Shown here one piece after another: positions 1 to 64,000 of a DNA stretch of 64,000 nt. Source of the DNA: Candidatus Thorarchaeota archaeon (GTDB lineage Archaea; Asgardarchaeota; Thorarchaeia; Thorarchaeales; Thorarchaeaceae); the NCBI GenBank assembly GCA_029858305.1, contig JAOUFI010000001.1:128087-192086 (forward strand), written 5' to 3'. The notes beneath the pieces were generated by a model. The model had not been told where the DNA came from, ran no database searches, and saw nothing but the letters and a program-made list of their open reading frames with translations. How positions within the stretch are numbered: position 1 is the stretch's first letter; the number at the start of each line of letters is the position of its first letter. The position numbers were made by a program, and so were the translations under genes.

Positions 1-24
1 AATGCCAAAATTAAAAGTCCAAAT

Positions 25-612
25 TTAGACCCTTAGCGAGCCACGGAACCCCCTAACGCCATAGAAAGAGGGTGCACTATTATGATACAAGAAGACAGTG
101 TTGTAGCGGCGATCCATAAAGATAGCGCCACCAAGTCTTCTAATATCAGAGGGTGTTATCACCCAACTCGATGTTGTTGTGTCGAAATTTCCAAGTTTCT
201 GCAACTCTCGATATTGTTCTTCTGTTAAAAGCTCGATACCAATGGCAGCAGCCATATCAATAGCGTTACCTTTTGGATGAATCCCCTTCTTTTCCCTCGC
301 TTCCTGGCCTTCGCGGTCATAACAGACATTTACGCGGCCCTTGGGGCTCTGTGCTGAACAATCATAAAAGATGTATTCGCCTGTCTTTTTATCATGGGCA
401 ACAACATCTGGTTCACCGCCAGTTCTTTCCATTTCATTAAGTGACCACAATTTTTCGCCATTATCTTCCAGCTTTGCTTGTACTTTAGCCCATTCAAGAC
501 CTTTATGTCGGTTCATGTTTTTTTCAAAGCGGGTTTTCAATATGCTGAGCAGTTCTTCACGTTGCTTGGGGGATAACTCCTTTTTGACTACTGTATTTGA
601 TGATTTAGGCAT
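25..612 (-). CDS. DUF4256 family protein (bacterial-type domain of unknown function). The track ORF extends to 786, but the likely start is the internal Met (MPKSSNTVV...) because the upstream extension runs into repeat copy A.
   Basis: The translated ORF has the conserved DUF4256-like C-terminal block NAIDMAAAIGIELLTEEQYRELQKLGNFDTTTSSWVITPSDIRRLGGAIFMDRRYNTVFLYHN, recognised from memory. The extension of the ORF beyond 612 overlaps the repeat element. Confidence 0.55.
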   Translation of the reverse strand: MPKSSNTVVKKELSPKQREELLSILKTRFEKNMNRHKGLEWAKVQAKLEDNGEKLWSLNEMERTGGEPDVVAHDKKTGEYIFYDCSAQSPKGRVNVCYDREGQEAREKKGIHPKGNAIDMAAAIGIELLTEEQYRELQKLGNFDTTTSSWVITPSDIRRLGGAIFMDRRYNTVFLYHNSAPSFYGVRGFRGSLRV

Positions 613-767
613 AACTATAGTTATTGTTCTGCGCTTATAAAATCGATTTTGCAGGAAAACGTTTACTTTGTAATGATTACTATTTGGATTAGTAAAGAAT
701 CCTAGGAAAGTTCCAGGATTTATCATGGGTACATATGTTTCTAGAATTACAAAATGCACTCTGAAAA

Positions 768-852
768 ATGAAAGGTGGCTCAACAATGACAGGCGAGGGA
801 AATTACCCCTGAATACCTGACCCCATCAGCCTATACCCCAAGTCCATCTGAG
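768..852 (+). repeat. Copy A of the 16S-3'-trailer-like direct repeat (atgaaaggtggctcaacaatgacaggcgagggaaattacccctgaatacctgaccccatcagcctataccccaagtccatctgagg). It has 1 indel and a few substitutions relative to copy H.
   Basis: Near-identity over about 85 nt to the sequence immediately 3' of the 16S gene (copy H at about 9519-9616). It lies in the intergenic gap between the divergent genes 25-612(-) and 1113-2258(+). Confidence 0.9.
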
Positions 853-1112
853 GTGTCAATAAGCAGAGCGTTAGACTCATCAAAGGCTTAACAGTTATAA
901 TAGAGCAGGTTCCCGAACGCTAAATCTAGCTATGCATACAATTCATCTTGGGATGTTTGAACACTACCAAAATCACGAACAACCTGCTGTAAACACTAGT
1001 TTTAATTCAATAAACCGCTCTCACTCATGGTACTTCACTCTATCTTCATGCATTTTGAAAATTGCGAGAATGGAAATTGAGGCATAGATGCAAATTGGCT
1101 AGGAAGTAAAGG

Positions 1113-2258
1113 ATGATGAAGACCAGACTCATTGTGATCACTTGCGTTCTAGGTTTAGTCCTCATTTTAAACGCAATACCAAGCTTTTTCGTGGAAGGAG
1201 CAAGCGCGAATCAAATAGTGCTAACAAAAACGGGACAAATTGATACTGGTGACGCTTACGATTTGTGGATTGATCCAGAAAATGACATAGCCTGTGTTAC
1301 GTGTGGTTACTCGGGAATCAAAATCTTTGACATAAGCGACCCCCATAGCCCAACTGGGATAGCGAACGTGTCTTCTTCTTTGAGTGGATATGCTCACCAA
1401 CTCGTCGTGCGTGATAATCTAATGTACATTGGTGATGGCCAGGGTGGACTCAAAATCATTGATGTTACAGATGTGTCTAATCCTGTTGTTTTGAACCAGT
1501 ATACTGGTGATTATGCATGGGATGTAGAAGTAATAGGAAACACTGCTTTTGTGGCCAATGGGTTTATGGGTAGTGGTGACAAACTGACGGTAGTCAATAT
1601 CACAGACCCTACGGAACCCGTGTTATTAGGAAATCATACTACAGTTGGAGATGCAACAGATATTGAGATTGTGGAGAATCTCGCATTTTTGACGACAAGT
1701 TATGCGGGATTTACTGTTTTTAACATTAGTAACCATACAAATCCAATACAACTCGGACAGTATGAAGGAGAATCAACTAGTAATGCAGAATTAGGAGACC
1801 TTGAAATCGTAGGAAACCTAGCTTTTCTAAGTTACTGGGATAAGAGCTTTAAAGTGCTCAATATTAGCGACATATCAAACATCAGAGTGCTAACGGAATT
1901 CAATGAAAGTCTGAGCACGTTTTCTGTATATATTGAGAAAGATCGCAATCTTGCCTTTCTCTGCGATTATGAATTAGGTCTTCTACTGCTGGATATTTCT
2001 ATTCCAAATCAACTTAGTGAAGTAGCCCGTTATTTTGATGGCGGCAAACCATGTCGTATTGAAGTTGTTGGTAATCTAGTCTATATGACGGACCAAGAGA
2101 ACGGATTCGTCATTCTAGAGATTGGCGAGATTAGCGGGTTCACAGTAGGCCCGGAGCATTTCTTACTCATTGGAGGTTTAGCTGCTGTCATTGTGCTGAT
2201 TTGGCAGCTGAAAAAAGGGAGAAAATCTGGTCTTAGTGCGGCAACCCTGAATACCTGA
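1113..2258 (+). CDS. LVIVD-repeat (beta-propeller) surface protein with an N-terminal signal or TM segment and a C-terminal TM anchor followed by KKGRK.
   Basis: There are repeated motifs of the GxxAxxL(V/A)V.DN.(A/M)Y(I/L)GDG..GLKIIDV/FDISD type, typical of LVIVD repeats. Hydrophobic N- and C-termini are present. The last 5 codons and the stop codon are supplied by repeat copy B. Confidence 0.75.
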   Translation: MMKTRLIVITCVLGLVLILNAIPSFFVEGASANQIVLTKTGQIDTGDAYDLWIDPENDIACVTCGYSGIKIFDISDPHSPTGIANVSSSLSGYAHQLVVRDNLMYIGDGQGGLKIIDVTDVSNPVVLNQYTGDYAWDVEVIGNTAFVANGFMGSGDKLTVVNITDPTEPVLLGNHTTVGDATDIEIVENLAFLTTSYAGFTVFNISNHTNPIQLGQYEGESTSNAELGDLEIVGNLAFLSYWDKSFKVLNISDISNIRVLTEFNESLSTFSVYIEKDRNLAFLCDYELGLLLLDISIPNQLSEVARYFDGGKPCRIEVVGNLVYMTDQENGFVILEIGEISGFTVGPEHFLLIGGLAAVIVLIWQLKKGRKSGLSAATLNT

Positions 2259-2282
2259 CCCCGTCAGCCTCCACTTCTAACC
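2244..2282 (+). repeat. Copy B, a partial copy containing only the 3' half of the repeat family (ccctgaatacctgaccccgtcagcctccacttctaacc).
   Basis: It shares the core ctgaatacctgaccccgtcagcc with the other copies and the tail variant seen in copies E and F. It overlaps the 3' end of CDS 1113-2258 and provides that gene's stop codon. Confidence 0.75.
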
Positions 2283-2285
2283 ATC

Positions 2286-2597
2286 ATGAACTATTTATTC
2301 GTTCAAGCAAATATTACACACAGGCTGTTCATTTTGTCAAATAATCAAGAATGGAGCAAAAGCTCTGAAAACTTATTATACTCATCTGAAGAGCTGAAAT
2401 CTAACCGACCAAAATGTATCTTTCGCATCCTAGCAGCAGTGTTGACATTAGGATTGATCTTGACATTTCCCGGATTTCCATTACAGCACTCACTAATCTT
2501 CGTACTTTACTTGGAGTTTTTTGGCTGTTTTATCATGATATATAGTTTCATCCATTGGAATTCAATAATGAAAAACAAGCAAAAAGATACCACTTAA
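2286..2597 (+). CDS. Small hypothetical membrane protein with 2 predicted TM helices.
   Basis: The ORF is bracketed by repeat copies B and C. It has hydrophobic segments (ILAAVLTLGLILTFPGF and LIFVLYLEFFGCFIMIYSFI). No recognisable domain was found. Confidence 0.35.
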   Translation: MNYLFVQANITHRLFILSNNQEWSKSSENLLYSSEELKSNRPKCIFRILAAVLTLGLILTFPGFPLQHSLIFVLYLEFFGCFIMIYSFIHWNSIMKNKQKDTT

Positions 2598-2686
2598 CAA
2601 AGAATTGTGCGACTAGTTTAGAAAAATTGATTCACACAAAATAATACAATCAGGGAACCAACTGGGAGATAGATATATGGAAAAAG

Positions 2687-2776
2687 GAAAAGGGTGGCTC
2701 AACAATGACAGGCGAGGGAAAGTACCCCTGAATACCTGACCCCGTCAGCCTATACCCCAAGTCCATCTGAGATGGA
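2687..2776 (+). repeat. Copy C of the 16S-trailer-like repeat. Over this span it is essentially identical to copy H.
   Basis: The sequence is aaagggtggctcaacaatgacaggcgagggaaagtacccctgaatacctgaccccgtcagcctataccccaagtccatctgagatgga. It ends with the small hairpin tccatc-tga-gatgga. Confidence 0.92.
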
Positions 2777-2804
2777 AGTTACTTGTTTTCAGTAATTGTA
2801 TCTT

Positions 2805-3431
2805 TTAGGGCTTGAATTTTTTGAAACATTTCGGACAGACTACAAAACCATCTGGCCTTATTATGCCACTAATTGAAATCTCTGAATTACAAGATGGACA
2901 ATTCTGGGTTGAACCTTGTTGGGTCTCGGGGACGTTCCCTCCCAATTTTCTTAATTCGGGCTCGGGTGAGTGCTTTTTGGTCTGTTCTGTGAGGTACTGA
3001 TCGAACGCTCTATCCGGGATGCCACTTCCCGTTGACAGATGTGTCCTGAGATTTCTGTAGTCTCCCATTCCGCGGTCTATCGCTCCTGATAACACAGCAT
3101 GCACCTTAACACCATTCGTCATCTCGGTGAACGTAAGCTCGATTAACATATAGACCACACTCTTACTGGTTGCTTTGATAGCGTCGAGAACTTTGAATGG
3201 GTTCAAAGGGTTAATGGGCAGTATTATTCCAACCTGCCAATCTGTTATCAACTGGGCAGAGTTACCTCCCATCAATAAATGGTACTTCGTTCCAATAGGG
3301 ATAACTCGCGTCCAGTGTTCAATTCCGTCAAACGCATCCTGAATAGAAGATTCAGGAGGAAGCATGAAATCCTCTTCGAATGTCCCCAAATTACGTACCA
3401 ACTCCAGGATTTGATTCGTCAAGTATCGCAT
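2805..3431 (-). CDS. Hypothetical protein with a C-terminal zinc-ribbon (CPSC...CPKC).
   Basis: This is a 208-aa ORF in the cassette between repeat copies C and D. It has a terminal C-x2-C ... C-x2-C motif. No confident family assignment could be made. Confidence 0.5.
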   Translation of the reverse strand: MRYLTNQILELVRNLGTFEEDFMLPPESSIQDAFDGIEHWTRVIPIGTKYHLLMGGNSAQLITDWQVGIILPINPLNPFKVLDAIKATSKSVVYMLIELTFTEMTNGVKVHAVLSGAIDRGMGDYRNLRTHLSTGSGIPDRAFDQYLTEQTKKHSPEPELRKLGGNVPETQQGSTQNCPSCNSEISISGIIRPDGFVVCPKCFKKFKP

Positions 3432-3506
3432 ATATGTATGTTTTGAACCTTAGTCAGGAAAAAAGGATGAAAATTGATTCAACTTATTCTGAAGCATATT
3501 GCAAAA

Positions 3507-3596
3507 GAGAAAGGGTGGCTCAACAACGACAGGCGAGGGAAAGTACCCCTGAATACCTGACCCCGTCAGCCTATACCCCAGTCCATATGAGATGGA
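3507..3596 (+). repeat. Copy D of the 16S-trailer-like repeat.
   Basis: The sequence is gaaagggtggctcaacaacgacaggcgagggaaagtacccctgaatacctgaccccgtcagcctataccccagtccatatgagatgga. It differs from copy H by a few point substitutions and one indel. Confidence 0.92.
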
Positions 3597-3605
3597 TGAC
3601 TTGTA

Positions 3606-4661
3606 TCATCCATAAACTCTTTTCAGGATTCTACAAATAAAGAAAGTAGTCCACGGAGACCACTCTTTCTTTTGACCAAAAGACCAATCTTTGAATTCAC
3701 GATATGTCGACTCAGGTGTAAAATGCCCTTTTTTATCAGCATTTGATATAACTACTGATAGCATATCTTGGAAAGCTGGTTCCTTTGACAGTACTTGATA
3801 GCGGCTCAATGTATCAAGCACTTCACCAATGTTATACCAGAAAAAGGGAGGACGAAGCTTTCGAAATCTCGTACCATGACCAAACATGTAAGGCCTTTCT
3901 TCTTTTGATCTCTCCCAACAGCTCAGAATCACCTTTCCTGCAGTAACCAGATTCTTTGGTCGCATATCTTCCGACAATAGGGAGAACAGCCGTAGAGCTT
4001 CAAGAGTCACTTGAGGGCATATATCATCCCTTTTTCCCGGACCACGGGCATTATTGACACTATTAGGTTCACATTTCCAAGCTATTCCTTGATTCGTGAC
4101 CTTGAGATGGTCAGTGATAAATGCTAGTGCATTTCGAACTTCTTTGGAGTTTTGATAACAACCAAGTAGCAGTGTTTCGGTAATGATATGTGTGTCACAA
4201 AGATTGGAGCCAAGTTCAGGTTGCTTCTTTGGAAATCTAGCTAATGATAAGAACCTCCCATTATCATCTTGTAGACTTTTCATCTGATTTAGCAAATCAT
4301 CAATGCGCTGATCATCGGTCGGTTTTACTCCAAAGTCAAAGAGGAGTAGTAAAACAGATGGAGGATAATCTGATTTATCGTGTCCCTTCACTAAATAGCT
4401 AGACCAGTCTTTGGGAAGGCTGTTAATGAGCGATTTCACTCTTTCATCGGATAAAACTAATTCTCGTTGCTTGCGAACAGAGGGATCAGTTTCTGGAATA
4501 CATAGTAAATCTACAATTGTCCTGTATCTTGTGAAGGGTTCATCACAACTAACTAACTCCAGTCTAGGATCGGTACCAAGTGGTCTTGCCCACTTGGGAG
4601 TTTCCCTAATAGCATCCTCTGCTACTTTTGGAATGTTTATCGATGACATTAGTACGTGCAA
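3606..4661 (-). CDS. Hypothetical protein of 351 aa. No confident domain assignment was possible.
   Basis: A long ORF fills the cassette between repeat copies D and E. Confidence 0.5.
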   Translation of the reverse strand: MHVLMSSINIPKVAEDAIRETPKWARPLGTDPRLELVSCDEPFTRYRTIVDLLCIPETDPSVRKQRELVLSDERVKSLINSLPKDWSSYLVKGHDKSDYPPSVLLLLFDFGVKPTDDQRIDDLLNQMKSLQDDNGRFLSLARFPKKQPELGSNLCDTHIITETLLLGCYQNSKEVRNALAFITDHLKVTNQGIAWKCEPNSVNNARGPGKRDDICPQVTLEALRLFSLLSEDMRPKNLVTAGKVILSCWERSKEERPYMFGHGTRFRKLRPPFFWYNIGEVLDTLSRYQVLSKEPAFQDMLSVVISNADKKGHFTPESTYREFKDWSFGQKKEWSPWTTFFICRILKRVYG

Positions 4662-4704
4662 TATCGAAAATCAGTCTTTTAACAAATCCTATCTCCGGGC
4701 AAAA

Positions 4705-4792
4705 ATGAAAGGGTGGTTCAACAGTACAGGTACGGAAAAGTACTCCTGAATACCTGACCCCGTCAGCCTCTACTTCTACCTATCTGAGAGAG
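4705..4792 (+). repeat. Copy E of the repeat. It is the most diverged copy and has an alternative 3' tail (cctctacttctacctatctgagagag).
   Basis: The sequence is atgaaagggtggttcaacagtacaggtacggaaaagtactcctgaatacctgaccccgtcagcctctacttctacc... The core ctgaatacctgaccccgtcagcc is retained. Confidence 0.85.
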
Positions 4793-4793
4793 A

Positions 4794-5075
4794 TTATTCC
4801 AACCACTTGTAACCTCGGCTTCTATGGATTATTTCAGTGACTCGAACATCATGATTTACTACAAAGTAGATTGCTCTATAATCACCAATGCGTAATCGGA
4901 AAAGAGGTGGTTCATCGTGAGAGATGAGTTTCTTGATGTCAGCCCCAGACCGTCTTCGAAACGGGTCATCTTCAAGCTCCTTTAGTCCGGCTTTGATTCG
5001 ATTCTTCTGCCTAAACTCTAACAGGTCCAATTGAGCCACTGCAGTCTTGGATAAGAAGATACTATACGTGGTCAA
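4794..5075 (-). CDS. RelE/ParE-family toxin (type II toxin-antitoxin mRNA interferase). The track ORF runs to 5147, but a TTG start at about 5075 gives a typical 93-aa toxin that overlaps the antitoxin stop by 14 nt.
   Basis: The C-terminal motif is RIGDYRAIYFVVNHDVRVTEIIHRSRGYKW, matching the RelE/ParE conserved core. The gene is immediately downstream of, and overlaps, a small RHH-like ORF. Confidence 0.7.
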   Translation of the reverse strand: MTTYSIFLSKTAVAQLDLLEFRQKNRIKAGLKELEDDPFRRRSGADIKKLISHDEPPLFRLRIGDYRAIYFVVNHDVRVTEIIHRSRGYKWLE

Positions 5076-5259
5076 GGGGAACGAACTCCTCTTCTTCGAG
5101 AATTCGTCTCTGTCTTCTCGCAAACTCAACCTGCTCTGCAACTTCAAGGAGGCGGCGGATTAACTCATCGTAGGTTTCACCTTTCTGACCATACTTCTTC
5201 AAGAGATCACGAGTTTCCTTTGATAAGGGAATAGTAGTTGTTTCACCCATATCTATCAT
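5062..5259 (-). CDS. Antitoxin, a ribbon-helix-helix (CopG-like) small protein paired with the RelE/ParE toxin.
   Basis: It is 65 aa, and the N-terminus (TIPLSKETRDLLKKYGQKGETYDELIRRLLE) has an RHH-like beta-alpha-alpha pattern. It has the classic upstream-overlapping position relative to the toxin. Confidence 0.6.
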   Translation of the reverse strand: MIDMGETTTIPLSKETRDLLKKYGQKGETYDELIRRLLEVAEQVEFARRQRRILEEEEFVPLDHV

Positions 5260-5261
5260 AA

Positions 5262-5295
5262 CTTATAATGTTGATAATTACTTATAACTTCATAG
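5262..5295 (-). promoter_or_regulatory. Putative archaeal promoter of the TA operon (a TTATAAG TATA-like box about 25 nt upstream of the antitoxin ATG), suggesting a leaderless mRNA.
   Basis: On the minus strand the sequence upstream of ATG 5259 reads ...aagTTATAAGtaattatcaacaTTATAAGatg. This was identified by reading the sequence only. Confidence 0.25.
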
Positions 5296-5401
5296 ATTCT
5301 GTTCCCTTATTGAATCACTAAACGATAATTAATTTTCTGTTGCAATATAAGTATGGGGCGTATTGCCTTTGTGGTACTCATGAACATAATTCTATCTCGA
5401 T

Positions 5402-6511
5402 TCAAGTATATTCGTAATTGTGATACTTTCCGAAGAATCTATTCAATTCATCCACTTCTTCTTTTAATAAGGTGTCAATATCGGTGTGAATTGTGTCAAG
5501 AGGAGTAATGAGGATAGATGGTTGTTTTTTGCGTCTTCCGAATTTCCAAGTCGCAATTGTCCATCCATCATAAATGACAGTGGAACGAATTATGCCACCA
5601 CCTGGCCAAACCTTTGGCTCATCTTCATTGGAAACTGCATGTTTTCGATTTGAATACCCAAGCAGATAGTTATCAAAAGCAGGAAGAAGACGAACAGACG
5701 GCCTCTCATTGCCACGTTCAAGTTCTAAGTCTTTAGTTAGCATTTTCATGGGATTTTTGCCACTGGTGACTTCCGTTGTTATTGGATCAAGAGTAGCCCA
5801 AGCTTTTCGAAGCCTCCTCATTGGCAATTTTGACCAAGATGACAGGTCTTCTATTGTTGCTGGCTGATATGCAGATAGGTATCGAAGAGCAAGCGCATGT
5901 AACATGGAATTCTCTTTTTCTAACGGTTTGAGATCCACCCAATCACCTAATGACCCGAAGGCTTCCTCTTTTCCTTTCGGAGCAACTTCACAGATATGTC
6001 CAAGTAACGCGGCACGACGAATGAGGTGATATGGTGCCTGACCTTTCCTGTCAAAAGTCATGCCATGATTTAGAAGAGTTTCAATTATCTCAGCACGGGT
6101 TTGTGGCCCATGTTTCTTTACACTATCCAAGATAATTTCTATCGCTGTTTCTGCAAGATTATCATTGAATCCTAGATTATTGAGCCTTTTACGACTCCGT
6201 GAAGCAAATGTTGATCCACATAGCGATAATAACCAAGAAACATCCTCAGATGCAAGATAGTGTAGTGTCCCTCTCATACACCAAGTCCGTATAATGGACT
6301 GAGAAGAAAAGCGGCTTTGGTCTATATCTTTGATTGTCAAACCTCTACTCCGAGCTTGGATACCGATATTTGCTGCTGAAACTTCTTGAGCTTGAATACC
6401 AAATACTCTAGCTACAATACTGGCTACATCCCGAGATTCATTTCTTGGTTCGAGTTGTTGTGATCTTAAACGGATTCGTCTGATAGCATCTTCAGAGAGA
6501 AAAACATCCAT
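5402..6511 (-). CDS. Winged-helix DNA-binding protein of the YcaQ/AlkZ family (putative crosslink-repair DNA glycosylase).
   Basis: It is 369 aa. The motifs (...CMRGTLHYLASEDVSWLL..., ...LLPAFDNYLLGYSNRKH..., ...YDGWTIATWKF) fit the DUF1006/HTH_42 AlkZ-like family, recognised from memory. Confidence 0.6.
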   Translation of the reverse strand: MDVFLSEDAIRRIRLRSQQLEPRNESRDVASIVARVFGIQAQEVSAANIGIQARSRGLTIKDIDQSRFSSQSIIRTWCMRGTLHYLASEDVSWLLSLCGSTFASRSRKRLNNLGFNDNLAETAIEIILDSVKKHGPQTRAEIIETLLNHGMTFDRKGQAPYHLIRRAALLGHICEVAPKGKEEAFGSLGDWVDLKPLEKENSMLHALALRYLSAYQPATIEDLSSWSKLPMRRLRKAWATLDPITTEVTSGKNPMKMLTKDLELERGNERPSVRLLPAFDNYLLGYSNRKHAVSNEDEPKVWPGGGIIRSTVIYDGWTIATWKFGRRKKQPSILITPLDTIHTDIDTLLKEEVDELNRFFGKYHNYEYT

Positions 6512-6676
6512 GTGATGTCTAATACTTCAGATTTAGAAATGTGTTTCCATGGTCTTTTCCATGGCTAGGTCGGTACTGCTTGCAAACTCCTCACGAGATG
6601 TCTGATTAATGCAGTCAACTTCATTTTGGATATTCACATAATAGAATACAAACTGAAAATGATAAACTACTACAAA

Positions 6677-6800
6677 ATAGAAAGGGTGGCTCAACAATGA
6701 CAGGCGAGGGAAAGTACCCCTGAATACCTGACCCCGTCGAGGCCCGTACCTCTTCCTGCTCCGAAGAACAGGAACAGCTGCTTCTACCTCTATGAGATAG
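6677..6800 (+). repeat. Copy F of the repeat. The 5' module is intact, then a roughly 42-bp internal replacement (gaggcccgtacctcttcctgctccgaagaacaggaacagctg, containing the hairpin ttcctg-N10-caggaa), then a tail ending in the hairpin tctat-gag-ataga.
   Basis: The first 62 nt match copy H, with divergence and insertion after gaccccgtc. The terminal small hairpin is preserved by compensatory changes. Confidence 0.85.
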
Positions 6801-6871
6801 AATACATAGGAGGTGATTGATGGAAGTGAGAATGACTCTCATCTTCTTCCATCCGCAGCTTCCGCTACGGA
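6801..6871 (+). other. Duplicated fragment of the 16S rRNA 3' terminus (aatacataggaggtgat / ccatccgcagcttccgctacgga, antisense to 16S), split by a 31-bp insertion (tgatggaagtgagaatgactctcatcttctt).
   Basis: The flanking blocks match 9611-9653, the real 16S 3' end plus the start of the trailer, except for the 31-bp insert. The HNH gene stop codon (plus-strand cta) lies within the fragment. Confidence 0.8.
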
Positions 6872-7413
6872 TTCTTTGCTAAAACACTCTCTAGACAATA
6901 AACCGTTAAAGTGGATTCATCACAAAGATAACCTAGTTCACAATTCAAGCACAACGTTTCGAGCTGCTCTCTTCCTAAGTCCAGATTTCCTTTTTCTTCA
7001 TGTAAGCGATAGAGGAGTTTCAGGTACTTTCCTTCGGCTATCCGAGGAACTTCGTTTCGTTTGTCCAGTTTGAACCATTCGTACAAGCCTCTTCCTCCCT
7101 TTGAGGAGTTGCACTCCCTACAAGCCATTACAACATTGTCGGAAGTATCGGGTCCGCCTTTACTTCTAGGTGCAAGGTGGTCGTAAGAGAGGTTCTCTGT
7201 TGCTCCACAATAGATGCATTGGTTTGGCATTTCTCGTTCGCGAATGTACTCTTGAATGGACCCTGACCATTCAATCTTTCCAGATTGGAGCTTTTTGAAA
7301 CGATTCATTATGAAGCCAAACTGATTCTTCCCGATTCCTGCTGAGGCTGAGATAATCTTGGAATATTGCCAATAGAGTAGATCTCTGATGGTCTTGACTG
7401 CAGAGGGTGGCAT
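6865..7413 (-). CDS. HNH endonuclease.
   Basis: The motif CIYCGATENLSYDHLAPRSKGGPDTSDNVVMACRECNSSKGG has the CxxC...H-N-H...CxxC architecture. The 3' end of the ORF abuts and overlaps the 16S-terminus-like fragment. Confidence 0.75.
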   Translation of the reverse strand: MPPSAVKTIRDLLYWQYSKIISASAGIGKNQFGFIMNRFKKLQSGKIEWSGSIQEYIREREMPNQCIYCGATENLSYDHLAPRSKGGPDTSDNVVMACRECNSSKGGRGLYEWFKLDKRNEVPRIAEGKYLKLLYRLHEEKGNLDLGREQLETLCLNCELGYLCDESTLTVYCLESVLAKNP

Positions 7414-7606
7414 CGTTTGACCTTCTATCTATTGTATATTCTGTTTTTTGCCTTATCAGTTTAGAGGTCATTGTTTCTCTGAATCAGTTTTCGTTTCAAT
7501 CAACTGAGAGGTCATTATATGGTGAAGAGAACAGCTCAACGATATTTTGACAGTTGCACACAAAGGAATAAAAGCTAAGAGAAGAGGGATATAGAAAGAG
7601 GGCGCA

Positions 7607-7843
7607 TTGGATGCCCTCGAAAAAGCGTGTGAGGAGGAATTCGCGATTAATTATCCCAAAATTCTATCAGTAGTAGTTTGTGTTCTCGTAGCATTGTCAT
7701 TATTGGCAGTCTTTCTTACTGGCACTGTATCATCTTATGCAAATGCGGCTATACTGACCAGTGGGTTCCAAGTAGCTGCTATTGCCTTTGGCCTATCAGC
7801 AATTGCCTTAGCCATACTAAGACTCAGCTATAGAGAAACCTGA
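7607..7843 (+). CDS. Small hypothetical membrane protein with 2 TM segments.
   Basis: It is 78 aa with hydrophobic stretches. It lies between the HNH gene and repeat copy G. Confidence 0.4.
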   Translation: MDALEKACEEEFAINYPKILSVVVCVLVALSLLAVFLTGTVSSYANAAILTSGFQVAAIAFGLSAIALAILRLSYRET

Positions 7844-7896
7844 TACTTCTCCATTCAAACTTGGTCATTGACGAGCAAATGCAAGAACGAGAAATG

Positions 7897-7978
7897 AGAG
7901 GGTGGCTCAACAATGACAGGCGAGGGAAAGTACCCCTGATTACCTGACCCTGTCAGCCTCTACCCCAAGTTCATCGGT
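7897..7978 (+). repeat. Copy G of the repeat, diverged in its 3' tail (cctctaccccaagttcatcgg).
   Basis: The sequence is gagagggtggctcaacaatgacaggcgagggaaagtacccctgattacctgaccctgtcagcctctaccccaagttcatc. Confidence 0.88.
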
Positions 7979-8121
7979 ACTAATCTATTACAACCGTTTG
8001 TATCCCTATATGAGAGAATCTGATGAAATGGGCAAAGAAAGAAGTATACATAGGTGATTGCTGTCTGAACTTCAGAGGATTTATCTGTGTGTTAGCAGTC
8101 GTATTTCGGTTTAGGAGTTAA

Positions 8122-9441
8122 TTGCAGGGATTGAGTGAGCCCGTGAGTGAGAATCTGTATGAATTTAAAAAGAAACGAGCTGAGCGGTTGCTGTCGCGTC
8201 CTTTTTGGAAACCAAAATGCAAGTTCTTAAGGACGCTGCTTCCGTCATTAACAGTATTGCTGTGTTTGCTTTTGGCCGAGTATAGCTTGCCAGCATCCGC
8301 AACCGTGGGGGCTCAACAACCGCCCATTGAGTTCGTACGCAGCATTCAGGTAACGCCAGATGATGAATTTCTAACCGGTAGCTTTGCCCGCATCAATTAT
8401 GTACCAGCAACTAGTCGTTTTGTTGTCACATTTGGAATAAAGGCAAGTACAGAACCGAACACATCCTTAGGAGCAGGATATGCCTTTAAAGAGTACAACT
8501 TGGACATGCAGGAAACTGGCAAGTCCGGAATCATCCAATGGTACCCCAATGTGCCTGGGGCGGGTGATTCGGGTTCCTGTATGGTCAACAATACCTACTA
8601 TTGTGCCTTCGTTTCGCAGACCAACCCAGAGTATGGCTGGACTATAATCAAATATGATGCAACTAATTGGACACGCTTGGAAGAATTGTTTTTCCCACTC
8701 GAAGAACCGAATCAGGGAAACTATGATCCCTGTGTCGCATATGTCAATGGACAGCTTGATATCTGCAACCAGTACAATCCTTCAGGAATCTGGCAACAGG
8801 GATTTTCCTCTCGCCATTACTTCTTTACAGCAGACCTCCAACCGATAGGAATGGTAACTGTCGATGATACTCCTCATATTTCAGGGGCTTCCATTATCTA
8901 TGAAGATGGTATCTACTACTATGTGTCTGCTAACGTCTACAATGGTGCTCTTGTTTTGATGAAATATGATAGTGATTGGAACTATCTCGGAATGAAGAAT
9001 CTAATGCCTCAAGCTCACTGGTCACAAGGCTTACTCTCTGATGGACGATTCTTCTATCTGGCATACTTGGATACTAGCCTGAGAAACCCTGACAACCCTG
9101 AGATTTTCTTTCCAGTCTATCCGAATGTGCGCCTCGCAGTGTTCGATCGCGACTGGAATCTCGTCCACATCGAGAATGTCACAGATTTTGCTCGCTCTGA
9201 TCACAAGAAGGGAGGTAGGCCCTGGGTAATTCTTCACGGAAATCTGTTGTATGTGTCTTACGATGTGGACACGGTGAACGTCACGACCGAGGAGGAGGAA
9301 CTGAAGTGGCAAGCCCACGTTAGCATCTATGAGATCTCAGAGTTGTCTGAAGGCGTTGACTTGATGTGGCCGCTGCTGACAGTAGGTATCATTTCTGTTG
9401 CAGCGATAGCAATCGCTTATGCAATCAAAAAGAAACGTTAA
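8122..9441 (+). CDS. Hypothetical exported or anchored protein with an N-terminal hydrophobic segment and a C-terminal TM anchor followed by KKKR.
   Basis: It is 439 aa. The N-terminal segment is LLPSLTVLLCLLLAEYSLPASA and the C-terminal segment is LLTVGIISVAAIAIAYAIKKKR. The architecture is the same as the LVIVD protein at 1113-2258. Confidence 0.5.
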   Translation: MQGLSEPVSENLYEFKKKRAERLLSRPFWKPKCKFLRTLLPSLTVLLCLLLAEYSLPASATVGAQQPPIEFVRSIQVTPDDEFLTGSFARINYVPATSRFVVTFGIKASTEPNTSLGAGYAFKEYNLDMQETGKSGIIQWYPNVPGAGDSGSCMVNNTYYCAFVSQTNPEYGWTIIKYDATNWTRLEELFFPLEEPNQGNYDPCVAYVNGQLDICNQYNPSGIWQQGFSSRHYFFTADLQPIGMVTVDDTPHISGASIIYEDGIYYYVSANVYNGALVLMKYDSDWNYLGMKNLMPQAHWSQGLLSDGRFFYLAYLDTSLRNPDNPEIFFPVYPNVRLAVFDRDWNLVHIENVTDFARSDHKKGGRPWVILHGNLLYVSYDVDTVNVTTEEEELKWQAHVSIYEISELSEGVDLMWPLLTVGIISVAAIAIAYAIKKKR

Positions 9442-9518
9442 CAAATGCCTAGAGAGAAGAGAAGTAAGTCTTAGATTAGGCATCTAGAGAATCTACTCAG
9501 AAAAATAGACAAATGAAA

Positions 9519-9616
9519 AAATGAAAGGGTGGCTCAACAATGACAGGCGAGGGAAAGTACCCCTGAATACCTGACCCCGTCAGCCTATACCCCAAGTCCA
9601 TCTGAGATGGACAAGC
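9519..9616 (+). repeat. Copy H, the reference copy and the native 3' trailer of the 16S rRNA gene (read on the plus strand; the trailer RNA is its reverse complement).
   Basis: It is directly contiguous with the 16S 3' end (aggaggtgatcc at about 9619-9630). On the minus strand it ends in oligo-U tracts (CCACCCUUUCAUUUUUUCAUUUGUCUAUUUUUC). Confidence 0.9.
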
Positions 9617-9619
9617 ATA

Positions 9620-11120
<1,501 letters not shown>

Positions 11121-11563
11121 TGGTCCTAATTATTGTACATGTTAGCAAGGCATGACTGGAGTAGAATTCAGTCACCATGTACAACGTTTTCACACATAGA
11201 ACTTTATTCGCTTGATGAAGTACAGGCGTAACGAGGTTAGCAGAGATGGCTTACCCTAATTATACCTGCACAATGTTGAGCCTTTCTTAGACCTGAGGGC
11301 ATTCTGACACTTGTGCCAGTCTATCTCACGTCCGCATCTTGTCATCGCATCTGGAAATCGCGGGCCATCATAGCTTGGCATTCGCCGACAGCATCCGGCC
11401 TGACACCGTATGATGCGAAAGCAAACACCCCCGCGAGGAGTTCTCATAAAAAGCTTTCCAAGGGGCCGCCAGATGCTCAATTATGCATTTATGGAAACAA
11501 TTTGGGAGTATTGAATTTACAAAAATTCGCAGGATTAGTCTTTTGAAAATGCCGTAAAAGATA

Positions 11564-14254
11564 TTGAGATGCTTTGGCACGAAGCTTCATAACAATGACC
11601 ACTTTTGCATAGACAAAGAAAATACACAGGAGACAGCCTATGTGACTGATTTTCATGAATATCTTGAGTCGTTAATAGGAAACGGAATTCAAGGTGCTGA
11701 AGCCCTCCTTCATGCGGAACGGGAGGAGTTTGCATTTCCCACAGCAAAACCTCAATGGGCACCTCCAAGGCATTATAAGATACTGCATCTGAGAATGGAT
11801 TGGAGAATTGACCTTAAGAATGAGCATGTTGACGCGGTTTCTTCAATTCGCATAGAGAGTGTTGTACCAGAGCTGAAGAGGATCTTTCTTCATGCTGCTG
11901 AGCTGAAGATTGCCAGCATCACAGATGGAAAGGGTAATTCTCTGCATTTTGAGATGATGCCTGACGAACAGGCGATGTTTGTGGACTTGGTTCATGACCT
12001 CAATGAGAAAGAGCCTGAAGATCTAACTTTTAGCTATTCAATCGACCATCCAAGAACTGGTCTTTTCTTCACTAATCCCTGTCCTGAGTTTCCAGATATA
12101 GAAACTAGTGTTTGGACACAGATGCAGGATGATTATGCGCGATATTGTGTTCCTGTGTATGATAATCCAAGTCACAAGTTCCCAACAGAAACGATTGTTA
12201 CAGTTCCCAAAGGTTACTTCGCTATGAGTAATGGATATCTAAAGAGTCGAGTTGAACATGAAGATGGAACGGAAACCTTCCATTGGGTTCAGGAGAAACC
12301 AATTCCAGCATATCTAATCACCGTGGCGGCCTCTGAGTATGTTGAGTACAAGGAAGATCTAGATGGTCTCGAAGTAAGCTATTACGTTCACAAGAAATGG
12401 GATCGGGATACAGTCTATCGATCCTTTGGAAAGACCCCCGAGATGATCAAGTTCTTTGAGTCTAAACTGGGTGTTAAATTTCCATGGGTTAAGTATGCAC
12501 AAGTTACTGCAGCCAATTTTCTCATTGGAGGCATGGAAAACGCCAGTGCGACAACACAAACTGATGGTACCTTACACGATGAAAAAGCCCATAGTGACAT
12601 CGAATCTGATGGATTGGTCGCTCACGAACTAGCACATATGTGGGGCGGAGACCTGGTAACATGCAGAACCTGGTCGCATGGGTGGCTCAATGAGGGGTGG
12701 GGTACGCAGATGCAGAATGAGTGGAAACGTCATGACAAGGGAGATGAGGAATATCTCTATGACCAATATGGCAAGCAGAAGTCCTACTTTGATGAAGACA
12801 AGAATAGATATCGTCGGCCAATCGTGAAAAATGAGTGGGAACGAGGTTCTGATGTGTTCGATGCACATCTATACCCAGGTGCTGCTTGGAGATATTACAT
12901 GCTAAAGCATCTTGTAGGGGAAGACCGCTGGTGGAAAATCCTAGGCGAGTGGCTGACCAGATTCTCATACAAAGCGGCCTATACACATGATCTTGAGAGT
13001 CTTTTCACAGAAATGACTGGTGAGGATTATGGGTGGTTCTTTGAACAATGGCTGTATAAAGCAGGATATCCGGAATGTAAAATCAAAATCGAGTACAATA
13101 ATGAACTAGTTGATTATGTTCATGTCAGAGTCGAACAGACTCAAAAGACAGACGATGGCATGACACCAGAAGTGTTCCTTTTTCCACTCACTGTTGAGTT
13201 TGTTAATAGCGACGGAACGCGAACCCGTTGTGCTATGCAAATTAACGAACGAGTAAATGGATTCTATTATCCAGTTAAAAATAAGCCACTGCAAGTAGTA
13301 ATTGATCCGGATTACACAACACTCATGGACTGGGAAATTGAGAAACCCGAGCCTATGTGGATTGAACAGCTATGCAAAGGCACGAATACAATACAGAAGA
13401 TTAAGGCTGCACAGGCATTAGGGAAAAAAGCAACTCCAAAAGCTGTGGAAGCATTAGGGAAAGTCCTTCTTGAAGAAACGTTCTGGGGTACGCAGGTCGA
13501 GATAGCAAAAGTCCTCGGTTCAATCAAGTCAGAATCAGCCTTAGAATGGCTTCTTAAAGCAACCACAATTAAGGACACAAAGGCAAGAACCGCAATTGCC
13601 ACCGCGCTTGGGAAATTTTATAGAAGCGATAGAGCCTTGTCAGCTCTTAAGAAACTCCTGGATGACACGGAGAGCTATTTTGTTGTAGCAGCCGCAGCCG
13701 CATCAATTGGGAAGATTCAACATGACTCCTCGTTCGATGTGCTTTCAAAATTCCTTAAGCACTGCCCTCCAAGCTGGCACGATGTCATTGAGATAGGTTG
13801 CTTAGAGGGAATTGCAGCAACCGAGAAGAAGGAAGCAATAGACATTCTAAAGAAGTATCTCGAACTTGGAACGAGCGATTTGATTAGACGCATGGTTCCT
13901 GATATGCTAGCCCCTCTAGGAAAACGGTTCAAGAAGGAACATCCTGAGATAGGCTCGCTCATTGAGAAACACATTCTCGATAAATCATACCGGGTGCAGG
14001 CAATGGCAATCTCTGCAAGTACTAAATTAGAAGATCCCTCGCTGATACCAACCCTATCGAAACTTGCTGAGCAGGCTGCAGAGAGTGGGATTGTTCGCAG
14101 ATGCAGAGTAGCCATACGGGACCTGAGCAAGAAGAAGGAACCTAAGGAAATTGATTCCCTAAAGAAGAGTATAGAAGAACTTCAACGAGAGAACAGGGAG
14201 TTAAAGGACAGACTGGATAAGATAGAAGTCATGTTAGAGAAAAAAGAGGAATAG
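11564..14254 (+). CDS. M1-family zinc aminopeptidase (aminopeptidase N / tricorn-interacting-factor-like) with a C-terminal HEAT/ARM-repeat region and a coiled-coil tail.
   Basis: It has the GAMEN-like motif GGMENA and the zinc motif HELAHMWGGDLVTCRTWSHGWLNEGWG (HExxH-18-E). The C-terminus has repeated AxxALGK helices. The exact start is uncertain, possibly a GTG near 11642. Confidence 0.85.
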   Translation: MRCFGTKLHNNDHFCIDKENTQETAYVTDFHEYLESLIGNGIQGAEALLHAEREEFAFPTAKPQWAPPRHYKILHLRMDWRIDLKNEHVDAVSSIRIESVVPELKRIFLHAAELKIASITDGKGNSLHFEMMPDEQAMFVDLVHDLNEKEPEDLTFSYSIDHPRTGLFFTNPCPEFPDIETSVWTQMQDDYARYCVPVYDNPSHKFPTETIVTVPKGYFAMSNGYLKSRVEHEDGTETFHWVQEKPIPAYLITVAASEYVEYKEDLDGLEVSYYVHKKWDRDTVYRSFGKTPEMIKFFESKLGVKFPWVKYAQVTAANFLIGGMENASATTQTDGTLHDEKAHSDIESDGLVAHELAHMWGGDLVTCRTWSHGWLNEGWGTQMQNEWKRHDKGDEEYLYDQYGKQKSYFDEDKNRYRRPIVKNEWERGSDVFDAHLYPGAAWRYYMLKHLVGEDRWWKILGEWLTRFSYKAAYTHDLESLFTEMTGEDYGWFFEQWLYKAGYPECKIKIEYNNELVDYVHVRVEQTQKTDDGMTPEVFLFPLTVEFVNSDGTRTRCAMQINERVNGFYYPVKNKPLQVVIDPDYTTLMDWEIEKPEPMWIEQLCKGTNTIQKIKAAQALGKKATPKAVEALGKVLLEETFWGTQVEIAKVLGSIKSESALEWLLKATTIKDTKARTAIATALGKFYRSDRALSALKKLLDDTESYFVVAAAAASIGKIQHDSSFDVLSKFLKHCPPSWHDVIEIGCLEGIAATEKKEAIDILKKYLELGTSDLIRRMVPDMLAPLGKRFKKEHPEIGSLIEKHILDKSYRVQAMAISASTKLEDPSLIPTLSKLAEQAAESGIVRRCRVAIRDLSKKKEPKEIDSLKKSIEELQRENRELKDRLDKIEVMLEKKEE

Positions 14255-14271
14255 AGAAGAAGGCGATGGAA

Positions 14272-14295
14272 GGGCGGGGTTGTCCCCGCCTTTCA
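14272..14295 (+). terminator. GC-rich hairpin (ggcggggttgtccccgcc) followed by ttt, a putative terminator or 3' stability element after the aminopeptidase gene.
   Basis: A perfect 7-bp stem with a 4-nt loop lies about 20 nt after the stop codon. Confidence 0.35.
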
Positions 14296-14639
14296 AAGTA
14301 GATACAGGTGGTTCCTGTCTACTCATCTTGCAGTTGTCAGTGTCTTCCATCATGTATTAGGTCCTGTGAATTCGACCTATCTGCACAAACACGAGGACCA
14401 AGGCGGAAGTGATTGTAACAATCTTAGCGGCACGCTTCATGTTTTGCACGACCTATTTACTGCATTTTCAATATAAAGGCGCAATGAACGATACCACTAG
14501 ATGATTCGTCTAGAAGAAGTATTCGCACTAAATTCGGCCAAAACTTCAGGAATATGTCACCGAATGAGAGAAAAGTCATAGATGATTCATCCATCATCAA
14601 TAAGACCTAAACTGACAAGAATAGGATAGGCGTCACCTG

Positions 14640-15257
14640 ATGCAAGCGGAACTCGGTATAATAAGGTTGGACCTACTCTTCGAAATTATAAGTGGGATTA
14701 TCGCCTTGATGGTAACGTACTATGCCACCAAGGCATACCGATTAACTGGTCAGAAGAGGCTTTCTGACCTCTCTACAGGTTTTCTTGTACTCTCTGCAGG
14801 CATGTTTGGACGTGTAATCGGAACATGGTATTTTCTTGCAAGAGAACCAAGTGATGTCGTCTTTGGAATCGTCACAGTAGCCTATGGCGTATCAAGGATA
14901 ATGGCCTACATCATCTTTGTCATTTCTACAAGACCAATCCACAGAGAGCCACAGGAGTATGACAATGCAGGCATCTCTATGCTGTTAATGGCCACCTTTT
15001 TAGTTGACCCAGCCTTGGAGGTGATTGCCATATTCTTTCTGGTGATAGTTGTTTTGCAGGCTATCCTGAATTATATGACGACACGAAGTAAGTTTGCATG
15101 GTACGTCCTAGTCGGATTCGTTCTATTACTTGTGAGCCATATCATGATGGCCCAGGTAGGTGTGGCACCCGGCCTTTACCTACTAAGCCAAGGAGCACAG
15201 CTTCTTGGATTCTTGTCACTTTTGGTCATGCTATATCAGGCAGGCCGAGACATATGA
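14640..15257 (+). CDS. Hypothetical integral membrane protein with about 6 TM segments.
   Basis: It is 205 aa and dominated by hydrophobic helices. Confidence 0.5.
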   Translation: MQAELGIIRLDLLFEIISGIIALMVTYYATKAYRLTGQKRLSDLSTGFLVLSAGMFGRVIGTWYFLAREPSDVVFGIVTVAYGVSRIMAYIIFVISTRPIHREPQEYDNAGISMLLMATFLVDPALEVIAIFFLVIVVLQAILNYMTTRSKFAWYVLVGFVLLLVSHIMMAQVGVAPGLYLLSQGAQLLGFLSLLVMLYQAGRDI

Positions 15258-15547
15258 GCAAGAAACGACCCTATCGCTCAAAAATGCGCATATTGGCAGA
15301 CATGATGCGCGCTATCCAGAGTGAGGGGGAGGAAGGCGCAGGTCCAACAAAGATACTCTATTCCGCAAATCTATCACATGATCGGTTGACGCAGTATCTT
15401 GATGAACTCGTTGAAAAGGAACTCATTAAGGAGATGGATCCAGAGAGTAACAACAGGTCATATTTGCTCACCGAAAAGGGGAGAGAGTTCCTTAGAGAGT
15501 TCGTCAGAATGGAAAGATTTTCAGAAGCATTTGGAATCGAAATTTGA
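15254..15547 (+). CDS. Small winged-helix DNA-binding protein (putative transcriptional regulator). The start is reassigned to the internal ATG (MSKKRPY...), which overlaps the upstream stop in an ATGA arrangement.
   Basis: The C-terminal part (ILYSANLSHDRLTQYLDELVEKELIKEM...YLLTEKGREFLREF) has a winged-helix signature. The track ORF from 15098 has an N-terminus that overlaps the previous gene. Confidence 0.55.
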   Translation: MSKKRPYRSKMRILADMMRAIQSEGEEGAGPTKILYSANLSHDRLTQYLDELVEKELIKEMDPESNNRSYLLTEKGREFLREFVRMERFSEAFGIEI

Positions 15548-15599
15548 TGTGATCAATCAGACAAGGTTTTAAGAAATCGGAGGGGAAAAGTTCCTCAAT

Positions 15600-15676
15600 G
15601 GGCCGGTAGATCAGACCGGTAGATCGTCTGATTCGCATTCAGAAGGCCGCGAGTTCAAATCTCGCCCGGTCCACCA
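15600..15676 (+). tRNA. tRNA-Ala (anticodon CGC) without an intron and with an encoded CCA.
   Basis: The manual fold gives acceptor stem GGGCCGG/CCGGUCC with the G3:U70 Ala identity pair, anticodon loop UUCGCAU, and T-arm GCGAG-UUCAAAU-CUCGC. Confidence 0.8.
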
Positions 15677-15693
15677 TCCTATATTCAAAATTA

Positions 15694-16878
15694 TTAATCC
15701 TCACTCTTTTTTGTTCGAATGACTAGAAGTAAGAGTAACGCAAAGAATGTAAGAACAATCGAGTAAAGAAAAGCTGTTAGAGGACTGAATGAATCCCAGA
15801 GGTAACCAATAATCAATCCTGCAGGAAACGCGGAAATGCCGACAGCCATTTGAAATGCTCCAATGATGCTTGCGCGACGTTCCTCCTCTACTAGGTCCGC
15901 AACAAAGCTGGTCTGAACAGGGTCAAGAGCACCATTCATTAGACCGAAGAAGATGAATAAGGGGATTATTGTCAGCATATCGATGGTGAAGGAGTAAGCC
16001 CACAGGGAAGTCAGTATTAGGAAGAGAAAGGCTGCAATCATAACAGGTTTCCTTCCGACCCTATCGGAGATTCTACCAAAGGGGTATGCTGTTGCAGCAT
16101 ATACAACCACAAAGAGAAGATAGAGAAGTGTCTGTTGTGATACATCATAACCAAAAGAGGCAGAATATAGTATCAAGAGAGAGTAACTGAATGTTGCAAG
16201 TGCAAACAAAACAGAAGCTACTAAGAATATCTTCAGGTTTGTATCAAGACCACGAAAACTTACGCCCTTGAAAACATCCCGCCCACGTTTTTCTTTGATT
16301 AGCAATGAAACAACGAGTATGGAACCAATACTTGGGATAACAGCCAATAGAATGATTCCAGTATAACCAAGATACGCAAAGAGAACGAATGTGATAAGAG
16401 TTCCAATCGCTGCCCCTCCCGTATCGAAGGCACGGAGTATACCAAATGCACGTCCCCTCGTCTTCTCAGAGGCATACGCTGCAACTATTGCATCACGTGG
16501 CGGCCCACGCATCTTACCGAGACGATCCATTGATTTCCAGAACAGAATCTGGAGATACTGAAATCCAATGGTTGCAATGATAAAACCAACACGTGCGAAT
16601 GCTGATAATGTGTAGCCCAGAGTAATGAACGCCTTTCGCTTCCCGGTTCTATCTGAAGCATAACCAGCACCTAGCTTCGATAGAGAAGTGATCATCAACG
16701 CAAGACCATCAACAATTTGCACTTGACCAGGACTTATTCCAAGCTGAGTGGTAAGAAAAGTGGGCCAGATGGGGGCAATCATATCGGACCCAGTATCATT
16801 GAGCAGAGAGGCAAGGCCAAACACGTATGTTGGATTTCTTTCGGCTTGTTCTTCATATAGAGAATCGTCTATGGCCAT
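15694..16878 (-). CDS. MFS transporter.
   Basis: It is 394 aa with about 12 TM segments. The motifs GYASDRTGKRKAF and GRISDRVGRKP match MFS signature loops. Confidence 0.8.
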   Translation of the reverse strand: MAIDDSLYEEQAERNPTYVFGLASLLNDTGSDMIAPIWPTFLTTQLGISPGQVQIVDGLALMITSLSKLGAGYASDRTGKRKAFITLGYTLSAFARVGFIIATIGFQYLQILFWKSMDRLGKMRGPPRDAIVAAYASEKTRGRAFGILRAFDTGGAAIGTLITFVLFAYLGYTGIILLAVIPSIGSILVVSLLIKEKRGRDVFKGVSFRGLDTNLKIFLVASVLFALATFSYSLLILYSASFGYDVSQQTLLYLLFVVVYAATAYPFGRISDRVGRKPVMIAAFLFLILTSLWAYSFTIDMLTIIPLFIFFGLMNGALDPVQTSFVADLVEEERRASIIGAFQMAVGISAFPAGLIIGYLWDSFSPLTAFLYSIVLTFFALLLLLVIRTKKSED

Positions 16879-16950
16879 AGCATTCCACTACTTACTACAC
16901 GAAAATGACCTGCCTCTTATCTTGATTGGTATATTGTGAATTTGGAGTGA

Positions 16951-17382
16951 ATGGAAAACAATTTACCTAGAGAAAAACAGATTTTCAACATGGTCGAAGT
17001 GTTGCGAAAGGAGGTTTCATGCTCCTTTGATGAAGCAGTGAGGAGAGTCGAAGCAGCGTGCGAGAGAGAGGGCTTTGGAATTCTCCTTACGAAAAGAGTT
17101 GACACCATTTTCAAAGAGAAGCTTGGCGTTAATTATTCGCGTTATTCTTTCGTTCTTGCATGTGCTCCAGAACTTGCAAAGAAAGCTCTAGATGCATCAA
17201 AGGATGTGGGGACAATATTCCCATGCAGTTTTGCAGTCTATGAAGATGATGATAAAGTGATAGTAGCACACACTTCAATCATGAAAATTGCTTCAGAGGT
17301 TGGGCTTGCACAAAAGGAATTGATGGCACCAATCATCGATGAAACTGGAAAACGAGTTCGTAAGGTATGGGATAGAATTTAG
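16951..17382 (+). CDS. DUF302 domain protein.
   Basis: It is 143 aa. The sequence ...FGILLTKRVDTIFKEKLGVNYSRYSFVLACAP...IFPCSFAVYEDDDKVIVAHTS fits DUF302. Confidence 0.6.
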   Translation: MENNLPREKQIFNMVEVLRKEVSCSFDEAVRRVEAACEREGFGILLTKRVDTIFKEKLGVNYSRYSFVLACAPELAKKALDASKDVGTIFPCSFAVYEDDDKVIVAHTSIMKIASEVGLAQKELMAPIIDETGKRVRKVWDRI

Positions 17383-17428
17383 TTTCACTAATGGATACTT
17401 CAGAAGAACTAGGATAGGTTGGCAGCTC

Positions 17429-18202
17429 ATGGAAGATAGGATTCGAGAGCAGTGGGAGATTAATGCTGAATCGTTCACTGATCTCATTGCGGGAAACGGC
17501 ACTCCTCACCACAGACATATTCTCAACCCTTGTGTGGAGGAGCTACTTGGAGATGTTAAAGGCAAGAAACTCCTTGACGCTGGTTGTGGAGAGGGATACC
17601 TAGCTCGATATTATGCGAAGAAGGGAGCCTTTGTAACAGCTATTGATTTGTCTGAGCATCTAATAGAAACTTCAAAACAGTTGACTGAGAAGGAGAATCT
17701 AGCAATCACGTTTGAAGTGGGAAGTATCTGTCATCTTGATTCTATTCCAAATGATGTATTTGATATCATACTTGCGAATCTTGTCCTTCTGAATATTCCA
17801 TGTCTTGATGATTCCTTTAAGGAGCTCTACCGAGTACTTCGAAAAGGCGGGTATCTTGTTTTTTCCATCGTTCACCCGGCATTTAATTTCTATGGACCCG
17901 GTTCTTGGGAAATGGGTGAAAAGGACCCAGATACTGGGAGAAGAGAGGGAGTGTACTTCAAGGTCGATAAATACTTTGAAGAAAAGGAGTTCCAACGATA
18001 TTGGACAACTCGTAGGGGTGACAAATTCCCATCTGCTATAAGCTTCTTCCACAGAACACTGGCAACATACTTGAACAGTCTTATTTCAGCTGGTTTCAAT
18101 CTCATAACATTCAGAGAGCCTCAACCAATTGCTGATGACCCTTTCTTTGAGCGTGAAAAGCGGATTCCCTTCTTTGCTGTTTTCAAGGCAGAAAAGAGAT
18201 AG
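17429..18202 (+). CDS. Class I SAM-dependent methyltransferase. The start is moved to the internal Met to avoid overlap with the upstream gene.
   Basis: Motif I is LLDAGCGEGYLARYYAKKG. The post-I and II regions are VTAIDLSEHLIE and VLRKGGYLVFSIVHP. Confidence 0.75.
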   Translation: MEDRIREQWEINAESFTDLIAGNGTPHHRHILNPCVEELLGDVKGKKLLDAGCGEGYLARYYAKKGAFVTAIDLSEHLIETSKQLTEKENLAITFEVGSICHLDSIPNDVFDIILANLVLLNIPCLDDSFKELYRVLRKGGYLVFSIVHPAFNFYGPGSWEMGEKDPDTGRREGVYFKVDKYFEEKEFQRYWTTRRGDKFPSAISFFHRTLATYLNSLISAGFNLITFREPQPIADDPFFEREKRIPFFAVFKAEKR

Positions 18203-18262
18203 ATTATTGCCACGCCTAAACGCTTTTTCAGGGATATATAGTTGATTTAGTAGGTGTCTTAA

Positions 18263-18697
18263 ATGAGTGAAGATCCTGTATATTTTCCAGTTAGACTTGT
18301 ATGGACTGGCGGTAAGAGTGGAGAGATATCAATCGAGAGGAAAGCAATCATCAGAACAGGCACTCCTTTAGGTGATTCTAGCGAGGTGAACTACCATACG
18401 CCAGAGGACCTCTTTGTTGCCTCCGCTACAGTCTGTTACATGAATGGTTTCATCAATTTCACTAGGAAAATGCGCATAGAATTCAAAGCATTTGTTTGTG
18501 ATGCCATCGGAACTCTGGAGAAAGTAGACCGCAGCTTTGAGATAACCAAGATTGAAATGAAAACAACGGTTGAAATCGAATCTGAAGACCTTCGTGATAG
18601 GATCAATAGAGCTCTAGAACTTGCAGCCAAGTATTGTTTTGTTGGAAATAGTATGAAGTGTCCGATATCACATGATATTGAGATTGTAGTTGGATAA
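18263..18697 (+). CDS. OsmC/Ohr-family protein, the first of two tandem paralogs.
   Basis: The sequence PEDLFVASATVCYMNGFINFTRKMRIEF...AKYCFVGNSMKCPISHDIEIV shows the OsmC fold signature with a conserved Cys. Confidence 0.7.
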   Translation: MSEDPVYFPVRLVWTGGKSGEISIERKAIIRTGTPLGDSSEVNYHTPEDLFVASATVCYMNGFINFTRKMRIEFKAFVCDAIGTLEKVDRSFEITKIEMKTTVEIESEDLRDRINRALELAAKYCFVGNSMKCPISHDIEIVVG

Positions 18698-18748
18698 TCA
18701 CAACTAGAACCAAACCTTTTTTCATAATTATGAACAAAGTGGGCAAAG

Positions 18749-19192
18749 GTGATAGAGATGAGCGATGAGTCACACGAGTACTTTGTCAAAGTTGATTGGA
18801 AACACGATCGGGTCGGAAACTTGACTGTGAAAGGTAAGCCAAAAATACAGGTATCCGCACCTCCTGAATTCGACGGGCCTGAAGGAATCATATCCCCAGA
18901 GGACCTCTTTGTTGCTGCAGCAACCTCCTGTCTGATGACAACCTTTGTAACCTTTACAAAGAAATTACGTGTTGATTTCAAATCTTTCACCTGTGAGGGA
19001 CATGGAATATTAGAGAGGGTTGAGAAGGGATTTCAATTCACTAAGATTATTCTGAGAACAAAAGTGACTGTGGAATCAGAAGATTTCATACCCAAAACAG
19101 AGCGAGCATTAGAACTTGCAGGAAAGTACTGTCTTGTTGCTAATAGTATGAAGTGTCCAATCGAACACGAAAATGAAGTTGTTGTTGAATAA
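18749..19192 (+). CDS. OsmC/Ohr-family protein, the second tandem paralog.
   Basis: The sequence is PEDLFVAAATSCLMTTFVTFTKKLRVDF...GKYCLVANSMKCPIEHENEVVV. It is about 45% identical to the upstream paralog. Confidence 0.7.
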   Translation: MIEMSDESHEYFVKVDWKHDRVGNLTVKGKPKIQVSAPPEFDGPEGIISPEDLFVAAATSCLMTTFVTFTKKLRVDFKSFTCEGHGILERVEKGFQFTKIILRTKVTVESEDFIPKTERALELAGKYCLVANSMKCPIEHENEVVVE

Positions 19193-19202
19193 AGAAAGAT
19201 AG

Positions 19203-19226
19203 GGCCAATTCACGTTGGCCCAGTCA
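19203..19226. terminator. Hairpin (gggccaa-ttcacg-ttggccc) between convergent genes, a candidate bidirectional terminator.
   Basis: A 7-bp perfect inverted repeat lies in the 37-bp gap between the 3' ends of the OsmC gene (+) and the ValRS gene (-). Confidence 0.3.
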
Positions 19227-19229
19227 AAT

Positions 19230-21722
19230 CTATTCTTGTAACGGGGGAAGAATGTAGATCTTATTGTCCTGCTCAGAAATCTTGACTTCTATAAACCTGT
19301 CATCTTTGGGCACTCCAAAGCTGATTTTCTCAACACCATGCATTGCTTGAAGGTCCTTGCACCAAGGTTCTAGATTTTCGGAAATATAAGCCTCAGGAAG
19401 ACCTTGTCTGAGAGAGAGACCGTTTTCGCGCTTGAATTTCCAAAACGCAGAGTTTGTCTGAAGTAATAGTTCGGTGTAATCCGTTAGTTTCGACTCCCAT
19501 TCCTTACGTACTGAAGGGTAATTCTGTCTATGAATTCCTTTCTCATCATAGAGCTCTCTGTAAATCCGATCTGTGATATAGGGAGTTATCGGAGCCAAGG
19601 CTCGAGTTACTTTTTTGAGCACTTCGTGTAAAGTGAACCATGCAGATTTCTGTTCGTCTTCTGAGAAGGTACTATCAGTATTGAATGCGCGACCCTTAAT
19701 CATCTCCATTACATGGTCTGCAAACAAGTTCCAAGTGAATCCTCGAATCTCTGTTGCAGGTTTATGAAAATCAAGGAGCTCGCACTCAGGTATAATTCGG
19801 TCTAGAGTCTTGTTCAATTCTGCAAGAATCCATTGATCTACAGGGGTCAATTTTTTGAATGGTATCTCCTTAGGAATTGGAAACATCGAAATGAACCGGG
19901 CGATGTTCCAAAGCTTGGTCATGAACTTCGACACGCCTGCTAAACGATCCTCCGAGAATCGAACATCACTGCCAAGTCCAGCCTCAAGAGCACCAAACAT
20001 ACGCATTGCATCGGCACCATATTTCTCTACGAAAGGCATTGGTGGTGGTGAATTGCCCTTGGACTTGCTCATCGCTTCACCATTTTCATCTACTACATGA
20101 CCGGAAACCCATACTTCCTTGAAGGCGGGTTTTCCTGTTAGCTGTAATGTTCGAAGTAGGGAATAGTAAAGCCAAGTTCGGACTATATCTTTCCCTTGTG
20201 GACGAAGGACATTTCCAAAGGCCTTCTTGAACAATTTCTCATTGCGCATGTATCCAATTGTCTGGAGACCACTGATAGAGGAGTCCATCCAAGTATCAAA
20301 GGTACGTTCCTCTCCCTTGAATCCAGACTCTGCACCACACTTAGTACACTTGGTGAATGGAGGATCTTCATGCCAAGGCTGGTAATACTTTGGCTCACTA
20401 GATAGTTCTGGAAGAACCGGCTCACCACATGAATTGCAATACCAGATAGGAAGTTCAGTGCCATAGTAGCGGCGTCTGCTCACAGGCCAGTCTACAGTCA
20501 CTCTGTTGAGCCAATCAATGAGTATCTGTTTGTGAAATGCTGGGAAGAACGTTGTTTCTTTGGCAATGTTAAGAAGTTCCTCGACGAACTCCACCTGTTT
20601 CACATAATACTCATTCATAGCAATGAACTCAATAGGTGTTCCACTACGCCAACACAAGGGCACTCTCTGCACTGATTGTTCTTCTTTGAAGAGTAGTTTT
20701 CTCTTCTTAAGCTCAGCCAGAATTGCCTTTCGGGCCTCTGCAATGGTCATACCTGCGTATTTGCCTGCAGCCTCGGTCATTGTACCCTCAGGAGAAACTG
20801 CAGCAATTGGTGTGAGAGAATAATCCCTGAAAGCCATTATGTCAGCCTGATCACCATAACTACATACCATGAGCGCACCAGTACCGAAATCCATCTGAGC
20901 AGTTGGACTTGCTATTATGGGTACTTCAAGTTCGAATATTGGTACCTTTGCTTTCATTCCATGATACGCAGAGTAGCGTGTATCATCAGGATGTACAAAC
21001 ACTGCACCACATGCACAGAGCAACTCAGGTCTTGTGGTGGCAATCTCAATCGGATCAAGACCCTCAACTTGAAAGTGTAGATAGTTCAGAATAGTCTGTC
21101 GTTCAGAATACTCTACTTCTGCGTCTGCAATAGTTGTTCCACAGTCGAAACACCAATTATTGGGTCTCACATCAGAATATACAAGCCCCTTGTTCCAGAT
21201 TTCAATAAACGTTGCCTGAGTCACAGCTCGATATTTTGGACTATCAGTACGATAACTACCTGTGTCTTCGTACGTGTTGAATGCAATCCCAAGTCTCTTG
21301 AAAGCATGAATTGCTATCTTTTCATCTTCATCCAAGCGCTTCTTACATAAACGGAGAAACTCATCACGTGGGGTCTTATGCATGTTAATGCCGAGATCCT
21401 TCTCTACTCTGACTTCTACAGGGAGACCGTTGCGATCAATTCCAAGTGGAAAATTCACCTCAAAACCTTGCATGCGCCTGTAGCGTGCAATGGTATCAAT
21501 CTGAGTATAGTGAGTCACTTGACCTACATGCATGGGCCCTGACAGATACGGAGGAGGAGTGTCAACTGTGTAGATCTTTTTCCCCGAGTTCATATTAAAC
21601 TCGTATGTATTTTCCTTTGCCCAGGATTCCAGTAGTTGGCTCTCTGATTCAGGTGTCCAGCGTTTGGACTTGATTTTTGGTTCTAACTTCGACAAAAGGA
21701 TCATACTCCTTGATGTCAGCAA
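19230..21722 (-). CDS. valS: Valine--tRNA ligase (class I aaRS; ValRS most likely, with IleRS-type less likely).
   Basis: The HIGH-region is YTVDTPPPYLSGPMHVGQV. The KMSKS-like motif is AMSKSKGN. GIDRNGLPVE is present. The 830-aa length fits archaeal ValRS. Confidence 0.7.
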   Translation of the reverse strand: MLTSRSMILLSKLEPKIKSKRWTPESESQLLESWAKENTYEFNMNSGKKIYTVDTPPPYLSGPMHVGQVTHYTQIDTIARYRRMQGFEVNFPLGIDRNGLPVEVRVEKDLGINMHKTPRDEFLRLCKKRLDEDEKIAIHAFKRLGIAFNTYEDTGSYRTDSPKYRAVTQATFIEIWNKGLVYSDVRPNNWCFDCGTTIADAEVEYSERQTILNYLHFQVEGLDPIEIATTRPELLCACGAVFVHPDDTRYSAYHGMKAKVPIFELEVPIIASPTAQMDFGTGALMVCSYGDQADIMAFRDYSLTPIAAVSPEGTMTEAAGKYAGMTIAEARKAILAELKKRKLLFKEEQSVQRVPLCWRSGTPIEFIAMNEYYVKQVEFVEELLNIAKETTFFPAFHKQILIDWLNRVTVDWPVSRRRYYGTELPIWYCNSCGEPVLPELSSEPKYYQPWHEDPPFTKCTKCGAESGFKGEERTFDTWMDSSISGLQTIGYMRNEKLFKKAFGNVLRPQGKDIVRTWLYYSLLRTLQLTGKPAFKEVWVSGHVVDENGEAMSKSKGNSPPPMPFVEKYGADAMRMFGALEAGLGSDVRFSEDRLAGVSKFMTKLWNIARFISMFPIPKEIPFKKLTPVDQWILAELNKTLDRIIPECELLDFHKPATEIRGFTWNLFADHVMEMIKGRAFNTDSTFSEDEQKSAWFTLHEVLKKVTRALAPITPYITDRIYRELYDEKGIHRQNYPSVRKEWESKLTDYTELLLQTNSAFWKFKRENGLSLRQGLPEAYISENLEPWCKDLQAMHGVEKISFGVPKDDRFIEVKISEQDNKIYILPPLQE

Positions 21723-21914
21723 GGGTCGGCTCTAGCCGCTTAGGCTCGCTGAGGGTATATAGCCTAAAAGGGCTTTGGTTAGTCACGATTATCCATTGTA
21801 CTAAACCTGTAATGAAACAACTCGTTCGAAAATTCGGCGAACTGGTCCATTCAAGAAAACTTCTTTAATGACGAGAAGAAGATGTACTTGTAAGGCGTTC
21901 CAAGAGGACTTTCT

Positions 21915-22610
21915 ATGAGAGCCGTGCTAAAACTTGGAGGTTCACTCCTATATGACAAAGACGGAAGAGTAGTTGTCGATAGGGTGAAGAAGTATGCCTC
22001 TGTCCTCAAAGCCCTTGTAAAAGACGGCCATTCGTTTGTCGTTGTGGTGGGTGGAGGAAAGCCTGCAAGAGCATTCATTGATGCCGCTCGGTCTCTTGGA
22101 GCGACCGAGGCTCAATGTGACTGGCTTGGAATAAAGCTCGCGAGAAACAATGCAGAGTTGCTATGTGCAGCTCTAGGTAACCAAGCCTACCCAAACATTG
22201 TGGAAACCCTCGATGAACTTGAGGTCGCTATCAATCTTGGAAAGGTTGTACTGATGGGGGGATTGATACCAGCACAGTCCACAAATGCAGTGGCGGCGGT
22301 AGCTGCTGAAACCGTCCGGGCAGAGAAACTATTCAATGCAACCAATGTCGATGGTGTATATGACCGAGATCCTAAGAAGTCAGGTGCGGTGAAATTAGAG
22401 TCTGTCACCATAGACCAGTTGAGAAGGATACTTGAGGGAGGAGGTACGAAAGCAGGAGAGTACAAACTATTCGACCCTGTGGCAATTCGTGTTGTGGAAC
22501 GTTCTAGGATACCCACAATTATTTTCGACGGGACTAATCCGGATAACTTTCTACGGGCTTTTCGTGGAGAGAAGATTGGGTCCTGTGTAGTACATGATAG
22601 TTCAAAGTAG
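21915..22610 (+). CDS. pyrH: UMP kinase (uridylate kinase), archaeal type.
   Basis: The sequence MRAVLKLGGSLL...FVVVVGGGKPARAF...MGGLIPAQSTNAVAAVAAE is from the amino-acid kinase family. At about 230 aa it matches the archaeal PyrH size. Confidence 0.8.
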   Translation: MRAVLKLGGSLLYDKDGRVVVDRVKKYASVLKALVKDGHSFVVVVGGGKPARAFIDAARSLGATEAQCDWLGIKLARNNAELLCAALGNQAYPNIVETLDELEVAINLGKVVLMGGLIPAQSTNAVAAVAAETVRAEKLFNATNVDGVYDRDPKKSGAVKLESVTIDQLRRILEGGGTKAGEYKLFDPVAIRVVERSRIPTIIFDGTNPDNFLRAFRGEKIGSCVVHDSSK

Positions 22611-22622
22611 TGGTGAAGTAAG

Positions 22623-22913
22623 ATGAAGAAGTTACTTGAGAAAGTATTTGCATCCCGAGCTCAAACACGTGTAGTCCAGCATTTCTTGGATCGTCCCAAG
22701 GATTTCTTCAACCTCAGTAGGGTTGCTAAGGAAACAGGTCTGGCACATTCAACTATACATCGTGTCATGCAGCCACTAGTAGATATGGGTATTGTTAAAG
22801 AAATCAAAGTAGGGCAGCAAATACGCCTCTTTATCCTTGAAACAGAGGATCCCAAGTCTAAGATCATCTCTGAGTTTTATGATACTATTAGACCACATCT
22901 TGAAGGTCCCTAA
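22623..22913 (+). CDS. Small winged-helix-like DNA-binding protein (putative regulator).
   Basis: It is 96 aa. The sequence FNLSRVAKETGLAHSTIHRVMQPLVDMGIVKE is HTH-like. Confidence 0.5.
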   Translation: MKKLLEKVFASRAQTRVVQHFLDRPKDFFNLSRVAKETGLAHSTIHRVMQPLVDMGIVKEIKVGQQIRLFILETEDPKSKIISEFYDTIRPHLEGP

Positions 22914-23159
22914 GTAGATACTCACGAAATTTCCTAAAACCCTTAGTTTATATTATTAGAATCTAAGGTATATATGCAGAGGCGAGATTAACGCAAGTAA
23001 TCAATGGATTTTTCGAAATTGCTGCCGGACTGTTTGAATTCGGTGTTTTAGCATTTTTTTTGTACATCATGTGGCGATTTTTGATAGGAGACGAATATCA
23101 TCACAACTCGTGATGAAATTCCTCTATTTTTTGTTTACATGTATCAAGATGTGTAAGAA

Positions 23160-23732
23160 TTACAAGGCAGTTTCCGATATTTGCATACTGACGCCATAGG
23201 TTCCAATGCTCTCAAAGGTAATGCCCACATAGATTTCTCCAGCTGTGGCCATCCCGCCCTCACCAAAGTCAAAGGGAATCATATAACTTGAGTCGCAGAA
23301 TATGTATCTAAAGCCATAAGAAATAATCTCAAAGTCATACAAAGCTCCGGTCATATCGCCGCCCATATCATTCAATACTCGTATACCCATACCGCCGATC
23401 TGTGCTTGAGTCATTCCCGGTTGGATGATTTCTATTATTATGTATCCGACTGCCTTTGTTGCATCATTCAGTACATATGAAAAGCTGCTGATCGTTTCAA
23501 TGCTTACGTAATGAACACTCTCAAATGAACCACTTATTTCAATAGGCGGATTAGTGACTGTTACATCCGTTGACACTAAATTCGAAATCCACAGAAATGC
23601 ACCAGTGGCTGTTCCAATCAGAATAAGGGCAAGCACCCATGCTGGTATTGTTTTGATTACTTTCCTTTTCAAGAAGCTCATACCTTTCATCCCTCTCCAC
23701 GAAGAGTGTGACGCCCATGATACGAAGCTCAA
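23160..23732 (-). CDS. Hypothetical exported protein with an N-terminal TM or signal-anchor.
   Basis: It is 190 aa. The N-terminal TM region is VIKTIPAWVLALILIGTATGAFLWI. Confidence 0.45.
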   Translation of the reverse strand: MSFVSWASHSSWRGMKGMSFLKRKVIKTIPAWVLALILIGTATGAFLWISNLVSTDVTVTNPPIEISGSFESVHYVSIETISSFSYVLNDATKAVGYIIIEIIQPGMTQAQIGGMGIRVLNDMGGDMTGALYDFEIISYGFRYIFCDSSYMIPFDFGEGGMATAGEIYVGITFESIGTYGVSMQISETAL

Positions 23733-23899
23733 TCATATAAATATGGAGTTTATAAAACGACGAAAAGACCTCGATTAATCTCCTAACCTTCGTGAGCAGG
23801 TGGATAATCATAATTACAATGCTTTCTCATTCGGTCTACTGGAAGTAGAGCAAAACATACTGAGAACGGAAATGGCTTTATAGTGAAGATAGAAAGAAG

Positions 23900-24019
23900 A
23901 CGTTGACAGCCGAGATAGCCAAGCCCGGTCAACGGCGGTGGACTCAAGATCACAGGTCAAAGGCTTGACTCCGAGGAGATATCCACTCTCGTAGGAGTAC
24001 ATGGGTTCGAATCCCATTC
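23900..24019 (+). tRNA. tRNA-Leu (anticodon CAA) with a roughly 32-nt intron at or adjacent to the canonical 37/38 position, a long variable arm, and an encoded CCA.
   Basis: The manual fold gives acceptor GCCGAGA/UCUCGGC, a Leu-type long D-loop (AAGCCCGGUCAAC), anticodon stem GUGGA/UCCAC interrupted by UCACAGGUCAAAGGCUUGACUCCGAGGAGAUA, loop CUCAAGA, a 14-nt variable arm, and T-arm AUGGG-UUCGAAU-CCCAU. Confidence 0.75.
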
Positions 24020-24125
24020 TCGGCACCATCTCTTCATTCACGGCTCTCGATATATCTTACGACATCATCACGGAATGATTCGCAATTTTTATTACAAATC
24101 CTAACTTCTAACTAAGTAGGAGGTA

Positions 24126-24590
24126 TTGGAGATTTCTGAAGAAATTGATTCTAACGAGCTTTTAACGCGAGATAATATTAAATCCTTGCTTCTTCTATTA
24201 GCCTTTACTACACCCTTTCTAATTACTTTCGTACGCGGACTTGGATTTGTTAACATTATATTATCCGCACCGGTGTGGACGTTTGGGACTATGGATTACC
24301 CGATCTTCAGGTTCAATACATGGGAGATGATCATTATGGGACTTCCATTTGGTCTGATCAGACTCGCATTCATCCACCAGGTATTACTCTTCAAAAAGAA
24401 TCTTACAGACTCAGGAAAACTTGTCATAGTAGGAATATTCTGTGAACTCCCGGGCCTAATTCTCAGCTATATGGCTGGAGTGCCATTTCCAAGCTTACCA
24501 TTCCCATTATTCCTCATTATTGGACTGTTGCTTGCAAAATATACGACAAAAGATCCAATATCATGGATTGAAAAGAAATCAAATGCCTGA
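24126..24590 (+). CDS. Hypothetical membrane protein with about 4 TM segments, using a TTG start.
   Basis: It is 154 aa and hydrophobic. It is located between the tRNA-Leu and its partial duplicate. Confidence 0.4.
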   Translation: MEISEEIDSNELLTRDNIKSLLLLLAFTTPFLITFVRGLGFVNIILSAPVWTFGTMDYPIFRFNTWEMIIMGLPFGLIRLAFIHQVLLFKKNLTDSGKLVIVGIFCELPGLILSYMAGVPFPSLPFPLFLIIGLLLAKYTTKDPISWIEKKSNA

Positions 24591-24638
24591 ATCTCAAGTA
24601 TCTCGTGGATTACATTCAGTTTCCTTAATCAGACATAA

Positions 24639-25079
24639 GTGGCGTTGAACGTTTCATATATTATTGGATTTCATTATTTCATGAGTACACTAGGTGAGAC
24701 CTCTTTGAAGTCTTCGCGAGCAGAGTTGATAAGAAAGATACTTCTTACAGTTGACCAACATCCATCTTCAATTTACGACATACTCTATTCTATGACAAAC
24801 TTCTCAGATCCAAAAAGAACTCGACTGCCAAAACTGCTCAAAGCAATGGAAAACGAGAATCTCGTCATTAGTGCTTTACAAGCACTGCTAAATGAGGTCA
24901 GCGAGGACCACCCTATCATGGTCACAAGAGTCTATGGTCACCTAGCCTCAGTCAATAGCATTGGACTCAAGATCACAGGCCAAAGGCTTGACTCCGAGGA
25001 GATATCCACTCTTGTAGGAGTTCGTGGGTTCGAATCCCATCCTCGGCACCATTTCCGATTTTCCAGTGTTACTTCTTAA
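24639..25079 (+). CDS. Hypothetical small protein. The C-terminal roughly 40 codons are read through the partial tRNA-Leu duplicate, so the true coding extent and even the gene's reality are doubtful.
   Basis: The N-terminal portion (AELIRKILLTVDQHPSSIYDILYSM...) might be a wH-like fold. The 3' third overlaps 24961-25051, a tRNA fragment. Confidence 0.25.
   Translation: MALNVSYIIGFHYFMSTLGETSLKSSRAELIRKILLTVDQHPSSIYDILYSMTNFSDPKRTRLPKLLKAMENENLVISALQALLNEVSEDHPIMVTRVYGHLASVNSIGLKITGQRLDSEEISTLVGVRGFESHPRHHFRFSSVTS
24961..25051 (+). repeat. Partial direct duplicate of tRNA-Leu(CAA), running from the anticodon stem, through the intron, to the 3' end plus CCA. It is about 93% identical to 23929-24019.
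   Basis: The sequence ttggactcaagatcacaggccaaaggcttgactccgaggagatatccactcttgtaggagttcgtgggttcgaatcccatcctcggcacca was compared by eye with the tRNA-Leu gene. It has 6 mismatches and no 5' half. Confidence 0.8.
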
Positions 25080-26808
25080 TAGTACTCATCAATTTCTTCA
25101 AGGGAAACGTGTTGATGACATCATTTTTCGTCAACCATCCACGCCGTGCCTGATATACTCCAAACTGCATATGGTCGAGCTCTGTTGTCCAGTGGGCATC
25201 AGTGTTGATTGCGACCTTCAGACCTATCCTTGTCGCGGCACGCAGGTTACCAGCATTGAGATCAAGACGTTGTGGATGTGCATTGAGCTCCATCACAATA
25301 TTGTTCTTCTTAGCAGATTCGAACACGCGCTCAAGGTCAATCTCAAACTCAGGTCTTTTGAGAAGTAATCTACCTGTAGGGTGACCAAGTATATGGACAT
25401 ACTTGCTCTCCAGTGCATGGCAGACCCTCTCGGTCATCGTCTCCCTGTCGTCCTTCATCCTGCTATGAATTGAAACTGTGACAAGGTCGAGCTGAGACAA
25501 AACCTCATCCTTGATATCCAATGAACCTTCAGATAAGATATCCACCTCTGCACCTTTGAGAATTTTCATCTTCCAACGTCCGGATGTATTCAATGTGTCA
25601 ATCTCTTCTATACGCTGCAATAAGCGGCTCTCATCCATCCCATTTGCAATCGTGAGGCTCTGGGTATGGTCTGACACACAGTAGTACTCGTAGCCTTTCG
25701 CTTGAGCTGCATCGAGCATTTCCTCAGTCGTATTCTTTCCATCTGATTGGTCAGTATGGCTGTGCAGGTCACCGCGTATGTCTTTCAACTCGATGAGGGC
25801 GGGAAGTGCGTTATTCTGAGCAGCTTCTATCTCCCCCTTATCCTCTCTCAGCTCAGGAGGAATGAAATCCATCCCCAAGGTCTTATAGATACCAGACTCA
25901 TCCATTCCCGCAATCTTATTCTCTCCCCTGAAGAGTCCATACTCGTTAAGCCGGAGACCTTTCTTTTGCGCAATGGCTCGTAGCTTCACATTATGATCGA
26001 CATTGCCAGTAAAGTATTGTAGTCCGGCTCCAAAACCGTCCTTGGGTAGAACTCTAAGATCCACCTGAATCCCACTTGAGAGTCGTACTGATGACTTTGT
26101 TTCACCGTGTGCAGAAACACTAGATACATCTCTGAGTGTGACAAAAGTACTCATCACATGCTTCGGGTCAGTTGCTTCCACAAGAATATCGATGTCCCCA
26201 ATTGTTTCCCTTCGTCTACGGATTGAACCTGCAAAGACAAGCTGGTTGATTCCAGGCAACTTGCGAAGCTGCCTTTCTAAATCAGTGGCGATGGATAATG
26301 CATCAGCTAGAAGGGTTCTGCTAAGTCCACCTCGAGCAACTTGTATCCCCTCAAGGATTTGTTCCTGTGTCTTTGATCCGAGTCCGGGTAGTTTGGACAA
26401 TTTATCCTCATTCGCAGCTTTCTCAAGAGAGTCCAAATCAGTAACACCCAGCTTCTCGTAGACCAACTTGATGGTTTTGATACCAACGCCTGGAATCGCA
26501 TCGAGCTCCATGATTTTAATTGGAACACGTGTTCTTAGTTCATTGAGAACCTCTACATTCCCTGTGGTAAGATAGCTCTTGATGACTTCTGCCAGCCCCT
26601 TGCCTACACCTGGAATACTTGTGAGGTCATTACGGTCAGCAAGTGTTGCAACATCTTCGCCGAGAGCGGAAATGGATCTAACAGCTCGCTGGTAAGCTTT
26701 GACTTTGAAGGGTTCTTTTCCCTCGAACTCGAGGAAAAGACCTATTTCCTTAAGAACACGTGCAACTTCAGTGTTTTTTGTCACTAGCAATTCTCTCCTA
26801 TCTACCAC
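25069..26808 (-). CDS. polX: DNA polymerase X family protein with a C-terminal PHP (polymerase and histidinol phosphatase) domain.
   Basis: The N-terminus has HhH motifs (GVGKGLAEVIKSYL; LPGLGSKTQEQI). The PolX fold motif is GSIRRRRETIGDIDILV. The PHP domain has GDLHSHTDQSDG ... VSDHT ... NAHPQRLDL. Confidence 0.85.
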   Translation of the reverse strand: MVDRRELLVTKNTEVARVLKEIGLFLEFEGKEPFKVKAYQRAVRSISALGEDVATLADRNDLTSIPGVGKGLAEVIKSYLTTGNVEVLNELRTRVPIKIMELDAIPGVGIKTIKLVYEKLGVTDLDSLEKAANEDKLSKLPGLGSKTQEQILEGIQVARGGLSRTLLADALSIATDLERQLRKLPGINQLVFAGSIRRRRETIGDIDILVEATDPKHVMSTFVTLRDVSSVSAHGETKSSVRLSSGIQVDLRVLPKDGFGAGLQYFTGNVDHNVKLRAIAQKKGLRLNEYGLFRGENKIAGMDESGIYKTLGMDFIPPELREDKGEIEAAQNNALPALIELKDIRGDLHSHTDQSDGKNTTEEMLDAAQAKGYEYYCVSDHTQSLTIANGMDESRLLQRIEEIDTLNTSGRWKMKILKGAEVDILSEGSLDIKDEVLSQLDLVTVSIHSRMKDDRETMTERVCHALESKYVHILGHPTGRLLLKRPEFEIDLERVFESAKKNNIVMELNAHPQRLDLNAGNLRAATRIGLKVAINTDAHWTTELDHMQFGVYQARRGWLTKNDVINTFPLKKLMSTIKK

Positions 26809-27811
26809 TTAATGGATTAATGGACCGAATTGCATCTCGTACTGCTATGATGTTTTCTGGTGGTGTGTCTACAGTGATTACGCATCCGGGCGCAACAATG
26901 AGATGCTCAAATCCTGCTTCATCCACTGCACTCAAGACTTGTTCCTTTGCCTCATCGGAGGTGCCAGTTCTGAAGATTCCATTATGATCAATGGCACCTA
27001 GCACAGTCTTTCTGGACCTCTTTTTGCCTTCCTTGAGTGACAGTGCAGAGCTCTGGTCTTCCCAATTGATGCCATCTAGTCCATTAACTCTGGCAATCTT
27101 GTCAAAACGTATCTCTTCATTCTCCTCTCGTGCATGAAGGTGCATGATGATGAACTTCGTCTTACTCCGGAGTTTGGAGATCATTCTTAGATGATAGGGA
27201 TAGACAAATGTGTTGTAGTGCTGATCTGAAATCGAAGACTGTGTTGAGTGCTGGGTTGCTAGGAATAGACCATCGGACCCGGCTTCAAGCGTCGCTCTGG
27301 CAAAATCAATCATCACATCACAGATAATATCCAAAGCACTTTTCAAAATGGCTGGCTGTTCATCAGCGTACTTGATTAGATTCCGATCGCACAATCTATC
27401 TGCCACCATCGGAGGATCAAAGATGGTAGCCATAGTGGGAACTAATCCGTGAGCATACCTTTGGATCAACTCTACGGCTCGAACCTGGTTGCCAAACTCA
27501 CCTGTATTCACATCAACTGGTTCAAGAGTTTCCCAATCAGATGAGTCTTTGATTGGATATGTTGTCGTAGTAGTAGAGCCAGTAATCGCACCATCATAAT
27601 CTGCCGTACATCCAAAGTCAATGCAAGGATAATGCCCAAAGAAAGAAATCTTTAGAAGATCTTGGTCTATTTTCCTATGAAATTCAATCTCTGCATTGGC
27701 TAGCCCTTCGGGAGTACGATCCAGTTTTGGATGATGCTTCCAAAGAGAAATTGGAATCTGCTCCGTAAGATTTCCAAGGAATGTTTCCTTTAACAGCTCA
27801 TATTTCGACAT
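26798..27811 (-). CDS. Uroporphyrinogen decarboxylase (URO-D) family protein, possibly a methyltransferase of the MtaA/CmuA type.
   Basis: It is 337 aa. URO-D-like features are present, for example ...GLFLATQHSTQS... and the C-terminus LIVAPGCVI. The assignment is from memory of the family pattern. Confidence 0.55.
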   Translation of the reverse strand: MSKYELLKETFLGNLTEQIPISLWKHHPKLDRTPEGLANAEIEFHRKIDQDLLKISFFGHYPCIDFGCTADYDGAITGSTTTTTYPIKDSSDWETLEPVDVNTGEFGNQVRAVELIQRYAHGLVPTMATIFDPPMVADRLCDRNLIKYADEQPAILKSALDIICDVMIDFARATLEAGSDGLFLATQHSTQSSISDQHYNTFVYPYHLRMISKLRSKTKFIIMHLHAREENEEIRFDKIARVNGLDGINWEDQSSALSLKEGKKRSRKTVLGAIDHNGIFRTGTSDEAKEQVLSAVDEAGFEHLIVAPGCVITVDTPPENIIAVRDAIRSINPLSGR

Positions 27812-27927
27812 GACACCTCATTATTCTCCATCGATGATAATGAGGCTTTCGAAGAGTGACAAGCATCACACATAAGTAGATTTTAGGTTGGAAAAAACTG
27901 TGCCAATTCACATGTGGAGGATACATA

Positions 27928-29112
27928 TTGACTGAACTTACTGCCCTCTATAGTTCGGAGAAATTGTTAGCTCTAGATGGTATTGATGAATTAGATAGGA
28001 TGAGAGTTGTAGTCAATCCTTTCTGGAATAGAGCTCGGCTTGATGTCACTTGGAGCCTTCCAGTAATGGCGGGAATAACTAAGAGTCCGAACATCTCTGT
28101 CCAACAGATGAGAGACGCAACCAGAGATGAGTTGGTGTTATTCCACGACCCATCCTTTGTGGAAACCCTTGATCTCTTTGGGAATACCGGTTCAGCGTTC
28201 TCTGCCCGTTTTGGCTTTGATACTGATGAATGCCCTGTCTTTCCAGGAGTTCACAGGTATGCTCGACTGCCAGTCGGAGGCGTAATCGATGCCACAATGG
28301 GTGTTGCCTCAGGTAAGTTCAAGAACGCTATGTCCTTTGCTGGCGGCTTCCATCATGCTACGGAGAGTCAAGCTGCAGGATTCTGTTATCTCAATGATAC
28401 AGCTGTTGCTATCAAGAAGTATAAGGAACTCAATCCTAGGAAGAGAGTCTTGTATCTTGACACTGATGCACATCATGGTGACGGCACCCAAAAGGCGTTT
28501 TATGAGGATCCTGAAGTTCTCACAATTTCGCTTCATGAGAGGAGTATGGGATTCTTTCCAGGAACTGGTAGGTCAGAAGAGATGGGGATTGGTGAAGGAA
28601 AGGGTTATTCTGTCAATATACCGCTACCACCTCTTACTGACGACTTTGAGTACTGGAAGGCATTCGAAGATGTCGTCGTTCCCATCTGGTTAGCCTACAA
28701 ACCAGACCTAGTATTCTGGGATGTGGGAGCAGATGCTCATGTAGGAGATCCATTGGCAGATCTTATGCTGACTTATGATACATATTATCGTATGACTATG
28801 ACAGTTAGGCAACTTGTGCACCAAGGAGGTAGAAAATTAGTTGTAGTTGGGGGTGGAGGATATAATCCTGTAACAACTGCAAAGGTTTGGACAATCGTAC
28901 TTGCAGGGCTTGCAGATGTTGCACTACCACCAGTAATACCAGAAGAATGGCTTGACCTAATTAAGAAATATGGTCTTGAAATGAGAAGAGATGGTTGGAC
29001 TGATAGACCAAGCCGGATAGATGAAGAACACTATCCCAAGGTCAAACGTGCAGTTGACGATTCAATCAATAAGGTACGGAAGCTAATATTCCCTGTTTTT
29101 GGCTTGGAGTGA
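27928..29112 (+). CDS. Histone deacetylase / acetoin utilization AcuC family protein (arginase-deacetylase superfamily).
   Basis: Motifs are GFCYLNDTAVAI, DTDAHHGDGTQKAFYEDPEVLTISLHE and GGGGYN. Confidence 0.85.
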   Translation: MTELTALYSSEKLLALDGIDELDRMRVVVNPFWNRARLDVTWSLPVMAGITKSPNISVQQMRDATRDELVLFHDPSFVETLDLFGNTGSAFSARFGFDTDECPVFPGVHRYARLPVGGVIDATMGVASGKFKNAMSFAGGFHHATESQAAGFCYLNDTAVAIKKYKELNPRKRVLYLDTDAHHGDGTQKAFYEDPEVLTISLHERSMGFFPGTGRSEEMGIGEGKGYSVNIPLPPLTDDFEYWKAFEDVVVPIWLAYKPDLVFWDVGADAHVGDPLADLMLTYDTYYRMTMTVRQLVHQGGRKLVVVGGGGYNPVTTAKVWTIVLAGLADVALPPVIPEEWLDLIKKYGLEMRRDGWTDRPSRIDEEHYPKVKRAVDDSINKVRKLIFPVFGLE

Positions 29113-29122
29113 AAATCGTACC

Positions 29123-29770
29123 CTATCTTTTGACGCCCAGTAGACATCTGTGGTCAGTACTGTCAATATAGACCTCTAGTGGTTCGAATCTACCGAACAC
29201 CTCGCATAGTTCATCCTCAGTAAAATAGTGGTGAGGAATTCCACTCTCAGGTCCTGCCTGAGGGATATAGGTGCCATCCTCAACTTGATGAAGCTGCCAG
29301 TCACCATCTGGATTCATATGCTTTGGACTCAGAGAGGGGACTGTAATGAAAATTAGCCCTCTTGGTTTCAAAACACGTTCAATCTCAGATATGGTGAAAA
29401 GAATGTCTTTGAGAAGGTTGTGGTGAATCACCTGCACTGATATCACTGCATCAAACAACATGTCTTGGTATGGAAATGGACATTCCATTAGATGTTCTTT
29501 AACGGTGGCCGTATAGCCTTCTTCATCCAGCCATTTTCGAGCGAGTGTAATCGCATGAGGGGAAGAATCGAACCCATCCATTTGAAAACCCATTTTTGAT
29601 AAGTATACAAGATGCCGACCAGTACCGCAGCCTAAATCAAGAATTCGCTTGACACCATAATCTTTGAATAATTCTGCTAGATGCGCAATATCTGGATGAG
29701 GGTCAAGAAAGAAATATCCTTGTTCTTTGAAGATTTTTTCCCAACTAGGCATAGTGCTGTATGGATTCAA
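29123..29770 (-). CDS. Class I SAM-dependent methyltransferase.
   Basis: The motifs are ILDLGCGTGRHLVYL (motif I) and VLKPRGLIFITV. Confidence 0.75.
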   Translation of the reverse strand: MNPYSTMPSWEKIFKEQGYFFLDPHPDIAHLAELFKDYGVKRILDLGCGTGRHLVYLSKMGFQMDGFDSSPHAITLARKWLDEEGYTATVKEHLMECPFPYQDMLFDAVISVQVIHHNLLKDILFTISEIERVLKPRGLIFITVPSLSPKHMNPDGDWQLHQVEDGTYIPQAGPESGIPHHYFTEDELCEVFGRFEPLEVYIDSTDHRCLLGVKR

Positions 29771-29862
29771 GTCATGGTATATGAATACTATGAGTCATAG
29801 GGGAAAATAAAAGACCGGAATATTCATGGAATTCTTCATAAATTCGTGGAGTCCTTCCATTA

Positions 29863-31572
29863 ATGACAATTAGAAGAAGATACATAATACTGATTCTCGG
29901 TCTCATTATAATGGCCGCGGGGGTCGGTATGGCAGCATATACCCAGAATGGCTTTGGCACGGTAGCTGTCACTGAGGTTGATTTTCAAGCCGTAGATGGA
30001 TCTAATATTCATGCTACATTACAACGACCCACCTATGCTACAAGCACTAATACTCTTCCGGGAGTGGTTGTAATTCATGGAATAATGCAATCAAAAGAGT
30101 GGTTGATGGCCTTTGGGATTGAATTAGCAAGGCGAGGTTTTGTTGTTCTCACAATTGATGCCAATGGACATGGAAATTCAGATCCCGGTACTGGAAGCGG
30201 AGCAGCAGCACTAGATTACATAACCTCATTGGATTTTGTCGATAGTTCGCAGATAGGTTTGATTGGTCATAGTATGGGAGGAAGCATTTCTTGGAGCGCA
30301 ATAGCAGACTCAAGTGTTTACGTGCGCGCGTTAGTCCTAGTTGGGGCAGGCTTTAGTTCAAGTGCACCATACACTCCCAACACACTCATAGCAGTTGGCA
30401 GTTTTGACTCGCTGTCAAGCTATCCCAGTAACTTCACAAAACTTGACCCGTACTTCAATGTGACTGGTGTTGTTCCAAATACAACATACGGTAATTTTAC
30501 TGATAATACTGCACGGAGAGCGATTTTTCCTCCAACAAATCATCTCTTTGAAACGATAGATCCCACTATTGTGAGTGAGAGTGTCGATTGGATGAGGATG
30601 AGCCTGAAGGGTGGTGTTGAAGATATACACTGGATAGATAGTACGCACCAGATATTTTCAGTATGGTTGATTGGTGGTCTTTTTGCATTACTTGGCGCCT
30701 TGCTAACTCTCTTCCCGTTCATCGTAATGTTGTTGAGTTTACCCATATTTGTGAGTCTGAGAAAGACTCCACCACAAGATAATACAGGAAGCATGGGTTC
30801 AATTTTGAAATATGGAACACTCTATGGATTAATTGGCATCATTACATTCTTTCCTTTCCTTATCATTGGATCCCTTTTGCAGGCAGTAACTCATTTTCCA
30901 GTATCTAATGGACTGCCTGTTATGGCTTGGATGATTGGAAGTGGACTTGTTGCGGCTGGAGCACTTCATATAATTCTTAAACGGAAACCCGACCTGCATC
31001 TTAGTGTTCGATTATTGCTCAAATCTGGGGGTGAGAAGGCTGTACCGACTCTTCTCAGAACCCTTGCATTGACAATTGTTGTATTTCTCTGGCTGTATGG
31101 ATTGACTCTGCTAGTGGATCTCGGTCTTGCATTGGACTTGAGAAGTTTCCTTCCTGGACTTAACGACCTAACACTTTTGCAAGCAGCGTTTGTCCCCCTG
31201 TATTTTCTCGCATTTCTTGTATACACCTTAGTAGAGGGAGCTTGGTTTACCAGTATCTTGCTGCCAAAAAGCTCCGGATCATGGTTGAGAGTACAACTAG
31301 AGTGGTCAGCAATGGCAGTTTTTATCAAATGCCTTCCCTATCTAATTCTAATTGCATTTGAGTTCGTTGGAGGCCTGATACTCGGCGCGCCGATCCTTCC
31401 AAGTATGATTGGCTTTTCCTGGTTGTTCTTCTACGCTTTTACTCCATGGTTCGCAGTATGTATAGTGATTACCTTGTTCACATATCGCGGCACTGGTAGT
31501 AGATGGCTTGGGGCTATAATCAACGCAATCTTATGTGCATGGTTGTTGGCGACAATTTTACCCTATTTTTGA
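29863..31572 (+). CDS. Fusion protein: an N-terminal alpha/beta-hydrolase domain (GHSMGG nucleophile elbow) joined to a C-terminal polytopic membrane domain of about 8 TM segments.
   Basis: The N-terminus has a signal-anchor. HGIMQSKEW...GHSMGG is typical of the a/b-hydrolase fold. Residues 250-569 are strongly hydrophobic helices. Confidence 0.6.
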   Translation: MTIRRRYIILILGLIIMAAGVGMAAYTQNGFGTVAVTEVDFQAVDGSNIHATLQRPTYATSTNTLPGVVVIHGIMQSKEWLMAFGIELARRGFVVLTIDANGHGNSDPGTGSGAAALDYITSLDFVDSSQIGLIGHSMGGSISWSAIADSSVYVRALVLVGAGFSSSAPYTPNTLIAVGSFDSLSSYPSNFTKLDPYFNVTGVVPNTTYGNFTDNTARRAIFPPTNHLFETIDPTIVSESVDWMRMSLKGGVEDIHWIDSTHQIFSVWLIGGLFALLGALLTLFPFIVMLLSLPIFVSLRKTPPQDNTGSMGSILKYGTLYGLIGIITFFPFLIIGSLLQAVTHFPVSNGLPVMAWMIGSGLVAAGALHIILKRKPDLHLSVRLLLKSGGEKAVPTLLRTLALTIVVFLWLYGLTLLVDLGLALDLRSFLPGLNDLTLLQAAFVPLYFLAFLVYTLVEGAWFTSILLPKSSGSWLRVQLEWSAMAVFIKCLPYLILIAFEFVGGLILGAPILPSMIGFSWLFFYAFTPWFAVCIVITLFTYRGTGSRWLGAIINAILCAWLLATILPYF

Positions 31573-31611
31573 TAGCTGGAACTTAGTATAACGGGCTCTT
31601 TGGAGCCCGTA

Positions 31612-32517
31612 CTATTTTGTCGGATGGGTATACAACCACTCAAGAAGACCTGTACCAGTTGAACCCAGCTCTTTGCACTTATGAGTGGCCATTCCTTCAT
31701 AGAGCTCAGTCGAGCCTCCCGAAAATTCTCGAGCAAATCGAACAAAACTTGTAGAAGTGATTAATTGAGACTTAAGACTGTAGACCGTATCATCCAATCC
31801 AATGATTCGTACCTTAGCACCAATAGGCATTCCAGACTTGTGAGTTTCTGTAGCAAGCTCGACATTCTTGATTGGTATGTGGCCTTCAACCGTGCTAATT
31901 CCTCCAGATGATTGTGCCACACCCTTGACCACATCACGTCGGAGTCCTATGGAGAGATTGTCAAATTGTGCATGTAGTGCAAACCAACTCTCAATATGCC
32001 AGTCTCTGGCGCCCCAGCTCTTATCTCGTTCCCCGAGCCCTTGTATTCTCACAACTCGACCATCAGAGAACTCGATAGTACCATGAGGCGCTCCAGACTG
32101 TTCAAAGTGCCCGTGCCAAGATGTTCCACTGCCACTTCCAAAGTCATACGCGGTAAATCTTGTAGGCCAGACTATATTGACACTGAGATTTTTGCCCCTA
32201 TATTCAATACGCCATTCTTTCAACGGTGTGACTAATTCGTACGATAAGATTCCGTCAGTCAACGATTTGGACAGGTCAGCAGAGAATGAACCACTTGGTT
32301 CGTTGAAGTGGACTTCGCGTTCTTGTTCATAGAAGAGAGCAAACACAAACTCCCGTTTCTTCCTATTCGGAAGTAGACCAATAGTCGAGAATCCTGACAT
32401 TCCCGAGTCAATGTCCACCCAATTGAAGTAATAGCTCTCGCGCCAATCAGGATTTTCGTCTGCCTCATGTGCATATTCGTCAATCTCAGTTAGCGTACTC
32501 GTTCCTTTCAATTGCAT
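31612..32517 (-). CDS. Hypothetical protein of 301 aa.
   Basis: A long ORF. No confident domain assignment was possible. Confidence 0.45.
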   Translation of the reverse strand: MQLKGTSTLTEIDEYAHEADENPDWRESYYFNWVDIDSGMSGFSTIGLLPNRKKREFVFALFYEQEREVHFNEPSGSFSADLSKSLTDGILSYELVTPLKEWRIEYRGKNLSVNIVWPTRFTAYDFGSGSGTSWHGHFEQSGAPHGTIEFSDGRVVRIQGLGERDKSWGARDWHIESWFALHAQFDNLSIGLRRDVVKGVAQSSGGISTVEGHIPIKNVELATETHKSGMPIGAKVRIIGLDDTVYSLKSQLITSTSFVRFAREFSGGSTELYEGMATHKCKELGSTGTGLLEWLYTHPTK

Positions 32518-32523
32518 TCGCTC

Positions 32524-33780
32524 CTATTCGGGGAGAAGATAGAGAGTTGGATCCTCTTCCATTTCATCATCGAATCGGCCAAACCGAATGAAAGCAGGAT
32601 CTGCGTCATTATCCATAAAGAAGGGTACATGTTCATCTATGACTGATTGAGAGAGGTTCCAATCTATTTTGTCAGTGATTCCAACTTGATTTGTATAACG
32701 AGCATAACCTCTCCAATAGGCTTGAGCTCCAGCGAGCATGAGTGTTCTCTTGTCCCATTCTGCAAATTTCAGGTATAACTCAGTCTGTGCTGCATCTGCA
32801 GCCTCAGCATATGCAGAGAGCTCATCTAAACCAAGAGGCACAATCTTCAAACCATGTTTTGTGTATGCACAAGCTCTAGAAGCAAATCTGGAATAATCAC
32901 CAGGTTCAACAGTTACAGTACCTACGTCATTGAAGAAGGTTGTACAGTCCTTCAGAGTCATAGCGATACCCAAAGAGGCTGAAGGAAGTTTGGATTCTGT
33001 ATCAGACCATGGTAACCATAGATTTTCCTTTCCATCATGGAGGTGGGTATATTCCGAGATAATCATAATCTCATTATTATCCACGGGGTAAGGACCATGA
33101 TCGATTATTTTTGCACGAGCTTCACATTCATCCATGAATGCATAGAGATCAACTGCGCCAATATGACGTCGGATTTTCCGTACCTGTTCCTCAGTCACAG
33201 GCTCAAGGTGATTCTTAAGCCAATCGATACTGTCATCGCCGAGAGCTAGATTCACTCCCCCTGATAAGGCGACTGTTGGTTTTCCAGTATTGAAATAGTT
33301 AATACCCAAGTTGTACCACTTTTCAAGCATCCATTTCCACTGTTCCTGACGCTCAAATGGTTCTTTCGATGGGTCGCTCTCATACTTGTTGAAAATAACA
33401 CCCATCCTCGCAAGGCTGTAGTAAAGCCAGAGGTAAGTTATTGATAATGCATGAATCTCAGAAAGCAGTGTTTTACTTTTCTTTGCAAGCTCCTTAGGCG
33501 TAATTTTGCCCCATACTTGCGTCATTACATCATAGAGATGTTCGTAGGTCTGGTAAAAACTGACACTGATATACTCGTTTACAGGAAATAACTTCGATTC
33601 CAGAAGCCCACGTTCTGCAAGAATGTCAGAGAAGACTTGAGAAAGATGAGCTAATTGTTGATTGATTTCACTAGTTTCCAAGTGATTCATCTCCGAAAAG
33701 GTGTGTGCACATTGAAATATTGGAGCTAAAACTGCTAGTATTAAGTCGTTCGAAACCATAAGCAGTCTTATAATGGACAA
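32524..33780 (-). CDS. Hypothetical protein of 418 aa.
   Basis: A long ORF. No confident assignment was possible. Confidence 0.45.
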   Translation of the reverse strand: MSIIRLLMVSNDLILAVLAPIFQCAHTFSEMNHLETSEINQQLAHLSQVFSDILAERGLLESKLFPVNEYISVSFYQTYEHLYDVMTQVWGKITPKELAKKSKTLLSEIHALSITYLWLYYSLARMGVIFNKYESDPSKEPFERQEQWKWMLEKWYNLGINYFNTGKPTVALSGGVNLALGDDSIDWLKNHLEPVTEEQVRKIRRHIGAVDLYAFMDECEARAKIIDHGPYPVDNNEIMIISEYTHLHDGKENLWLPWSDTESKLPSASLGIAMTLKDCTTFFNDVGTVTVEPGDYSRFASRACAYTKHGLKIVPLGLDELSAYAEAADAAQTELYLKFAEWDKRTLMLAGAQAYWRGYARYTNQVGITDKIDWNLSQSVIDEHVPFFMDNDADPAFIRFGRFDDEMEEDPTLYLLPE

Positions 33781-33821
33781 AACATTTCAGAAGTGAAAAC
33801 CTCTCTGGTGGCAGATTCTGA

Positions 33822-34172
33822 TTGAAACGAGTTGGAAACGGACTTATTTCATTGAAGCTCAATGCAGAAGGTGAGCTTAGGTATATTACCTCTGTCCAGG
33901 AGGTCGTCAAACTTTTGAAGGAAGGTCCTAATGGAAAAATTGCGTTGGTGGATGACGCAGGGACCACATTTCTTGCACCTGTTCTATCAAAACTTGCGGG
34001 GGTTGTTTGCAGGTCTGGAGCGTTAGGATCTCACCTAGCTATTGTCACTCGCGAGTTTGAGATACCTGCATTGATGGGAGTGCAGATTGAGAATCCACAG
34101 GAAATCCATGGCAAACATGCAGTTATTGAGCCTGAGGATGGAACCTCAGGAGCCCTCTATATAAGAGAATAG
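33822..34172 (+). CDS. PEP-utilizing enzyme mobile (phosphohistidine swivel) domain protein, stand-alone.
   Basis: The sequence ALVDDAGTTFLAPVLSKLAGVVCRSGALGSHLAIVTREFEIPALMGV resembles the conserved His-domain of PpsA/PPDK/PtsI, with GSHLAIV expected to be the catalytic-His region. Confidence 0.7.
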   Translation: MKRVGNGLISLKLNAEGELRYITSVQEVVKLLKEGPNGKIALVDDAGTTFLAPVLSKLAGVVCRSGALGSHLAIVTREFEIPALMGVQIENPQEIHGKHAVIEPEDGTSGALYIRE

Positions 34173-34187
34173 TTGGAAGTTACATAA

Positions 34188-35180
34188 GTGCGCGCTAACA
34201 GGATTCCTTTGGTTCAACCTCTAGACACGATTAGGCCAGAGGATATTGAAACTCATGGTGGAAAGGCAACAAACATCGCTCGTCTGAAGCTTGCAGGATT
34301 TTGCGTACCAAGGGGATTCTCGATCTCTAGCCTCAGTTTCAATCGTATCAGAAAGAGTCTTCCAGAAATCAACAAGTTTCTTGATAGACTCGAAGACGAA
34401 GAAGACTTTGAAGAAATACTCAATCTTGCAGAAAAGCTGCAAACTCTGGTGAATTCGTACCAAATACCAGAAGATCTGAAATCAGAGATATCGCAAGAGT
34501 TCCAACGGTTGCAAGAACAACAGATTGGTTCTGTATGGGGATATGCTGTTCGCTCCTCGGCAACTATTGAGGATAGAAATGATATTTCATTTGCAGGTCA
34601 AGCAAATAGCTACCTATGTGTAAAAGAAATTTCAAACATATTTGATGCTGTTAAGCAGGTCTGGAAATCTGTCTATTCGCCTAGCGCGTTGATATATCTA
34701 AAGAATAAAGGAGTACCAATAAATCTGGTCAAAATGGCCATAGTAGTTCAGGAAATGATACCTGCTATTGTATCAGGCGTAATGTTCACCGCCAATGTAG
34801 TGAGTAACAACAGAAAGGAGATGCTAATTAATGCAACTTGGGGCTTGGGAGAAACATTGGTGTCGGGACGAGTCATTCCTGATACGTTTATTCTGTCAAA
34901 GAATCCACTGAGTATCATACAAAAAGAGATGGGAGCCAAAGAGATTACTAGCATTGTTGTTGCTTCAGAAGGAGATGCTAAAACGAATACACATACCACA
35001 CCAAGAGAAAAATGTGAGAAATATACTCTAGAGAATCATGAATTATTAAGAGTAGCACAACTAGGCATAGAGATAGAGAAGCAAATGGGATCACCCCAAG
35101 ACATTGAATGGTGCATCAGGACAGATGGTGAAATCGTGATTCTTCAATCACGACCGATAACTTCTCTCAGAATCCCCTAA
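34188..35180 (+). CDS. Pyruvate phosphate dikinase / PEP synthase N-terminal nucleotide-binding (PPDK_N, ATP-grasp-like) domain protein, stand-alone.
   Basis: The sequences GGKATNIARLKLAGFCVPRGFSIS and ...AVRSSATIEDRNDISFAGQANSYL... are a typical PPDK_N signature. There is no C-terminal PEP/pyruvate TIM-barrel domain. Confidence 0.7.
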   Translation: MRANRIPLVQPLDTIRPEDIETHGGKATNIARLKLAGFCVPRGFSISSLSFNRIRKSLPEINKFLDRLEDEEDFEEILNLAEKLQTLVNSYQIPEDLKSEISQEFQRLQEQQIGSVWGYAVRSSATIEDRNDISFAGQANSYLCVKEISNIFDAVKQVWKSVYSPSALIYLKNKGVPINLVKMAIVVQEMIPAIVSGVMFTANVVSNNRKEMLINATWGLGETLVSGRVIPDTFILSKNPLSIIQKEMGAKEITSIVVASEGDAKTNTHTTPREKCEKYTLENHELLRVAQLGIEIEKQMGSPQDIEWCIRTDGEIVILQSRPITSLRIP

Positions 35181-35505
35181 TTATTGCTAGCGAGTCGCCA
35201 GGCTTGACTGTTATTGCCTTCTCTGGGCAGACCTCCACACATTTCATACATCCAGTACATTTAGAGAGCCAAATTGCATCGACCCGCCAAATCTCTGGAT
35301 TATGTGGGTCTGGGTGTTTTTCCAGCGTAGGATGCATTAGAAACACAGCTGGATCGCAAACAAAGAGGCATTTCCTGCACTCACGAGGGTCCGTGCTAGC
35401 TCCTGTGTGACACTTTGAATAGTCCAACTTGATGCTTGTTTTTTTAGTCATCTTGTACACCTCAGTATTTTCCAGCTTGTCCTGGAATCGACTCTCGTGG
35501 GACAA
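35167..35505 (-). CDS. 4Fe-4S ferredoxin-type dicluster domain protein.
   Basis: Cys clusters are CRKCLFVCDP and CTGCMKCVEVCPEKA. Confidence 0.65.
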   Translation of the reverse strand: MSHESRFQDKLENTEVYKMTKKTSIKLDYSKCHTGASTDPRECRKCLFVCDPAVFLMHPTLEKHPDPHNPEIWRVDAIWLSKCTGCMKCVEVCPEKAITVKPGDSLAIIRGF

Positions 35506-36331
35506 GATTCAGTGCATCATGCTTGCATGCATGTCGACAGACACCACATCCAAAGCACTTGTCCAAATCCACAATTACGCGTTTCACCGACGGGAGGTAT
35601 CGAAGTGCATTGAATTGACACATCCTGACGCAAGACTTGCAGCCTTCGCATTTATCGATATCAATGTCAATGAGATACTCCCCTTTGTAAACTGTCTTCA
35701 AATTGAAGTCATTTCTTAGTCTGAGACCACCACACTCAGGGCTTTCACAAGAGCAAATAGCATTGATGTAGGGTACCGGTTGGAACCAGACAGATGCAAC
35801 ATAGCCCTTCTCATTCTGTTCCTGAAGAGCTTGGATTGCTTCTTCGCGATCGAGTCTGTATTTGACTCCCTCAGGGATGTATCTTGTATGTTTCTCAATG
35901 ACCTCTGATAACTGGCCAAAATTGATACAAACTGCATCCTTCACACCCCTTTGCATCCACCTACAAACACAGTAATTCTTGATAATGGGTTCAGCCGCGA
36001 GATTCCCCATGATATGTTGAGCATCTTCGAGAGGGAGCACCTGGCCGAAATGACCATCAGCTCGAACAGGATTTCTATTCTCCTTCTCACTGTGTATCTG
36101 TCCCTCAACCACTTTACGAATTAATCGTCCTATGATTGGCATCTGCATTTTATAACCGAGACCAATGGAGTTGAATCCCATAATCTTTCGAATGAAGAGG
36201 GTTTCCATGTTCTTCCACTGCTCTTCCAGATATTCGCCAGCATTGTACTCATCAGCCAACTCATTTCGATACAACCTGGCATTATTGTACCACTTTCCAC
36301 CATCGCCGTGTTTGAAACACCATTCGCACAT
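35462..36331 (-). CDS. Fe-S cluster protein with two 4Fe-4S dicluster-type Cys motifs at its C-terminus.
   Basis: Cys clusters are CEGCKSCVRMCQFNAL and CFGCGVCRHACKHDAL. The N-terminal 200 aa are unassigned. Confidence 0.6.
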   Translation of the reverse strand: MCEWCFKHGDGGKWYNNARLYRNELADEYNAGEYLEEQWKNMETLFIRKIMGFNSIGLGYKMQMPIIGRLIRKVVEGQIHSEKENRNPVRADGHFGQVLPLEDAQHIMGNLAAEPIIKNYCVCRWMQRGVKDAVCINFGQLSEVIEKHTRYIPEGVKYRLDREEAIQALQEQNEKGYVASVWFQPVPYINAICSCESPECGGLRLRNDFNLKTVYKGEYLIDIDIDKCEGCKSCVRMCQFNALRYLPSVKRVIVDLDKCFGCGVCRHACKHDALNLVPRESIPGQAGKY

Positions 36332-36613
36332 ACATATCGCCTGCAGAGTCTAAGTACTTGTTGTTTGATATTCTCCGAAATCAAATGCAATATTTAAGAC
36401 TCCCGACCAAATAATGAGAAGTCGTGGCGGGGATGAATGCCTCTCAATCCATGATTATTCTCCGCTATCGCATGTACTGAGATTCTTTTTTTGATATGAT
36501 ACATGTGTACATTCAGTGGAGTAGAATGAATGGAGAAACTGGAGGATTGAATAATACTAGTAATCCTTTTCACACTCAATAGAGTCTAAAGAAAATTATA
36601 GAGGAGTGCCCAT

Positions 36614-38710
36614 ATGATTCGACTGATTGGTATCCTGACCACCGGCGGCGTTCCTATTAAAGTCAAGAGCGCTATGGATGCAGACGGTCAGATGATAATC
36701 GGTCCTTTAATAGAAGCTGCTAAAGCACTTAGTAATGTAATCGGTAGTGGAGAGGTCAGGAAACTCGGCTTTAGAGAGAATACTCTAATTGTGACCGAGT
36801 GTAAAAAGGGATACACCATTGTTGCACTTGTGAGCAAGGCGGAGGACTACATGGACAGTCTCCTTCGTGTGATAGCTGATGCAATTGATGATTCTGACTT
36901 AGCAACCGCAGATGGATCTGTAAATGACAGTCATGAAAGAATAATTGATCAGATTATTCATACTTATACCAGAGAGCATGTAGAAACTGGATTCCTTGAG
37001 ATACTGCCTAGTGTCTGGAATCCAATTCTAAGCGCATTAAAACAAAGCGAGAAACTTTCAGTATCACTTCAGGAGGTAGAAGCACTCCTAAGCAAGGAGG
37101 AATCTGTTACAGGATGGAATAAACTCAAAGCAGGAGTAAACGGGACTTTAAAGGACGCACTTCTATTTGCGCTCCAAGGAGAGTTTGATCGAGCATGCGC
37201 AATGGCAATGAACGTAGAGGGAGCGTTGGCTGGTGTGTTCTGCATTAAGATGGGGGCCTTGACTCACACAATGACGAAGGTAATTTCGCCACCCCTAACA
37301 GAGCTGAAACAAATTGCTGCCGCTCTTCCAGAAGACTATCCCTTCACGGATTTTGCCCGATCATTAGTGAGTTTTACTGCAGGGGAACTCATCCCGGCGG
37401 ACTATTCGCGAGTTTTTAGAGAAACAGTAAATCGATTTGAATTCAAAGACGATGAAGAGCATCTTCTACTGGGTTTTATGTTTCTTGATGCTCGAGTTGT
37501 TGACTACCAGAAATTTGCACAGAAATTACTCAATCTGTACAGAGAGAAATCAGAGGTGTTTTGTTCATATATTGAATCAATCGACGAGAGAGGAAAATTA
37601 TTCGAAAAACTCTATTCAATTACCAACTACGGTGCGTTCCGTGATGAACTAGGGATGTACAAATCACGAATTACAAGTATCCTTGGAAACATAAACTGGG
37701 TTCTTGATTCAGATCTATTGTGGGAGCTGAAAAAAGAGGGTAAAGGGATTGAGATTGGAGTTACGGCTTCTTTGAAGCTCCAGAATTATATTGCAATTCT
37801 GACTGCCTTAGCTGAATCACCCGTACTCACAATTGGCGAACGGAGAGAAGTGCTTGAGGAGGTTCTCATGTTATATCGAGACTACTTCAGAGATCTAATG
37901 ATGGTCGAAGTGCCTCTCTTTAGCTACACCTTGGATAGTGTCTTCCAAAGTCTAAGCGTGGCCAATGCAGAATACTACTTCCTGACAACTGGTGAAAGTC
38001 GTAAACAACATTTAGACCAATCAATAGATTTCCTCTCAGATATCTATCATACAATAGAAGAAGAATGGCCGAAGTCACAGGTACGATTCTCGTTGTTTGT
38101 TGTAGGGAACGCTCTAAGTCCAGTTTTTACAAGAGCAGACATATTATCGGATGAAGAAGTACGGTTAGTATACTTGGCAATGAAACTACTAGATGTTAAT
38201 ACCATTGATGCAATACAGATAACAAAACCAGAAGCCTACGCGACAAATCTTGGAAACACGATAACAACGTTGGCTGCACTAGCTGCACGACTCCTTGAAA
38301 CTGAGGAACGAACAGTGGTTCTAAAGAGATGCGTAGAAATTATTCTTGACACTCAAGAGTGGTTCATTTCTCGAGGTGTAATATGTCGCGATGATATAAT
38401 GTCTGCAAGTTTCCACTCCTCACTGGTCACTGCGACTCTAGAAGGCGATGAGTTAGAACGTATTGTAAATAGGGTGATTGCCCTCAATCGTATAGCAATT
38501 CAAGACCCTGTCAAGTATGATTATGAAGTTGCAATGATTTCAAGTCCATACATAGGAATACTGATTGATGCCTGTAATCGTTTGAGCAATAAGAAATACT
38601 TACAACTTGCAAGGGACTCATTTGACTCAGCATACCGAGCTTGGATCAAGTATGGCTTTCCAGAGAAAGCAGTGAATTTTAAGAAAAAATACGGAAATAT
38701 TGCGTGTTAA
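36614..38710 (+). CDS. Large 698-aa protein with an N-terminal Roadblock/LC7 (MglB/longin-like) domain and a long, mostly alpha-helical C-terminal region of unknown function.
   Basis: The first roughly 100 aa (LIGILTTGGVPIKVKSAMDADGQMIIGPLIEAAKALSNVIGSGEVRKLGFRENTLIVTECKKGYTIVALVSKAEDYMDSLLRVIADAI) fit the Robl_LC7 pattern. The remainder has no recognised domain. Confidence 0.55.
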   Translation: MIRLIGILTTGGVPIKVKSAMDADGQMIIGPLIEAAKALSNVIGSGEVRKLGFRENTLIVTECKKGYTIVALVSKAEDYMDSLLRVIADAIDDSDLATADGSVNDSHERIIDQIIHTYTREHVETGFLEILPSVWNPILSALKQSEKLSVSLQEVEALLSKEESVTGWNKLKAGVNGTLKDALLFALQGEFDRACAMAMNVEGALAGVFCIKMGALTHTMTKVISPPLTELKQIAAALPEDYPFTDFARSLVSFTAGELIPADYSRVFRETVNRFEFKDDEEHLLLGFMFLDARVVDYQKFAQKLLNLYREKSEVFCSYIESIDERGKLFEKLYSITNYGAFRDELGMYKSRITSILGNINWVLDSDLLWELKKEGKGIEIGVTASLKLQNYIAILTALAESPVLTIGERREVLEEVLMLYRDYFRDLMMVEVPLFSYTLDSVFQSLSVANAEYYFLTTGESRKQHLDQSIDFLSDIYHTIEEEWPKSQVRFSLFVVGNALSPVFTRADILSDEEVRLVYLAMKLLDVNTIDAIQITKPEAYATNLGNTITTLAALAARLLETEERTVVLKRCVEIILDTQEWFISRGVICRDDIMSASFHSSLVTATLEGDELERIVNRVIALNRIAIQDPVKYDYEVAMISSPYIGILIDACNRLSNKKYLQLARDSFDSAYRAWIKYGFPEKAVNFKKKYGNIAC

Positions 38711-38728
38711 ATTTCAATATGAGAGTGG

Positions 38729-39964
38729 ATGAGTACAATGGGAAGGATGAAGAAATACAAGGGTTACAAGGCATATCAGTATCTTACTCCAGGCGTTGAT
38801 TATAAGGTCTTCAAACTGAGAGATGCAATTAGGAAAGATTGGGCTTTTACATTGCCACTCTCAAAGACCGAGGAGGAACGAGTAGAGGGAATTCTCGAGA
38901 AGAACATTGTAATCGATCTCCACGAGCATCCAACATTGATGGTTGAGGATGCAAATCAGTCGGTTGAGATGTGGAGAGAGGGAAGGGAATTCATGGCCTA
39001 TGAGGCTCTGAGTCAATCACCACTCGATGGTGTCTTTGATAACTTGATGGACGGCAGCGCACAAATCACTTCTAAACAGGGCTGGAAATGGACTGATATG
39101 ATCCATGATCTAGGCCAGAGACTCTGCGATATCAACCATCAAGACTATGTGATTCATTGCAAAAGACCGGATGATATTGTTGCAGCACATAAAGAGGGGA
39201 AGCTAGCCTGGGTTGCGGTACTTGAGAGTTCATCATCCATAGAGAATGAAATGGATCGTATTGACATACTTTATGGTCTTGGTATCAGGTCAATGGGATT
39301 AACCTACAGCGAGTCGAATATGCTTGGTTCAGGTTTGAACGAGATGACGGACGGAGGGCTTACGGATTTTGGATATGATTGTGTGGTAAGAATGAACAAA
39401 GTGGGAATGCTCATTGATGTGAGCCATGCAGGAGACAAGACGGCCTTGGATGCAATAGAGGGCAGTAAGAAGCCAATAATCGTATCCCATGCTGGTGCCC
39501 GTGCATTATTGCCAATCAAGCGTTTGTTCCCTGATGAAGTTCTACAGGCGCTGGCAGAATCAGATGGAGTCATAGGTATAGAAGCTGCACCAGGTTACAC
39601 AGCAACAAAAGATGATCCAGTTCCCTCGATTGATACATATATGGCGCACCTAGAATATTGTGTCGAGCTGATGGGTATAGACCATGTAGGGTGTGGACCA
39701 GACACGCTCTATGGTGATCATGTTGGATTCTACCGCTTGGAAGACGACCGACTACTGTCTGCGGGATTAGGTCATTATTCCAGACCGGGAAAGACTGGTG
39801 AACCACCCGTGAATCAACTTCCGGACTATGTAAGGGGCATGGAGAATGCTACTGAAGCCATGGATAATGTAGCAAGATGGCTTGTGAAGAACGGTTACTC
39901 AGACGAGGAGATAGCAAAGATCATCGGAGGCAATGCTCTAAGGCTACTGAAAGCAGTATGGTAG
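38729..39964 (+). CDS. Membrane dipeptidase (peptidase family M19).
   Basis: The motifs DLHEHP, GIRSMGLTYSESN, VSHAGDKTALDAI and IVSHAGARAL are M19 renal-dipeptidase-like zinc ligand regions. Confidence 0.8.
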   Translation: MSTMGRMKKYKGYKAYQYLTPGVDYKVFKLRDAIRKDWAFTLPLSKTEEERVEGILEKNIVIDLHEHPTLMVEDANQSVEMWREGREFMAYEALSQSPLDGVFDNLMDGSAQITSKQGWKWTDMIHDLGQRLCDINHQDYVIHCKRPDDIVAAHKEGKLAWVAVLESSSSIENEMDRIDILYGLGIRSMGLTYSESNMLGSGLNEMTDGGLTDFGYDCVVRMNKVGMLIDVSHAGDKTALDAIEGSKKPIIVSHAGARALLPIKRLFPDEVLQALAESDGVIGIEAAPGYTATKDDPVPSIDTYMAHLEYCVELMGIDHVGCGPDTLYGDHVGFYRLEDDRLLSAGLGHYSRPGKTGEPPVNQLPDYVRGMENATEAMDNVARWLVKNGYSDEEIAKIIGGNALRLLKAVW

Positions 39965-40008
39965 GTATTGTTAGAGCCAATAGTCAAGATCCGAGATGGG
40001 AGATGGCG

Positions 40009-40938
40009 TCATATTCTATCATCGTTCTGTGTTGGTTCTTTTTCGACTGGAGCAATGACTGGGCGGTGTACCTCACTTGCCCCCAAGGGTTTTGCTATGC
40101 GCTTGATAAAACCAACTGACTTCTTCTGTGCAACTTCGTTGAGTATCACTACCGGGACAACAAAAGACATGACAAGTAGGGGAATTCCTGCAGTCCATAA
40201 GAAGCTGATGAAAACAGGACTTCTAAGTATTGATTCGCCTGGGTGAAATATATCCAAACCCTGAATGACAAAGGTATTAAAAAAGTGCTCCATGAACATA
40301 GCAATTGGAAAAGCAAGTATTGAGTAACCTCCTAACATGCTGCTGTACCATTTGCCCACACCTTCAGTATCAGGGCATTGCCGCACCTCTAATTGTCCGC
40401 GTTTGAGATGTGTTACAATACCTGCATCATTTAGAATCCAAGTCGGCATGAACAATGCCAATGCTATTGGCATCATGATTAATGCGCCCATAAGTGTAGT
40501 ACTAATAGGATATAGAAACTTGATTGAGTCATCTATTGCTGCTGGATCTACAAAGAGGTACCTACTAAGTATTCCGCGCACTAGACCTGCCGTACTCACA
40601 CTAAATAGAGCTGGCAATGCAGCTCTACGAAGTATCCGGATACCACCAAATTTCGAGCCAATATGCATGATGTCAGTATCAAAGGCTGCAGCCTTAACCA
40701 ATTTATGAAACAGGAGCATCAGAGCGGCCATTGGAATTGCTATAATGAAGTACTCAAGTGCGATGACAGGAATAGCAATGCCTAGTACAATTAAGATGTC
40801 AGTATACAGTGTACCCTCAATAAAGGGGATAAAGCTGAGAAAAGGAAAGTCCTTTGTAACCCAATATATTGAGAAAATTGTGGAAGCAATCCCAACAATA
40901 GCAAATATTATCGGGAAGAAGAATCGTGAACGACCCAT
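40009..40938 (-). CDS. Hypothetical polytopic membrane protein.
   Basis: It is 309 aa with about 8 TM helices. Confidence 0.5.
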   Translation of the reverse strand: MGRSRFFFPIIFAIVGIASTIFSIYWVTKDFPFLSFIPFIEGTLYTDILIVLGIAIPVIALEYFIIAIPMAALMLLFHKLVKAAAFDTDIMHIGSKFGGIRILRRAALPALFSVSTAGLVRGILSRYLFVDPAAIDDSIKFLYPISTTLMGALIMMPIALALFMPTWILNDAGIVTHLKRGQLEVRQCPDTEGVGKWYSSMLGGYSILAFPIAMFMEHFFNTFVIQGLDIFHPGESILRSPVFISFLWTAGIPLLVMSFVVPVVILNEVAQKKSVGFIKRIAKPLGASEVHRPVIAPVEKEPTQNDDRI

Positions 40939-41086
40939 TGTTCCGGACTCCTTGTGATGTTATATGTTGGACAATGGATTCGGTGGTATATAGACCATAC
41001 GGCTGTGTATTAAGAGAAACCATAGCAATTCTTGAGATTGTGTTATATGCAGACGGTGGTGAAATCTTTCAACTTATAACAAATGA

Positions 41087-41569
41087 GTGCATAGCAAAGA
41101 TATGTCATTCGTGAAATCTATCATCAATTATACAATGTGGGCGAACGATACTATATGGAGAATCACTGAGAAGCTGACTGATGAGGAATTTAGTCGAGAT
41201 TTTGATAAAGCCGGTGGAAGCATTCGACTTAGATACATTCACCTAGCTGAAGATACTTGGGAGTGGTATCATGACTGGCATTGTGAGGAACCAGAAGAGC
41301 CAGACTTTTCTGAAATGACAAGAGGTGAACTTTACAAATTCACGATGGACTATATTATGAAGTGGAGAAGCCTGATTGATGAACTAACGGTGAACTCCTT
41401 CAAGGATGAGCGGAATGGAAAGGTCGTTATAGTCACGCTTGATGAAATGATATTCCATCTGGCAAATCATCACACCTATCATAGAGGACAGATAGTCATG
41501 GGGCTAAGGCTGCTGGGCAAAAATGTTGAGATGACCGATTATGTTCCTTACAGATTCAAGACTGCATAA
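41087..41569 (+). CDS. DinB/YfiT-like (DinB_2) metal-dependent four-helix-bundle protein.
   Basis: The sequences MWANDTIWRITEKL and LANHHTYHRGQI give the DinB family His pattern. Confidence 0.6.
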   Translation: MHSKDMSFVKSIINYTMWANDTIWRITEKLTDEEFSRDFDKAGGSIRLRYIHLAEDTWEWYHDWHCEEPEEPDFSEMTRGELYKFTMDYIMKWRSLIDELTVNSFKDERNGKVVIVTLDEMIFHLANHHTYHRGQIVMGLRLLGKNVEMTDYVPYRFKTA

Positions 41570-41589
41570 CAATCTTAGATTAAAAAAGA

Positions 41590-41626
41590 TCTAGAGGGAG
41601 ACCCTTGCAGGTCTCTCTCCGGGTAA
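41590..41626. terminator. Inverted repeat (agggagacc-cttgca-ggtctctct) between convergent genes, a candidate bidirectional terminator.
   Basis: The gagacc/ggtctc stem extends with flanking purine/pyrimidine runs. It lies in the 65-bp gap between 41569(+) and 41635(-). Confidence 0.3.
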
Positions 41627-41634
41627 TCTAAATT

Positions 41635-43623
41635 CTACAGACGTTCGTTGACTAGGGTTTCAACAACAGAGGGGTCAGCCAGAGTTGTGACATCGCCAAG
41701 GTCATCTATCTGACCAGCTGCAATTCTCTTGAGAATTCTTCTCATAATTTTACCAGAGCGGGTCTTTGGAAGAGCATCTGCGAACTGCACCTTTGCGGGA
41801 GTAGCTATGGGGCCTACATCGTTTCGAACATGATTTCTAAGTTCTTGGCGTAGTTCCTCAGTCTTCTCAACACCCATCTTGAGCGTCACAAAGCAATAGA
41901 TGTCTTCACCCTTAATCTCATGGGGGAATCCAACAACAGCACACTCAGCAACAGCGGGATGTTTTACAAGTGAGGACTCAATCTCAGCCGTCCCAAGTCT
42001 GTGACCTGACACTTTTAGAACGTCATCGAGGCGTCCCATCACGAAGTAGTATCCATCTTTGTTGAACCGAGCGCCATCACCAGTGTAGTACATCGGATTC
42101 TTATCTGCAGGATTCTTGAACTGCACCCAATACGTATCTACGAATCGTTTGTGGTTGCCATAAACAGTTCTCATGAGACCAGGCCAAGGTTTCTTGAAGC
42201 AGAGATAACCACCCTCGTTGGGACCAACAGGCACCCCGTCTTCTGCAACGATAATAGGGTCAAGACCAAAATATGGGAAGGTTGCTGAACCTGGGATTGT
42301 AGGTGTTGCCCCAGGTAGCGGTGTAAGAATCACACCACCGGTTTCGGTCTGCCAATATGTGTCAACGATAGGGCATTTCTCCTTGCCAATCATTCTGTAG
42401 TACCACATCCAAGCCTCTGGATTGATTGGCTCTCCAACAGTACCAAGAAGATTCAAACTTGATAGATCATGCTTCAAAACAGGTTCGTTGCCAAATCTCA
42501 TTAATGCGCGGATTGCTGTAGGTGCAGTATAGAACTGAGTCACCTTCCAGCGTTCGACTTCTAGCCAGAAACGGTCGTTATCAGGGTATGTTGGTACGGA
42601 CTCGTACATCAGGGTAGTAGCACCAGCTGAAAGAGGTCCGTATACAATGTAAGAATGTCCAGTAATCCATCCAATGTCAGCTGTGCACCAATAGATGTCA
42701 CCTGGATGCCAATCAAAGATATTCAAAAATGAGTGGGTCGTGTAAACCATGAAACCACCCGTTGTGTGAAGTACACCTTTTGGCTTACCAGTTGAGCCGG
42801 ATGTATAGAGAATGAACAATGGATCCTCAGCCTTCATCCACTCAGTTTCACACTTATCACTGACCTTTGCGTATTCCTCGTGATACCAGACATCTCTGCC
42901 CTCGGTCCATGGGACATCAATTCCAACTCTCTTGATTATCAGAACTTTTTCTACAACCGGAGTGGATTCGAGAGCTGTGTCAGCACCAGCCTTCTGTGGG
43001 ATAGTCTTGCCGCTGCGGTAATATCCATCAGCAGTTACTAAGACCTTCCCCTGACAGTCTTGAATTCTATCTACGAGCGAATCAGCACTAAATCCACCAA
43101 ATACAATACTGTGAATTGCTCCAATCTTCACACAAGCAAGCATGATGATTGCCAGCTCAGGAATCATTGGAAGGTAGATAGTGATCCTATCACCCTTCTT
43201 GACACCTAGGTTCTTCAGAACATTCGCTGCCTTGTTGACCTCGCTAAGAAGCTGCTTGTAGGTGTAAGTCTTTGACTCATCAAGAGGTTCGCCTTGCCAA
43301 ATCAAAGCAATTTGATCGCCTTTACCAGCGTTAACGTGTTTGTCAAGACAATTGTAAGCCATATTGGTAATGCCATCTTCAAACCACGTAAACTCTGCAT
43401 TTTTAGGATTCTTCCAATCAAACCCTTTTGTCGGTTCTTTCTTCCAGTAGCAAAGTTCCTTTGCTGCCTTTAACCAGAAGGTATCAGTGTGTTCGATGGA
43501 CTCTTTCCAGATTTTCATCCTCTCTGCCTGGCTTTTTACATAGGCCTTTTTGGAGAAGCTCTTTGGAGGGTCGAAGCGCCGTTCCTCCTGGCTATATACT
43601 GTAATCTTCTTATCTTCTGACAA
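41635..43623 (-). CDS. acs: Acetyl-CoA synthetase (acetate--CoA ligase, AMP-forming).
   Basis: The motif is ILYTSGSTGKPKGV. It is 662 aa with the C-terminus ...TRSGKIMRRILKRIA, which contains the conserved Lys that is the target of regulatory acetylation in characterised Acs. Confidence 0.9.
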   Translation of the reverse strand: MSEDKKITVYSQEERRFDPPKSFSKKAYVKSQAERMKIWKESIEHTDTFWLKAAKELCYWKKEPTKGFDWKNPKNAEFTWFEDGITNMAYNCLDKHVNAGKGDQIALIWQGEPLDESKTYTYKQLLSEVNKAANVLKNLGVKKGDRITIYLPMIPELAIIMLACVKIGAIHSIVFGGFSADSLVDRIQDCQGKVLVTADGYYRSGKTIPQKAGADTALESTPVVEKVLIIKRVGIDVPWTEGRDVWYHEEYAKVSDKCETEWMKAEDPLFILYTSGSTGKPKGVLHTTGGFMVYTTHSFLNIFDWHPGDIYWCTADIGWITGHSYIVYGPLSAGATTLMYESVPTYPDNDRFWLEVERWKVTQFYTAPTAIRALMRFGNEPVLKHDLSSLNLLGTVGEPINPEAWMWYYRMIGKEKCPIVDTYWQTETGGVILTPLPGATPTIPGSATFPYFGLDPIIVAEDGVPVGPNEGGYLCFKKPWPGLMRTVYGNHKRFVDTYWVQFKNPADKNPMYYTGDGARFNKDGYYFVMGRLDDVLKVSGHRLGTAEIESSLVKHPAVAECAVVGFPHEIKGEDIYCFVTLKMGVEKTEELRQELRNHVRNDVGPIATPAKVQFADALPKTRSGKIMRRILKRIAAGQIDDLGDVTTLADPSVVETLVNERL

Positions 43624-43779
43624 AATCGGTCACCAAATTCGGTCGATGATATGAGCCGAGGAGCAAAAAATGTACTATATGAAGCTTGTCAAATCGGAAT
43701 GAAAGCATTGAAAAGTTGTGGTTGCTGAAAAAAGAAAAGAAGAGGTCAAAGAAAATAGTTCGACCTCTTAATCAATTAA

Positions 43780-45144
43780 TTATGAATTCTTGCGCTTCGC
43801 CTTGAGTATCAAAGTGAAGAGTACTGCGATGAGTGCTAGAATACCAGTCACAATAAACGCCATGAAGTATGACCCAGTAGCGTCCTTAATGGGGCCTGCT
43901 ACGAATGCTCCGGTAATTCCGGCAATACCATACGCAGTAAACATTACGCCATAGTTCTTTCCAACGTTTTTGCTACCAAAGAAATCTGCAGTCGCTGATG
44001 GGAATAAAGCAAAATTACCACCGAAACAGAAGCCAATCAGTGAAGCAATTCCCATGACAGCGAACCAACTAATGGACAGGGTTGTCATCAAAGCAAATGT
44101 GAACATTCCGATTGCGAGAATAATAAACATGAGAATCATTGTGTTTTCGCGACCTAATTTGTCGGATAATGCACCCCATACAATTCGTCCTGCTGCGTTG
44201 AGTATACTCATTATTCCAACAAGAATCACAGCATCTGTCGTGGTATCAATTGCCAATGAAGCAGTCTTCACGTTACCAATGGTCATGAGACCAGCGGTAG
44301 CAGCAAAAACGAACATCAACCAGAGGAGCCAGAAGGTTGAGGTTCGAATCATTTGACCAGGCATCATACCAGTACCAGCACCGTCAGCTATCGTTACAGG
44401 GGGAGTGTAACCAGCTGGGAGCCAACCTTCAGGAGGATTAACAAGTACCTGAGCGCCCAGTACGACAAGAACAAGGTACACGACACCAAGAACTATCATT
44501 GGCACCCCAATGTTAAGTGTGGTAGGCACATTGTAGAAACTCAGAAGAATGGTTTCTACCCAACCAAAGATGAGTGCGCCCGCACCAAAACCGGCTACAG
44601 CAATACCAGTGATAGTACCTTTCTTGTCAGGAAACCACTTTACTAGAGCTGCAATTGGACAGACATAGGCAAACCCAATACCTGCACCACCAATTATACC
44701 ATATGTAATGACAAGGTAAATTGTGCCTAGAAGTGCATTACCACCTGCGATTGTATCAACAAAAAAGGCGGAGATATAACCAGCACCAAGAAGAATTCCA
44801 CCAAATGTGGCAACTTTTCTGGGACCTACACGATCTTGCCATCTTCCTGCAAAGATCATAAAAAGTGCAAACGATGCCAAACCAGCTGCGAATGGGAGCA
44901 GTGAATATAGAGAGGGCCATTGATATGCGCCACTTGGAGCATTTAGTGCCGTCTGAAAGAAGGACCAAGCGTATATCGAACCCAAGCAAAGCTGAACAAT
45001 TAGCGCGCCGAGAATGACAAGGTTTCTATTACCGATTTTTTGTTCCGACATATGACACCCACCTGAAAGTGTGTCAGAAATTACATCCTCTGCGATTTGT
45101 TCCACACTAAAAGCCTTCCGACTTTTAGATGAGTAACTGACCAT
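43780..45144 (-). CDS. MFS transporter (oxalate:formate antiporter-like family).
   Basis: It is 454 aa with 12 TM helices. The loop GRWQDRVGPRK is of the MFS type. Confidence 0.7.
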   Translation of the reverse strand: MVSYSSKSRKAFSVEQIAEDVISDTLSGGCHMSEQKIGNRNLVILGALIVQLCLGSIYAWSFFQTALNAPSGAYQWPSLYSLLPFAAGLASFALFMIFAGRWQDRVGPRKVATFGGILLGAGYISAFFVDTIAGGNALLGTIYLVITYGIIGGAGIGFAYVCPIAALVKWFPDKKGTITGIAVAGFGAGALIFGWVETILLSFYNVPTTLNIGVPMIVLGVVYLVLVVLGAQVLVNPPEGWLPAGYTPPVTIADGAGTGMMPGQMIRTSTFWLLWLMFVFAATAGLMTIGNVKTASLAIDTTTDAVILVGIMSILNAAGRIVWGALSDKLGRENTMILMFIILAIGMFTFALMTTLSISWFAVMGIASLIGFCFGGNFALFPSATADFFGSKNVGKNYGVMFTAYGIAGITGAFVAGPIKDATGSYFMAFIVTGILALIAVLFTLILKAKRKNS

Positions 45145-45199
45145 TCTCTGCGTAGTATGTCACTTGGAAACGTCTTTATATCGAGTATAAACCATCTCC

Positions 45200-47107
45200 T
45201 TGACAACAGAGGGTTTACATATGGTTGCAACTGACTGGACTCAAAAATACAAGAGTAAGATTCTGACAGCCTCAAAAGCCATTACGAAAGTCAGACGTGG
45301 GTCAAGAATCTTTCTTGGAACTGGATGTGGTGTGCCCTACCACCTTGTACAAGAGTTAGCTGCTCATGCTAATCAGATGGCAGATAACGAGATTGTGCAC
45401 CTTCTCACTCTCGGAGATACACCATCTGCAGATTCAAAATTCCAGACACAGTTCCGGCATAATACTTTCTTTGTGAGCGCCAACATCAGGGATGCAGTTT
45501 CAGAAGGGCGCGCGGATTATACACCAATCATGCTCTCGGATATTCCAGACCTATTCAGACAGAAGAGAATGCCACTAGATGTTGCTATGATACAGATTAG
45601 CCCTCCCGACAGATATGGATACTGTTCACTAGGAATCTCTGTGGATATAACAAAAGCAGCCTCTGAGAGCGCAGACATTGTTATCGCGCAGGTCAATGAT
45701 AAGATGCCAATAACGCATGGCGACTCATTTGTTGATATTAGAGAGATTGATTATCTTGTTCCCTTCAATGAACCATTAAGAGAATTCCAAGGTGATGAGA
45801 TCACTGAAACAGTAGATCTTATTGGTAGTTATGTTGCGAGATTGGTGGAGAACGAGTCGACTCTAGAACTTGGTATTGGTGCACTCCCACAGGCTGTATG
45901 TAACAACCTTCTTGATTCTGGAGTTCAGGATCTCGGCATCCATACAGAGATGTTCAGTGATAGTCTATTACCTCTAATAGATGCAGGTATTGTGACCAAT
46001 AAGAAAAAGTCAATCAACAAAGGAAAAGTAATTGCTAGCTTTGCGATGGGATCAAGGAAACTTTACGAATACATTGATGACAACCCATTCTTTCATTTTC
46101 ATGATACAGCGTATGTAAACGACCCTTATGTTATTGGACAAAACAGGAAGATGATAGCAATCAACTCAGCTCTCGAGGTAGATCTTACAGGTCAAGTATG
46201 TGCAGACTCTCTTGGGCATAGGTTCTACAGCGGAATTGGTGGCCAAGTTGACTTCATCAGGGGTGCAAAGAGGTCTCAAGGAGGTAAGGCAATCATTTGT
46301 CTGCAATCTACAGCAATGGAAGGAACAGTTTCGAGAATAGTGCCCCAGTTGAGCGAGGGCTCTGGCGTAGTAACCACTCGTGGAGATGTAGATGTGATTA
46401 TTACAGAATATGGTCTGGCGAACATGCATGGAAAGACAATCAGAGAACGCGTATTGTCACTCATTGCCATAGCGCATCCGAAGTTCCGAAACGATCTCCT
46501 CGATGCAGCTAAGAAAATGAGGTATGTCTTCGAGGACCAAGTTCCATTCCTTGTGCAGGGGACATACTTCGCCACTGAATATGAAATAACAGAGAGATTC
46601 AAGGGTCCAGATGGACCTGTTGATGTGCATTTCAGACTTATACGACCAGACGATACTGATCGTATCAAGGAGTTGTTCTACGGTCTCAGCGAGGAAAGTA
46701 TCTACTTTAGATTCCTCACACCGCTACGGAGCCTGAGAAGGCAGACTCTTCAGGATTTCTATAATGTAGATCAGTCACGCGATATCAGTGTCGTAGCTGT
46801 CATAAAATCAGATGAAGAGGGCGAAACTGAGAGAATCATTGGTGCAGGAAGATATGTTCTCAACAGAAGTACAAATGAGGCAGAATTTGCACTCCTTGTT
46901 AATGACGACTATCAAAACAGAGGAATTGGTACATTCTTGCTGAACCACCTTATGAGGATTGCAAAGAGTAAGGGCGTTGATGCATTCATTGCATATGTTC
47001 ATCCACAGAACCAGCCAATGATTAGATTCATCCACAAGACTGGAAAGGTTGTAGAGAGTAAGATATCTATACAGGATGAAGAGTACGTATTTCGGCTTAA
47101 ACTATAG
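45200..47107 (+). CDS. Fusion of an acetyl-CoA hydrolase/transferase (AcH/4-hydroxybutyrate CoA-transferase family) domain with a C-terminal GNAT acetyltransferase domain.
   Basis: Residues 1-430 match CoA-transferase family I (AcH_N/C). The last 200 aa (FRLIRPDDTDRIKELFYGLSEESIYFRF...LLVNDDYQNRGIGTFLLNHLMRIA) form a GNAT fold with a Q/RxxGxG/A motif. Confidence 0.65.
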   Translation: MTTEGLHMVATDWTQKYKSKILTASKAITKVRRGSRIFLGTGCGVPYHLVQELAAHANQMADNEIVHLLTLGDTPSADSKFQTQFRHNTFFVSANIRDAVSEGRADYTPIMLSDIPDLFRQKRMPLDVAMIQISPPDRYGYCSLGISVDITKAASESADIVIAQVNDKMPITHGDSFVDIREIDYLVPFNEPLREFQGDEITETVDLIGSYVARLVENESTLELGIGALPQAVCNNLLDSGVQDLGIHTEMFSDSLLPLIDAGIVTNKKKSINKGKVIASFAMGSRKLYEYIDDNPFFHFHDTAYVNDPYVIGQNRKMIAINSALEVDLTGQVCADSLGHRFYSGIGGQVDFIRGAKRSQGGKAIICLQSTAMEGTVSRIVPQLSEGSGVVTTRGDVDVIITEYGLANMHGKTIRERVLSLIAIAHPKFRNDLLDAAKKMRYVFEDQVPFLVQGTYFATEYEITERFKGPDGPVDVHFRLIRPDDTDRIKELFYGLSEESIYFRFLTPLRSLRRQTLQDFYNVDQSRDISVVAVIKSDEEGETERIIGAGRYVLNRSTNEAEFALLVNDDYQNRGIGTFLLNHLMRIAKSKGVDAFIAYVHPQNQPMIRFIHKTGKVVESKISIQDEEYVFRLKL

Positions 47108-47164
47108 ACATCTATATGCTACATATATCACTCAAAGACTTCGATATAATCCAAGTGAACACCC

Positions 47165-48370
47165 ATGAGCGATACTCTTCTGAAAGCTGGGACTGTAATT
47201 GTAGGAAATGGTAGTCAAATCGAGAACGTATCAATCTTGATTCAAAACGGGATTATCTCAAGATTAGAGAGAGAGATTCCCATAGGTCCGGAAATGGATG
47301 TGCTTGAATTTTCTGACTGTGTGGTCATGCCAGGTATGATTGATCCGCATGTTCATGTTTGCTTTGATGGTTCACCAAACATGGCTGAAACACAGAAACT
47401 CGCTGATGAGTTGCTTGCAATCAGAGGTAGTAAGTTATTGGAAACCCTCCTCCAACATGGAGTGACAACTGTTGGTGATGCGGCAGGACGGGGAAATGTT
47501 CCTTTTGCGGTGAAAGAGGCAATTGATCGAGGAATTGCCAAAGGACCACGTTTTCTTCCCTGTGGAAGAATGATCACGATAACAGGTGGAAGAGATCCTC
47601 TCGCTGGGGCAAATGAGGCAGATGGTGCTGACAATGTACGACGGGCGGTCCGGGAAGAGATTGGAAGAGGGGTATACTATGTCAAACTGGCTGCAACGGG
47701 AGCTATGACATCTGAACATACAGAGAGTATGAGTATTCAGTTCAATCAAGAAGAACTACAGGCAGCAGCTGATGAGGCTAGGAAAGTTGGAAAGAGGTCT
47801 CATTCACATGCCTATGGAGAAGAGGGAATCAGGAACACTATACTTGCAGGAGTCGATGTGCTTGTTCATGGTCATCCACTCAGTAAAGAGAACATCGAAC
47901 TGATGAAGAAGCACAAGACCATGTACATGCCAACCATGGTGACCTACTATGAATCACAACTTCATCATGATGACGGAGACCTTCCAGAATTTATGGTTCG
48001 AAAAGAGAAGGAGATATTCCCGCTCATAGAAGAGGGAGTACGAAATGCTGTCAAAGCTGGGATAGAGCTGGTGGTTGGAACCGATTCAGGGATGCCCTAT
48101 ACCTACTATGGAAAGTCCACCCCAGAAGAGATGGAACTACTCGTGAGATTGGGTGGTGCCACAGAGATGCAAGCCATTGTTGCAGGTACAAGAAACGCTG
48201 CAAGATCAATGAGTATCGAATCAAAGGTTGGAACAATTGAACCAGGCAAGTCAGCGGATTTGTTGATTCTTGTTCAAGGAAAGAATCCTCTAGAGGATAT
48301 CTCGATTCTACAAGACACACAATCAATTAAGAGAGTCATCCTCAGAGGAAAGACTGTAGTTGAGAGATAG
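47165..48370 (+). CDS. Amidohydrolase-family metal-dependent hydrolase.
   Basis: The motifs are MPGMIDPHVHV, HSHAYG and VVGTDSG. It is 401 aa. Confidence 0.75.
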   Translation: MSDTLLKAGTVIVGNGSQIENVSILIQNGIISRLEREIPIGPEMDVLEFSDCVVMPGMIDPHVHVCFDGSPNMAETQKLADELLAIRGSKLLETLLQHGVTTVGDAAGRGNVPFAVKEAIDRGIAKGPRFLPCGRMITITGGRDPLAGANEADGADNVRRAVREEIGRGVYYVKLAATGAMTSEHTESMSIQFNQEELQAAADEARKVGKRSHSHAYGEEGIRNTILAGVDVLVHGHPLSKENIELMKKHKTMYMPTMVTYYESQLHHDDGDLPEFMVRKEKEIFPLIEEGVRNAVKAGIELVVGTDSGMPYTYYGKSTPEEMELLVRLGGATEMQAIVAGTRNAARSMSIESKVGTIEPGKSADLLILVQGKNPLEDISILQDTQSIKRVILRGKTVVER

Positions 48371-48712
48371 AATTGGTTTGAAAAGAGATGGAGCAGACGG
48401 AGTGATATGCCTGCTCTTATTTCAATATACTAGGTTGCTGTAGAAGCAATGGTGTGGATTTCACCCTCGTTTAAACTGGTTCATCAGGCGGTTCCCCTGA
48501 TTGTGTATCTCATTCTCACCCCCAAAGAACTAGTATTTTCGTTGCAATTTTAGCACAGATAGAGTGAAGGCGCCACACCGCCGGGAAGCGGGAAACGACA
48601 GACACTAGATGTAAAATAGGAACCGTGGCGCCGTTCAATTACTAATCACATCCAGTTCTAATAAGCACCTAGAAAATTACGAGAATATATTCAACGTACA
48701 ACACAAAATGCC

Positions 48713-48901
48713 ATGACAAGTACGACTCTTATCTCTAGAATTCAGTACTTCACTCGAGAGCAACTTGAAGCAATTGATCAGATATTAAAATTACTTGATT
48801 CTGATGAATATCGAGACTACCATGACCAATTCGGTGTATGTAATGCCCCGGATACGATTGAGTCACTTCGAAAAGAGGTTCGTAATGCTCTCGAGAAATA
48901 A
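48713..48901 (+). CDS. Small hypothetical protein of 62 aa.
   Basis: An ORF after a roughly 340-bp non-coding region. There is no other support. Confidence 0.3.
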   Translation: MTSTTLISRIQYFTREQLEAIDQILKLLDSDEYRDYHDQFGVCNAPDTIESLRKEVRNALEK

Positions 48902-48979
48902 TGATGCGCTTATGATGTTTTTAACATTAGGGACAGGTCTGTTTCTTGGTTGAGAATAAATCCAGATAATAATCCCCGC

Positions 48980-49231
48980 CTATGCCACGACAAAAATAGG
49001 TGGGAATAAGACAAAGTACTCTATTACTATAGATAGCAGTACTCCACCAGCCACGAAACTCTTTCCCCGACTTTGATTGACCTCAGTGAACCAGAGTATC
49101 GCACCTATTAGCACTATGACAACACCTGAGATCTGCCCTATGAAGATTAGAAAGTCCCATATCTCGATGAAATATGATGTTATCAACTGTGCAAAGTTCG
49201 CAAGTGGTGATTGTAACAGCACTGGATTCAT
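48980..49231 (-). CDS. Small hypothetical membrane protein, tandem paralog 1.
   Basis: It is 83 aa and about 60% identical to 49320-49571. The shared sequences are MNPVLLQSPL and EYFVLFPP.FV. Confidence 0.5.
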   Translation of the reverse strand: MNPVLLQSPLANFAQLITSYFIEIWDFLIFIGQISGVVIVLIGAILWFTEVNQSRGKSFVAGGVLLSIVIEYFVLFPPIFVVA

Positions 49232-49319
49232 TATACTGACCCAAATCAGAGTGGTTCTTTGTTAATTTAAGGTCCTAGAAAGTGAGGACCTACGTATGGT
49301 TGAATAGATCATCATAGAC

Positions 49320-49571
49320 TTATGGAGTGACAAAATCTGGTGGAAACAATACAAAGTACTCAACTACAATACAAAGAATGATTCCACCAAAGATGAGGCC
49401 ACGACCACGAGGAATATGTGCGTGAGTAAGCCAAATAATGGCACCAGTGAGTACTATAAGGACTCCCGAAACTCCACCAATAAAGATTAGAAAATCCCAG
49501 ATCTCAATAATATATCCTAGAATCAAGTCTGTAAAATTCTGAAGGGGTGATTGTAGCAATACTGGATTCAT
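49320..49571 (-). CDS. Small hypothetical membrane protein, tandem paralog 2.
   Basis: It is 83 aa. See paralog 1. Confidence 0.5.
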   Translation of the reverse strand: MNPVLLQSPLQNFTDLILGYIIEIWDFLIFIGGVSGVLIVLTGAIIWLTHAHIPRGRGLIFGGIILCIVVEYFVLFPPDFVTP

Positions 49572-49675
49572 CGTCCTCTCATTCTAATTCACAATGATTC
49601 GATTTAAAGCTCCAAAGGGAGAAAATGCAAATGAAGAGAGGAAAAGTGATAAAAATAAGCAACCAAGGTCGATAA

Positions 49676-50245
49676 CTATAGATTGTAGATCATTTCCTTC
49701 GCAAAATTCTTCGCATTTTCAATATCTTGAAGGGTAGGGTGTTTGCGAAGCTCTGGAAGATAATCATTCCATTCATCTTCGTCTGCGATGATTTCTTGAT
49801 GTATGAAATGCTCAATTGGCGGACTTGCTTTGCCCATACAATGAAAGAGTCCTAGGAGTTCTATGTCCCTCGCCTTACATGCGTTCTCGAAAGTCGGAAT
49901 GCATCGACCTGCCCATTGATCGTACAGCTCCTTTCTTCGATTGGTACCATCTGGCAAGTACGTTGAGTGTGTGAAGAAGCCCACAAGTTTGAACTTGGGA
50001 GATTTTGGTAAACGCTCTAGGAATCCTTTCACAGGTGGAGCCAAATCACTATCATGACATGGAGCTCCCACAAAAAGGAAGTCGTACTCATCTAGTGTAT
50101 CAAGGTCTACTCTGCGTACTGTTTCAATGGCTGCTTCTCCGTTATCTGAGAGAACATCAAACATTGCTTCAGCTATCATCTTTGTATTGTTGGTCTGCGT
50201 GAAGTAAGCGACTAGAGATTTCATGAGAATCCCGAAACTTGGCAA
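49676..50245 (-). CDS. Flavodoxin-like fold protein.
   Basis: The N-terminal sequence MKSLVAYFTQTNNTKMIAEAM is a flavodoxin-type T/S-x-T-G-x-T phosphate loop variant. It is 189 aa. Confidence 0.55.
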   Translation of the reverse strand: MPSFGILMKSLVAYFTQTNNTKMIAEAMFDVLSDNGEAAIETVRRVDLDTLDEYDFLFVGAPCHDSDLAPPVKGFLERLPKSPKFKLVGFFTHSTYLPDGTNRRKELYDQWAGRCIPTFENACKARDIELLGLFHCMGKASPPIEHFIHQEIIADEDEWNDYLPELRKHPTLQDIENAKNFAKEMIYNL

Positions 50246-50296
50246 GTAATAAATTCAATCTAATTATAAAATAATGAATGAAAATTCAGAAAATTA

Positions 50297-50374
50297 TGGT
50301 GGGCCCGACGCGATTTGAACGCGCGATATCCGCCTTATCAGAGCGGCGCTATAACCAGTCTAAGCCACGGGCCC
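50297..50374 (-). tRNA. tRNA-Ile (anticodon GAU) without an intron and with an encoded CCA.
   Basis: The reverse complement folds with acceptor GGGCCCG/CGGGCCC, anticodon stem CCGCU/GGCGG, loop CUGAUAA, and T-arm GCGCG-UUCAAAU-CGCGU. Confidence 0.75.
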
Positions 50375-50485
50375 CATGCGTTCGTGGTTCCGGTTTGTCT
50401 TTGTTAGCGATAAAAAGGTTATGACTGAGTGTCCTTTTTGATGTAACTAGATAATCTTTAGAGTTCCTTTTATTATAAAGAGGTC

Positions 50486-51136
50486 ATGAGGAAACAAGCT
50501 TCTGTCATTGGGATAGTTCTGGTTGTGGCTATTACAGCTGGAGTCTTCTATCTTAGAGGTTTGGATGGAGGAGAGTACATAGCTCCTTTTGATAATGAAG
50601 GACGGTACGATTCGACTATTCTCAACAATATGGGTGTAATTTACAGTAATCGATCGGACATTGCTCATTGGAACGATGGGTATAGCGAGAGTGATAGCTG
50701 CCCGTGGGGATTCATACATAATGGTCTTGATTATTTCTTTTTCAATAACTCCGATGTTGTTGCCGCTGCCCCAGGTCTTGTCGAAGATATCGATATTGGC
50801 TATATAGAGAATACTACTTTTTACAAAGTCGGAATGAAGGTTCGATTCAACGAGTCAGTGACCCTCGAGTACAGCTTTGAGGGAGAAGGAAATGAAATCC
50901 TACGAGCTCAACAAGTGGGAATGCTCAGCGTGCGGATAGGAGATTGGCTAGAAAAAGGAGATTTGATTGGTAGCTTCCTCAGGCCAGCAGAGTATGACCA
51001 TGTTCACTTCGTTGTATATCTCAACGATGTGTCCATTTGTCCAAGGCTTGTTATGGCAGAGGATGAATATACAGAGATAATGGAATTAATCGAGCTCTTT
51101 CATCCAGGAGACGGTTGGCATCTATGTTACCCATGA
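50486..51136 (+). CDS. Hypothetical exported protein with an N-terminal signal-anchor.
   Basis: It is 216 aa. The N-terminal anchor is IGIVLVVAITAGVFYL. Confidence 0.45.
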   Translation: MRKQASVIGIVLVVAITAGVFYLRGLDGGEYIAPFDNEGRYDSTILNNMGVIYSNRSDIAHWNDGYSESDSCPWGFIHNGLDYFFFNNSDVVAAAPGLVEDIDIGYIENTTFYKVGMKVRFNESVTLEYSFEGEGNEILRAQQVGMLSVRIGDWLEKGDLIGSFLRPAEYDHVHFVVYLNDVSICPRLVMAEDEYTEIMELIELFHPGDGWHLCYP

Positions 51137-51295
51137 AACAACAAAGTCGTGAAGACTTATCATAATGCTTCAGGAAAACTCCTACTGATAAAATCAGAAA
51201 CTCATAGTCGGCATGCTTGAGCTGTGTAAAGACGGTCGCTTCATCATATGAAACAGATATAGACCACGATGCAATGTAGAAAATAGGTGATTTGA

Positions 51296-51970
51296 ATGAC
51301 TGTTACAATTCGATGGTTAGCACATGCAAGTTTTCAAATAAAGACAGAAACGCAGAATGTCTACATTGATCCATCCACAAAAGACACGGGTCTGAAGAAG
51401 GATGATTTCAAACCTGCAGACTTGATATTGGTGACACACGGGCATAAAGATCATTTTGACAAGGACTTGCTCAAGAAAATCCGTAAGCCTGGAAATCCAG
51501 TGATTGCTCCAGGGGCTCTTAAAAAGGAGATGAAAGGTATTGTAATGTGGGATGTGGGTCCAGGACAATTTATGCAGATGTCTGGTGGATTCCATATTAT
51601 AGGAACTCAGGCATATAACGTGAAGCGACTTCGACCTAATGGCGAACCGTTTCACCCCAAGGGACTTGGTGCAGGATATATCCTGAAGATTGAGGAAAAG
51701 AAAATCTACCATGCTGGAGATACTGACTTAATACCAGAGATGGAACAATTGAGCACAGCTGGCATAGATGTTGCGCTGCTTCCAGCTGGAGACACATATA
51801 CAATGGATACTAAAGATGCAGCAGAAGCGGCATTGATGATCAAGCCAAAGGTCGTAATACCGATGCATCTTTGGGATAAGGATCCTACGCCTTTCAAGAC
51901 AGAAGTTGAGTCAAGGTCATCAATGAAAGTCGTCCTACTTGGAAAGGGAGAGGAATATACTATAGAATAG
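51296..51970 (+). CDS. MBL-fold metallo-hydrolase.
   Basis: The sequence LVTHGHKDHFD is the beta-lactamase fold HxHxDH motif. Confidence 0.7.
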   Translation: MTVTIRWLAHASFQIKTETQNVYIDPSTKDTGLKKDDFKPADLILVTHGHKDHFDKDLLKKIRKPGNPVIAPGALKKEMKGIVMWDVGPGQFMQMSGGFHIIGTQAYNVKRLRPNGEPFHPKGLGAGYILKIEEKKIYHAGDTDLIPEMEQLSTAGIDVALLPAGDTYTMDTKDAAEAALMIKPKVVIPMHLWDKDPTPFKTEVESRSSMKVVLLGKGEEYTIE

Positions 51971-52019
51971 ATTATGGAAAACAGGAGACTATCGTCTCCT
52001 GTGGCCAATATATTGAATT

Positions 52020-52289
52020 TCAGGGCCAAGACTTTAGTTTCTGAAGCTCATGTGCTTTGATTTTTGGATCTACCTCAAGTACCTCGACTTTGAGCATCTT
52101 GTCACCCTGCCGGTTTTTTTGGACAATGTCGAGTCCTTCGGTTGTCTGACCAAAGACCGTATGAGAGTTTATCTCTTCCCAAAAACGTGCACTCTGCACA
52201 GAGAATATTTCCTTTTTCGATTCTAAGATGAATGTCTGTTTTTCCTTTCCTAACGAAAGGTTCTCGCGTTGCTGCTCCTTCAAAAGCAA
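52020..52289 (-). pseudogene. 3' fragment of a cyclophilin-type PPIase gene. It is a degraded duplicate of the 3' end of the gene at 52843-53331.
   Basis: The translated sequence [47 protein letters not shown] is compared with the intact [47 protein letters not shown]. The nucleotide similarity continues through the stop codon (gaagctcatgt). Confidence 0.65.
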
Positions 52290-52842
52290 TATTGAGATAC
52301 GAAAGCAGTAAATCCCTCAGCTGTTCTTCTTTCAATTCAGAATGGACTTTAGGCGTTTTTTCAAAGCTGTGACCTCCATTTTTTACAAGTTTAACTACTG
52401 CTTCAATCGCAATTTTCTTGATTTCAGACTCCTTTTCCTTCTCTGTCTTTGGATACACAGGTTTGATTTCTTCTCGAACTGTGAGATTAACAAAAGTTTT
52501 GTGACCTTTGTTGAAGAGTGCCATTATGGAGCAAATCAGCACTATGTCACTCTTTTCAATGGGCTAGAAATATTGTCACCATAATGGCTGCAAAAATACA
52601 CACGATGACGCCAATGATGCCAATAATATTTCTTTTGTGTTTCAATTCTTGTTGCTCCACCATCCATATGGATGTGTATTCTCATTGGCAAAGAAGTACT
52701 TTAAGCTCTCAGTTCAACGCAACAACTCAAAAATTAATTATTCGAATATGAAAAAAAGTAAAGCGTATAGAATCATAAATTGAGAAACTTACACTTCATT
52801 TTGGAAATTTTCATATCCGTCAAGTTCATTATATTTTTTAGA

Positions 52843-53331
52843 TTATCTCCATGATTTCAATTTTTGAAGCTCATGTTTTTCAATCAAAGGGTCCACTTCC
52901 AGTACTTCCACCTTAAGCATTCTATCGCCTTGACGGATGCCATTTACAACTTCCATTCCTTCAATCACCTCTCCGAAGACTGTATGCTTTCCGTCGAGAT
53001 GTTTAGTGTTTTTCTCATCAAGGACGATAAAGAATTGACTTCCACCGGTATCCCTTCCAGCATGAGCCATTGAAAAGGCGCCAACCCTGTGTTTCTGCTT
53101 GTGTCCTCGTGTTTCACAAGGAATTGCATATCCAGGTCCACCAGATCCTGTACCTGTAGGATCACCACCTTGAATTACAAAATTATCCACAACTCTGTGG
53201 AAGGTCAATCCATCATAGTAACCACTCTGAGCAAGTGTGACGAAATTTTTGACTGTATTAATTGCATCATCATTCCAGAATTCCGCTAGAATGTTACCAC
53301 GATTTGTCTGAATTCTAATTCTTGTTGGCAA
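52843..53331 (-). CDS. Peptidyl-prolyl cis-trans isomerase, cyclophilin type.
   Basis: The motifs are [22 protein letters not shown] and [19 protein letters not shown]. Confidence 0.9.
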
Positions 53332-53482
53332 AGTTCAACACCTTTCAAGTAAATGTACGACCATAATCGCTTTTCTCAAGCTCATGCTTTTTTGTTCTTA
53401 GGTATTATGGAAGCTCTGTTAGAGAATAAGTTTCAGTCCCGCCTATTGGCTTATTAGCAAACACGAAGAATTCTGGAAACAG

Positions 53483-54688
53483 ATGACCATCGAAAGAGAA
53501 TACACCGAAGGCAGGATAACATTCCTGAGCGCAGATGTCGAGCACTACAGTGGAAATAAGAAACAAATCACTGCAAGCATACCTGTCTTCTACAACGAAA
53601 AGATGAGGCTCAACCGTGATATTTCGGTACTATTTCTCTCTGCGTACTTGAGAGAAAATAAAATTGAAACAATGTGTGAACCTCTAACCGGCTCTGGTGT
53701 CAGAACCCTAAGATATCTGAAAGAGTGTCCAGGAGATTTTACTGCGAAGCTATTTGATGTGAATCCAAATGCTATAGAAATTGCACGTAAGAATATCAAG
53801 TCACTGAACCTTGAAACGAGAGCTCAAGTACTCAAGGGTGATGCAAAGCTTCTATTGTTGACGGAGTCGAGAGAGAAACGATTTGATTATGTAGATGTAG
53901 ATCCCTTTGGTACGCCCGCTCCGTATGTTAATGCTGCCATTCAATCATTAAACCCAGATGGTGGACTCCTTGCCTTAACTGCAACAGACATGCCAGTACT
54001 TTGTGGAGCCTATCAAAAAGTCGCATTAAGGAGGTATGGAGGTTTCTCGGTCAGAGCTCCATTTGTGCATGAAGTTGCTGTAAGACTTCTTGAGGGATTT
54101 GCCTTTCGAGTCGCAGGTCTCAACGATTGTTCCATAACACCTCTTGCAGTTCTGAGCACAGATCATTATATCAGGACTTGGATAAAAATTGAAGCAGATA
54201 GAAAGAAGTCCAATCGTCAGACAGAGAACCTAGGTATAATCAAGTTCTGTGAGGGGTGCATGCAGACCCAAATAATCCCTCAGCCACAGAAATATGATAA
54301 CGACACATTCGAGCATGCGATGCACAACTGCAAAGGGTTGATACGTATGGCCGGTCCATTATGGATTGGGGATTTGTTCAAAATAAAACAACTAAAAGGA
54401 GCGCAGGAAATATTCAATCAGGATGATGCAAGTTATTATCACAAGCGGGTTCAAAGAATCCTAGAAGAAATGATAGAGGAACATTCACTGATTGAAATAC
54501 CGTTCATAGATCTTCATGCATTATGCGACTTGCATAATTTCACCCCACCAAAGAACTCGGATATCATCCAGTATCTCAAAACTATGGGGTATAGTGCAAC
54601 AAGAACACATTTCAGACCCACAGCAATTAGAACTAATGCCCCGGTGGCAGAAGTTGTGTCTGCGATAAAGAATCTAATGAAAAGGTGA
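53483..54688 (+). CDS. trm1: tRNA (guanine26-N2)-dimethyltransferase Trm1.
   Basis: It is about 400 aa. The SAM motif is CEPLTGSGVRTLRYL, followed by DVDPFGTPAPY. The C-terminal Cys cluster is CEGC...C. Confidence 0.8.
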   Translation: MTIEREYTEGRITFLSADVEHYSGNKKQITASIPVFYNEKMRLNRDISVLFLSAYLRENKIETMCEPLTGSGVRTLRYLKECPGDFTAKLFDVNPNAIEIARKNIKSLNLETRAQVLKGDAKLLLLTESREKRFDYVDVDPFGTPAPYVNAAIQSLNPDGGLLALTATDMPVLCGAYQKVALRRYGGFSVRAPFVHEVAVRLLEGFAFRVAGLNDCSITPLAVLSTDHYIRTWIKIEADRKKSNRQTENLGIIKFCEGCMQTQIIPQPQKYDNDTFEHAMHNCKGLIRMAGPLWIGDLFKIKQLKGAQEIFNQDDASYYHKRVQRILEEMIEEHSLIEIPFIDLHALCDLHNFTPPKNSDIIQYLKTMGYSATRTHFRPTAIRTNAPVAEVVSAIKNLMKR

Positions 54689-54694
54689 GTATGA

Positions 54695-55336
54695 ATGGGA
54701 AGACAGTCCGAGGGTGAACGACGTAAGAGAGAGTTCTACTACAGGGCTGCAAAGAAAGCAGGCTATCGAAGTAGATCAGCTTACAAAATAAAACAAATAG
54801 CCAAGAAGCATGGCATATTAAACGGGGTTGATATCGTCCTGGAACTATGCAGTTCTCCAGGAGGTTGGACTCAAGTACTTCGCGAATTAAATACGAGTCT
54901 ACAGATTGTAGCAATAGATTTGGAAGCCATGTCACCTGTTCAAGGAGTTCATTTCATCCAAGGAAGCATCCTAGATGATGAGATTATTGTCAAAGCTAAA
55001 ACTCTTACAAGGGGACATTTCGATCTTGTATTATCAGACTGTTCACCGAAAGTGTCTGGTCATTGGGAACTTGATGTTGTCAGACAGCTTGAACTAGCTA
55101 GTCGTACATTCGAGATAGGACAGCAGGTTCTTGGACCAAATGGAAAAGCCCTCGCAAAGGTGTTCCAAGGGCAGGGTTTTCAAGAATTTATGGCACAAAT
55201 CCGTTCAATGTTCCGCACAGTGAAACTAATCAAACCCGATGCATCACGCAAAACAAGTGCGGAGATATACCTACTTGCAACTGGACCATTTAGGAAAAAA
55301 TCTGATGAGAGAAGTATGGAAAAAGACACTAATTAA
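54695..55336 (+). CDS. rlmE: Ribosomal RNA large subunit 2'-O-methyltransferase RlmE (FtsJ/RrmJ).
   Basis: The sequences are YRSRSAYKIKQIAKKHGIL, VLELCSSPGGWTQV, DLVLSD and the K-D-K-E-like catalytic arrangement. Confidence 0.85.
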   Translation: MGRQSEGERRKREFYYRAAKKAGYRSRSAYKIKQIAKKHGILNGVDIVLELCSSPGGWTQVLRELNTSLQIVAIDLEAMSPVQGVHFIQGSILDDEIIVKAKTLTRGHFDLVLSDCSPKVSGHWELDVVRQLELASRTFEIGQQVLGPNGKALAKVFQGQGFQEFMAQIRSMFRTVKLIKPDASRKTSAEIYLLATGPFRKKSDERSMEKDTN

Positions 55337-55712
55337 TATCAGCGCCCACCCATTCTTCTAGTTCCCTACAAAGGACTGGAGAGTCTGGCTGTCTTACCCC
55401 ACATTTTGTGATTCTGAGACAGTGAAAACAGGGACAACCATCCATGTCAGTCAGACAACTAGGCTCCGATTCCTCTGTCAGTGCGGTCCTCGTTATGTAT
55501 CTTTCATTTTCTACTTCTTGTTTCTGCATTATCTTTCCCTCGGACATCAGAGCTGTTAGAGCTGACGTGATTTGTTCGAGACTAATGTCGAGTCTTTCTT
55601 TAAGGTCCATGATGCTAAGACCAGCCTGATCGGCGGTCTTTAACTCGTTCAGTATCTGTTCAGATACGCCGTTCATTGAAATGACCTTTTGATTGACATG
55701 CGACAACATCAA
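55329..55712 (-). CDS. Hypothetical protein with a winged-helix-like N-terminus and a C-terminal Cys-rich motif (CPCFHC...C).
   Basis: It is 127 aa. No confident family could be assigned. Confidence 0.4.
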   Translation of the reverse strand: MMLSHVNQKVISMNGVSEQILNELKTADQAGLSIMDLKERLDISLEQITSALTALMSEGKIMQKQEVENERYITRTALTEESEPSCLTDMDGCPCFHCLRITKCGVRQPDSPVLCRELEEWVGADIN

Positions 55713-55808
55713 ACAAACTACACAGACCGATATTTAACTATCGGAAGGGGCTATATATTATCGGCAAATGTCGTATTGAATTTGACAAGGATGTACACAA
55801 GCGTACAT

Positions 55809-56045
55809 TCATTTTCTATGTATATAGAGAACCTGTCCGATGAGTTTCTTGGTATCAGACTCTTTGTTTGGGCGAATTGCAACATATGGGTGTTTGACTG
55901 GTCCAAAAACGTCGACAATGATGCCTATCTCTTGCGCCCTCTTATCAAATACAATCGATTTGTTGCCTACAGGTGGAACCTTCTCAGTACGTACAATGAT
56001 TGTTCCGCGATGCGAAATCTGAAGTACTGTTCCGAGCCGTCTCAA
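55809..56045 (-). CDS. gar1: H/ACA ribonucleoprotein complex subunit Gar1.
   Basis: It is 78 aa. The sequence RRLGTVLQISHRGTIIVRTEKVPPVGNKSIVFDKRAQEIGIIVDVFGPVKHPYVAI fits the archaeal Gar1 beta-barrel. Confidence 0.8.
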   Translation of the reverse strand: MRRLGTVLQISHRGTIIVRTEKVPPVGNKSIVFDKRAQEIGIIVDVFGPVKHPYVAIRPNKESDTKKLIGQVLYIHRK

Positions 56046-56069
56046 TATCTTGTCACCTGTGACTAAATA

Positions 56070-56432
56070 CTACTTTCGGTGTTTTTTCTTTCCCTTCTTC
56101 GTGGATTCTACCAATCGCATAGACTCCCGTTTAGCAACAGCTCTTCGGACACCCTTTGCTAGCATTAGTAGAATTCTCTTCTTCTTGTGACCCTCTTCAT
56201 TCGTAACTGCAATGTACCCCTTTTTGTCAATCCAATTGCGGGGATATCTCTTGTCACGTTCAACCTCATATTCAAATCCTGATGATTCTGCAGCCTCTTC
56301 CAGAATATCTATTGTAACATCTGAAGCGGCAAGATTACTTGATATCTTTCGACCTTGTAGCCGCGTGTAGTTTTTCTCGAAATATGCTGGCCAGAATATG
56401 AGCACCCCATCGCGCTTTCTCATTCCGTACAC
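56070..56432 (-). CDS. srp19: Signal recognition particle protein SRP19.
   Basis: The sequence LIFWPAYFEKNYTRLQGRKISSNLA has the SRP19 signature (IWP.YFD...R..GR.V). It has a basic C-terminal tail. Confidence 0.75.
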   Translation of the reverse strand: MYGMRKRDGVLIFWPAYFEKNYTRLQGRKISSNLAASDVTIDILEEAAESSGFEYEVERDKRYPRNWIDKKGYIAVTNEEGHKKKRILLMLAKGVRRAVAKRESMRLVESTKKGKKKHRK

Positions 56433-56576
56433 ACCTATGTTCTGATGCTGGTTCTCTTACTATTACACTTTTTATCCTTCCCATGGGTATTGATTCTGAT
56501 GTTTTTCATCCCAAGAGGGAACTTCTTAAGCATCTGAACACGGTCGATAAATAACCGAGCACAGGATGCTGATGAG

Positions 56577-57062
56577 TTGCACAGAAAGAGTAAGGATGTA
56601 TATTTTGCAGAGATTGCCGATCTAGTATCATCTAGAAGTACGTGCCTTAGGGACCAAGTAGGAGCTGTTGTGGTGAAAGAGTCCCAGATTCTCAGCACTG
56701 GATATAACGGTGCTCCAAAAGGACTCCCACACTGTTCGGAGATTGGATGTTTAAGGGATCAGATGGGCGTAAAATCCGGAGAGCGTCATGAACTGTGTAG
56801 GGGACTACATGCAGAACAGAATGCCATTATTCAAGCGGCTTATCATGGAACGAGTGTCAGGGGAGCAAAGATGTATTGTACGACAAGACCCTGCAGTATC
56901 TGCACAAAGATGATTATCAATGCAGGTATTGTCGAAATCATCTATATTGATGGTTATGAGGATGCCTTGGCAACACAACTAGTCAAGGAGTCAGAACTCG
57001 TTGTTCGTCAGATTATGATTCCCAGAGTCTATGGCAGAAATGGTACAAACATAGCTAAATAA
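56577..57062 (+). CDS. dCMP deaminase (cytidine/deoxycytidylate deaminase family).
   Basis: HAEQNAI and [10 protein letters not shown] give the zinc-ligand H-x-E / PC-x2-C motifs. The size is 161 aa. Confidence 0.8.
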
Positions 57063-57134
57063 CTCGCAAAAGCCATTTGTCGGGAAAGCTTAAAGAGTGA
57101 CTAGGTCCCAGATTTAGTTCTAGGTGCACAGTAC

Positions 57135-58049
57135 ATGGTTGAACTCCGAAATTTAATCAGCATACTTGACCTAGAGAAGAAACAGATTGATCATATTCTT
57201 GATAATGCGGCTAAAATGGAAGCTGTGGCAGTAAAAAGAAGCAAAGATTTAGATTCCAAGATTATGGCAACACTGTTTTTTGAACCATCAACACGAACTC
57301 GTCTTTCATTTGAAAGCGCAATGTTGCGACTTGGTGGAAGTGTGCTTGGATTTGCAGAGGCTGGAACCTCAAGTGCAGGTGGTAAAGGGGAAACACTTGC
57401 TGATACTATTCGTACTGTTGAAAGATACGCTGATGTAATCGTGATGCGTCACCCATTAGATGGTTCTGCTAGGGTTGCAGCAGAGTTCTCCAACATTCCT
57501 GTTATCAATGCGGGAAGTGGTTCGGAGGAACACCCAACACAGGCGCTTTTAGACCTCTACTCTATAAAGAAACTCAAGGGAAAGCTTGATGGAATATCAA
57601 TTTCCCTCTGTGGGGATTTGAAGTATGGCAGAACTGTTCATTCTCTTGGAATGGGACTTACACACTATGATGTCACCATCAAACTCGCAGCTCCGCAGTC
57701 GTTACGAATGAAACCTGCAGTGATTGAACAGATGAAAAAAGCAGGCGTGAGCGTGATTGAAGTAGAGAGTATTGAAGAAGCAGTCAAGGATACTGATGTC
57801 ATCTATATGACCCGCATTCAGAAAGAACGATTTCCAGATCCTAGAGAATACGACAAGGTGAGTGGCAAGTTTAGTATCACTGCACAAGATGTCAAATTGA
57901 TGCGAGATGATGCAATTATTTTGCATCCCCTCCCAAGAGTGGACGAATTAAGCGCGGAAGTGGATAGTTTCCCACAAGCCAAATATTTCGACCAAGTCTA
58001 CAACGGGGTCATTGTCCGCATGGCCATATTAAAGATGATTCTTGGCTAG
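57135..58049 (+). CDS. pyrB: Aspartate carbamoyltransferase catalytic subunit.
   Basis: The sequence STRTRLSFE is the carbamoyl-phosphate binding motif. HPTQALLDL and HPLPRVDEL are also present. Confidence 0.9.
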   Translation: MVELRNLISILDLEKKQIDHILDNAAKMEAVAVKRSKDLDSKIMATLFFEPSTRTRLSFESAMLRLGGSVLGFAEAGTSSAGGKGETLADTIRTVERYADVIVMRHPLDGSARVAAEFSNIPVINAGSGSEEHPTQALLDLYSIKKLKGKLDGISISLCGDLKYGRTVHSLGMGLTHYDVTIKLAAPQSLRMKPAVIEQMKKAGVSVIEVESIEEAVKDTDVIYMTRIQKERFPDPREYDKVSGKFSITAQDVKLMRDDAIILHPLPRVDELSAEVDSFPQAKYFDQVYNGVIVRMAILKMILG

Positions 58050-58771
58050 ATAGGTTCGAGGCTCCTAAGCTCTCGTATCAGAATATCCAGCGAGCCAAGC
58101 TTACTGACTGCAAGCGGTATCCGCATCTGCTCAGATAGTTCAAGTGCCAGACGATCTACCTCTCCAACGCCATGTAGAATGACCAGCGCTGGTTTAAACT
58201 CTTGAGATTTTATAGCAATCATCGGAGCTCGACCAGTATTTACATTTGTAAACAGCAAACACCGTTCAGTTGTAGCACCAAAGAGCTTTAGAAACGCATC
58301 ACTGTTGAGCTCCTTCACAGCACGTTCTACATCAACCAATGTATAGCCGTAGAGCTGTCGATCCAGGTACTTCTCTCCAGCGACGATTGTACACTTCAAC
58401 TGCTTACAGAAATTTTTCGAACTGAAAGGAGTTGAAAAATCACTCATGGCCAGCACAATATTGAGATCAACAAGACTCACGTCCATCAACCTTACAAAAG
58501 CTGCAACGGTGTGACCACCATTACGCTCATCAAGACTTAGGAGTGCCATCACAAAACGTCGTATCGTTGAGGTACCAGGAGACTTCCGTCTTCCGGATTC
58601 ATAATCGCTAATCACACTAGGGCTGATGCCGAGAAATTCTGCAAGAATGATTTGAGGAAGTCGAAACCGCTCACGCCAGACTCGCATTGCCTGGCCAGGA
58701 CTTTCTGATAATGCTATCTCACCTGCTATTCGTCTTGCAAGCCGGTCTCTGACTGATGACTGATACGACAT
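58046..58771 (-). CDS. XRE-family HTH-domain protein with an uncharacterised C-terminal domain.
   Basis: The N-terminus (QIILAEFLGISPSVISDYESGRRKSP) is HTH_XRE-like. It is 241 aa. Confidence 0.55.
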   Translation of the reverse strand: MSYQSSVRDRLARRIAGEIALSESPGQAMRVWRERFRLPQIILAEFLGISPSVISDYESGRRKSPGTSTIRRFVMALLSLDERNGGHTVAAFVRLMDVSLVDLNIVLAMSDFSTPFSSKNFCKQLKCTIVAGEKYLDRQLYGYTLVDVERAVKELNSDAFLKLFGATTERCLLFTNVNTGRAPMIAIKSQEFKPALVILHGVGEVDRLALELSEQMRIPLAVSKLGSLDILIRELRSLEPI

Positions 58772-59205
58772 TATGCGATGTTTGGAGCAGTGGGAACATA
58801 AGCATTTCGACTATTGACGATGTATAGAAGGTGCCTTTCCTAGGGTGATTAGCTATGTTTCTAGGATACCACTACTCTGAAAGAGACACAGCCATTCGGA
58901 CATTCCTCAACACAGTTACCACATTCTTTGCAATATTGCACATGTGCGATAGTTGGTTTTTCGTCTATTTTCTCGTAAACCCCATAGCGGCATGTCTTTA
59001 CGCATGTCCCGCAACCATCGCAGCAGTCATACTCAATTTTGGTAGGAATGTCAATTCACCGTGTTTGTCTTATTCAGTGTAAGTTTTGTTATTTAACGAC
59101 TTAAGACATATAGGAAATGGACATACAGAATGGCTTCAAACTGATTGCCTTTCAGCTCATTCCTACTGAAAGAGTCATCAAGATGTACAATGATACGAAA
59201 AGAAG

Positions 59206-59346
59206 TGGTGGGCCGGCCCGGATTTGAACCGGGGATCCCTTGGATTCTTGCGGGCTTGGGCAATGCCAAGCGGCGACCCAAACCAAGAATCATTTTTGGC
59301 AACCGGTCACGAGTGACGGATTGTAGCCAAGCTAGACCACCGACCC
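59206..59346 (-). tRNA. tRNA, probably Pro (anticodon UGG), with two introns: about 31 nt in the D-arm region and 32 nt at the canonical 37/38 position. It has an encoded CCA and a mature length of about 75 nt.
   Basis: The reverse complement has acceptor GGGUCGG/CCGGCCC, D-loop AGCUUGGCUA with G18G19, anticodon stem CUUGG/CCAAG, loop UUUGGG|intron|U, variable loop GGAUC, and T-arm CCCGG-UUCAAAU-CCGGG. The D-arm intron boundaries are tentative. Confidence 0.5.
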
Positions 59347-59394
59347 TTGCATTCTAGCTTCCTCTCAATTCGAGTTATAAGAATATCTCTGGAT

Positions 59395-61089
59395 TCAAGG
59401 ACAGATTCCAATGATGACTCCTTGATATGGCGCAAGATGAAGTTTGGATTCGTTGAGTGTGTCTGTATCACTTATGGTCGAGAATAGTAGTTTAGGATTC
59501 TTCCCAATTTCACTTACGTAACTTGGTTTTTTAGAGAAATTCAACCAAATTTGTACTACTTGTTCATCGTATATTCGTTGGTAAGAGAGGAAGTTACCAA
59601 ATAGAGATGGAGGTAATAGATTCAGTGATCCTGAATGAAGAGCTGGGGTTTCTTTACGGAGTTTCAGGAGAGCCTTGTAACAGTTCAATAGGGAATCTGG
59701 ATTAGACTCTTCTGAGTCTACATTGATTGTTTCATATCCAAGACTTACTGGGAGCCAGGAGATTGATTTGTCAGAACAAAAACCTGCATTTGGTGATGAA
59801 GTCCATTGCATTGGAGTTCTGCAATCATCACGATTCAGAGAGATTGAACCACTTCGTGTTAGTAGATTAACAATAAATTGAGGAAGCCAGCTATACTTCA
59901 GAGCTACAGGATCTTGTGCGTTTCTTAAAGGGATTCTATGATTTGACATTCCAACCTCTTCACCATAATAGATGAAGGGAACTCCTCTTGCTGTTAGTTG
60001 CAACATCACGTTGATTTTTGCCTTGTTCACGTCATTCCCTAATTTACTAATACGACGCATTTGATCGTGGTTAGAGAATACCCAGGTCGGAGAGTAGGGC
60101 TCTATAAAGTATTGTTCATATCTACTGATTAAGTTACGAAACGTGTTTGCATCAAATCTTGCATTGAGAGATTGGAAGAGGAATGTCAAATGAAGTCCAT
60201 TGGTCTTGATATCATCTATTTTTTCGCCACAATACCTCTTGAGCGTTTCAAGTGATGCTGCTATTTCGCCAACCAAGAACCTTTCGGGATCTGAATATTC
60301 ATCCATCACACTTCGAAGTTCTTTCGCAAAGGCAAAATTGTCAGGATGATTGACAGTGTATAACTTATTCTGGAAGAAACTTTTGTCATGCTCCTCGGAA
60401 GGAAAGAATGTTAAGGCAAATGGATTATTTTGAAGACTCTCATCTTCAAACACCGTATTGATGATATCTAAACGAAACCCATCGACGCCCTTATCCAACC
60501 AAAAGCGAAGAGTATCAAACATCTCTTGCTTCACTTCAGTATTGCGATAGTTTAGATCTGGTTGAAAGGGAAGAAACTGAGCCCAGTACCATTGGTCAGT
60601 CTGTTCATCATAGTGCCATCCTGAACCTCCTACAATCGATTTCCAGTTGTTTGGAGGTTTCTTACCTCTTGGCTTTTGGCCATCACGCCAAATGTACCAA
60701 TTGCGCTTCGGATTATCCATACTCGACCGTGATTGCAGGAACCAAGGGTGTTGATTGCTAGTATGATTGAGAACCATATCAAAAACCACATACATGTCGC
60801 GATTGTGAATTTCCTGTATGAGCCTTTCACAGTCACTCATGGTTCCATACTCAGAAGCAATACTTCTGTAGTCACTGACATCATACCCATGATCTGCTTG
60901 AGGACTCGAAAAGAATGGTGAGAACCAGATTGTTCCAACTCCCAAATCCTGTAGATAGTCTAGTTTTGAAATGATTCCTGGAATATCTCCAATTCCGTTG
61001 TTTGTACTATCCTTGAAACTTCGTGGATAAATCTGATATACTGTGGTCGTCTTCCACCAAGGTAGGAATTTAATAGAAGATGTCACCAC
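59395..61089 (-). CDS. Glycoside hydrolase family 13 alpha-glucosidase / oligo-1,6-glucosidase-like enzyme.
   Basis: The GH13 conserved regions are WWKTTTVYQIYPRSFKDSTNNGIGDIPGIISKLDYLQDLGVGTIWFSPFF, DMVLNHTS, GVDGFRLD and YYGEEVGM. Confidence 0.85.
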   Translation of the reverse strand: MVTSSIKFLPWWKTTTVYQIYPRSFKDSTNNGIGDIPGIISKLDYLQDLGVGTIWFSPFFSSPQADHGYDVSDYRSIASEYGTMSDCERLIQEIHNRDMYVVFDMVLNHTSNQHPWFLQSRSSMDNPKRNWYIWRDGQKPRGKKPPNNWKSIVGGSGWHYDEQTDQWYWAQFLPFQPDLNYRNTEVKQEMFDTLRFWLDKGVDGFRLDIINTVFEDESLQNNPFALTFFPSEEHDKSFFQNKLYTVNHPDNFAFAKELRSVMDEYSDPERFLVGEIAASLETLKRYCGEKIDDIKTNGLHLTFLFQSLNARFDANTFRNLISRYEQYFIEPYSPTWVFSNHDQMRRISKLGNDVNKAKINVMLQLTARGVPFIYYGEEVGMSNHRIPLRNAQDPVALKYSWLPQFIVNLLTRSGSISLNRDDCRTPMQWTSSPNAGFCSDKSISWLPVSLGYETINVDSEESNPDSLLNCYKALLKLRKETPALHSGSLNLLPPSLFGNFLSYQRIYDEQVVQIWLNFSKKPSYVSEIGKNPKLLFSTISDTDTLNESKLHLAPYQGVIIGICP

Positions 61090-61169
61090 GGAAGATACCT
61101 CATATGATTTAAATTACAACTGCCTCATTTCTCTTCTTATTTCGTTATTGATTAGCAGCACACCCAAGC

Positions 61170-61457
61170 ATGAATAAGGTCATAATGGATATACAATTGT
61201 TGAAGGTGAGTAACATGAGCTTGCTAGGACCAGATGATTTCGACCTTGATGAAAAAGGAAGAAAAAAGAAACTTGCACATGATCTCTCTCCGGATGTAGC
61301 TAAAGAGATTGAAAAATGGCTTGAGAAAATCGATACTCCTCTCGCATTTGAGAAAATTGCGGAACTGATAGGACCGGAAGAGGCTAAGAGGCTGATTGGA
61401 GAGCGTACAAGACACGGGAGAAGAATAAAACCGGGAGACCCTTGGGCTCTAGAATGA
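61170..61457 (+). CDS. Small hypothetical protein of 95 aa, charged.
   Basis: An ORF only. Confidence 0.35.
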   Translation: MNKVIMDIQLLKVSNMSLLGPDDFDLDEKGRKKKLAHDLSPDVAKEIEKWLEKIDTPLAFEKIAELIGPEEAKRLIGERTRHGRRIKPGDPWALE

Positions 61458-61590
61458 AAGGAGAATAATATGACACGTGATTGATGATACAAAGTATGGG
61501 AGAACACCTCGCACTTATATCAGGGTGACTAATATAGAGAGAGGAACAATTAGGCAGAGCCACACAAGTGTAGTAGATTCACCGATATGA

Positions 61591-61920
61591 TCAATCTTTC
61601 TTGTTTTCCCAGAAGACTTTGGCCTCTTCTTCAAGCTTGTCGAGACGATCATAATAATCAGGAAATTCATTGAGGTGAGCAAACGCAATCTTTCCTGTCG
61701 TTAGAGAATCATCATTCGTAACATTGGTAACTCTGTTGCGTTTACCATGCTCGAGTTCAACATCCATCCCCTTTCTAAGTTGCTCAACATCAAATCTATC
61801 CCATTTTATACCGAGCTTTTCACCTATAATTTTGGCTTCTGCTATTGTGAAGGATTTCTTTGAAGGCATACACGAATCGCGTACAAACTGGGCTTTAGCA
61901 TTTTGGAGTAAGAATATCAT
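61591..61920 (-). CDS. Hypothetical protein of 109 aa.
   Basis: An ORF only. Confidence 0.4.
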   Translation of the reverse strand: MIFLLQNAKAQFVRDSCMPSKKSFTIAEAKIIGEKLGIKWDRFDVEQLRKGMDVELEHGKRNRVTNVTNDDSLTTGKIAFAHLNEFPDYYDRLDKLEEEAKVFWENKKD

Positions 61921-62062
61921 AGGAAATGTGAAGAAAAAGTGGATTCCCAGGCGAGATTTGATAGGAGGACTTTCGCGTTCTAATATAATTTCTTGCGTTG
62001 TGCGAAATCAGCAATAAGCAGCAATCAGGTTTCGGAACTATTGATTAAAAGAGGAAAGAAGA

Positions 62063-62377
62063 ATGAGAACGAATTTAAAAATCACAGTTGTGAAAACATT
62101 CACTCCTGAGGATGTATTTGGTCCAAATCACGGTATTACAAGAAATGGTCAACCATTTATTCCATGTGATCATAAGGAGGGCGAAGAGTTTATTGTAAAC
62201 AATCAATATGAGAAACCAGAGGGATTCTGTGAGCGAGCTTGGCAGGATCTCTATTCAACAATAATGGTCTATTATCATGGTGGGGACTATAGATTTCCCT
62301 CGCCTGGAGCAACATACCAGCCATGCGGGGACGGAGTAAACCCTGTTGTCTTCAAGATAGAGAAGCTGGAAGATTGA
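62063..62377 (+). CDS. Hypothetical small protein of 104 aa with conserved Cys and His residues.
   Basis: An ORF with the sequences PCDHKEGEEF and PCGDG. No confident family could be assigned. Confidence 0.4.
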   Translation: MRTNLKITVVKTFTPEDVFGPNHGITRNGQPFIPCDHKEGEEFIVNNQYEKPEGFCERAWQDLYSTIMVYYHGGDYRFPSPGATYQPCGDGVNPVVFKIEKLED

Positions 62378-62383
62378 AAGAAG

Positions 62384-62491
62384 TGGAGCCCCAGGCGAGA
62401 TTTGTTCCACGTTGAGAGAATCTCAGCGTGTTTGAACTCGCGGCCTCCTCCTTACCAAGGAGGCGATCTAACCGGTCTAAGCTACTGGGGC
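62384..62491 (-). tRNA. tRNA-Thr (anticodon GGU) with a roughly 30-nt intron at a non-canonical position in the T-loop (about 59/60), and an encoded CCA.
   Basis: The reverse complement has acceptor GCCCCAG/CUGGGGC, anticodon stem CCUCC/GGAGG, loop UUGGUAA, and T-stem GCGAG ... CUCGC separated by UUCAAA[CACGCUGAGAUUCUCUCAACGUGGAACAA]AU. Confidence 0.6.
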
Positions 62492-62581
62492 TTTTCTATG
62501 ACATCCACAAAAAGAGGTGTCATTCGGATTTCGCTTGAGGAGTAGAGATAAAGATTTCGTCTATGTCAAATTTGGAAAATA

Positions 62582-63196
62582 CTAACGCCACTGAATCTTG
62601 GCTAGAAGCGGTGTCAGCGCCCGAGTGGCCTTGGCTCCCTTGAATCTAGCTATTGCAGTGAGAGGCACTTCTGAATCCAAGCCCAGCTGCATAAGACTCG
62701 GGCAATCGAACAGACCAGATATATCCAAAGAGACCAGTTCGTTCTTAGTAAGGGTCAGGTTCCGTAGTTTCTTACATTTTTTAAGAGCTGAGAGATCTAT
62801 ACTCTCAAGTTTATTTTCATAGAGGTGGAGAGCTTTCAAACTCTTGCAACCTCCAAGGGGAGTAAGATCAAGAGTTCTGAGATTATTGAATGAGAGATCC
62901 AAATGCATCAGGTTGGTGCATCCTTCCAAAGGGGAGAGGTCAATGACTTCGAGCTCATTGCTCCCGAGGTTGAGTTCTAGTAGATTGCCATTGCCGTGAA
63001 GGACTGAGAGGTCAAGGCTTTGAATCTCATTTCCGGAGAGTGTCAATACTTCAAGATTTGGAAATTGGGCAAGTGGAGTGAGATCAATTGAGCCGATTCT
63101 CTTATCGCCGAGATTGATTGATGTTGTGTTTGAGTCAAACCGTTCTACTACTTTTCCACCTTTCTTTGTTTCACTCCAGATGGTGATTTCTTCCAT
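62582..63196 (-). CDS. Leucine-rich repeat (LRR) protein.
   Basis: There are about 7 tandem units of the form LxxLxLSxNELxSLDLSxLxxCxxLxxL. Confidence 0.8.
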   Translation of the reverse strand: MEEITIWSETKKGGKVVERFDSNTTSINLGDKRIGSIDLTPLAQFPNLEVLTLSGNEIQSLDLSVLHGNGNLLELNLGSNELEVIDLSPLEGCTNLMHLDLSFNNLRTLDLTPLGGCKSLKALHLYENKLESIDLSALKKCKKLRNLTLTKNELVSLDISGLFDCPSLMQLGLDSEVPLTAIARFKGAKATRALTPLLAKIQWR

Positions 63197-63361
63197 TTAT
63201 GATACATCCATGTATCCTGCGCACCCGCTGCTTAATAATTTGGTAGGGTCTGAAACACAAGGATTTTCAAAAATTCTAGAGGATTATATTGATATTGTTG
63301 ATTCAAGTCTGATTTTGTTGCGGCGGTATTGAAGAATCGACTCAATGCCAAGGTGGTTGAA

Positions 63362-64000
63362 AATGCATCATAGTGTGAATCAAGGATCGCTTGAGATTGT
63401 CAAAGAGATTCTTGATAGGAAAAACGAACTCATCTGTAGTGTGAAGGAGATGAAATCAGGAACAACGCTCATCGATGCAGGTATCCAGTGCAAAGGGAGC
63501 GTGGAACTTGGTAGACTTATCGGAGAAACTTGCCTTGGCGGATTGGGGGTGGTCAGAATAACGAGGATGATTATTGGTGATTTGGACTTACCTGCAGTCA
63601 TAGTCAGTGTGGAACGTCCAAAGATTGGAACGCTTGCGTCGCAATATGCTGGCTGGAGCATAAGAATAGGTGGAAATTATGCTCTGGGTTCAGGTCCAGC
63701 TAGAGCCTTGGCGAGAGTGGAAAAGAGCCTTTACGAAGAAATAGGCTATCAAGATACATCAAAAAAGAGCGTGATTATACTCGAAACTAGAGAGATGCCT
63801 ACTGAAGAGGTGGTAGAGCACATTGCAAAAAAATGCGGAATTACTTCATCCAATCTGTATTGTATCGTAGTACCAACCGCGAGCATAGCTGGTTCAGTTC
63901 AAATATCCTCTAGAATAGTTGGAGTAGGACTTCACAAGCTTCGACATATTGGATTTGACCTAGAAAGAATAAGAAGAGGTCATGGGGTGGCTCCAATTGC
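63362..64000 (+). CDS. mch: Methenyltetrahydromethanopterin cyclohydrolase (Mch), 5' partial because it is truncated by the window end. It is not in the ORF track because no stop codon falls inside the window.
   Basis: The translation MHHSVNQGSLEIVKEILDRKNELICSVKEMKSGTTLIDAGIQCKGSVELGRLIGETCLGGLGVV...RIGGNYALGSGPARALARVEK...IVVPTASIAGSVQISSRIVGVGLHKL fits the Mch family. Confidence 0.7.

What the first reader, a model, noticed from the sequence alone, without database searches (positions are those of the whole stretch)
768..9616. Array of at least 8 direct copies of the 16S rRNA 3'-trailer sequence delimiting one- and two-gene cassettes
A roughly 90-100 bp element recurs at about 768, 2244 (partial), 2687, 3507, 4705, 6677, 7897 and 9519. 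Its conserved core is aaagggtggctcaacaatgacaggcgagggaaagtacccctgaatacctgaccccgtcagcc, followed by a tail that ends in a small hairpin such as gtccatc-tga-gatggac. All copies are in the same orientation and all lie in intergenic gaps. Copy H is the native 3' trailer of the 16S gene itself.

The copies partition 9.6 kb into single-gene cassettes and one two-gene toxin-antitoxin (TA) cassette. The cassette genes lie on either strand. They include an LVIVD surface protein, a RelE/RHH TA pair, an AlkZ-like glycosylase, an HNH endonuclease, a DUF4256 protein and several small membrane proteins. The array stops at the 16S gene, and no copy is seen in the remaining 53 kb. Copies nearer the 16S gene are closer to the reference, and distal copies are more diverged or truncated.

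This looks like iterative site-specific insertion or recombination using the 16S 3' flank as an att-like site. It differs from integron attC sites, which are conserved in structure and not in sequence. The alternative is propagation of the 16S terminator/3'ETS module. On the minus strand every copy ends in an oligo-U tract, such as CCACCCUUUCAUUUUUU, which fits an archaeal intrinsic terminator.

Either way, an rRNA-trailer-derived repeat that organises an accessory cassette array is unusual and, to my knowledge, not a described system.
Basis: partly seen in the sequence, partly recalled or inferred. Interest (0 to 1): 0.88.

Follow-up and report, generated by a model that had tools for sequence, protein, structure and literature searches.

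The report
Cassette array built on 16S trailer
Downstream of the 16S rRNA gene of a Thorarchaeota (Asgard) archaeon, copies of the rRNA's own 3' processing-stem and terminator sequence separate small accessory-gene modules that differ between related genomes, so the rRNA flank appears to serve as a landing pad for gene exchange.

Summary
Eight same-orientation copies (one partial) of a ~95-nt element lie at 764-9618 and nowhere else in the 64 kb. A ninth, truncated copy lies about 0.8 kb beyond the window start.

The element is the 3' strand of the pre-16S processing helix plus an oligo-T. Copy H pairs over about 75 bp with the 16S leader (z = -7).

The architecture is not private to this genome. 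Arrays of 2-8 copies follow the 16S gene, or sit at contig ends, in at least 12 other Thorarchaeota assemblies. A more distant relative has only the native trailer.

Related genomes differ by whole cassettes, with breakpoints inside the repeats. The same cassettes (RHH-RelE, a 255-aa GNAT, VapBC, ORF151) recur in different orders. Cargo is toxin-antitoxin, GNAT, restriction and defence genes.

Copy F and the ninth copy also carry the last ~50 nt of a 16S gene, of a type that is native in another lineage.

Best reading: tandem accretion of cassettes at an att-like site, the 16S 3' end and trailer, later reshuffled by homologous recombination. No recombinase was found and the elements are not attC-like. 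The claimed identity gradient towards the 16S is wrong. I rate it a new variant of a known kind, moderately to highly interesting.

The parts
762..857 (-). Copy A of the trailer element (short, H-like type). It is 95.6% identical to H. It lies between the DUF4256 gene and the LVIVD cassette.
2244..2285 (-). Copy B, only the 16S-proximal part of the element (from CCCTGAATACC onward). It is a deletion scar fused to the 3' end of the LVIVD gene. In L004 an ORF151 cassette and a full element lie at this position.
2678..2776 (-). Copy C, 100% identical to H over 89 nt. It is the left breakpoint of the two-cassette indel relative to L004.
3497..3597 (-). Copy D (95.6% identical to H). It follows ORF347 on the 16S strand.
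4699..4790 (-). Copy E, a diverged type (83% identical to H). It is co-inherited with the RHH-RelE module: the block is 95% identical to L004 5068-5622. It is the right breakpoint of the indel.
6670..6881 (-). Copy F, the 'F-type' variant. It comprises the trailer core, an extra UUCG-loop hairpin, AUCACCUCCU, a ~30-nt insert and a helix-45 copy. That is the last ~50 nt of a 16S gene plus the trailer, as found natively in L064.
7890..7975 (-). Copy G (89.8% identical to H; hairpin lost).
9513..9618 (-). Copy H, the native 16S 3' trailer. In order it has a hairpin, the 3' strand of the processing helix (9523-9616) and an oligo-T.
9619..11120 (-). 16S rRNA gene (no 23S rRNA gene in the window).
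11210..11286 (-). 16S 5' leader segment that pairs with trailer H, forming the other strand of the processing helix.
28..612 (-). DUF4256 gene. It lies between copy A and the ninth (off-window) relic. A homologue also sits in the distal flank of the L071 array.
1113..2258 (+). LVIVD-repeat protein cassette, shared with L004 at 70% amino-acid identity. Its stop codon lies inside copy B.
2286..2597 (+). 103-aa membrane protein cassette, 90% identical at the amino-acid level in L004.
2805..4649 (-). ORF208 (2805-3431) and ORF347 (3606-4649), two cassettes with no Pfam, NCBIfam or PADLOC match. Both are absent from L004.
4794..6511 (-). AlkZ-like gene (5402-6511) followed by the RHH/DUF7557-RelE/ParE module (5259-4794). 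The toxin-antitoxin module recurs in L004, L006, L007 and L063 behind different genes.
6865..7413 (-). HNH endonuclease gene immediately upstream (on the 16S strand) of copy F. It was not found in any other array.
7607..9441 (+). 78-aa membrane protein (7607-7843; a homologue is in the L063 array) and a 439-aa membrane-anchored protein (8122-9441). Both are antisense to the 16S.

Best explanation
The repeated element is the 3' external transcribed spacer of the 16S rRNA gene. It is the strand that pairs with the 5' leader to form the pre-16S processing helix, and it ends in an oligo-T terminator.

In one clade of Thorarchaeota this sequence, and sometimes the last ~50 nt of the 16S gene as well, acts as an attachment site. 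Small accessory modules (1-3 genes with their own promoters) insert there and bring their own copy of the trailer. The 16S gene therefore keeps a working 3' end and processing strand, and the displaced copy is pushed outward. Repetition builds a tandem array of cassettes separated by same-orientation trailer copies. This is the way genomic islands grow at tRNA genes.

Afterwards, homologous recombination and gene conversion between the copies delete, fuse, reshuffle and homogenise cassettes and elements.

Shown:
- the identity of the element;
- conservation of the array architecture next to the 16S gene;
- cassette presence/absence with breakpoints in the repeats;
- cassette sharing between genomes;
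- foreign-type 16S ends inside the array;
- mosaic elements.

Inferred:
- insertion is catalysed by a site-specific enzyme acting in trans (unidentified);
- cassettes pass through a circular intermediate;
- the trailer copies also terminate transcription of the sense-strand cassette genes.
For: 1. Native role of the element. Trailer H pairs with the leader at -89 kcal/mol, against -54.7 +/- 4.8 for shuffles (z = -7.1) and -55 on average for 50 other genomic segments.

2. The same architecture occurs elsewhere.
- Arrays lie directly downstream of an assembled 16S gene in L011 (3 copies), L063 (8 copies) and L064 (3 copies).
- Arrays lie at contig ends or on short contigs in L004, L005, L007/L071, L009, L010, L060 and L061.
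- Contigs carrying the conserved upstream neighbour gene usually break at the 16S.
- The more distant genome L067 has only the native trailer.

3. The element is not dispersed. It was found on one contig per genome in 9 species representatives and is absent from the other 54 kb of the window.

4. Indels fall at the repeats. L004 has a single chimeric element, with the left arm of C and the right arm of E, where the window carries ORF208 and ORF347. B is a scar of the loss of the ORF151 cassette.

5. Cassettes are shared between arrays in different orders: RelE in 5 arrays, GNAT-255 in 4, VapB in 4 and ORF151 in 3. Homology among the GNAT-255 copies and among the ORF151 copies starts exactly after the T-run of the upstream element, whatever that element's type.

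6. Relics carry 16S sequence.
- Copy F and the off-window ninth copy carry helix 45, a ~30-nt insert and AUCACCUCCU. That arrangement is the genuine 16S 3' end in L064 but not in this genome.
- The ninth copy sits at the far edge of the island, next to conserved flank genes (SBF, RACo). A displaced original 3' end is expected in that position.
- The 5' limits of these pseudo-16S pieces cluster within about 12 nt of GTCG/TAACAAGGTATCC, next to unrelated cargo.

7. The same genome has a classic att-type scar at a tRNA gene, a 105-nt repeat flanking a 0.92-kb insert that is absent in relatives.

8. The cargo is typical of mobile islands and integron arrays: PIN/VapBC, ParE/RelE, GNAT, restriction-modification, AriA/OLD-like ATPase and nSTAND NTPase genes.
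Against: - No integrase, recombinase or transposase was found in or next to about 15 arrays, including 10 kb beyond the window start and 7 kb beyond the L071 array.
- The element has no inverted-repeat core of the kind tyrosine recombinases use, and no marked self-structure.
- Crossovers are not at one point. Tail type, core type and presence of the pseudo-16S piece assort freely.
- Most copies (6 of 8 here) have no pseudo-16S part, and their 16S-proximal ends are ragged within about 12 nt.
- Copy C is 100% identical to H although it lies 6.8 kb away, which points to gene conversion.
- No copy of the element was found on any viral contig, so no attP-bearing donor is known.
- One genome (L063) has two copies at a second locus.
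Confidence: 0.5

Rival explanations
1. Homologous recombination only. The 16S gene and its processing-stem trailer are conserved between Thorarchaeota lineages because of their rRNA function. They therefore act as portable homology arms. DNA from a relative, of the form 16S 3' end - trailer - cassette - trailer, is incorporated by double crossover, or by Campbell-type integration of circles looped out between two trailer copies. No dedicated recombinase exists.
For: - No recombinase was found near any array.
- The elements are mosaic, with crossovers in at least three segments.
- Elements are homogenised within an array: mean identity is 0.92 in the window against 0.65 between genomes, and C equals H.
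- B is a deletion scar with microhomology.
- The array's G+C content equals that of the rest of the genome, 41.9% against 43.0 +/- 1.4%, which suggests exchange among relatives.
- There is no palindromic core.
Against: - The homology is short (70-95 nt) and only 65-90% identical between element types, a poor substrate for homologous recombination.
- The shared outer limits are sharp: after the T-run, at the hairpin, and at TAACAAGG in the 16S. These limits sit next to unrelated cargo.
- Pseudo-16S pieces inside the array require a duplicative event, not replacement.
Confidence: 0.3
2. A functional RNA or terminator module. The trailer copies are kept because they terminate, process or stabilise the transcripts of neighbouring genes. 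The array is then a product of selection for that function, and not a record of insertions.
For: - Every full copy ends in an oligo-T on the 16S strand.
- 50 of 79 ORFs inside arrays are on that strand, usually with the stop codon 20-100 nt before the element.
- The GGGTGGCTCAACA end survives even in truncated copies.
- F-type copies keep a UUCG-loop hairpin through compensatory changes.
Against: - Copies are confined to one locus per genome, not spread among genes in general.
- There is no conserved intramolecular fold and no covariation.
- 29 of 79 ORFs are antisense to the element.
- This reading does not explain pseudo-16S ends, cassette indels at the repeats, or cassette sharing between genomes.
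- No Rfam family matches the element.
Confidence: 0.08
3. A canonical integron cassette array lacking its integrase (a CALIN), of the kind reported in Asgard archaea.
For: - Repeats run in one direction and separate 1-2-gene cassettes.
- The cargo is rich in toxin-antitoxin and GNAT genes.
- Repeats are more alike within an array than between arrays.
- A GTTGAGC heptamer fitting the GTTRRRY consensus lies at the cassette-proximal end of every copy.
Against: - There is no R''/R' or L''/L' palindromy and no hairpin. The consensus fold is -2.5 kcal/mol, and single-strand z-scores range from -2.5 to 0.
- The partner sequence GGCTCAAC exists only in the 16S leader.
- Published archaeal attC sequences are unrelated, and the element's core strings (GGCTCAAC, GTTGAGCC, GACGGGGTCAGG, CCTGACCCCGTC) do not occur in that paper's data files.
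- No IntI was found.
Confidence: 0.03
4. An assembly artefact, in which the repeats cause chimeric joins.
For: Repeats and rRNA genes commonly break or mis-join metagenome assemblies. Many related contigs do end at this locus.
Against: - Two public assemblies are identical over 9.77 kb.
- The same architecture appears in more than 12 independent assemblies.
- Orthologous cassette blocks span the repeats at 93-95% identity in L004.
Confidence: 0.02

Closest known systems
Tandem accretion of integrative elements at the 3' ends of tRNA/tmRNA genes (e.g. Prochlorococcus tycheposons and their islands, bioRxiv 10.1101/2020.12.28.424599; archaeal tRNA-integrating elements, from my own knowledge)
   Same: - Direct repeats made of the 3' part of a structural-RNA gene flank the inserted cargo.
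- Successive insertions push older ones outward.
- Degenerate, integrase-less remnants and partial repeats are scattered through the island.
- A displaced 3' end lies at the far edge. The window itself has such a scar at a tRNA gene.
   Different: - The target is the 16S rRNA 3' end and 3' ETS, not a tRNA gene.
- Units are very small (0.4-2 kb) and numerous (up to 9 in 10.5 kb).
- No integrase or integrase fragment was seen in any array.
- The repeat is a processing-helix strand that must stay complementary to a leader 1.7 kb away.
Integron cassette arrays / CALINs, including those reported in Asgard archaea (Ghaly et al. 2022, PMC9668308)
   Same: - Same-orientation repeats delimit one- or two-gene cassettes.
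- Toxin-antitoxin and GNAT cargo is common.
- Repeats are more similar within an array than between arrays.
- Cassettes are reshuffled between genomes.
- The array starts at a fixed anchor.
   Different: - The repeats are not attC sites, because they lack the folded palindrome.
- No IntI was found.
- Cassettes carry their own TATA-like promoters and about a third are inverted.
- The anchor is an rRNA gene end, not attI.
HeimM2 / HeimV2 of Candidatus Heimdallarchaeum (Wu et al. 2022, PMC8813620)
   Same: Mobile elements in an Asgard archaeon are inserted exactly downstream of the only 16S rRNA gene, and two different elements use the same site.
   Different: - Those are single 8-kb and 44-kb elements, one carrying a homing-endonuclease-like gene.
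- No repeated trailer copies or multi-cassette array were described.
- The lineage and neighbouring genes are different.
Archaeal pre-rRNA processing stem (leader-trailer helix with a bulge-helix-bulge site; PMC7038931, PMC8339473)
   Same: Copy H is exactly this. It is the trailer strand, abutting the 16S 3' end and pairing with the leader.
   Different: The known stem is a single leader-trailer pair per rRNA gene. Here 7-8 extra trailer strands with no leader partner follow.
SCC composite islands at rlmH in staphylococci, and pdif modules on Acinetobacter plasmids (from my own knowledge)
   Same: Repeated copies of one short recombination site delimit small modules, some of which lack their recombinase. 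Toxin-antitoxin modules are common.
   Different: Those sites are short and their recombinases (Ccr, XerC/D) are known. pdif sites alternate in orientation, and neither site is derived from rRNA.

Membership tests
Archaeal pre-16S processing stem / 3' ETS (copy H) | Lies immediately 3' of the mature 16S end. | tested here: met
   The 16S gene ends at 9619 and the element spans 9513-9618.
Archaeal pre-16S processing stem / 3' ETS (copy H) | Long complementarity to the 5' leader. | tested here: met
   A ~75-bp duplex forms between 9523-9616 and 11210-11286. Its energy is -89 kcal/mol against -54.7 +/- 4.8 in shuffles.
Archaeal pre-16S processing stem / 3' ETS (copy H) | A canonical bulge-helix-bulge motif for the splicing endonuclease. 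| tested here: inconclusive
   The minimum-free-energy duplex shows a 5-nt trailer bulge (GUAUU) and a 1x1 mismatch inside the invariant 20-mer, not a clean 3-4-3 motif.
Integron attC / CALIN | An imperfect palindrome (R''-L''...L'-R') that folds as a single-stranded hairpin. | tested here: not met
   The consensus fold is -2.5 kcal/mol with 0 covarying pairs. DNA folds have z-scores of -2.5 to 0 and contain only the small terminal hairpin.
Integron attC / CALIN | A GTTRRRY core at the cassette boundary. | tested here: met
   GTTGAGC (variants GTTGAAC, GTTAAGC) is present near the T-run end of almost every copy. The chance of such a heptamer somewhere in a 95-nt element is about 0.2, so this is weak evidence.
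Integron attC / CALIN | An IntI tyrosine recombinase and attI at the head of the array. | tested here: not met
   The head of the array is the 16S gene. Pfam finds no recombinase in the window cassettes, the L001 flank, L063, L064 or L071.
att-site tandem accretion at a structural-RNA gene | Direct repeats that contain the 3' part of the target gene. | tested here: met
   Copy F and the ninth copy contain 16S helix 45 through the 3' end plus the trailer. All copies contain the trailer.
att-site tandem accretion at a structural-RNA gene | Insert presence/absence between relatives, with junctions in the repeats. | tested here: met
   The window and L004 differ by the ORF208+ORF347 indel and by the ORF151 indel.
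att-site tandem accretion at a structural-RNA gene | An integrase encoded in the element or island. | tested here: not met
   None was found in about 15 arrays. A trans-acting enzyme elsewhere in the genome could not be searched for.
att-site tandem accretion at a structural-RNA gene | An excised circular form, or attP on a free element. | not testable with these tools
   There is no read-level data. No viral contig carries the element.
Dispersed intergenic repeat (MITE/REP-like) | Many copies scattered over the genome in both orientations. | tested here: not met
   The element is on one contig per genome in 9 species representatives. None is found in the other 54 kb of the window or in about 60 kb of core flanks of relatives, apart from a two-copy mini-array in L063. 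Whole genomes could not be scanned with the profile.

The most novel reading that the evidence does not exclude
A gene-capture platform native to Asgard archaea that works like an integron but is built on the ribosomal RNA gene. An as-yet unknown recombinase would insert small cassettes at the 16S 3' end or 3' ETS. Each cassette would bring a replacement copy of the rRNA's last nucleotides and processing strand. Insertions would then rewrite the end of the cell's only 16S gene, sometimes with another lineage's version, and would leave a readable stack of past events.
Probability: 0.3. Interest if true: 0.85.

Novelty: new variant of a known kind. Interest (0 to 1): 0.68.

Why it matters
- If correct, this shows that in a clade of Asgard archaea the flank of the 16S rRNA gene (the only copy found in this window) is the main local site of gene flux for toxin-antitoxin, defence and other accessory genes. 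Islands at tRNA genes, and integrons, play this role in bacteria.
- It gives a natural and conserved landing pad that could be used to insert genes once these organisms become genetically tractable.
- It shows that the 3' end of a 16S gene and its spacer can be exchanged between lineages, which is relevant to 16S chimeras and to primer-site evolution at 1492R.
- It explains why Thorarchaeota assemblies so often break at the 16S gene, leaving the 16S and its variable island unbinned.
- The stack of trailer copies is a record of past insertions that can be read in metagenomes.

Tried and rejected
- Rfam. No family matches the element at gathering or E<=1 thresholds.
- attC site. Rejected for lack of palindromy. 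The element's core strings do not occur in the data files of Ghaly et al., and the attC sequences listed there look different.
- Plus-strand readings. I considered a 17-codon micro-ORF starting at ATGAAAGGG, C/D-box motifs, and a leader with the Shine-Dalgarno-like AGGAGGTGAT before an ATG. The ATG is missing in C, D and F and the frame is broken in A. The AGGAGGTGAT turned out to be the complement of a 16S 3' end.
- HNH as the conserved engine of the system. The HNH gene occurs only in this window's array.
- A viral or plasmid donor carrying the element. The 20-mer gave 0 hits in the viral collection. The 48 hits of a 15-mer were seed-only chance matches.
- Identity gradient towards the 16S gene. 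Refuted.
- Leader pairing as a discriminator of native versus foreign copies. The duplex energies are too similar to be informative.
- Foreign base composition of the cassettes. There is none.
- Bacterial-type promoter and terminator scan. Not informative for an archaeon.
- Lost look-ups. Two look-ups of window proteins failed because of start or stop coordinates. Four look-ups of neighbour-gene homologues returned contigs broken at the 16S gene.
- The metagenome scan added only three short contigs.

Full report
OBSERVATION

The repeat is real. The repeat finder reports 6-8 same-orientation copies of a 40-97-nt unit between 761 and 9611. Two sub-patterns of the core give 7 and 6 matches where dinucleotide shuffles give 0.00. 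A profile built from the copies finds nothing else in the 64 kb; every other hit has E>1.

Rfam places an archaeal 16S rRNA at 9619-11120 on the minus strand and finds no 23S gene. Copy H (9513-9618) therefore directly follows the 16S 3' end. All copies are 'sense' with respect to the 16S transcript, and on that strand each ends in an oligo-T.

An independent ENA assembly is identical over window 1-9768 and breaks inside the 16S gene. In that contig a ninth, 5'-truncated copy lies 0.75-0.9 kb beyond the window start, between a DUF1801 gene and an SBF transporter gene.

One claim fails. Identity to H is 89.8, 88.8, 83.1, 95.6, 100, 84.8 and 95.6% for G, F, E, D, C, B and A, so there is no decay with distance from the 16S gene.

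WHAT THE ELEMENT IS

On the 16S strand, the trailer from 9616 down to 9523 pairs with the 5' leader at 11286-11210 in a ~75-bp imperfect helix. The duplex energy is -89 kcal/mol. Shuffled trailers give -54.7 +/- 4.8 (z = -7.1), and 50 other genomic segments give -55 on average with a best value of -69.

This is the classical archaeal pre-16S processing stem, established for other archaea (PMC7038931, PMC8339473). A clean bulge-helix-bulge motif was not resolved.

The element alone has no notable fold. The consensus structure is -2.5 kcal/mol with no covarying pair, and single-strand z-scores run from -2.5 to 0, owing to the small terminal hairpin. No Rfam family matches it.

THE ARCHITECTURE IS CONSERVED IN A CLADE OF THORARCHAEOTA

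A 20-mer from the core occurs on exactly one contig in each of nine Thorarchaeota/'Promethearchaeota' species representatives, plus one chance bacterial hit. The profile shows that these contigs carry arrays of 2-7 same-orientation copies spaced 0.5-4 kb apart. Three short metagenome contigs add arrays of up to 4 copies.

I used the conserved M1-aminopeptidase gene that lies upstream of the 16S gene as a handle.
- Two long contigs were recovered in which the 16S gene is assembled and is followed by 8 copies (L063) and 3 copies (L064). L011 has 3 copies.
- Other contigs of this neighbourhood stop at the 16S gene.
- The contig carrying the L007 array starts with the array.
- A more distant Thorarchaeon (neighbour protein 69% identical) has only the native trailer.

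The distal flank is syntenic between genomes: SBF and RACo genes in the window's contig and in L010, and DUF4256 in L071. L063 also has two copies at a second locus 12 kb away. That is the only exception seen in about 120 kb of non-array sequence.

THE REPEATS ARE RECOMBINATION JOINTS

L004 shares the LVIVD cassette, the 103-aa membrane-protein cassette and the RHH-RelE cassette with the window, at 74-95% nucleotide identity. There are two differences.
- Between the membrane-protein gene and RelE, L004 has one element. Its left arm and flank match window copy C, and its right arm and flank match copy E. The window has C, ORF208, D, ORF347 and E at this place.
- L004 has an ORF151 cassette where the window has only the truncated copy B fused to the LVIVD 3' end. 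That junction shows microhomology.

Clustering of array ORFs gives cassette families shared between arrays in different orders: RelE in 5 arrays, a 255-aa GNAT in 4, VapB in 4 and ORF151 in 3. For GNAT-255 and ORF151 the homology between genomes starts immediately after the T-run of the upstream element. This holds whichever type that element is, and for GNAT-255 the homology ends at the stop codon.

The RHH-RelE module has its own TATA-like box. It is found behind three different genes, always in front of an element.

Cargo across arrays is PIN/VapBC, ParE/RelE, GNAT, restriction-modification, an AriA/OLD/GajA-like ATPase with an Mrr-like nuclease, and an nSTAND NTPase. The G+C content of the array equals that of the rest of the window.

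ELEMENT TYPES, AND FOREIGN 16S ENDS

Copies fall into three types.
- A short type, like H.
- A long type, which is native in L063.
- An 'F-type', which adds a UUCG-loop hairpin (its stem varies with compensating changes), then AUCACCUCCU, a ~30-nt insert and a perfect copy of 16S helix 45.

F-type copies occur in the window (F and the ninth copy) and in L003, L007 (two), L010, L060, L061 (two) and L063. In L064 this exact arrangement is the genuine 3' end of the 16S gene and its native trailer.

The window's array therefore contains two relics of a 16S 3' end of a kind that its own 16S gene does not have. One of them sits at the outer edge of the island.

The 5' limits of the pseudo-16S pieces cluster within about 12 nt of GTCG/TAACAAGGTATCC, next to unrelated upstream genes. 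The real 16S gene of L063 has a 30-nt insertion at that very spot.

Types are mixed within arrays, and the segments (tail, core, pseudo-16S) assort freely. Within-array identity is high in the window (0.92) and lower elsewhere (0.53-0.85), against 0.65 between genomes.

MECHANISM

The pattern is that of islands growing at the 3' end of a structural-RNA gene. Incoming DNA brings a replacement copy of the gene's end, and the old end is displaced outward. Repetition stacks cassettes between direct repeats. Later homologous recombination deletes, fuses and homogenises.

Prochlorococcus tycheposon islands at tRNA genes show the same logic. The window itself has such a scar at an intron-containing tRNA gene, a 105-nt repeat flanking a 0.92-kb insert that is absent in two relatives. 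In Heimdallarchaeum, two mobile elements insert exactly downstream of the 16S gene.

What is missing is the enzyme. No recombinase was found in or beside about 15 arrays, and no viral contig carries the element.

I therefore put about 0.5 on site-specific accretion by a trans-acting enzyme followed by homologous reshuffling. I put about 0.3 on homologous recombination alone, with the conserved 16S gene and trailer as portable homology. A purely functional terminator/3'-UTR module gets about 0.08, and a canonical integron or an artefact gets a few per cent each.

COMPARISON AND NOVELTY

The elements fail the defining structural test for attC sites, and no IntI is present. They also differ from the archaeal attC sequences published by Ghaly et al..

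They meet two of four defining features of att-type accretion: repeats containing the gene's 3' part, and indels at the repeats. They lack an integrase, and an excised form could not be tested.

Full-text searches found no description of repeated 16S trailers framing cassettes.

I classify the finding as a new variant of a known kind. It is a tandem cassette island whose attachment sequence is the 16S rRNA 3' end and processing spacer, conserved in a clade of Asgard archaea.

Noticed in passing
window 23909-25055: An intron-containing tRNA gene (23909-24028) and a 105-nt copy of its 3' part (24951-25055) flank a 0.92-kb insert with a small membrane-protein ORF (24126-24590). In L065 and L067 the tRNA gene directly abuts the PolX gene. 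This is a classic integration scar with no integrase.
   Followed up: yes
window 6543-6617: A 75-nt stretch between the AlkZ start and copy F is 87% identical to the 3' part of a TnpB-like ORF (Cas12f1-like TNB domain) in L008 6100-6174. It is probably a relic of an IS200/605-type element end.
   Followed up: no
L064 7692-7839; L063 7925-8120; L068 695-1543: Thorarchaeota 16S genes carry small and large insertions. L064 has about 30 nt between helix 45 and the 3' tail. L063 has about 30 nt at GTCGTAA^TAACAAGG and about 40 nt further in. L068 has about 850 nt. Whether these are introns or expansions is unknown.
   Followed up: partly
L063 21840-22451: A second mini-array lies 12 kb on the other side of the 16S gene. 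Two trailer-like copies, in the opposite orientation, flank a 141-aa membrane-protein gene.
   Followed up: partly
L063 1047-1814 and homologues (P0121-P0240): The 255-aa GNAT cassette family has homologues at 64-68% identity that their sources label as bacterial (Vicinamibacterales, Trueperaceae). This hints at cross-domain transfer.
   Followed up: no
window 48989-49571 and 18609-19208: Two further local direct repeats were seen: a 340-nt period at 71-75% identity, and a 105-nt pair 495 nt apart at 75% identity. Both are unrelated to the trailer element.
   Followed up: no
window 1-64000: No 23S or 5S rRNA gene lies within 64 kb of the 16S gene, so the 16S gene is unlinked from the rest of the rRNA genes here. 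In several relatives the same M1 aminopeptidase gene lies next to the 16S gene (divergently oriented in this window).
   Followed up: partly

Follow-up and report, generated by a model that had tools for sequence, protein, structure and literature searches.

Integrative elements that accumulate in tandem at the 3' ends of tRNA and tmRNA genes give rise to genomic islands and to tycheposon-like arrays. In Asgard archaea, clusters of attC sites without an integrase (CALINs) are enriched (Ghaly et al., 2022; PMC9668308). In the data of that study, Thorarchaeaceae appear as no more than two MAGs, each with 2 attCs, which indicates that the arrays described here were not picked up there as integrons. 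Identity of our sites with these archaeal integrons was considered and rejected, no attC with TGTTGAGC, the core sequence of our sites, being found in the supplement (PMC9668308). The elements HeimM2 and HeimV2 of Heimdallarchaeum are located directly downstream of the single 16S gene, HeimM2 being inserted between this gene and a tRNA and carrying a homing-endonuclease homologue (Wu et al., 2022; PMC8813620). The locus described here resembles them in being an Asgard insertion just after the 16S gene. HeimM2 and HeimV2 are, however, single elements of 8 kb and 44 kb, and neither cassette arrays nor duplicated 16S ends are reported for them (PMC8813620). No description of 16S-derived cassette arrays was found in the literature.

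The locus belongs to a 64-kb stretch of DNA, called the window hereafter, which was analysed as a whole. Its source is a Thorarchaeota-like Asgard archaeon, in which an array of small gene cassettes lies behind an unlinked 16S gene. An Rfam scan of the 64-kb window reveals no 23S gene. Downstream of the 16S gene and on the same strand, eight direct trailer copies are found, at about 9515 (the real trailer), 7888, 6672, 4701, 3501, 2680, 2246 (partial) and 761. A ninth copy, of the same type as copy F (see below), lies about 740 nt past the left edge of the window (L001, 10509-10680). Its hairpin 4 has the same sequence as that of copy F, and its right end is decayed. The 16S gene and the copies are arranged as follows:

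11271-11282, minus strand: 16S leader element GGCTCAACATTG, forming an inverted repeat with the trailer core (12 nt at 92%)
9619-11120, minus strand: resident 16S rRNA gene (Rfam SSU_rRNA_archaea, 1376 bits, model positions 1-1478)
9490-9618, minus strand: resident 16S 3' trailer, or copy H, with hairpins, core TGTTGAGCCACCC at 9527-9539 and T-run
7869-8075, minus strand: copy G, with a trailer part (core at 7900-7912), and a decayed helix-45-like hairpin and a CAATCACC-TATGTAT remnant near 8046-8075
6645-6876, minus strand: copy F, full-length pseudo 16S end and trailer (nhmmer profile positions 2-251, E 3e-60; fold; alignments)
4699-4780, minus strand: copy E, trailer part only, with core TGTTGAACCACCC at 4711-4723, forming the 3' end of a DUF7557/ParE cassette
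3481-3583, minus strand: copy D, trailer type
2668-2765, minus strand: copy C, trailer type
2246-2285, minus strand: copy B, partial, in which the left half of the trailer hairpin is kept, without the core
755-842, minus strand: copy A, trailer type

The leader element (GCTCAACA) is complementary to the trailer core and is conserved, since it is also present in L026 and L068, two related loci in which long duplexes are found between the 16S leader and trailer. Because of this complementarity to a conserved leader element, the core is recognised as the trailer strand of the pre-16S processing helix, and the leader element as its 5' strand. When the leader-trailer helix was inspected by eye, no convincing bulge-helix-bulge motif was seen. 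Elsewhere in the same window, the footprint of an integrative element is present at a tRNA (23909-24025), with a 3' duplicate at 24951-25055.

Copy F is the only copy of the window that clearly reproduces the 16S terminus. Its successive parts are:

6849-6876, minus strand: copy of helix 45
6818-6848, minus strand: 31-nt hairpin
6806-6817, minus strand: anti-SD-like ATCACCTCCTAT
about 6781-6805, minus strand: hairpin 3
about 6745-6775, minus strand: hairpin 4
6697-6740, minus strand: trailer hairpin
6684-6696, minus strand: core
6665-6683, minus strand: T-run

The preliminary description of this DNA had reported a duplicate of the 16S 3' end just after copy F, and our alignments bear this out. 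The 23-nt sequence CCATCCGCAGCTTCCGCTACGGA has an exact match at 6849-6871 and 9629-9651, and no match with up to 3 mismatches was obtained in 100 shuffles, showing that the similarity to the 16S terminus is better than chance. A wider match of the 16S end reaches 91% over 34 nt (6848-6881 versus 9628-9661), and the 16S terminus ATAGGAGGTGAT is present at both 6806-6817 and 9617-9628. An assembly artefact as the source of the junction is ruled out, as the window and two independent assemblies agree at 100%: a contig of ENA ERZ27296335 is identical to positions 1-9768 of the window, and a Logan contig of SRR7132115 to positions 6797-7925, across the junction. Copy F is hybrid in structure, its right 58 nt matching the resident trailer at 100% and its left part, which is F-type, being about 82% like the genuine 16S end of L012.

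Among the copies of the window, the 31 nt (6818-6848) that lie between the helix-45 piece and ATAGGAGGTGAT are found in copy F only, and had been taken for an insertion splitting the duplicate. Related contigs were reached first through homologues of the HNH nuclease gene next to copy F. The junction-specific 18-mer GAAGCTGCGGATGGAAGA, scanned against a single genome for each species, then returned many Candidatus Thorarchaeota MAGs. In L015, L044 and L064, a genuine 16S (...GGGAGAAGTCGTAACAAGGTATCCGTAGCGG...) lies upstream of the same 31-nt-type hairpin. The same holds for L012, L017, L026, L054, L068 and L085, in which a second hairpin of about 30 nt is moreover present between GTCGTAA and CAAGGTA. 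Rfam confirms a full-length 16S in L026 (4328-5850) and L068 (2207-3794), and a partial 16S at contig ends in L008, L012, L015, L044 and L054. The outer stem of the 31-nt hairpin, GAUGGAAG/CUUCCAUC, is invariant, and its inner stem is variable, with some compensation. Many Thorarchaeota 16S genes therefore have a hairpin at the very junction where the preliminary description had proposed to look for an uninterrupted 16S end in other strains. Since genuine 16S genes carry it at the same place, the 31 nt are a feature of the lineage and not an insertion, namely a conserved Thorarchaeota hairpin, located between helix 45 and the anti-SD tail and retained by copy F. The separation of the two pieces of the duplicate was thus correctly seen, and only its interpretation as an insertion has to be given up. 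No description of 16S hairpins near helix 45 in Thorarchaeota was found in the literature.

We also considered whether the 31 nt could be an archaeal bulge-helix-bulge intron. The splice sites of such introns lie in two 3-nt bulges, with a 4-bp helix between them. On the folds inspected, the 5' boundary of the 31 nt falls inside the continuous 8-9-bp helix GAUGGAAG/CUUCCAUC, and this candidate was rejected.

The 16S of the window and that of L008 are devoid of the 31-nt hairpin; in the window, the sequence between helix 45 and the anti-SD tail was read and contains no hairpin. Hairpins 3 and 4 are both kept in the L008 resident trailer, and hairpin 4 is lost from the resident trailer of the window. 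When copy F is compared with the latter, the differing internal segment indeed folds as a hairpin, as had been noted, but the polarity of the proposed 42-bp replacement has to be reversed, the L008 resident trailer having hairpin 4. The arrangement of copy F is the ancestral, or lineage-typical, one. The resident 16S and trailer of the window have lost the 31-nt hairpin and hairpin 4, and copy H is a deletion derivative of the lineage-typical trailer. L008 also has a copy (1227-1580) that carries about 145 nt of 16S, with both hairpins present. This pseudo-16S piece matches the L012-type 16S at 88.5% (3 gaps) and the own 16S of L008 at 74.6% (41 gaps), which suggests that its source is ancestral or foreign.

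A nhmmer profile built from 22 F-type units detects 86 copies in Thorarchaeota loci. Ten loci are arrays of at least 3 copies, with 3-10 copies each, all on one strand, and four other loci have 2 copies. L138, a contig of the original SMTZ1 Thorarchaeota bin, has 10 copies in 12 kb. The median spacing of copies is 1089 nt. In two MAGs, no array is found directly behind the real 16S (L026, L068), and the arrays are on other contigs (L070/L018; L007).

The left start of the copies varies between helix 45 and the last trailer hairpin, some copies beginning at helix 45 and others at about profile position 95, 125 or 170. Many copies of related genomes begin in or just before helix 45, in agreement with the earlier proposal that the repeated segment reaches the 16S 3' end. 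The right end is constant and consists of the core, TGTTGAGC(C)ACCC, followed by the T-run. An exact TGTTGAGC is found in 41 of 54 pseudo-copies, and a version with a single mismatch in 10, and the information content of the core is 1.6 bits per position, versus 0.3 upstream and 0.13 downstream. In minimal copies, of 35-60 nt, the core and T-run alone are kept. A second downstream motif, GAGTGGA, at +35 to +42, is present in only 16-21 of the 86 copies. In pseudo-copies, the core may be conserved by descent from real trailers, in which it is constrained by rRNA processing, rather than by selection. As neither the F-type junction nor the core has an exact match in IMG/VR, viral or plasmid vehicles were not retained as candidates.

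On folding, the trailer part of the copies gives an imperfect hairpin in which some bases bulge out. The types of trailer hairpin are unlike among copies of one array (L008, L076), being only 60-75% alike, which indicates that each cassette has its own copy. Between copies, one or two small genes are found, with about 1 kb per unit. PIN domains are encoded by 13 of 84 array ORFs, the other cargo comprising VapB, ParE/DUF7557, HicA, GNAT acetyltransferases, methyltransferases, AlkZ-like glycosylases, HNH and membrane proteins. The cargo is thus rich in toxin-antitoxin genes. Two cassettes and one gene of the window are considered further:

6733-7492, minus strand: HNH cassette block, with a leader of about 80 nt, the gene and the left part of the copy
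6865-7413, minus strand: HNH nuclease gene, 182 aa (Pfam HNH 2e-12, HNH_5 4e-12)
4707-5302, minus strand: DUF7557/ParE toxin-antitoxin cassette, common to at least 8 other loci with different neighbourhoods

The DUF7557/ParE block (5302-4707 of the window) is also present in L007, L008, L065, L076, L137, L138 and L150-L155, and an identical 65-aa antitoxin is found in at least 4 neighbourhoods. The common block stops four bases past the core of its own copy (core+4). A metagenome scan with ParE returned 13 loci, 4 of which were useful. As for the HNH block (7492-6733), it is 81% identical to L070 3564-4330 and 84% identical to L008 4058-4696. Four array loci among those examined carry HNH cassettes, with different neighbours: the window, L007, L008 and L070. 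In the window, L008 and L070, the HNH stop codon lies inside the copy, as would be expected if the gene had travelled with the 16S-end junction, a suggestion of the preliminary description which is thereby upheld. Copy F is the 3' copy of an HNH gene cassette.

A role of the copies at the RNA level has to be weighed against these data. The copies could be processing or termination modules, acting through pairing with the leader in read-through transcripts of the strong 16S promoter, or as 3' ends of cassette mRNAs. RNA structure, and not recombination, would then be under selection. The core is indeed the trailer strand of the processing helix, an oligo-T terminator closes every copy, and their hairpins have compensatory changes and many G-U pairs. 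In addition, 54 of 86 ORFs have the same orientation as the copies, with a median of 23 nt from their stop codon to the copy start. The remaining 32 of 86 (37%) are, however, on the opposite strand, and the orientation of the copies never flips, which points to a constraint at the DNA level. RNA function would not explain the identical cassettes in different arrays either, and the covariation of the hairpins could come from different real trailers. We therefore regard a role at the RNA level as highly improbable.

We favour an integron-like array anchored on the 16S trailer, and estimate the probability of this reading at about 0.6. Each cassette has a short leader, followed by one or two genes and, at the 3' end, a copy of the 16S end and trailer. 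Recombination at the core, or just past it, would excise and insert the cassettes, with a recombinase supplied in trans, and cassettes would be exchanged among Thorarchaeota. Recombination at the core would leave all copies in direct orientation behind the 16S gene. Direct observation covers the anatomy of the arrays, their distribution over the lineage and the occurrence of shared cassettes in different contexts. The uniform orientation of copies, their constant right end and the 35-60-nt copies reduced to the core argue for trans-acting recombination at or after the core. Several points weigh against the favoured reading: no array is found directly behind the real 16S of L026 and L068, IMG/VR has no match to the junction or the core, and no circular or excised form was observed.

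Other properties of the copies keep homologous recombination in play: the variable left extents, the fuzzy 5' boundaries and the hybrid or homogenised copies. The 3' boundaries of cassettes range from core+4 to core+17. Their 5' boundaries are spread over about +10 to +60 nt from the core before them, a pattern equally compatible with homologous recombination and with a precise site-specific cut. A single fixed crossover point was rejected, as this scatter singles out no one position. Circles carrying part of the 16S end or trailer could be integrated by a Campbell-type, RadA-dependent crossover at any point of the shared homology, and cassettes released by excision between any two direct copies, without any dedicated enzyme. 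The conserved 16S end would give homology across species. Copy F, with its foreign left part and its right part identical to the resident trailer, is an example of the hybrid copies that such crossovers would leave, and in L008 and L070 the HNH-linked copies are similar to the resident trailer, suggestive of gene conversion. Neither a recombinase nor a transposase was detected among the large ORFs of the window, in 10 L138 ORFs, scanned singly, or in flanking DNA. Neither was an integrase or recombinase found among the 25 most frequent of the 84 Pfam families matched by 84 array ORFs of other loci, a summary in which a single recombinase match could be missed. Yet the minimal copies of 35-60 nt, which are poor substrates for homologous recombination, do bound cassettes, the right end is sharply constant, and the trailer-hairpin types are too unlike (60-75%) within one array. 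A mechanism relying on homologous recombination alone is thus considered unlikely.

A further alternative gives the leading role to the HNH gene. In the scenario of the preliminary description, the att site of an element may have overlapped the 16S terminus, the 31 bp would be a later insertion, and the HNH enzyme would cut the rDNA end or trailer and mobilise the whole array. The family assignment is confirmed by the Pfam matches listed above, and the catalytic motif is present, the residues of CxxC...DH...N...CxxCN being invariant in the family alignment. The likeness to the HNH domains of Cas9 and IscB is at the domain level only. As had been pointed out, the HNH stop codon lies within the 16S-end fragment: the cta of the plus strand at 6865-6867, in the helix-45 copy, is the TAG of CCGTAGCGG, which forms the 5' strand of helix 45. 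The reach of the copy to the 16S end, the linkage of the HNH gene to a copy in three genomes and the HNH cassettes of four array loci are all in keeping with such a role. So is the presence of many HNH homologues on contigs of about 1 kb, which would be expected if they were flanked by repeats. HeimM2, with its homing-endonuclease homologue between 16S and tRNA, offers a precedent in Heimdallarchaeum (PMC8813620), although its nuclease is a relative of rRNA-intron homing enzymes and belongs to another family than the small HNH described here (PMC8813620).

The genomic contexts of the family nevertheless speak against the HNH gene as the engine of the array. The 31 nt, first of all, are found in genuine 16S genes. 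The family has 1230 homologues, with 62-95% identity among the best 120, and is strongly conserved up to ...LTVYCLES(I/V)L, after which a variable tail is found. Its conservation far exceeds that of typical homing nucleases, and the overlap with the copy is confined to the last 3-4 codons, that is to the variable tail alone. Orthologues of 63-84% identity are present in Promethearchaeota, Thermoplasmata, Methanoperedens and another lineage, with ordinary neighbour genes. Rfam detects no rRNA in the three non-Thorarchaeota loci scanned (L003, L130 and L133), nor does nhmmer detect a copy at L003, the one such locus searched for copies. No copy follows the stop codon of the L007 HNH gene, and no HNH was seen in the array sequence examined for L076, L065, L015, L044, L058 and L138. 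The consistent tie to one target locus that characterises homing endonucleases is thus not found here, and the association of HNH with rDNA or repeats holds for the junctions of the window, L008 and L070, but not for the orthologues of the four other lineages. As homologues occur elsewhere in ordinary contexts, and as the L007 gene lacks a copy, HNH is cargo, one cassette among many, and not a credible mobilising function. On the contexts of its orthologues, we reject it as the engine of the array, and the whole scenario of an HNH-mobilised att site appears quite improbable.

The outcome for the preliminary description is therefore corrective, with HNH as cargo and the 31 bp as native rRNA architecture. 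The two short hairpin insertions that flank helix 45 in Thorarchaeota 16S are relevant to primer design, to 16S annotation and to ribosome models of the 3' minor domain. As regards the arrays, one possibility, which we put forward tentatively, is that they constitute a gene-capture platform of Thorarchaeota, analogous to integrons but evolutionarily distinct, in which the 16S 3' end and processing-stem trailer have given rise to the sites, the 16S trailer is the main insertion point, and the enzyme acts in trans. If this is true, cassettes are placed behind the strongest promoter in the cell, and the 16S end offers a landing pad conserved across the lineage. If the arrays reflect active cassette exchange, they would represent a second, independently evolved integron-like platform, in Asgard archaea, and would couple horizontal gene flow with the rRNA locus and the signals for its processing. 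Active exchange would also explain why 16S genes break Thorarchaeota assemblies.

Compared with integrons and CALINs, the arrays share several properties: (i) cassettes of about 1 kb in tandem, each holding one or two genes and, at its 3' end, a structured site of 60-230 nt, (ii) a single orientation of all sites, (iii) a cargo rich in toxin-antitoxin genes, with the same cassettes found in different arrays, as for mobile-cassette arrays, and (iv) a core, GTTGAGC, that fits the attC R' consensus GTTRRRY, this R'-like sequence being present in nearly all copies. An attC site, R''(RYYYAAC)-L''...L'-R'(GTTRRRY), forms one imperfect hairpin with extrahelical bases. The arrays differ in that the left arm is GGCTGAC or CTTCGAC, pairing through G-U, and not R'' RYYYAAC, and that the unit consists of several hairpins in series. 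Furthermore, 37% of array ORFs are reversed, homology of the sites is to the 16S 3' end and trailer, and it is the 16S gene, not intI/attI, that stands at the start of the array. IntI, a tyrosine recombinase with a specific insertion whose gene lies next to integron arrays but is optional for a CALIN, was not found in the window ORFs scanned singly, in the 10 L138 ORFs or in the top 25 of the 84 families of array ORFs.

Compared with elements accreted at tRNA and tmRNA genes, the target is the 16S end and trailer, the units are of about 1 kb and their left extent is variable, and the same ORF scans found no integrase next to the att site. As in those arrays, however, the direct repeats correspond to the 3' part of a stable-RNA gene, the intact gene lies at one end, and the array would be built by repeated insertion. 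The larger structure is thus a probable new variant of cassette-array systems.

The array of trailer copies ends to the left of the window in a ninth copy, of the same type as copy F (the pseudo 16S end and trailer associated with the HNH gene).

L001 10509-10680, about 740 nt past the window's left edge: ninth, terminal array copy, F-type

In this copy, the helix-45 copy and the 31-nt hairpin are accompanied by a degenerate anti-SD (ATCCCCTCCGA), and hairpin 4 is the one seen in copy F. The right end is decayed, being devoid of TGTTGAGC and of the T-run. It is resembled by the copy that ends the array of another locus (L007 14818-14966), of which only the left part is present. Copy G (window 7869-8075), the trailer copy between the resident 16S gene and the HNH cassette, is longer than indicated by the repeat finder: it includes a decayed helix-45-like hairpin (TCTGAAGTTCAGA), as well as CAATCACC-TATGTAT, a remnant of an F-type 16S terminus. 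The repeat finder also gives a 105-nt direct repeat of 75% identity elsewhere in the window (18609-18713 and 19104-19208), near an ORF (18436-18990).

Copy G and the HNH cassette are separated by about 400 nt (window 7500-7870), which contain a 78-aa membrane ORF (7607-7843, plus strand) and are missing from the related HNH cassettes of loci L008 and L070. This segment could represent an orphan cassette whose own copy has disappeared. Furthermore, decayed remnants of a copy right end are found directly upstream of the ParE toxin-antitoxin cassette, both in the window (5303-5400, reading CGCCCCATACTTATATTGCAACAG) and in L008 (5385-5440, reading CTGTTCAATCCTCCTTTTCATCTTGTATCAGT). Cassettes that seem to hold two genes may thus have arisen by fusion, once a copy had decayed.

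In genuine Thorarchaeota 16S genes, helix 45 can be flanked by inserted hairpins, either one or a pair, each about 30 nt long, as in the following regions.

L026 5806-5935: 16S region with flanking hairpins
L068 3745-3875: same
L012 7399-7270 (minus): same
L015 187-300: 16S region with one flanking hairpin
L044 6814-6700 (minus): same

One site is bordered by GTCGTAA and CAAGGTA, the other by GGATGG and ATCACCTCC. From one lineage to another, the hairpins are precisely present or absent, with no hairpin in the window and L008, a single one in L015, L044 and L064, and both in L012, L017, L026, L054, L068 and L085. Their form does not match that of bulge-helix-bulge introns, and they are not mentioned in the rRNA-expansion paper PMC7594248. 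On the L015 Thorarchaeota contig, a PYLIS_3 Rfam match (pyrrolysine insertion element of mttB; 3900-3999, minus; 40.7 bits, barely above the gathering score) adjoins an array.

Helix 45 is also concerned by a long-range complementarity: its loop and 3' strand, AAGCUGC, can pair with the trailer element GCAGCUU (alignment A8, columns 20-26 and 102-108).

Window 6851-6857 with 6776-6782: the complementary pair in copy F

This pairing, favoured by RNAalifold but devoid of covariation evidence because both sides are invariant, could correspond to an alternative conformation of the precursor.

Finally, a second stable-RNA gene of the window is partially duplicated.

Window 23909-24025: intron-containing tRNA (Rfam, 44.7 bits)
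Window 24951-25055: duplicate of the tRNA 3' portion, about 100 nt, 90% identical, 1 kb downstream

Two small ORFs (154 and 146 aa) are enclosed and, as in the 16S array, no integrase is found in this tRNA-flanked cassette. The footprint is of the same kind as that of the 16S array, in which short cassettes are likewise delimited by the 3' portion of a gene for a stable RNA.
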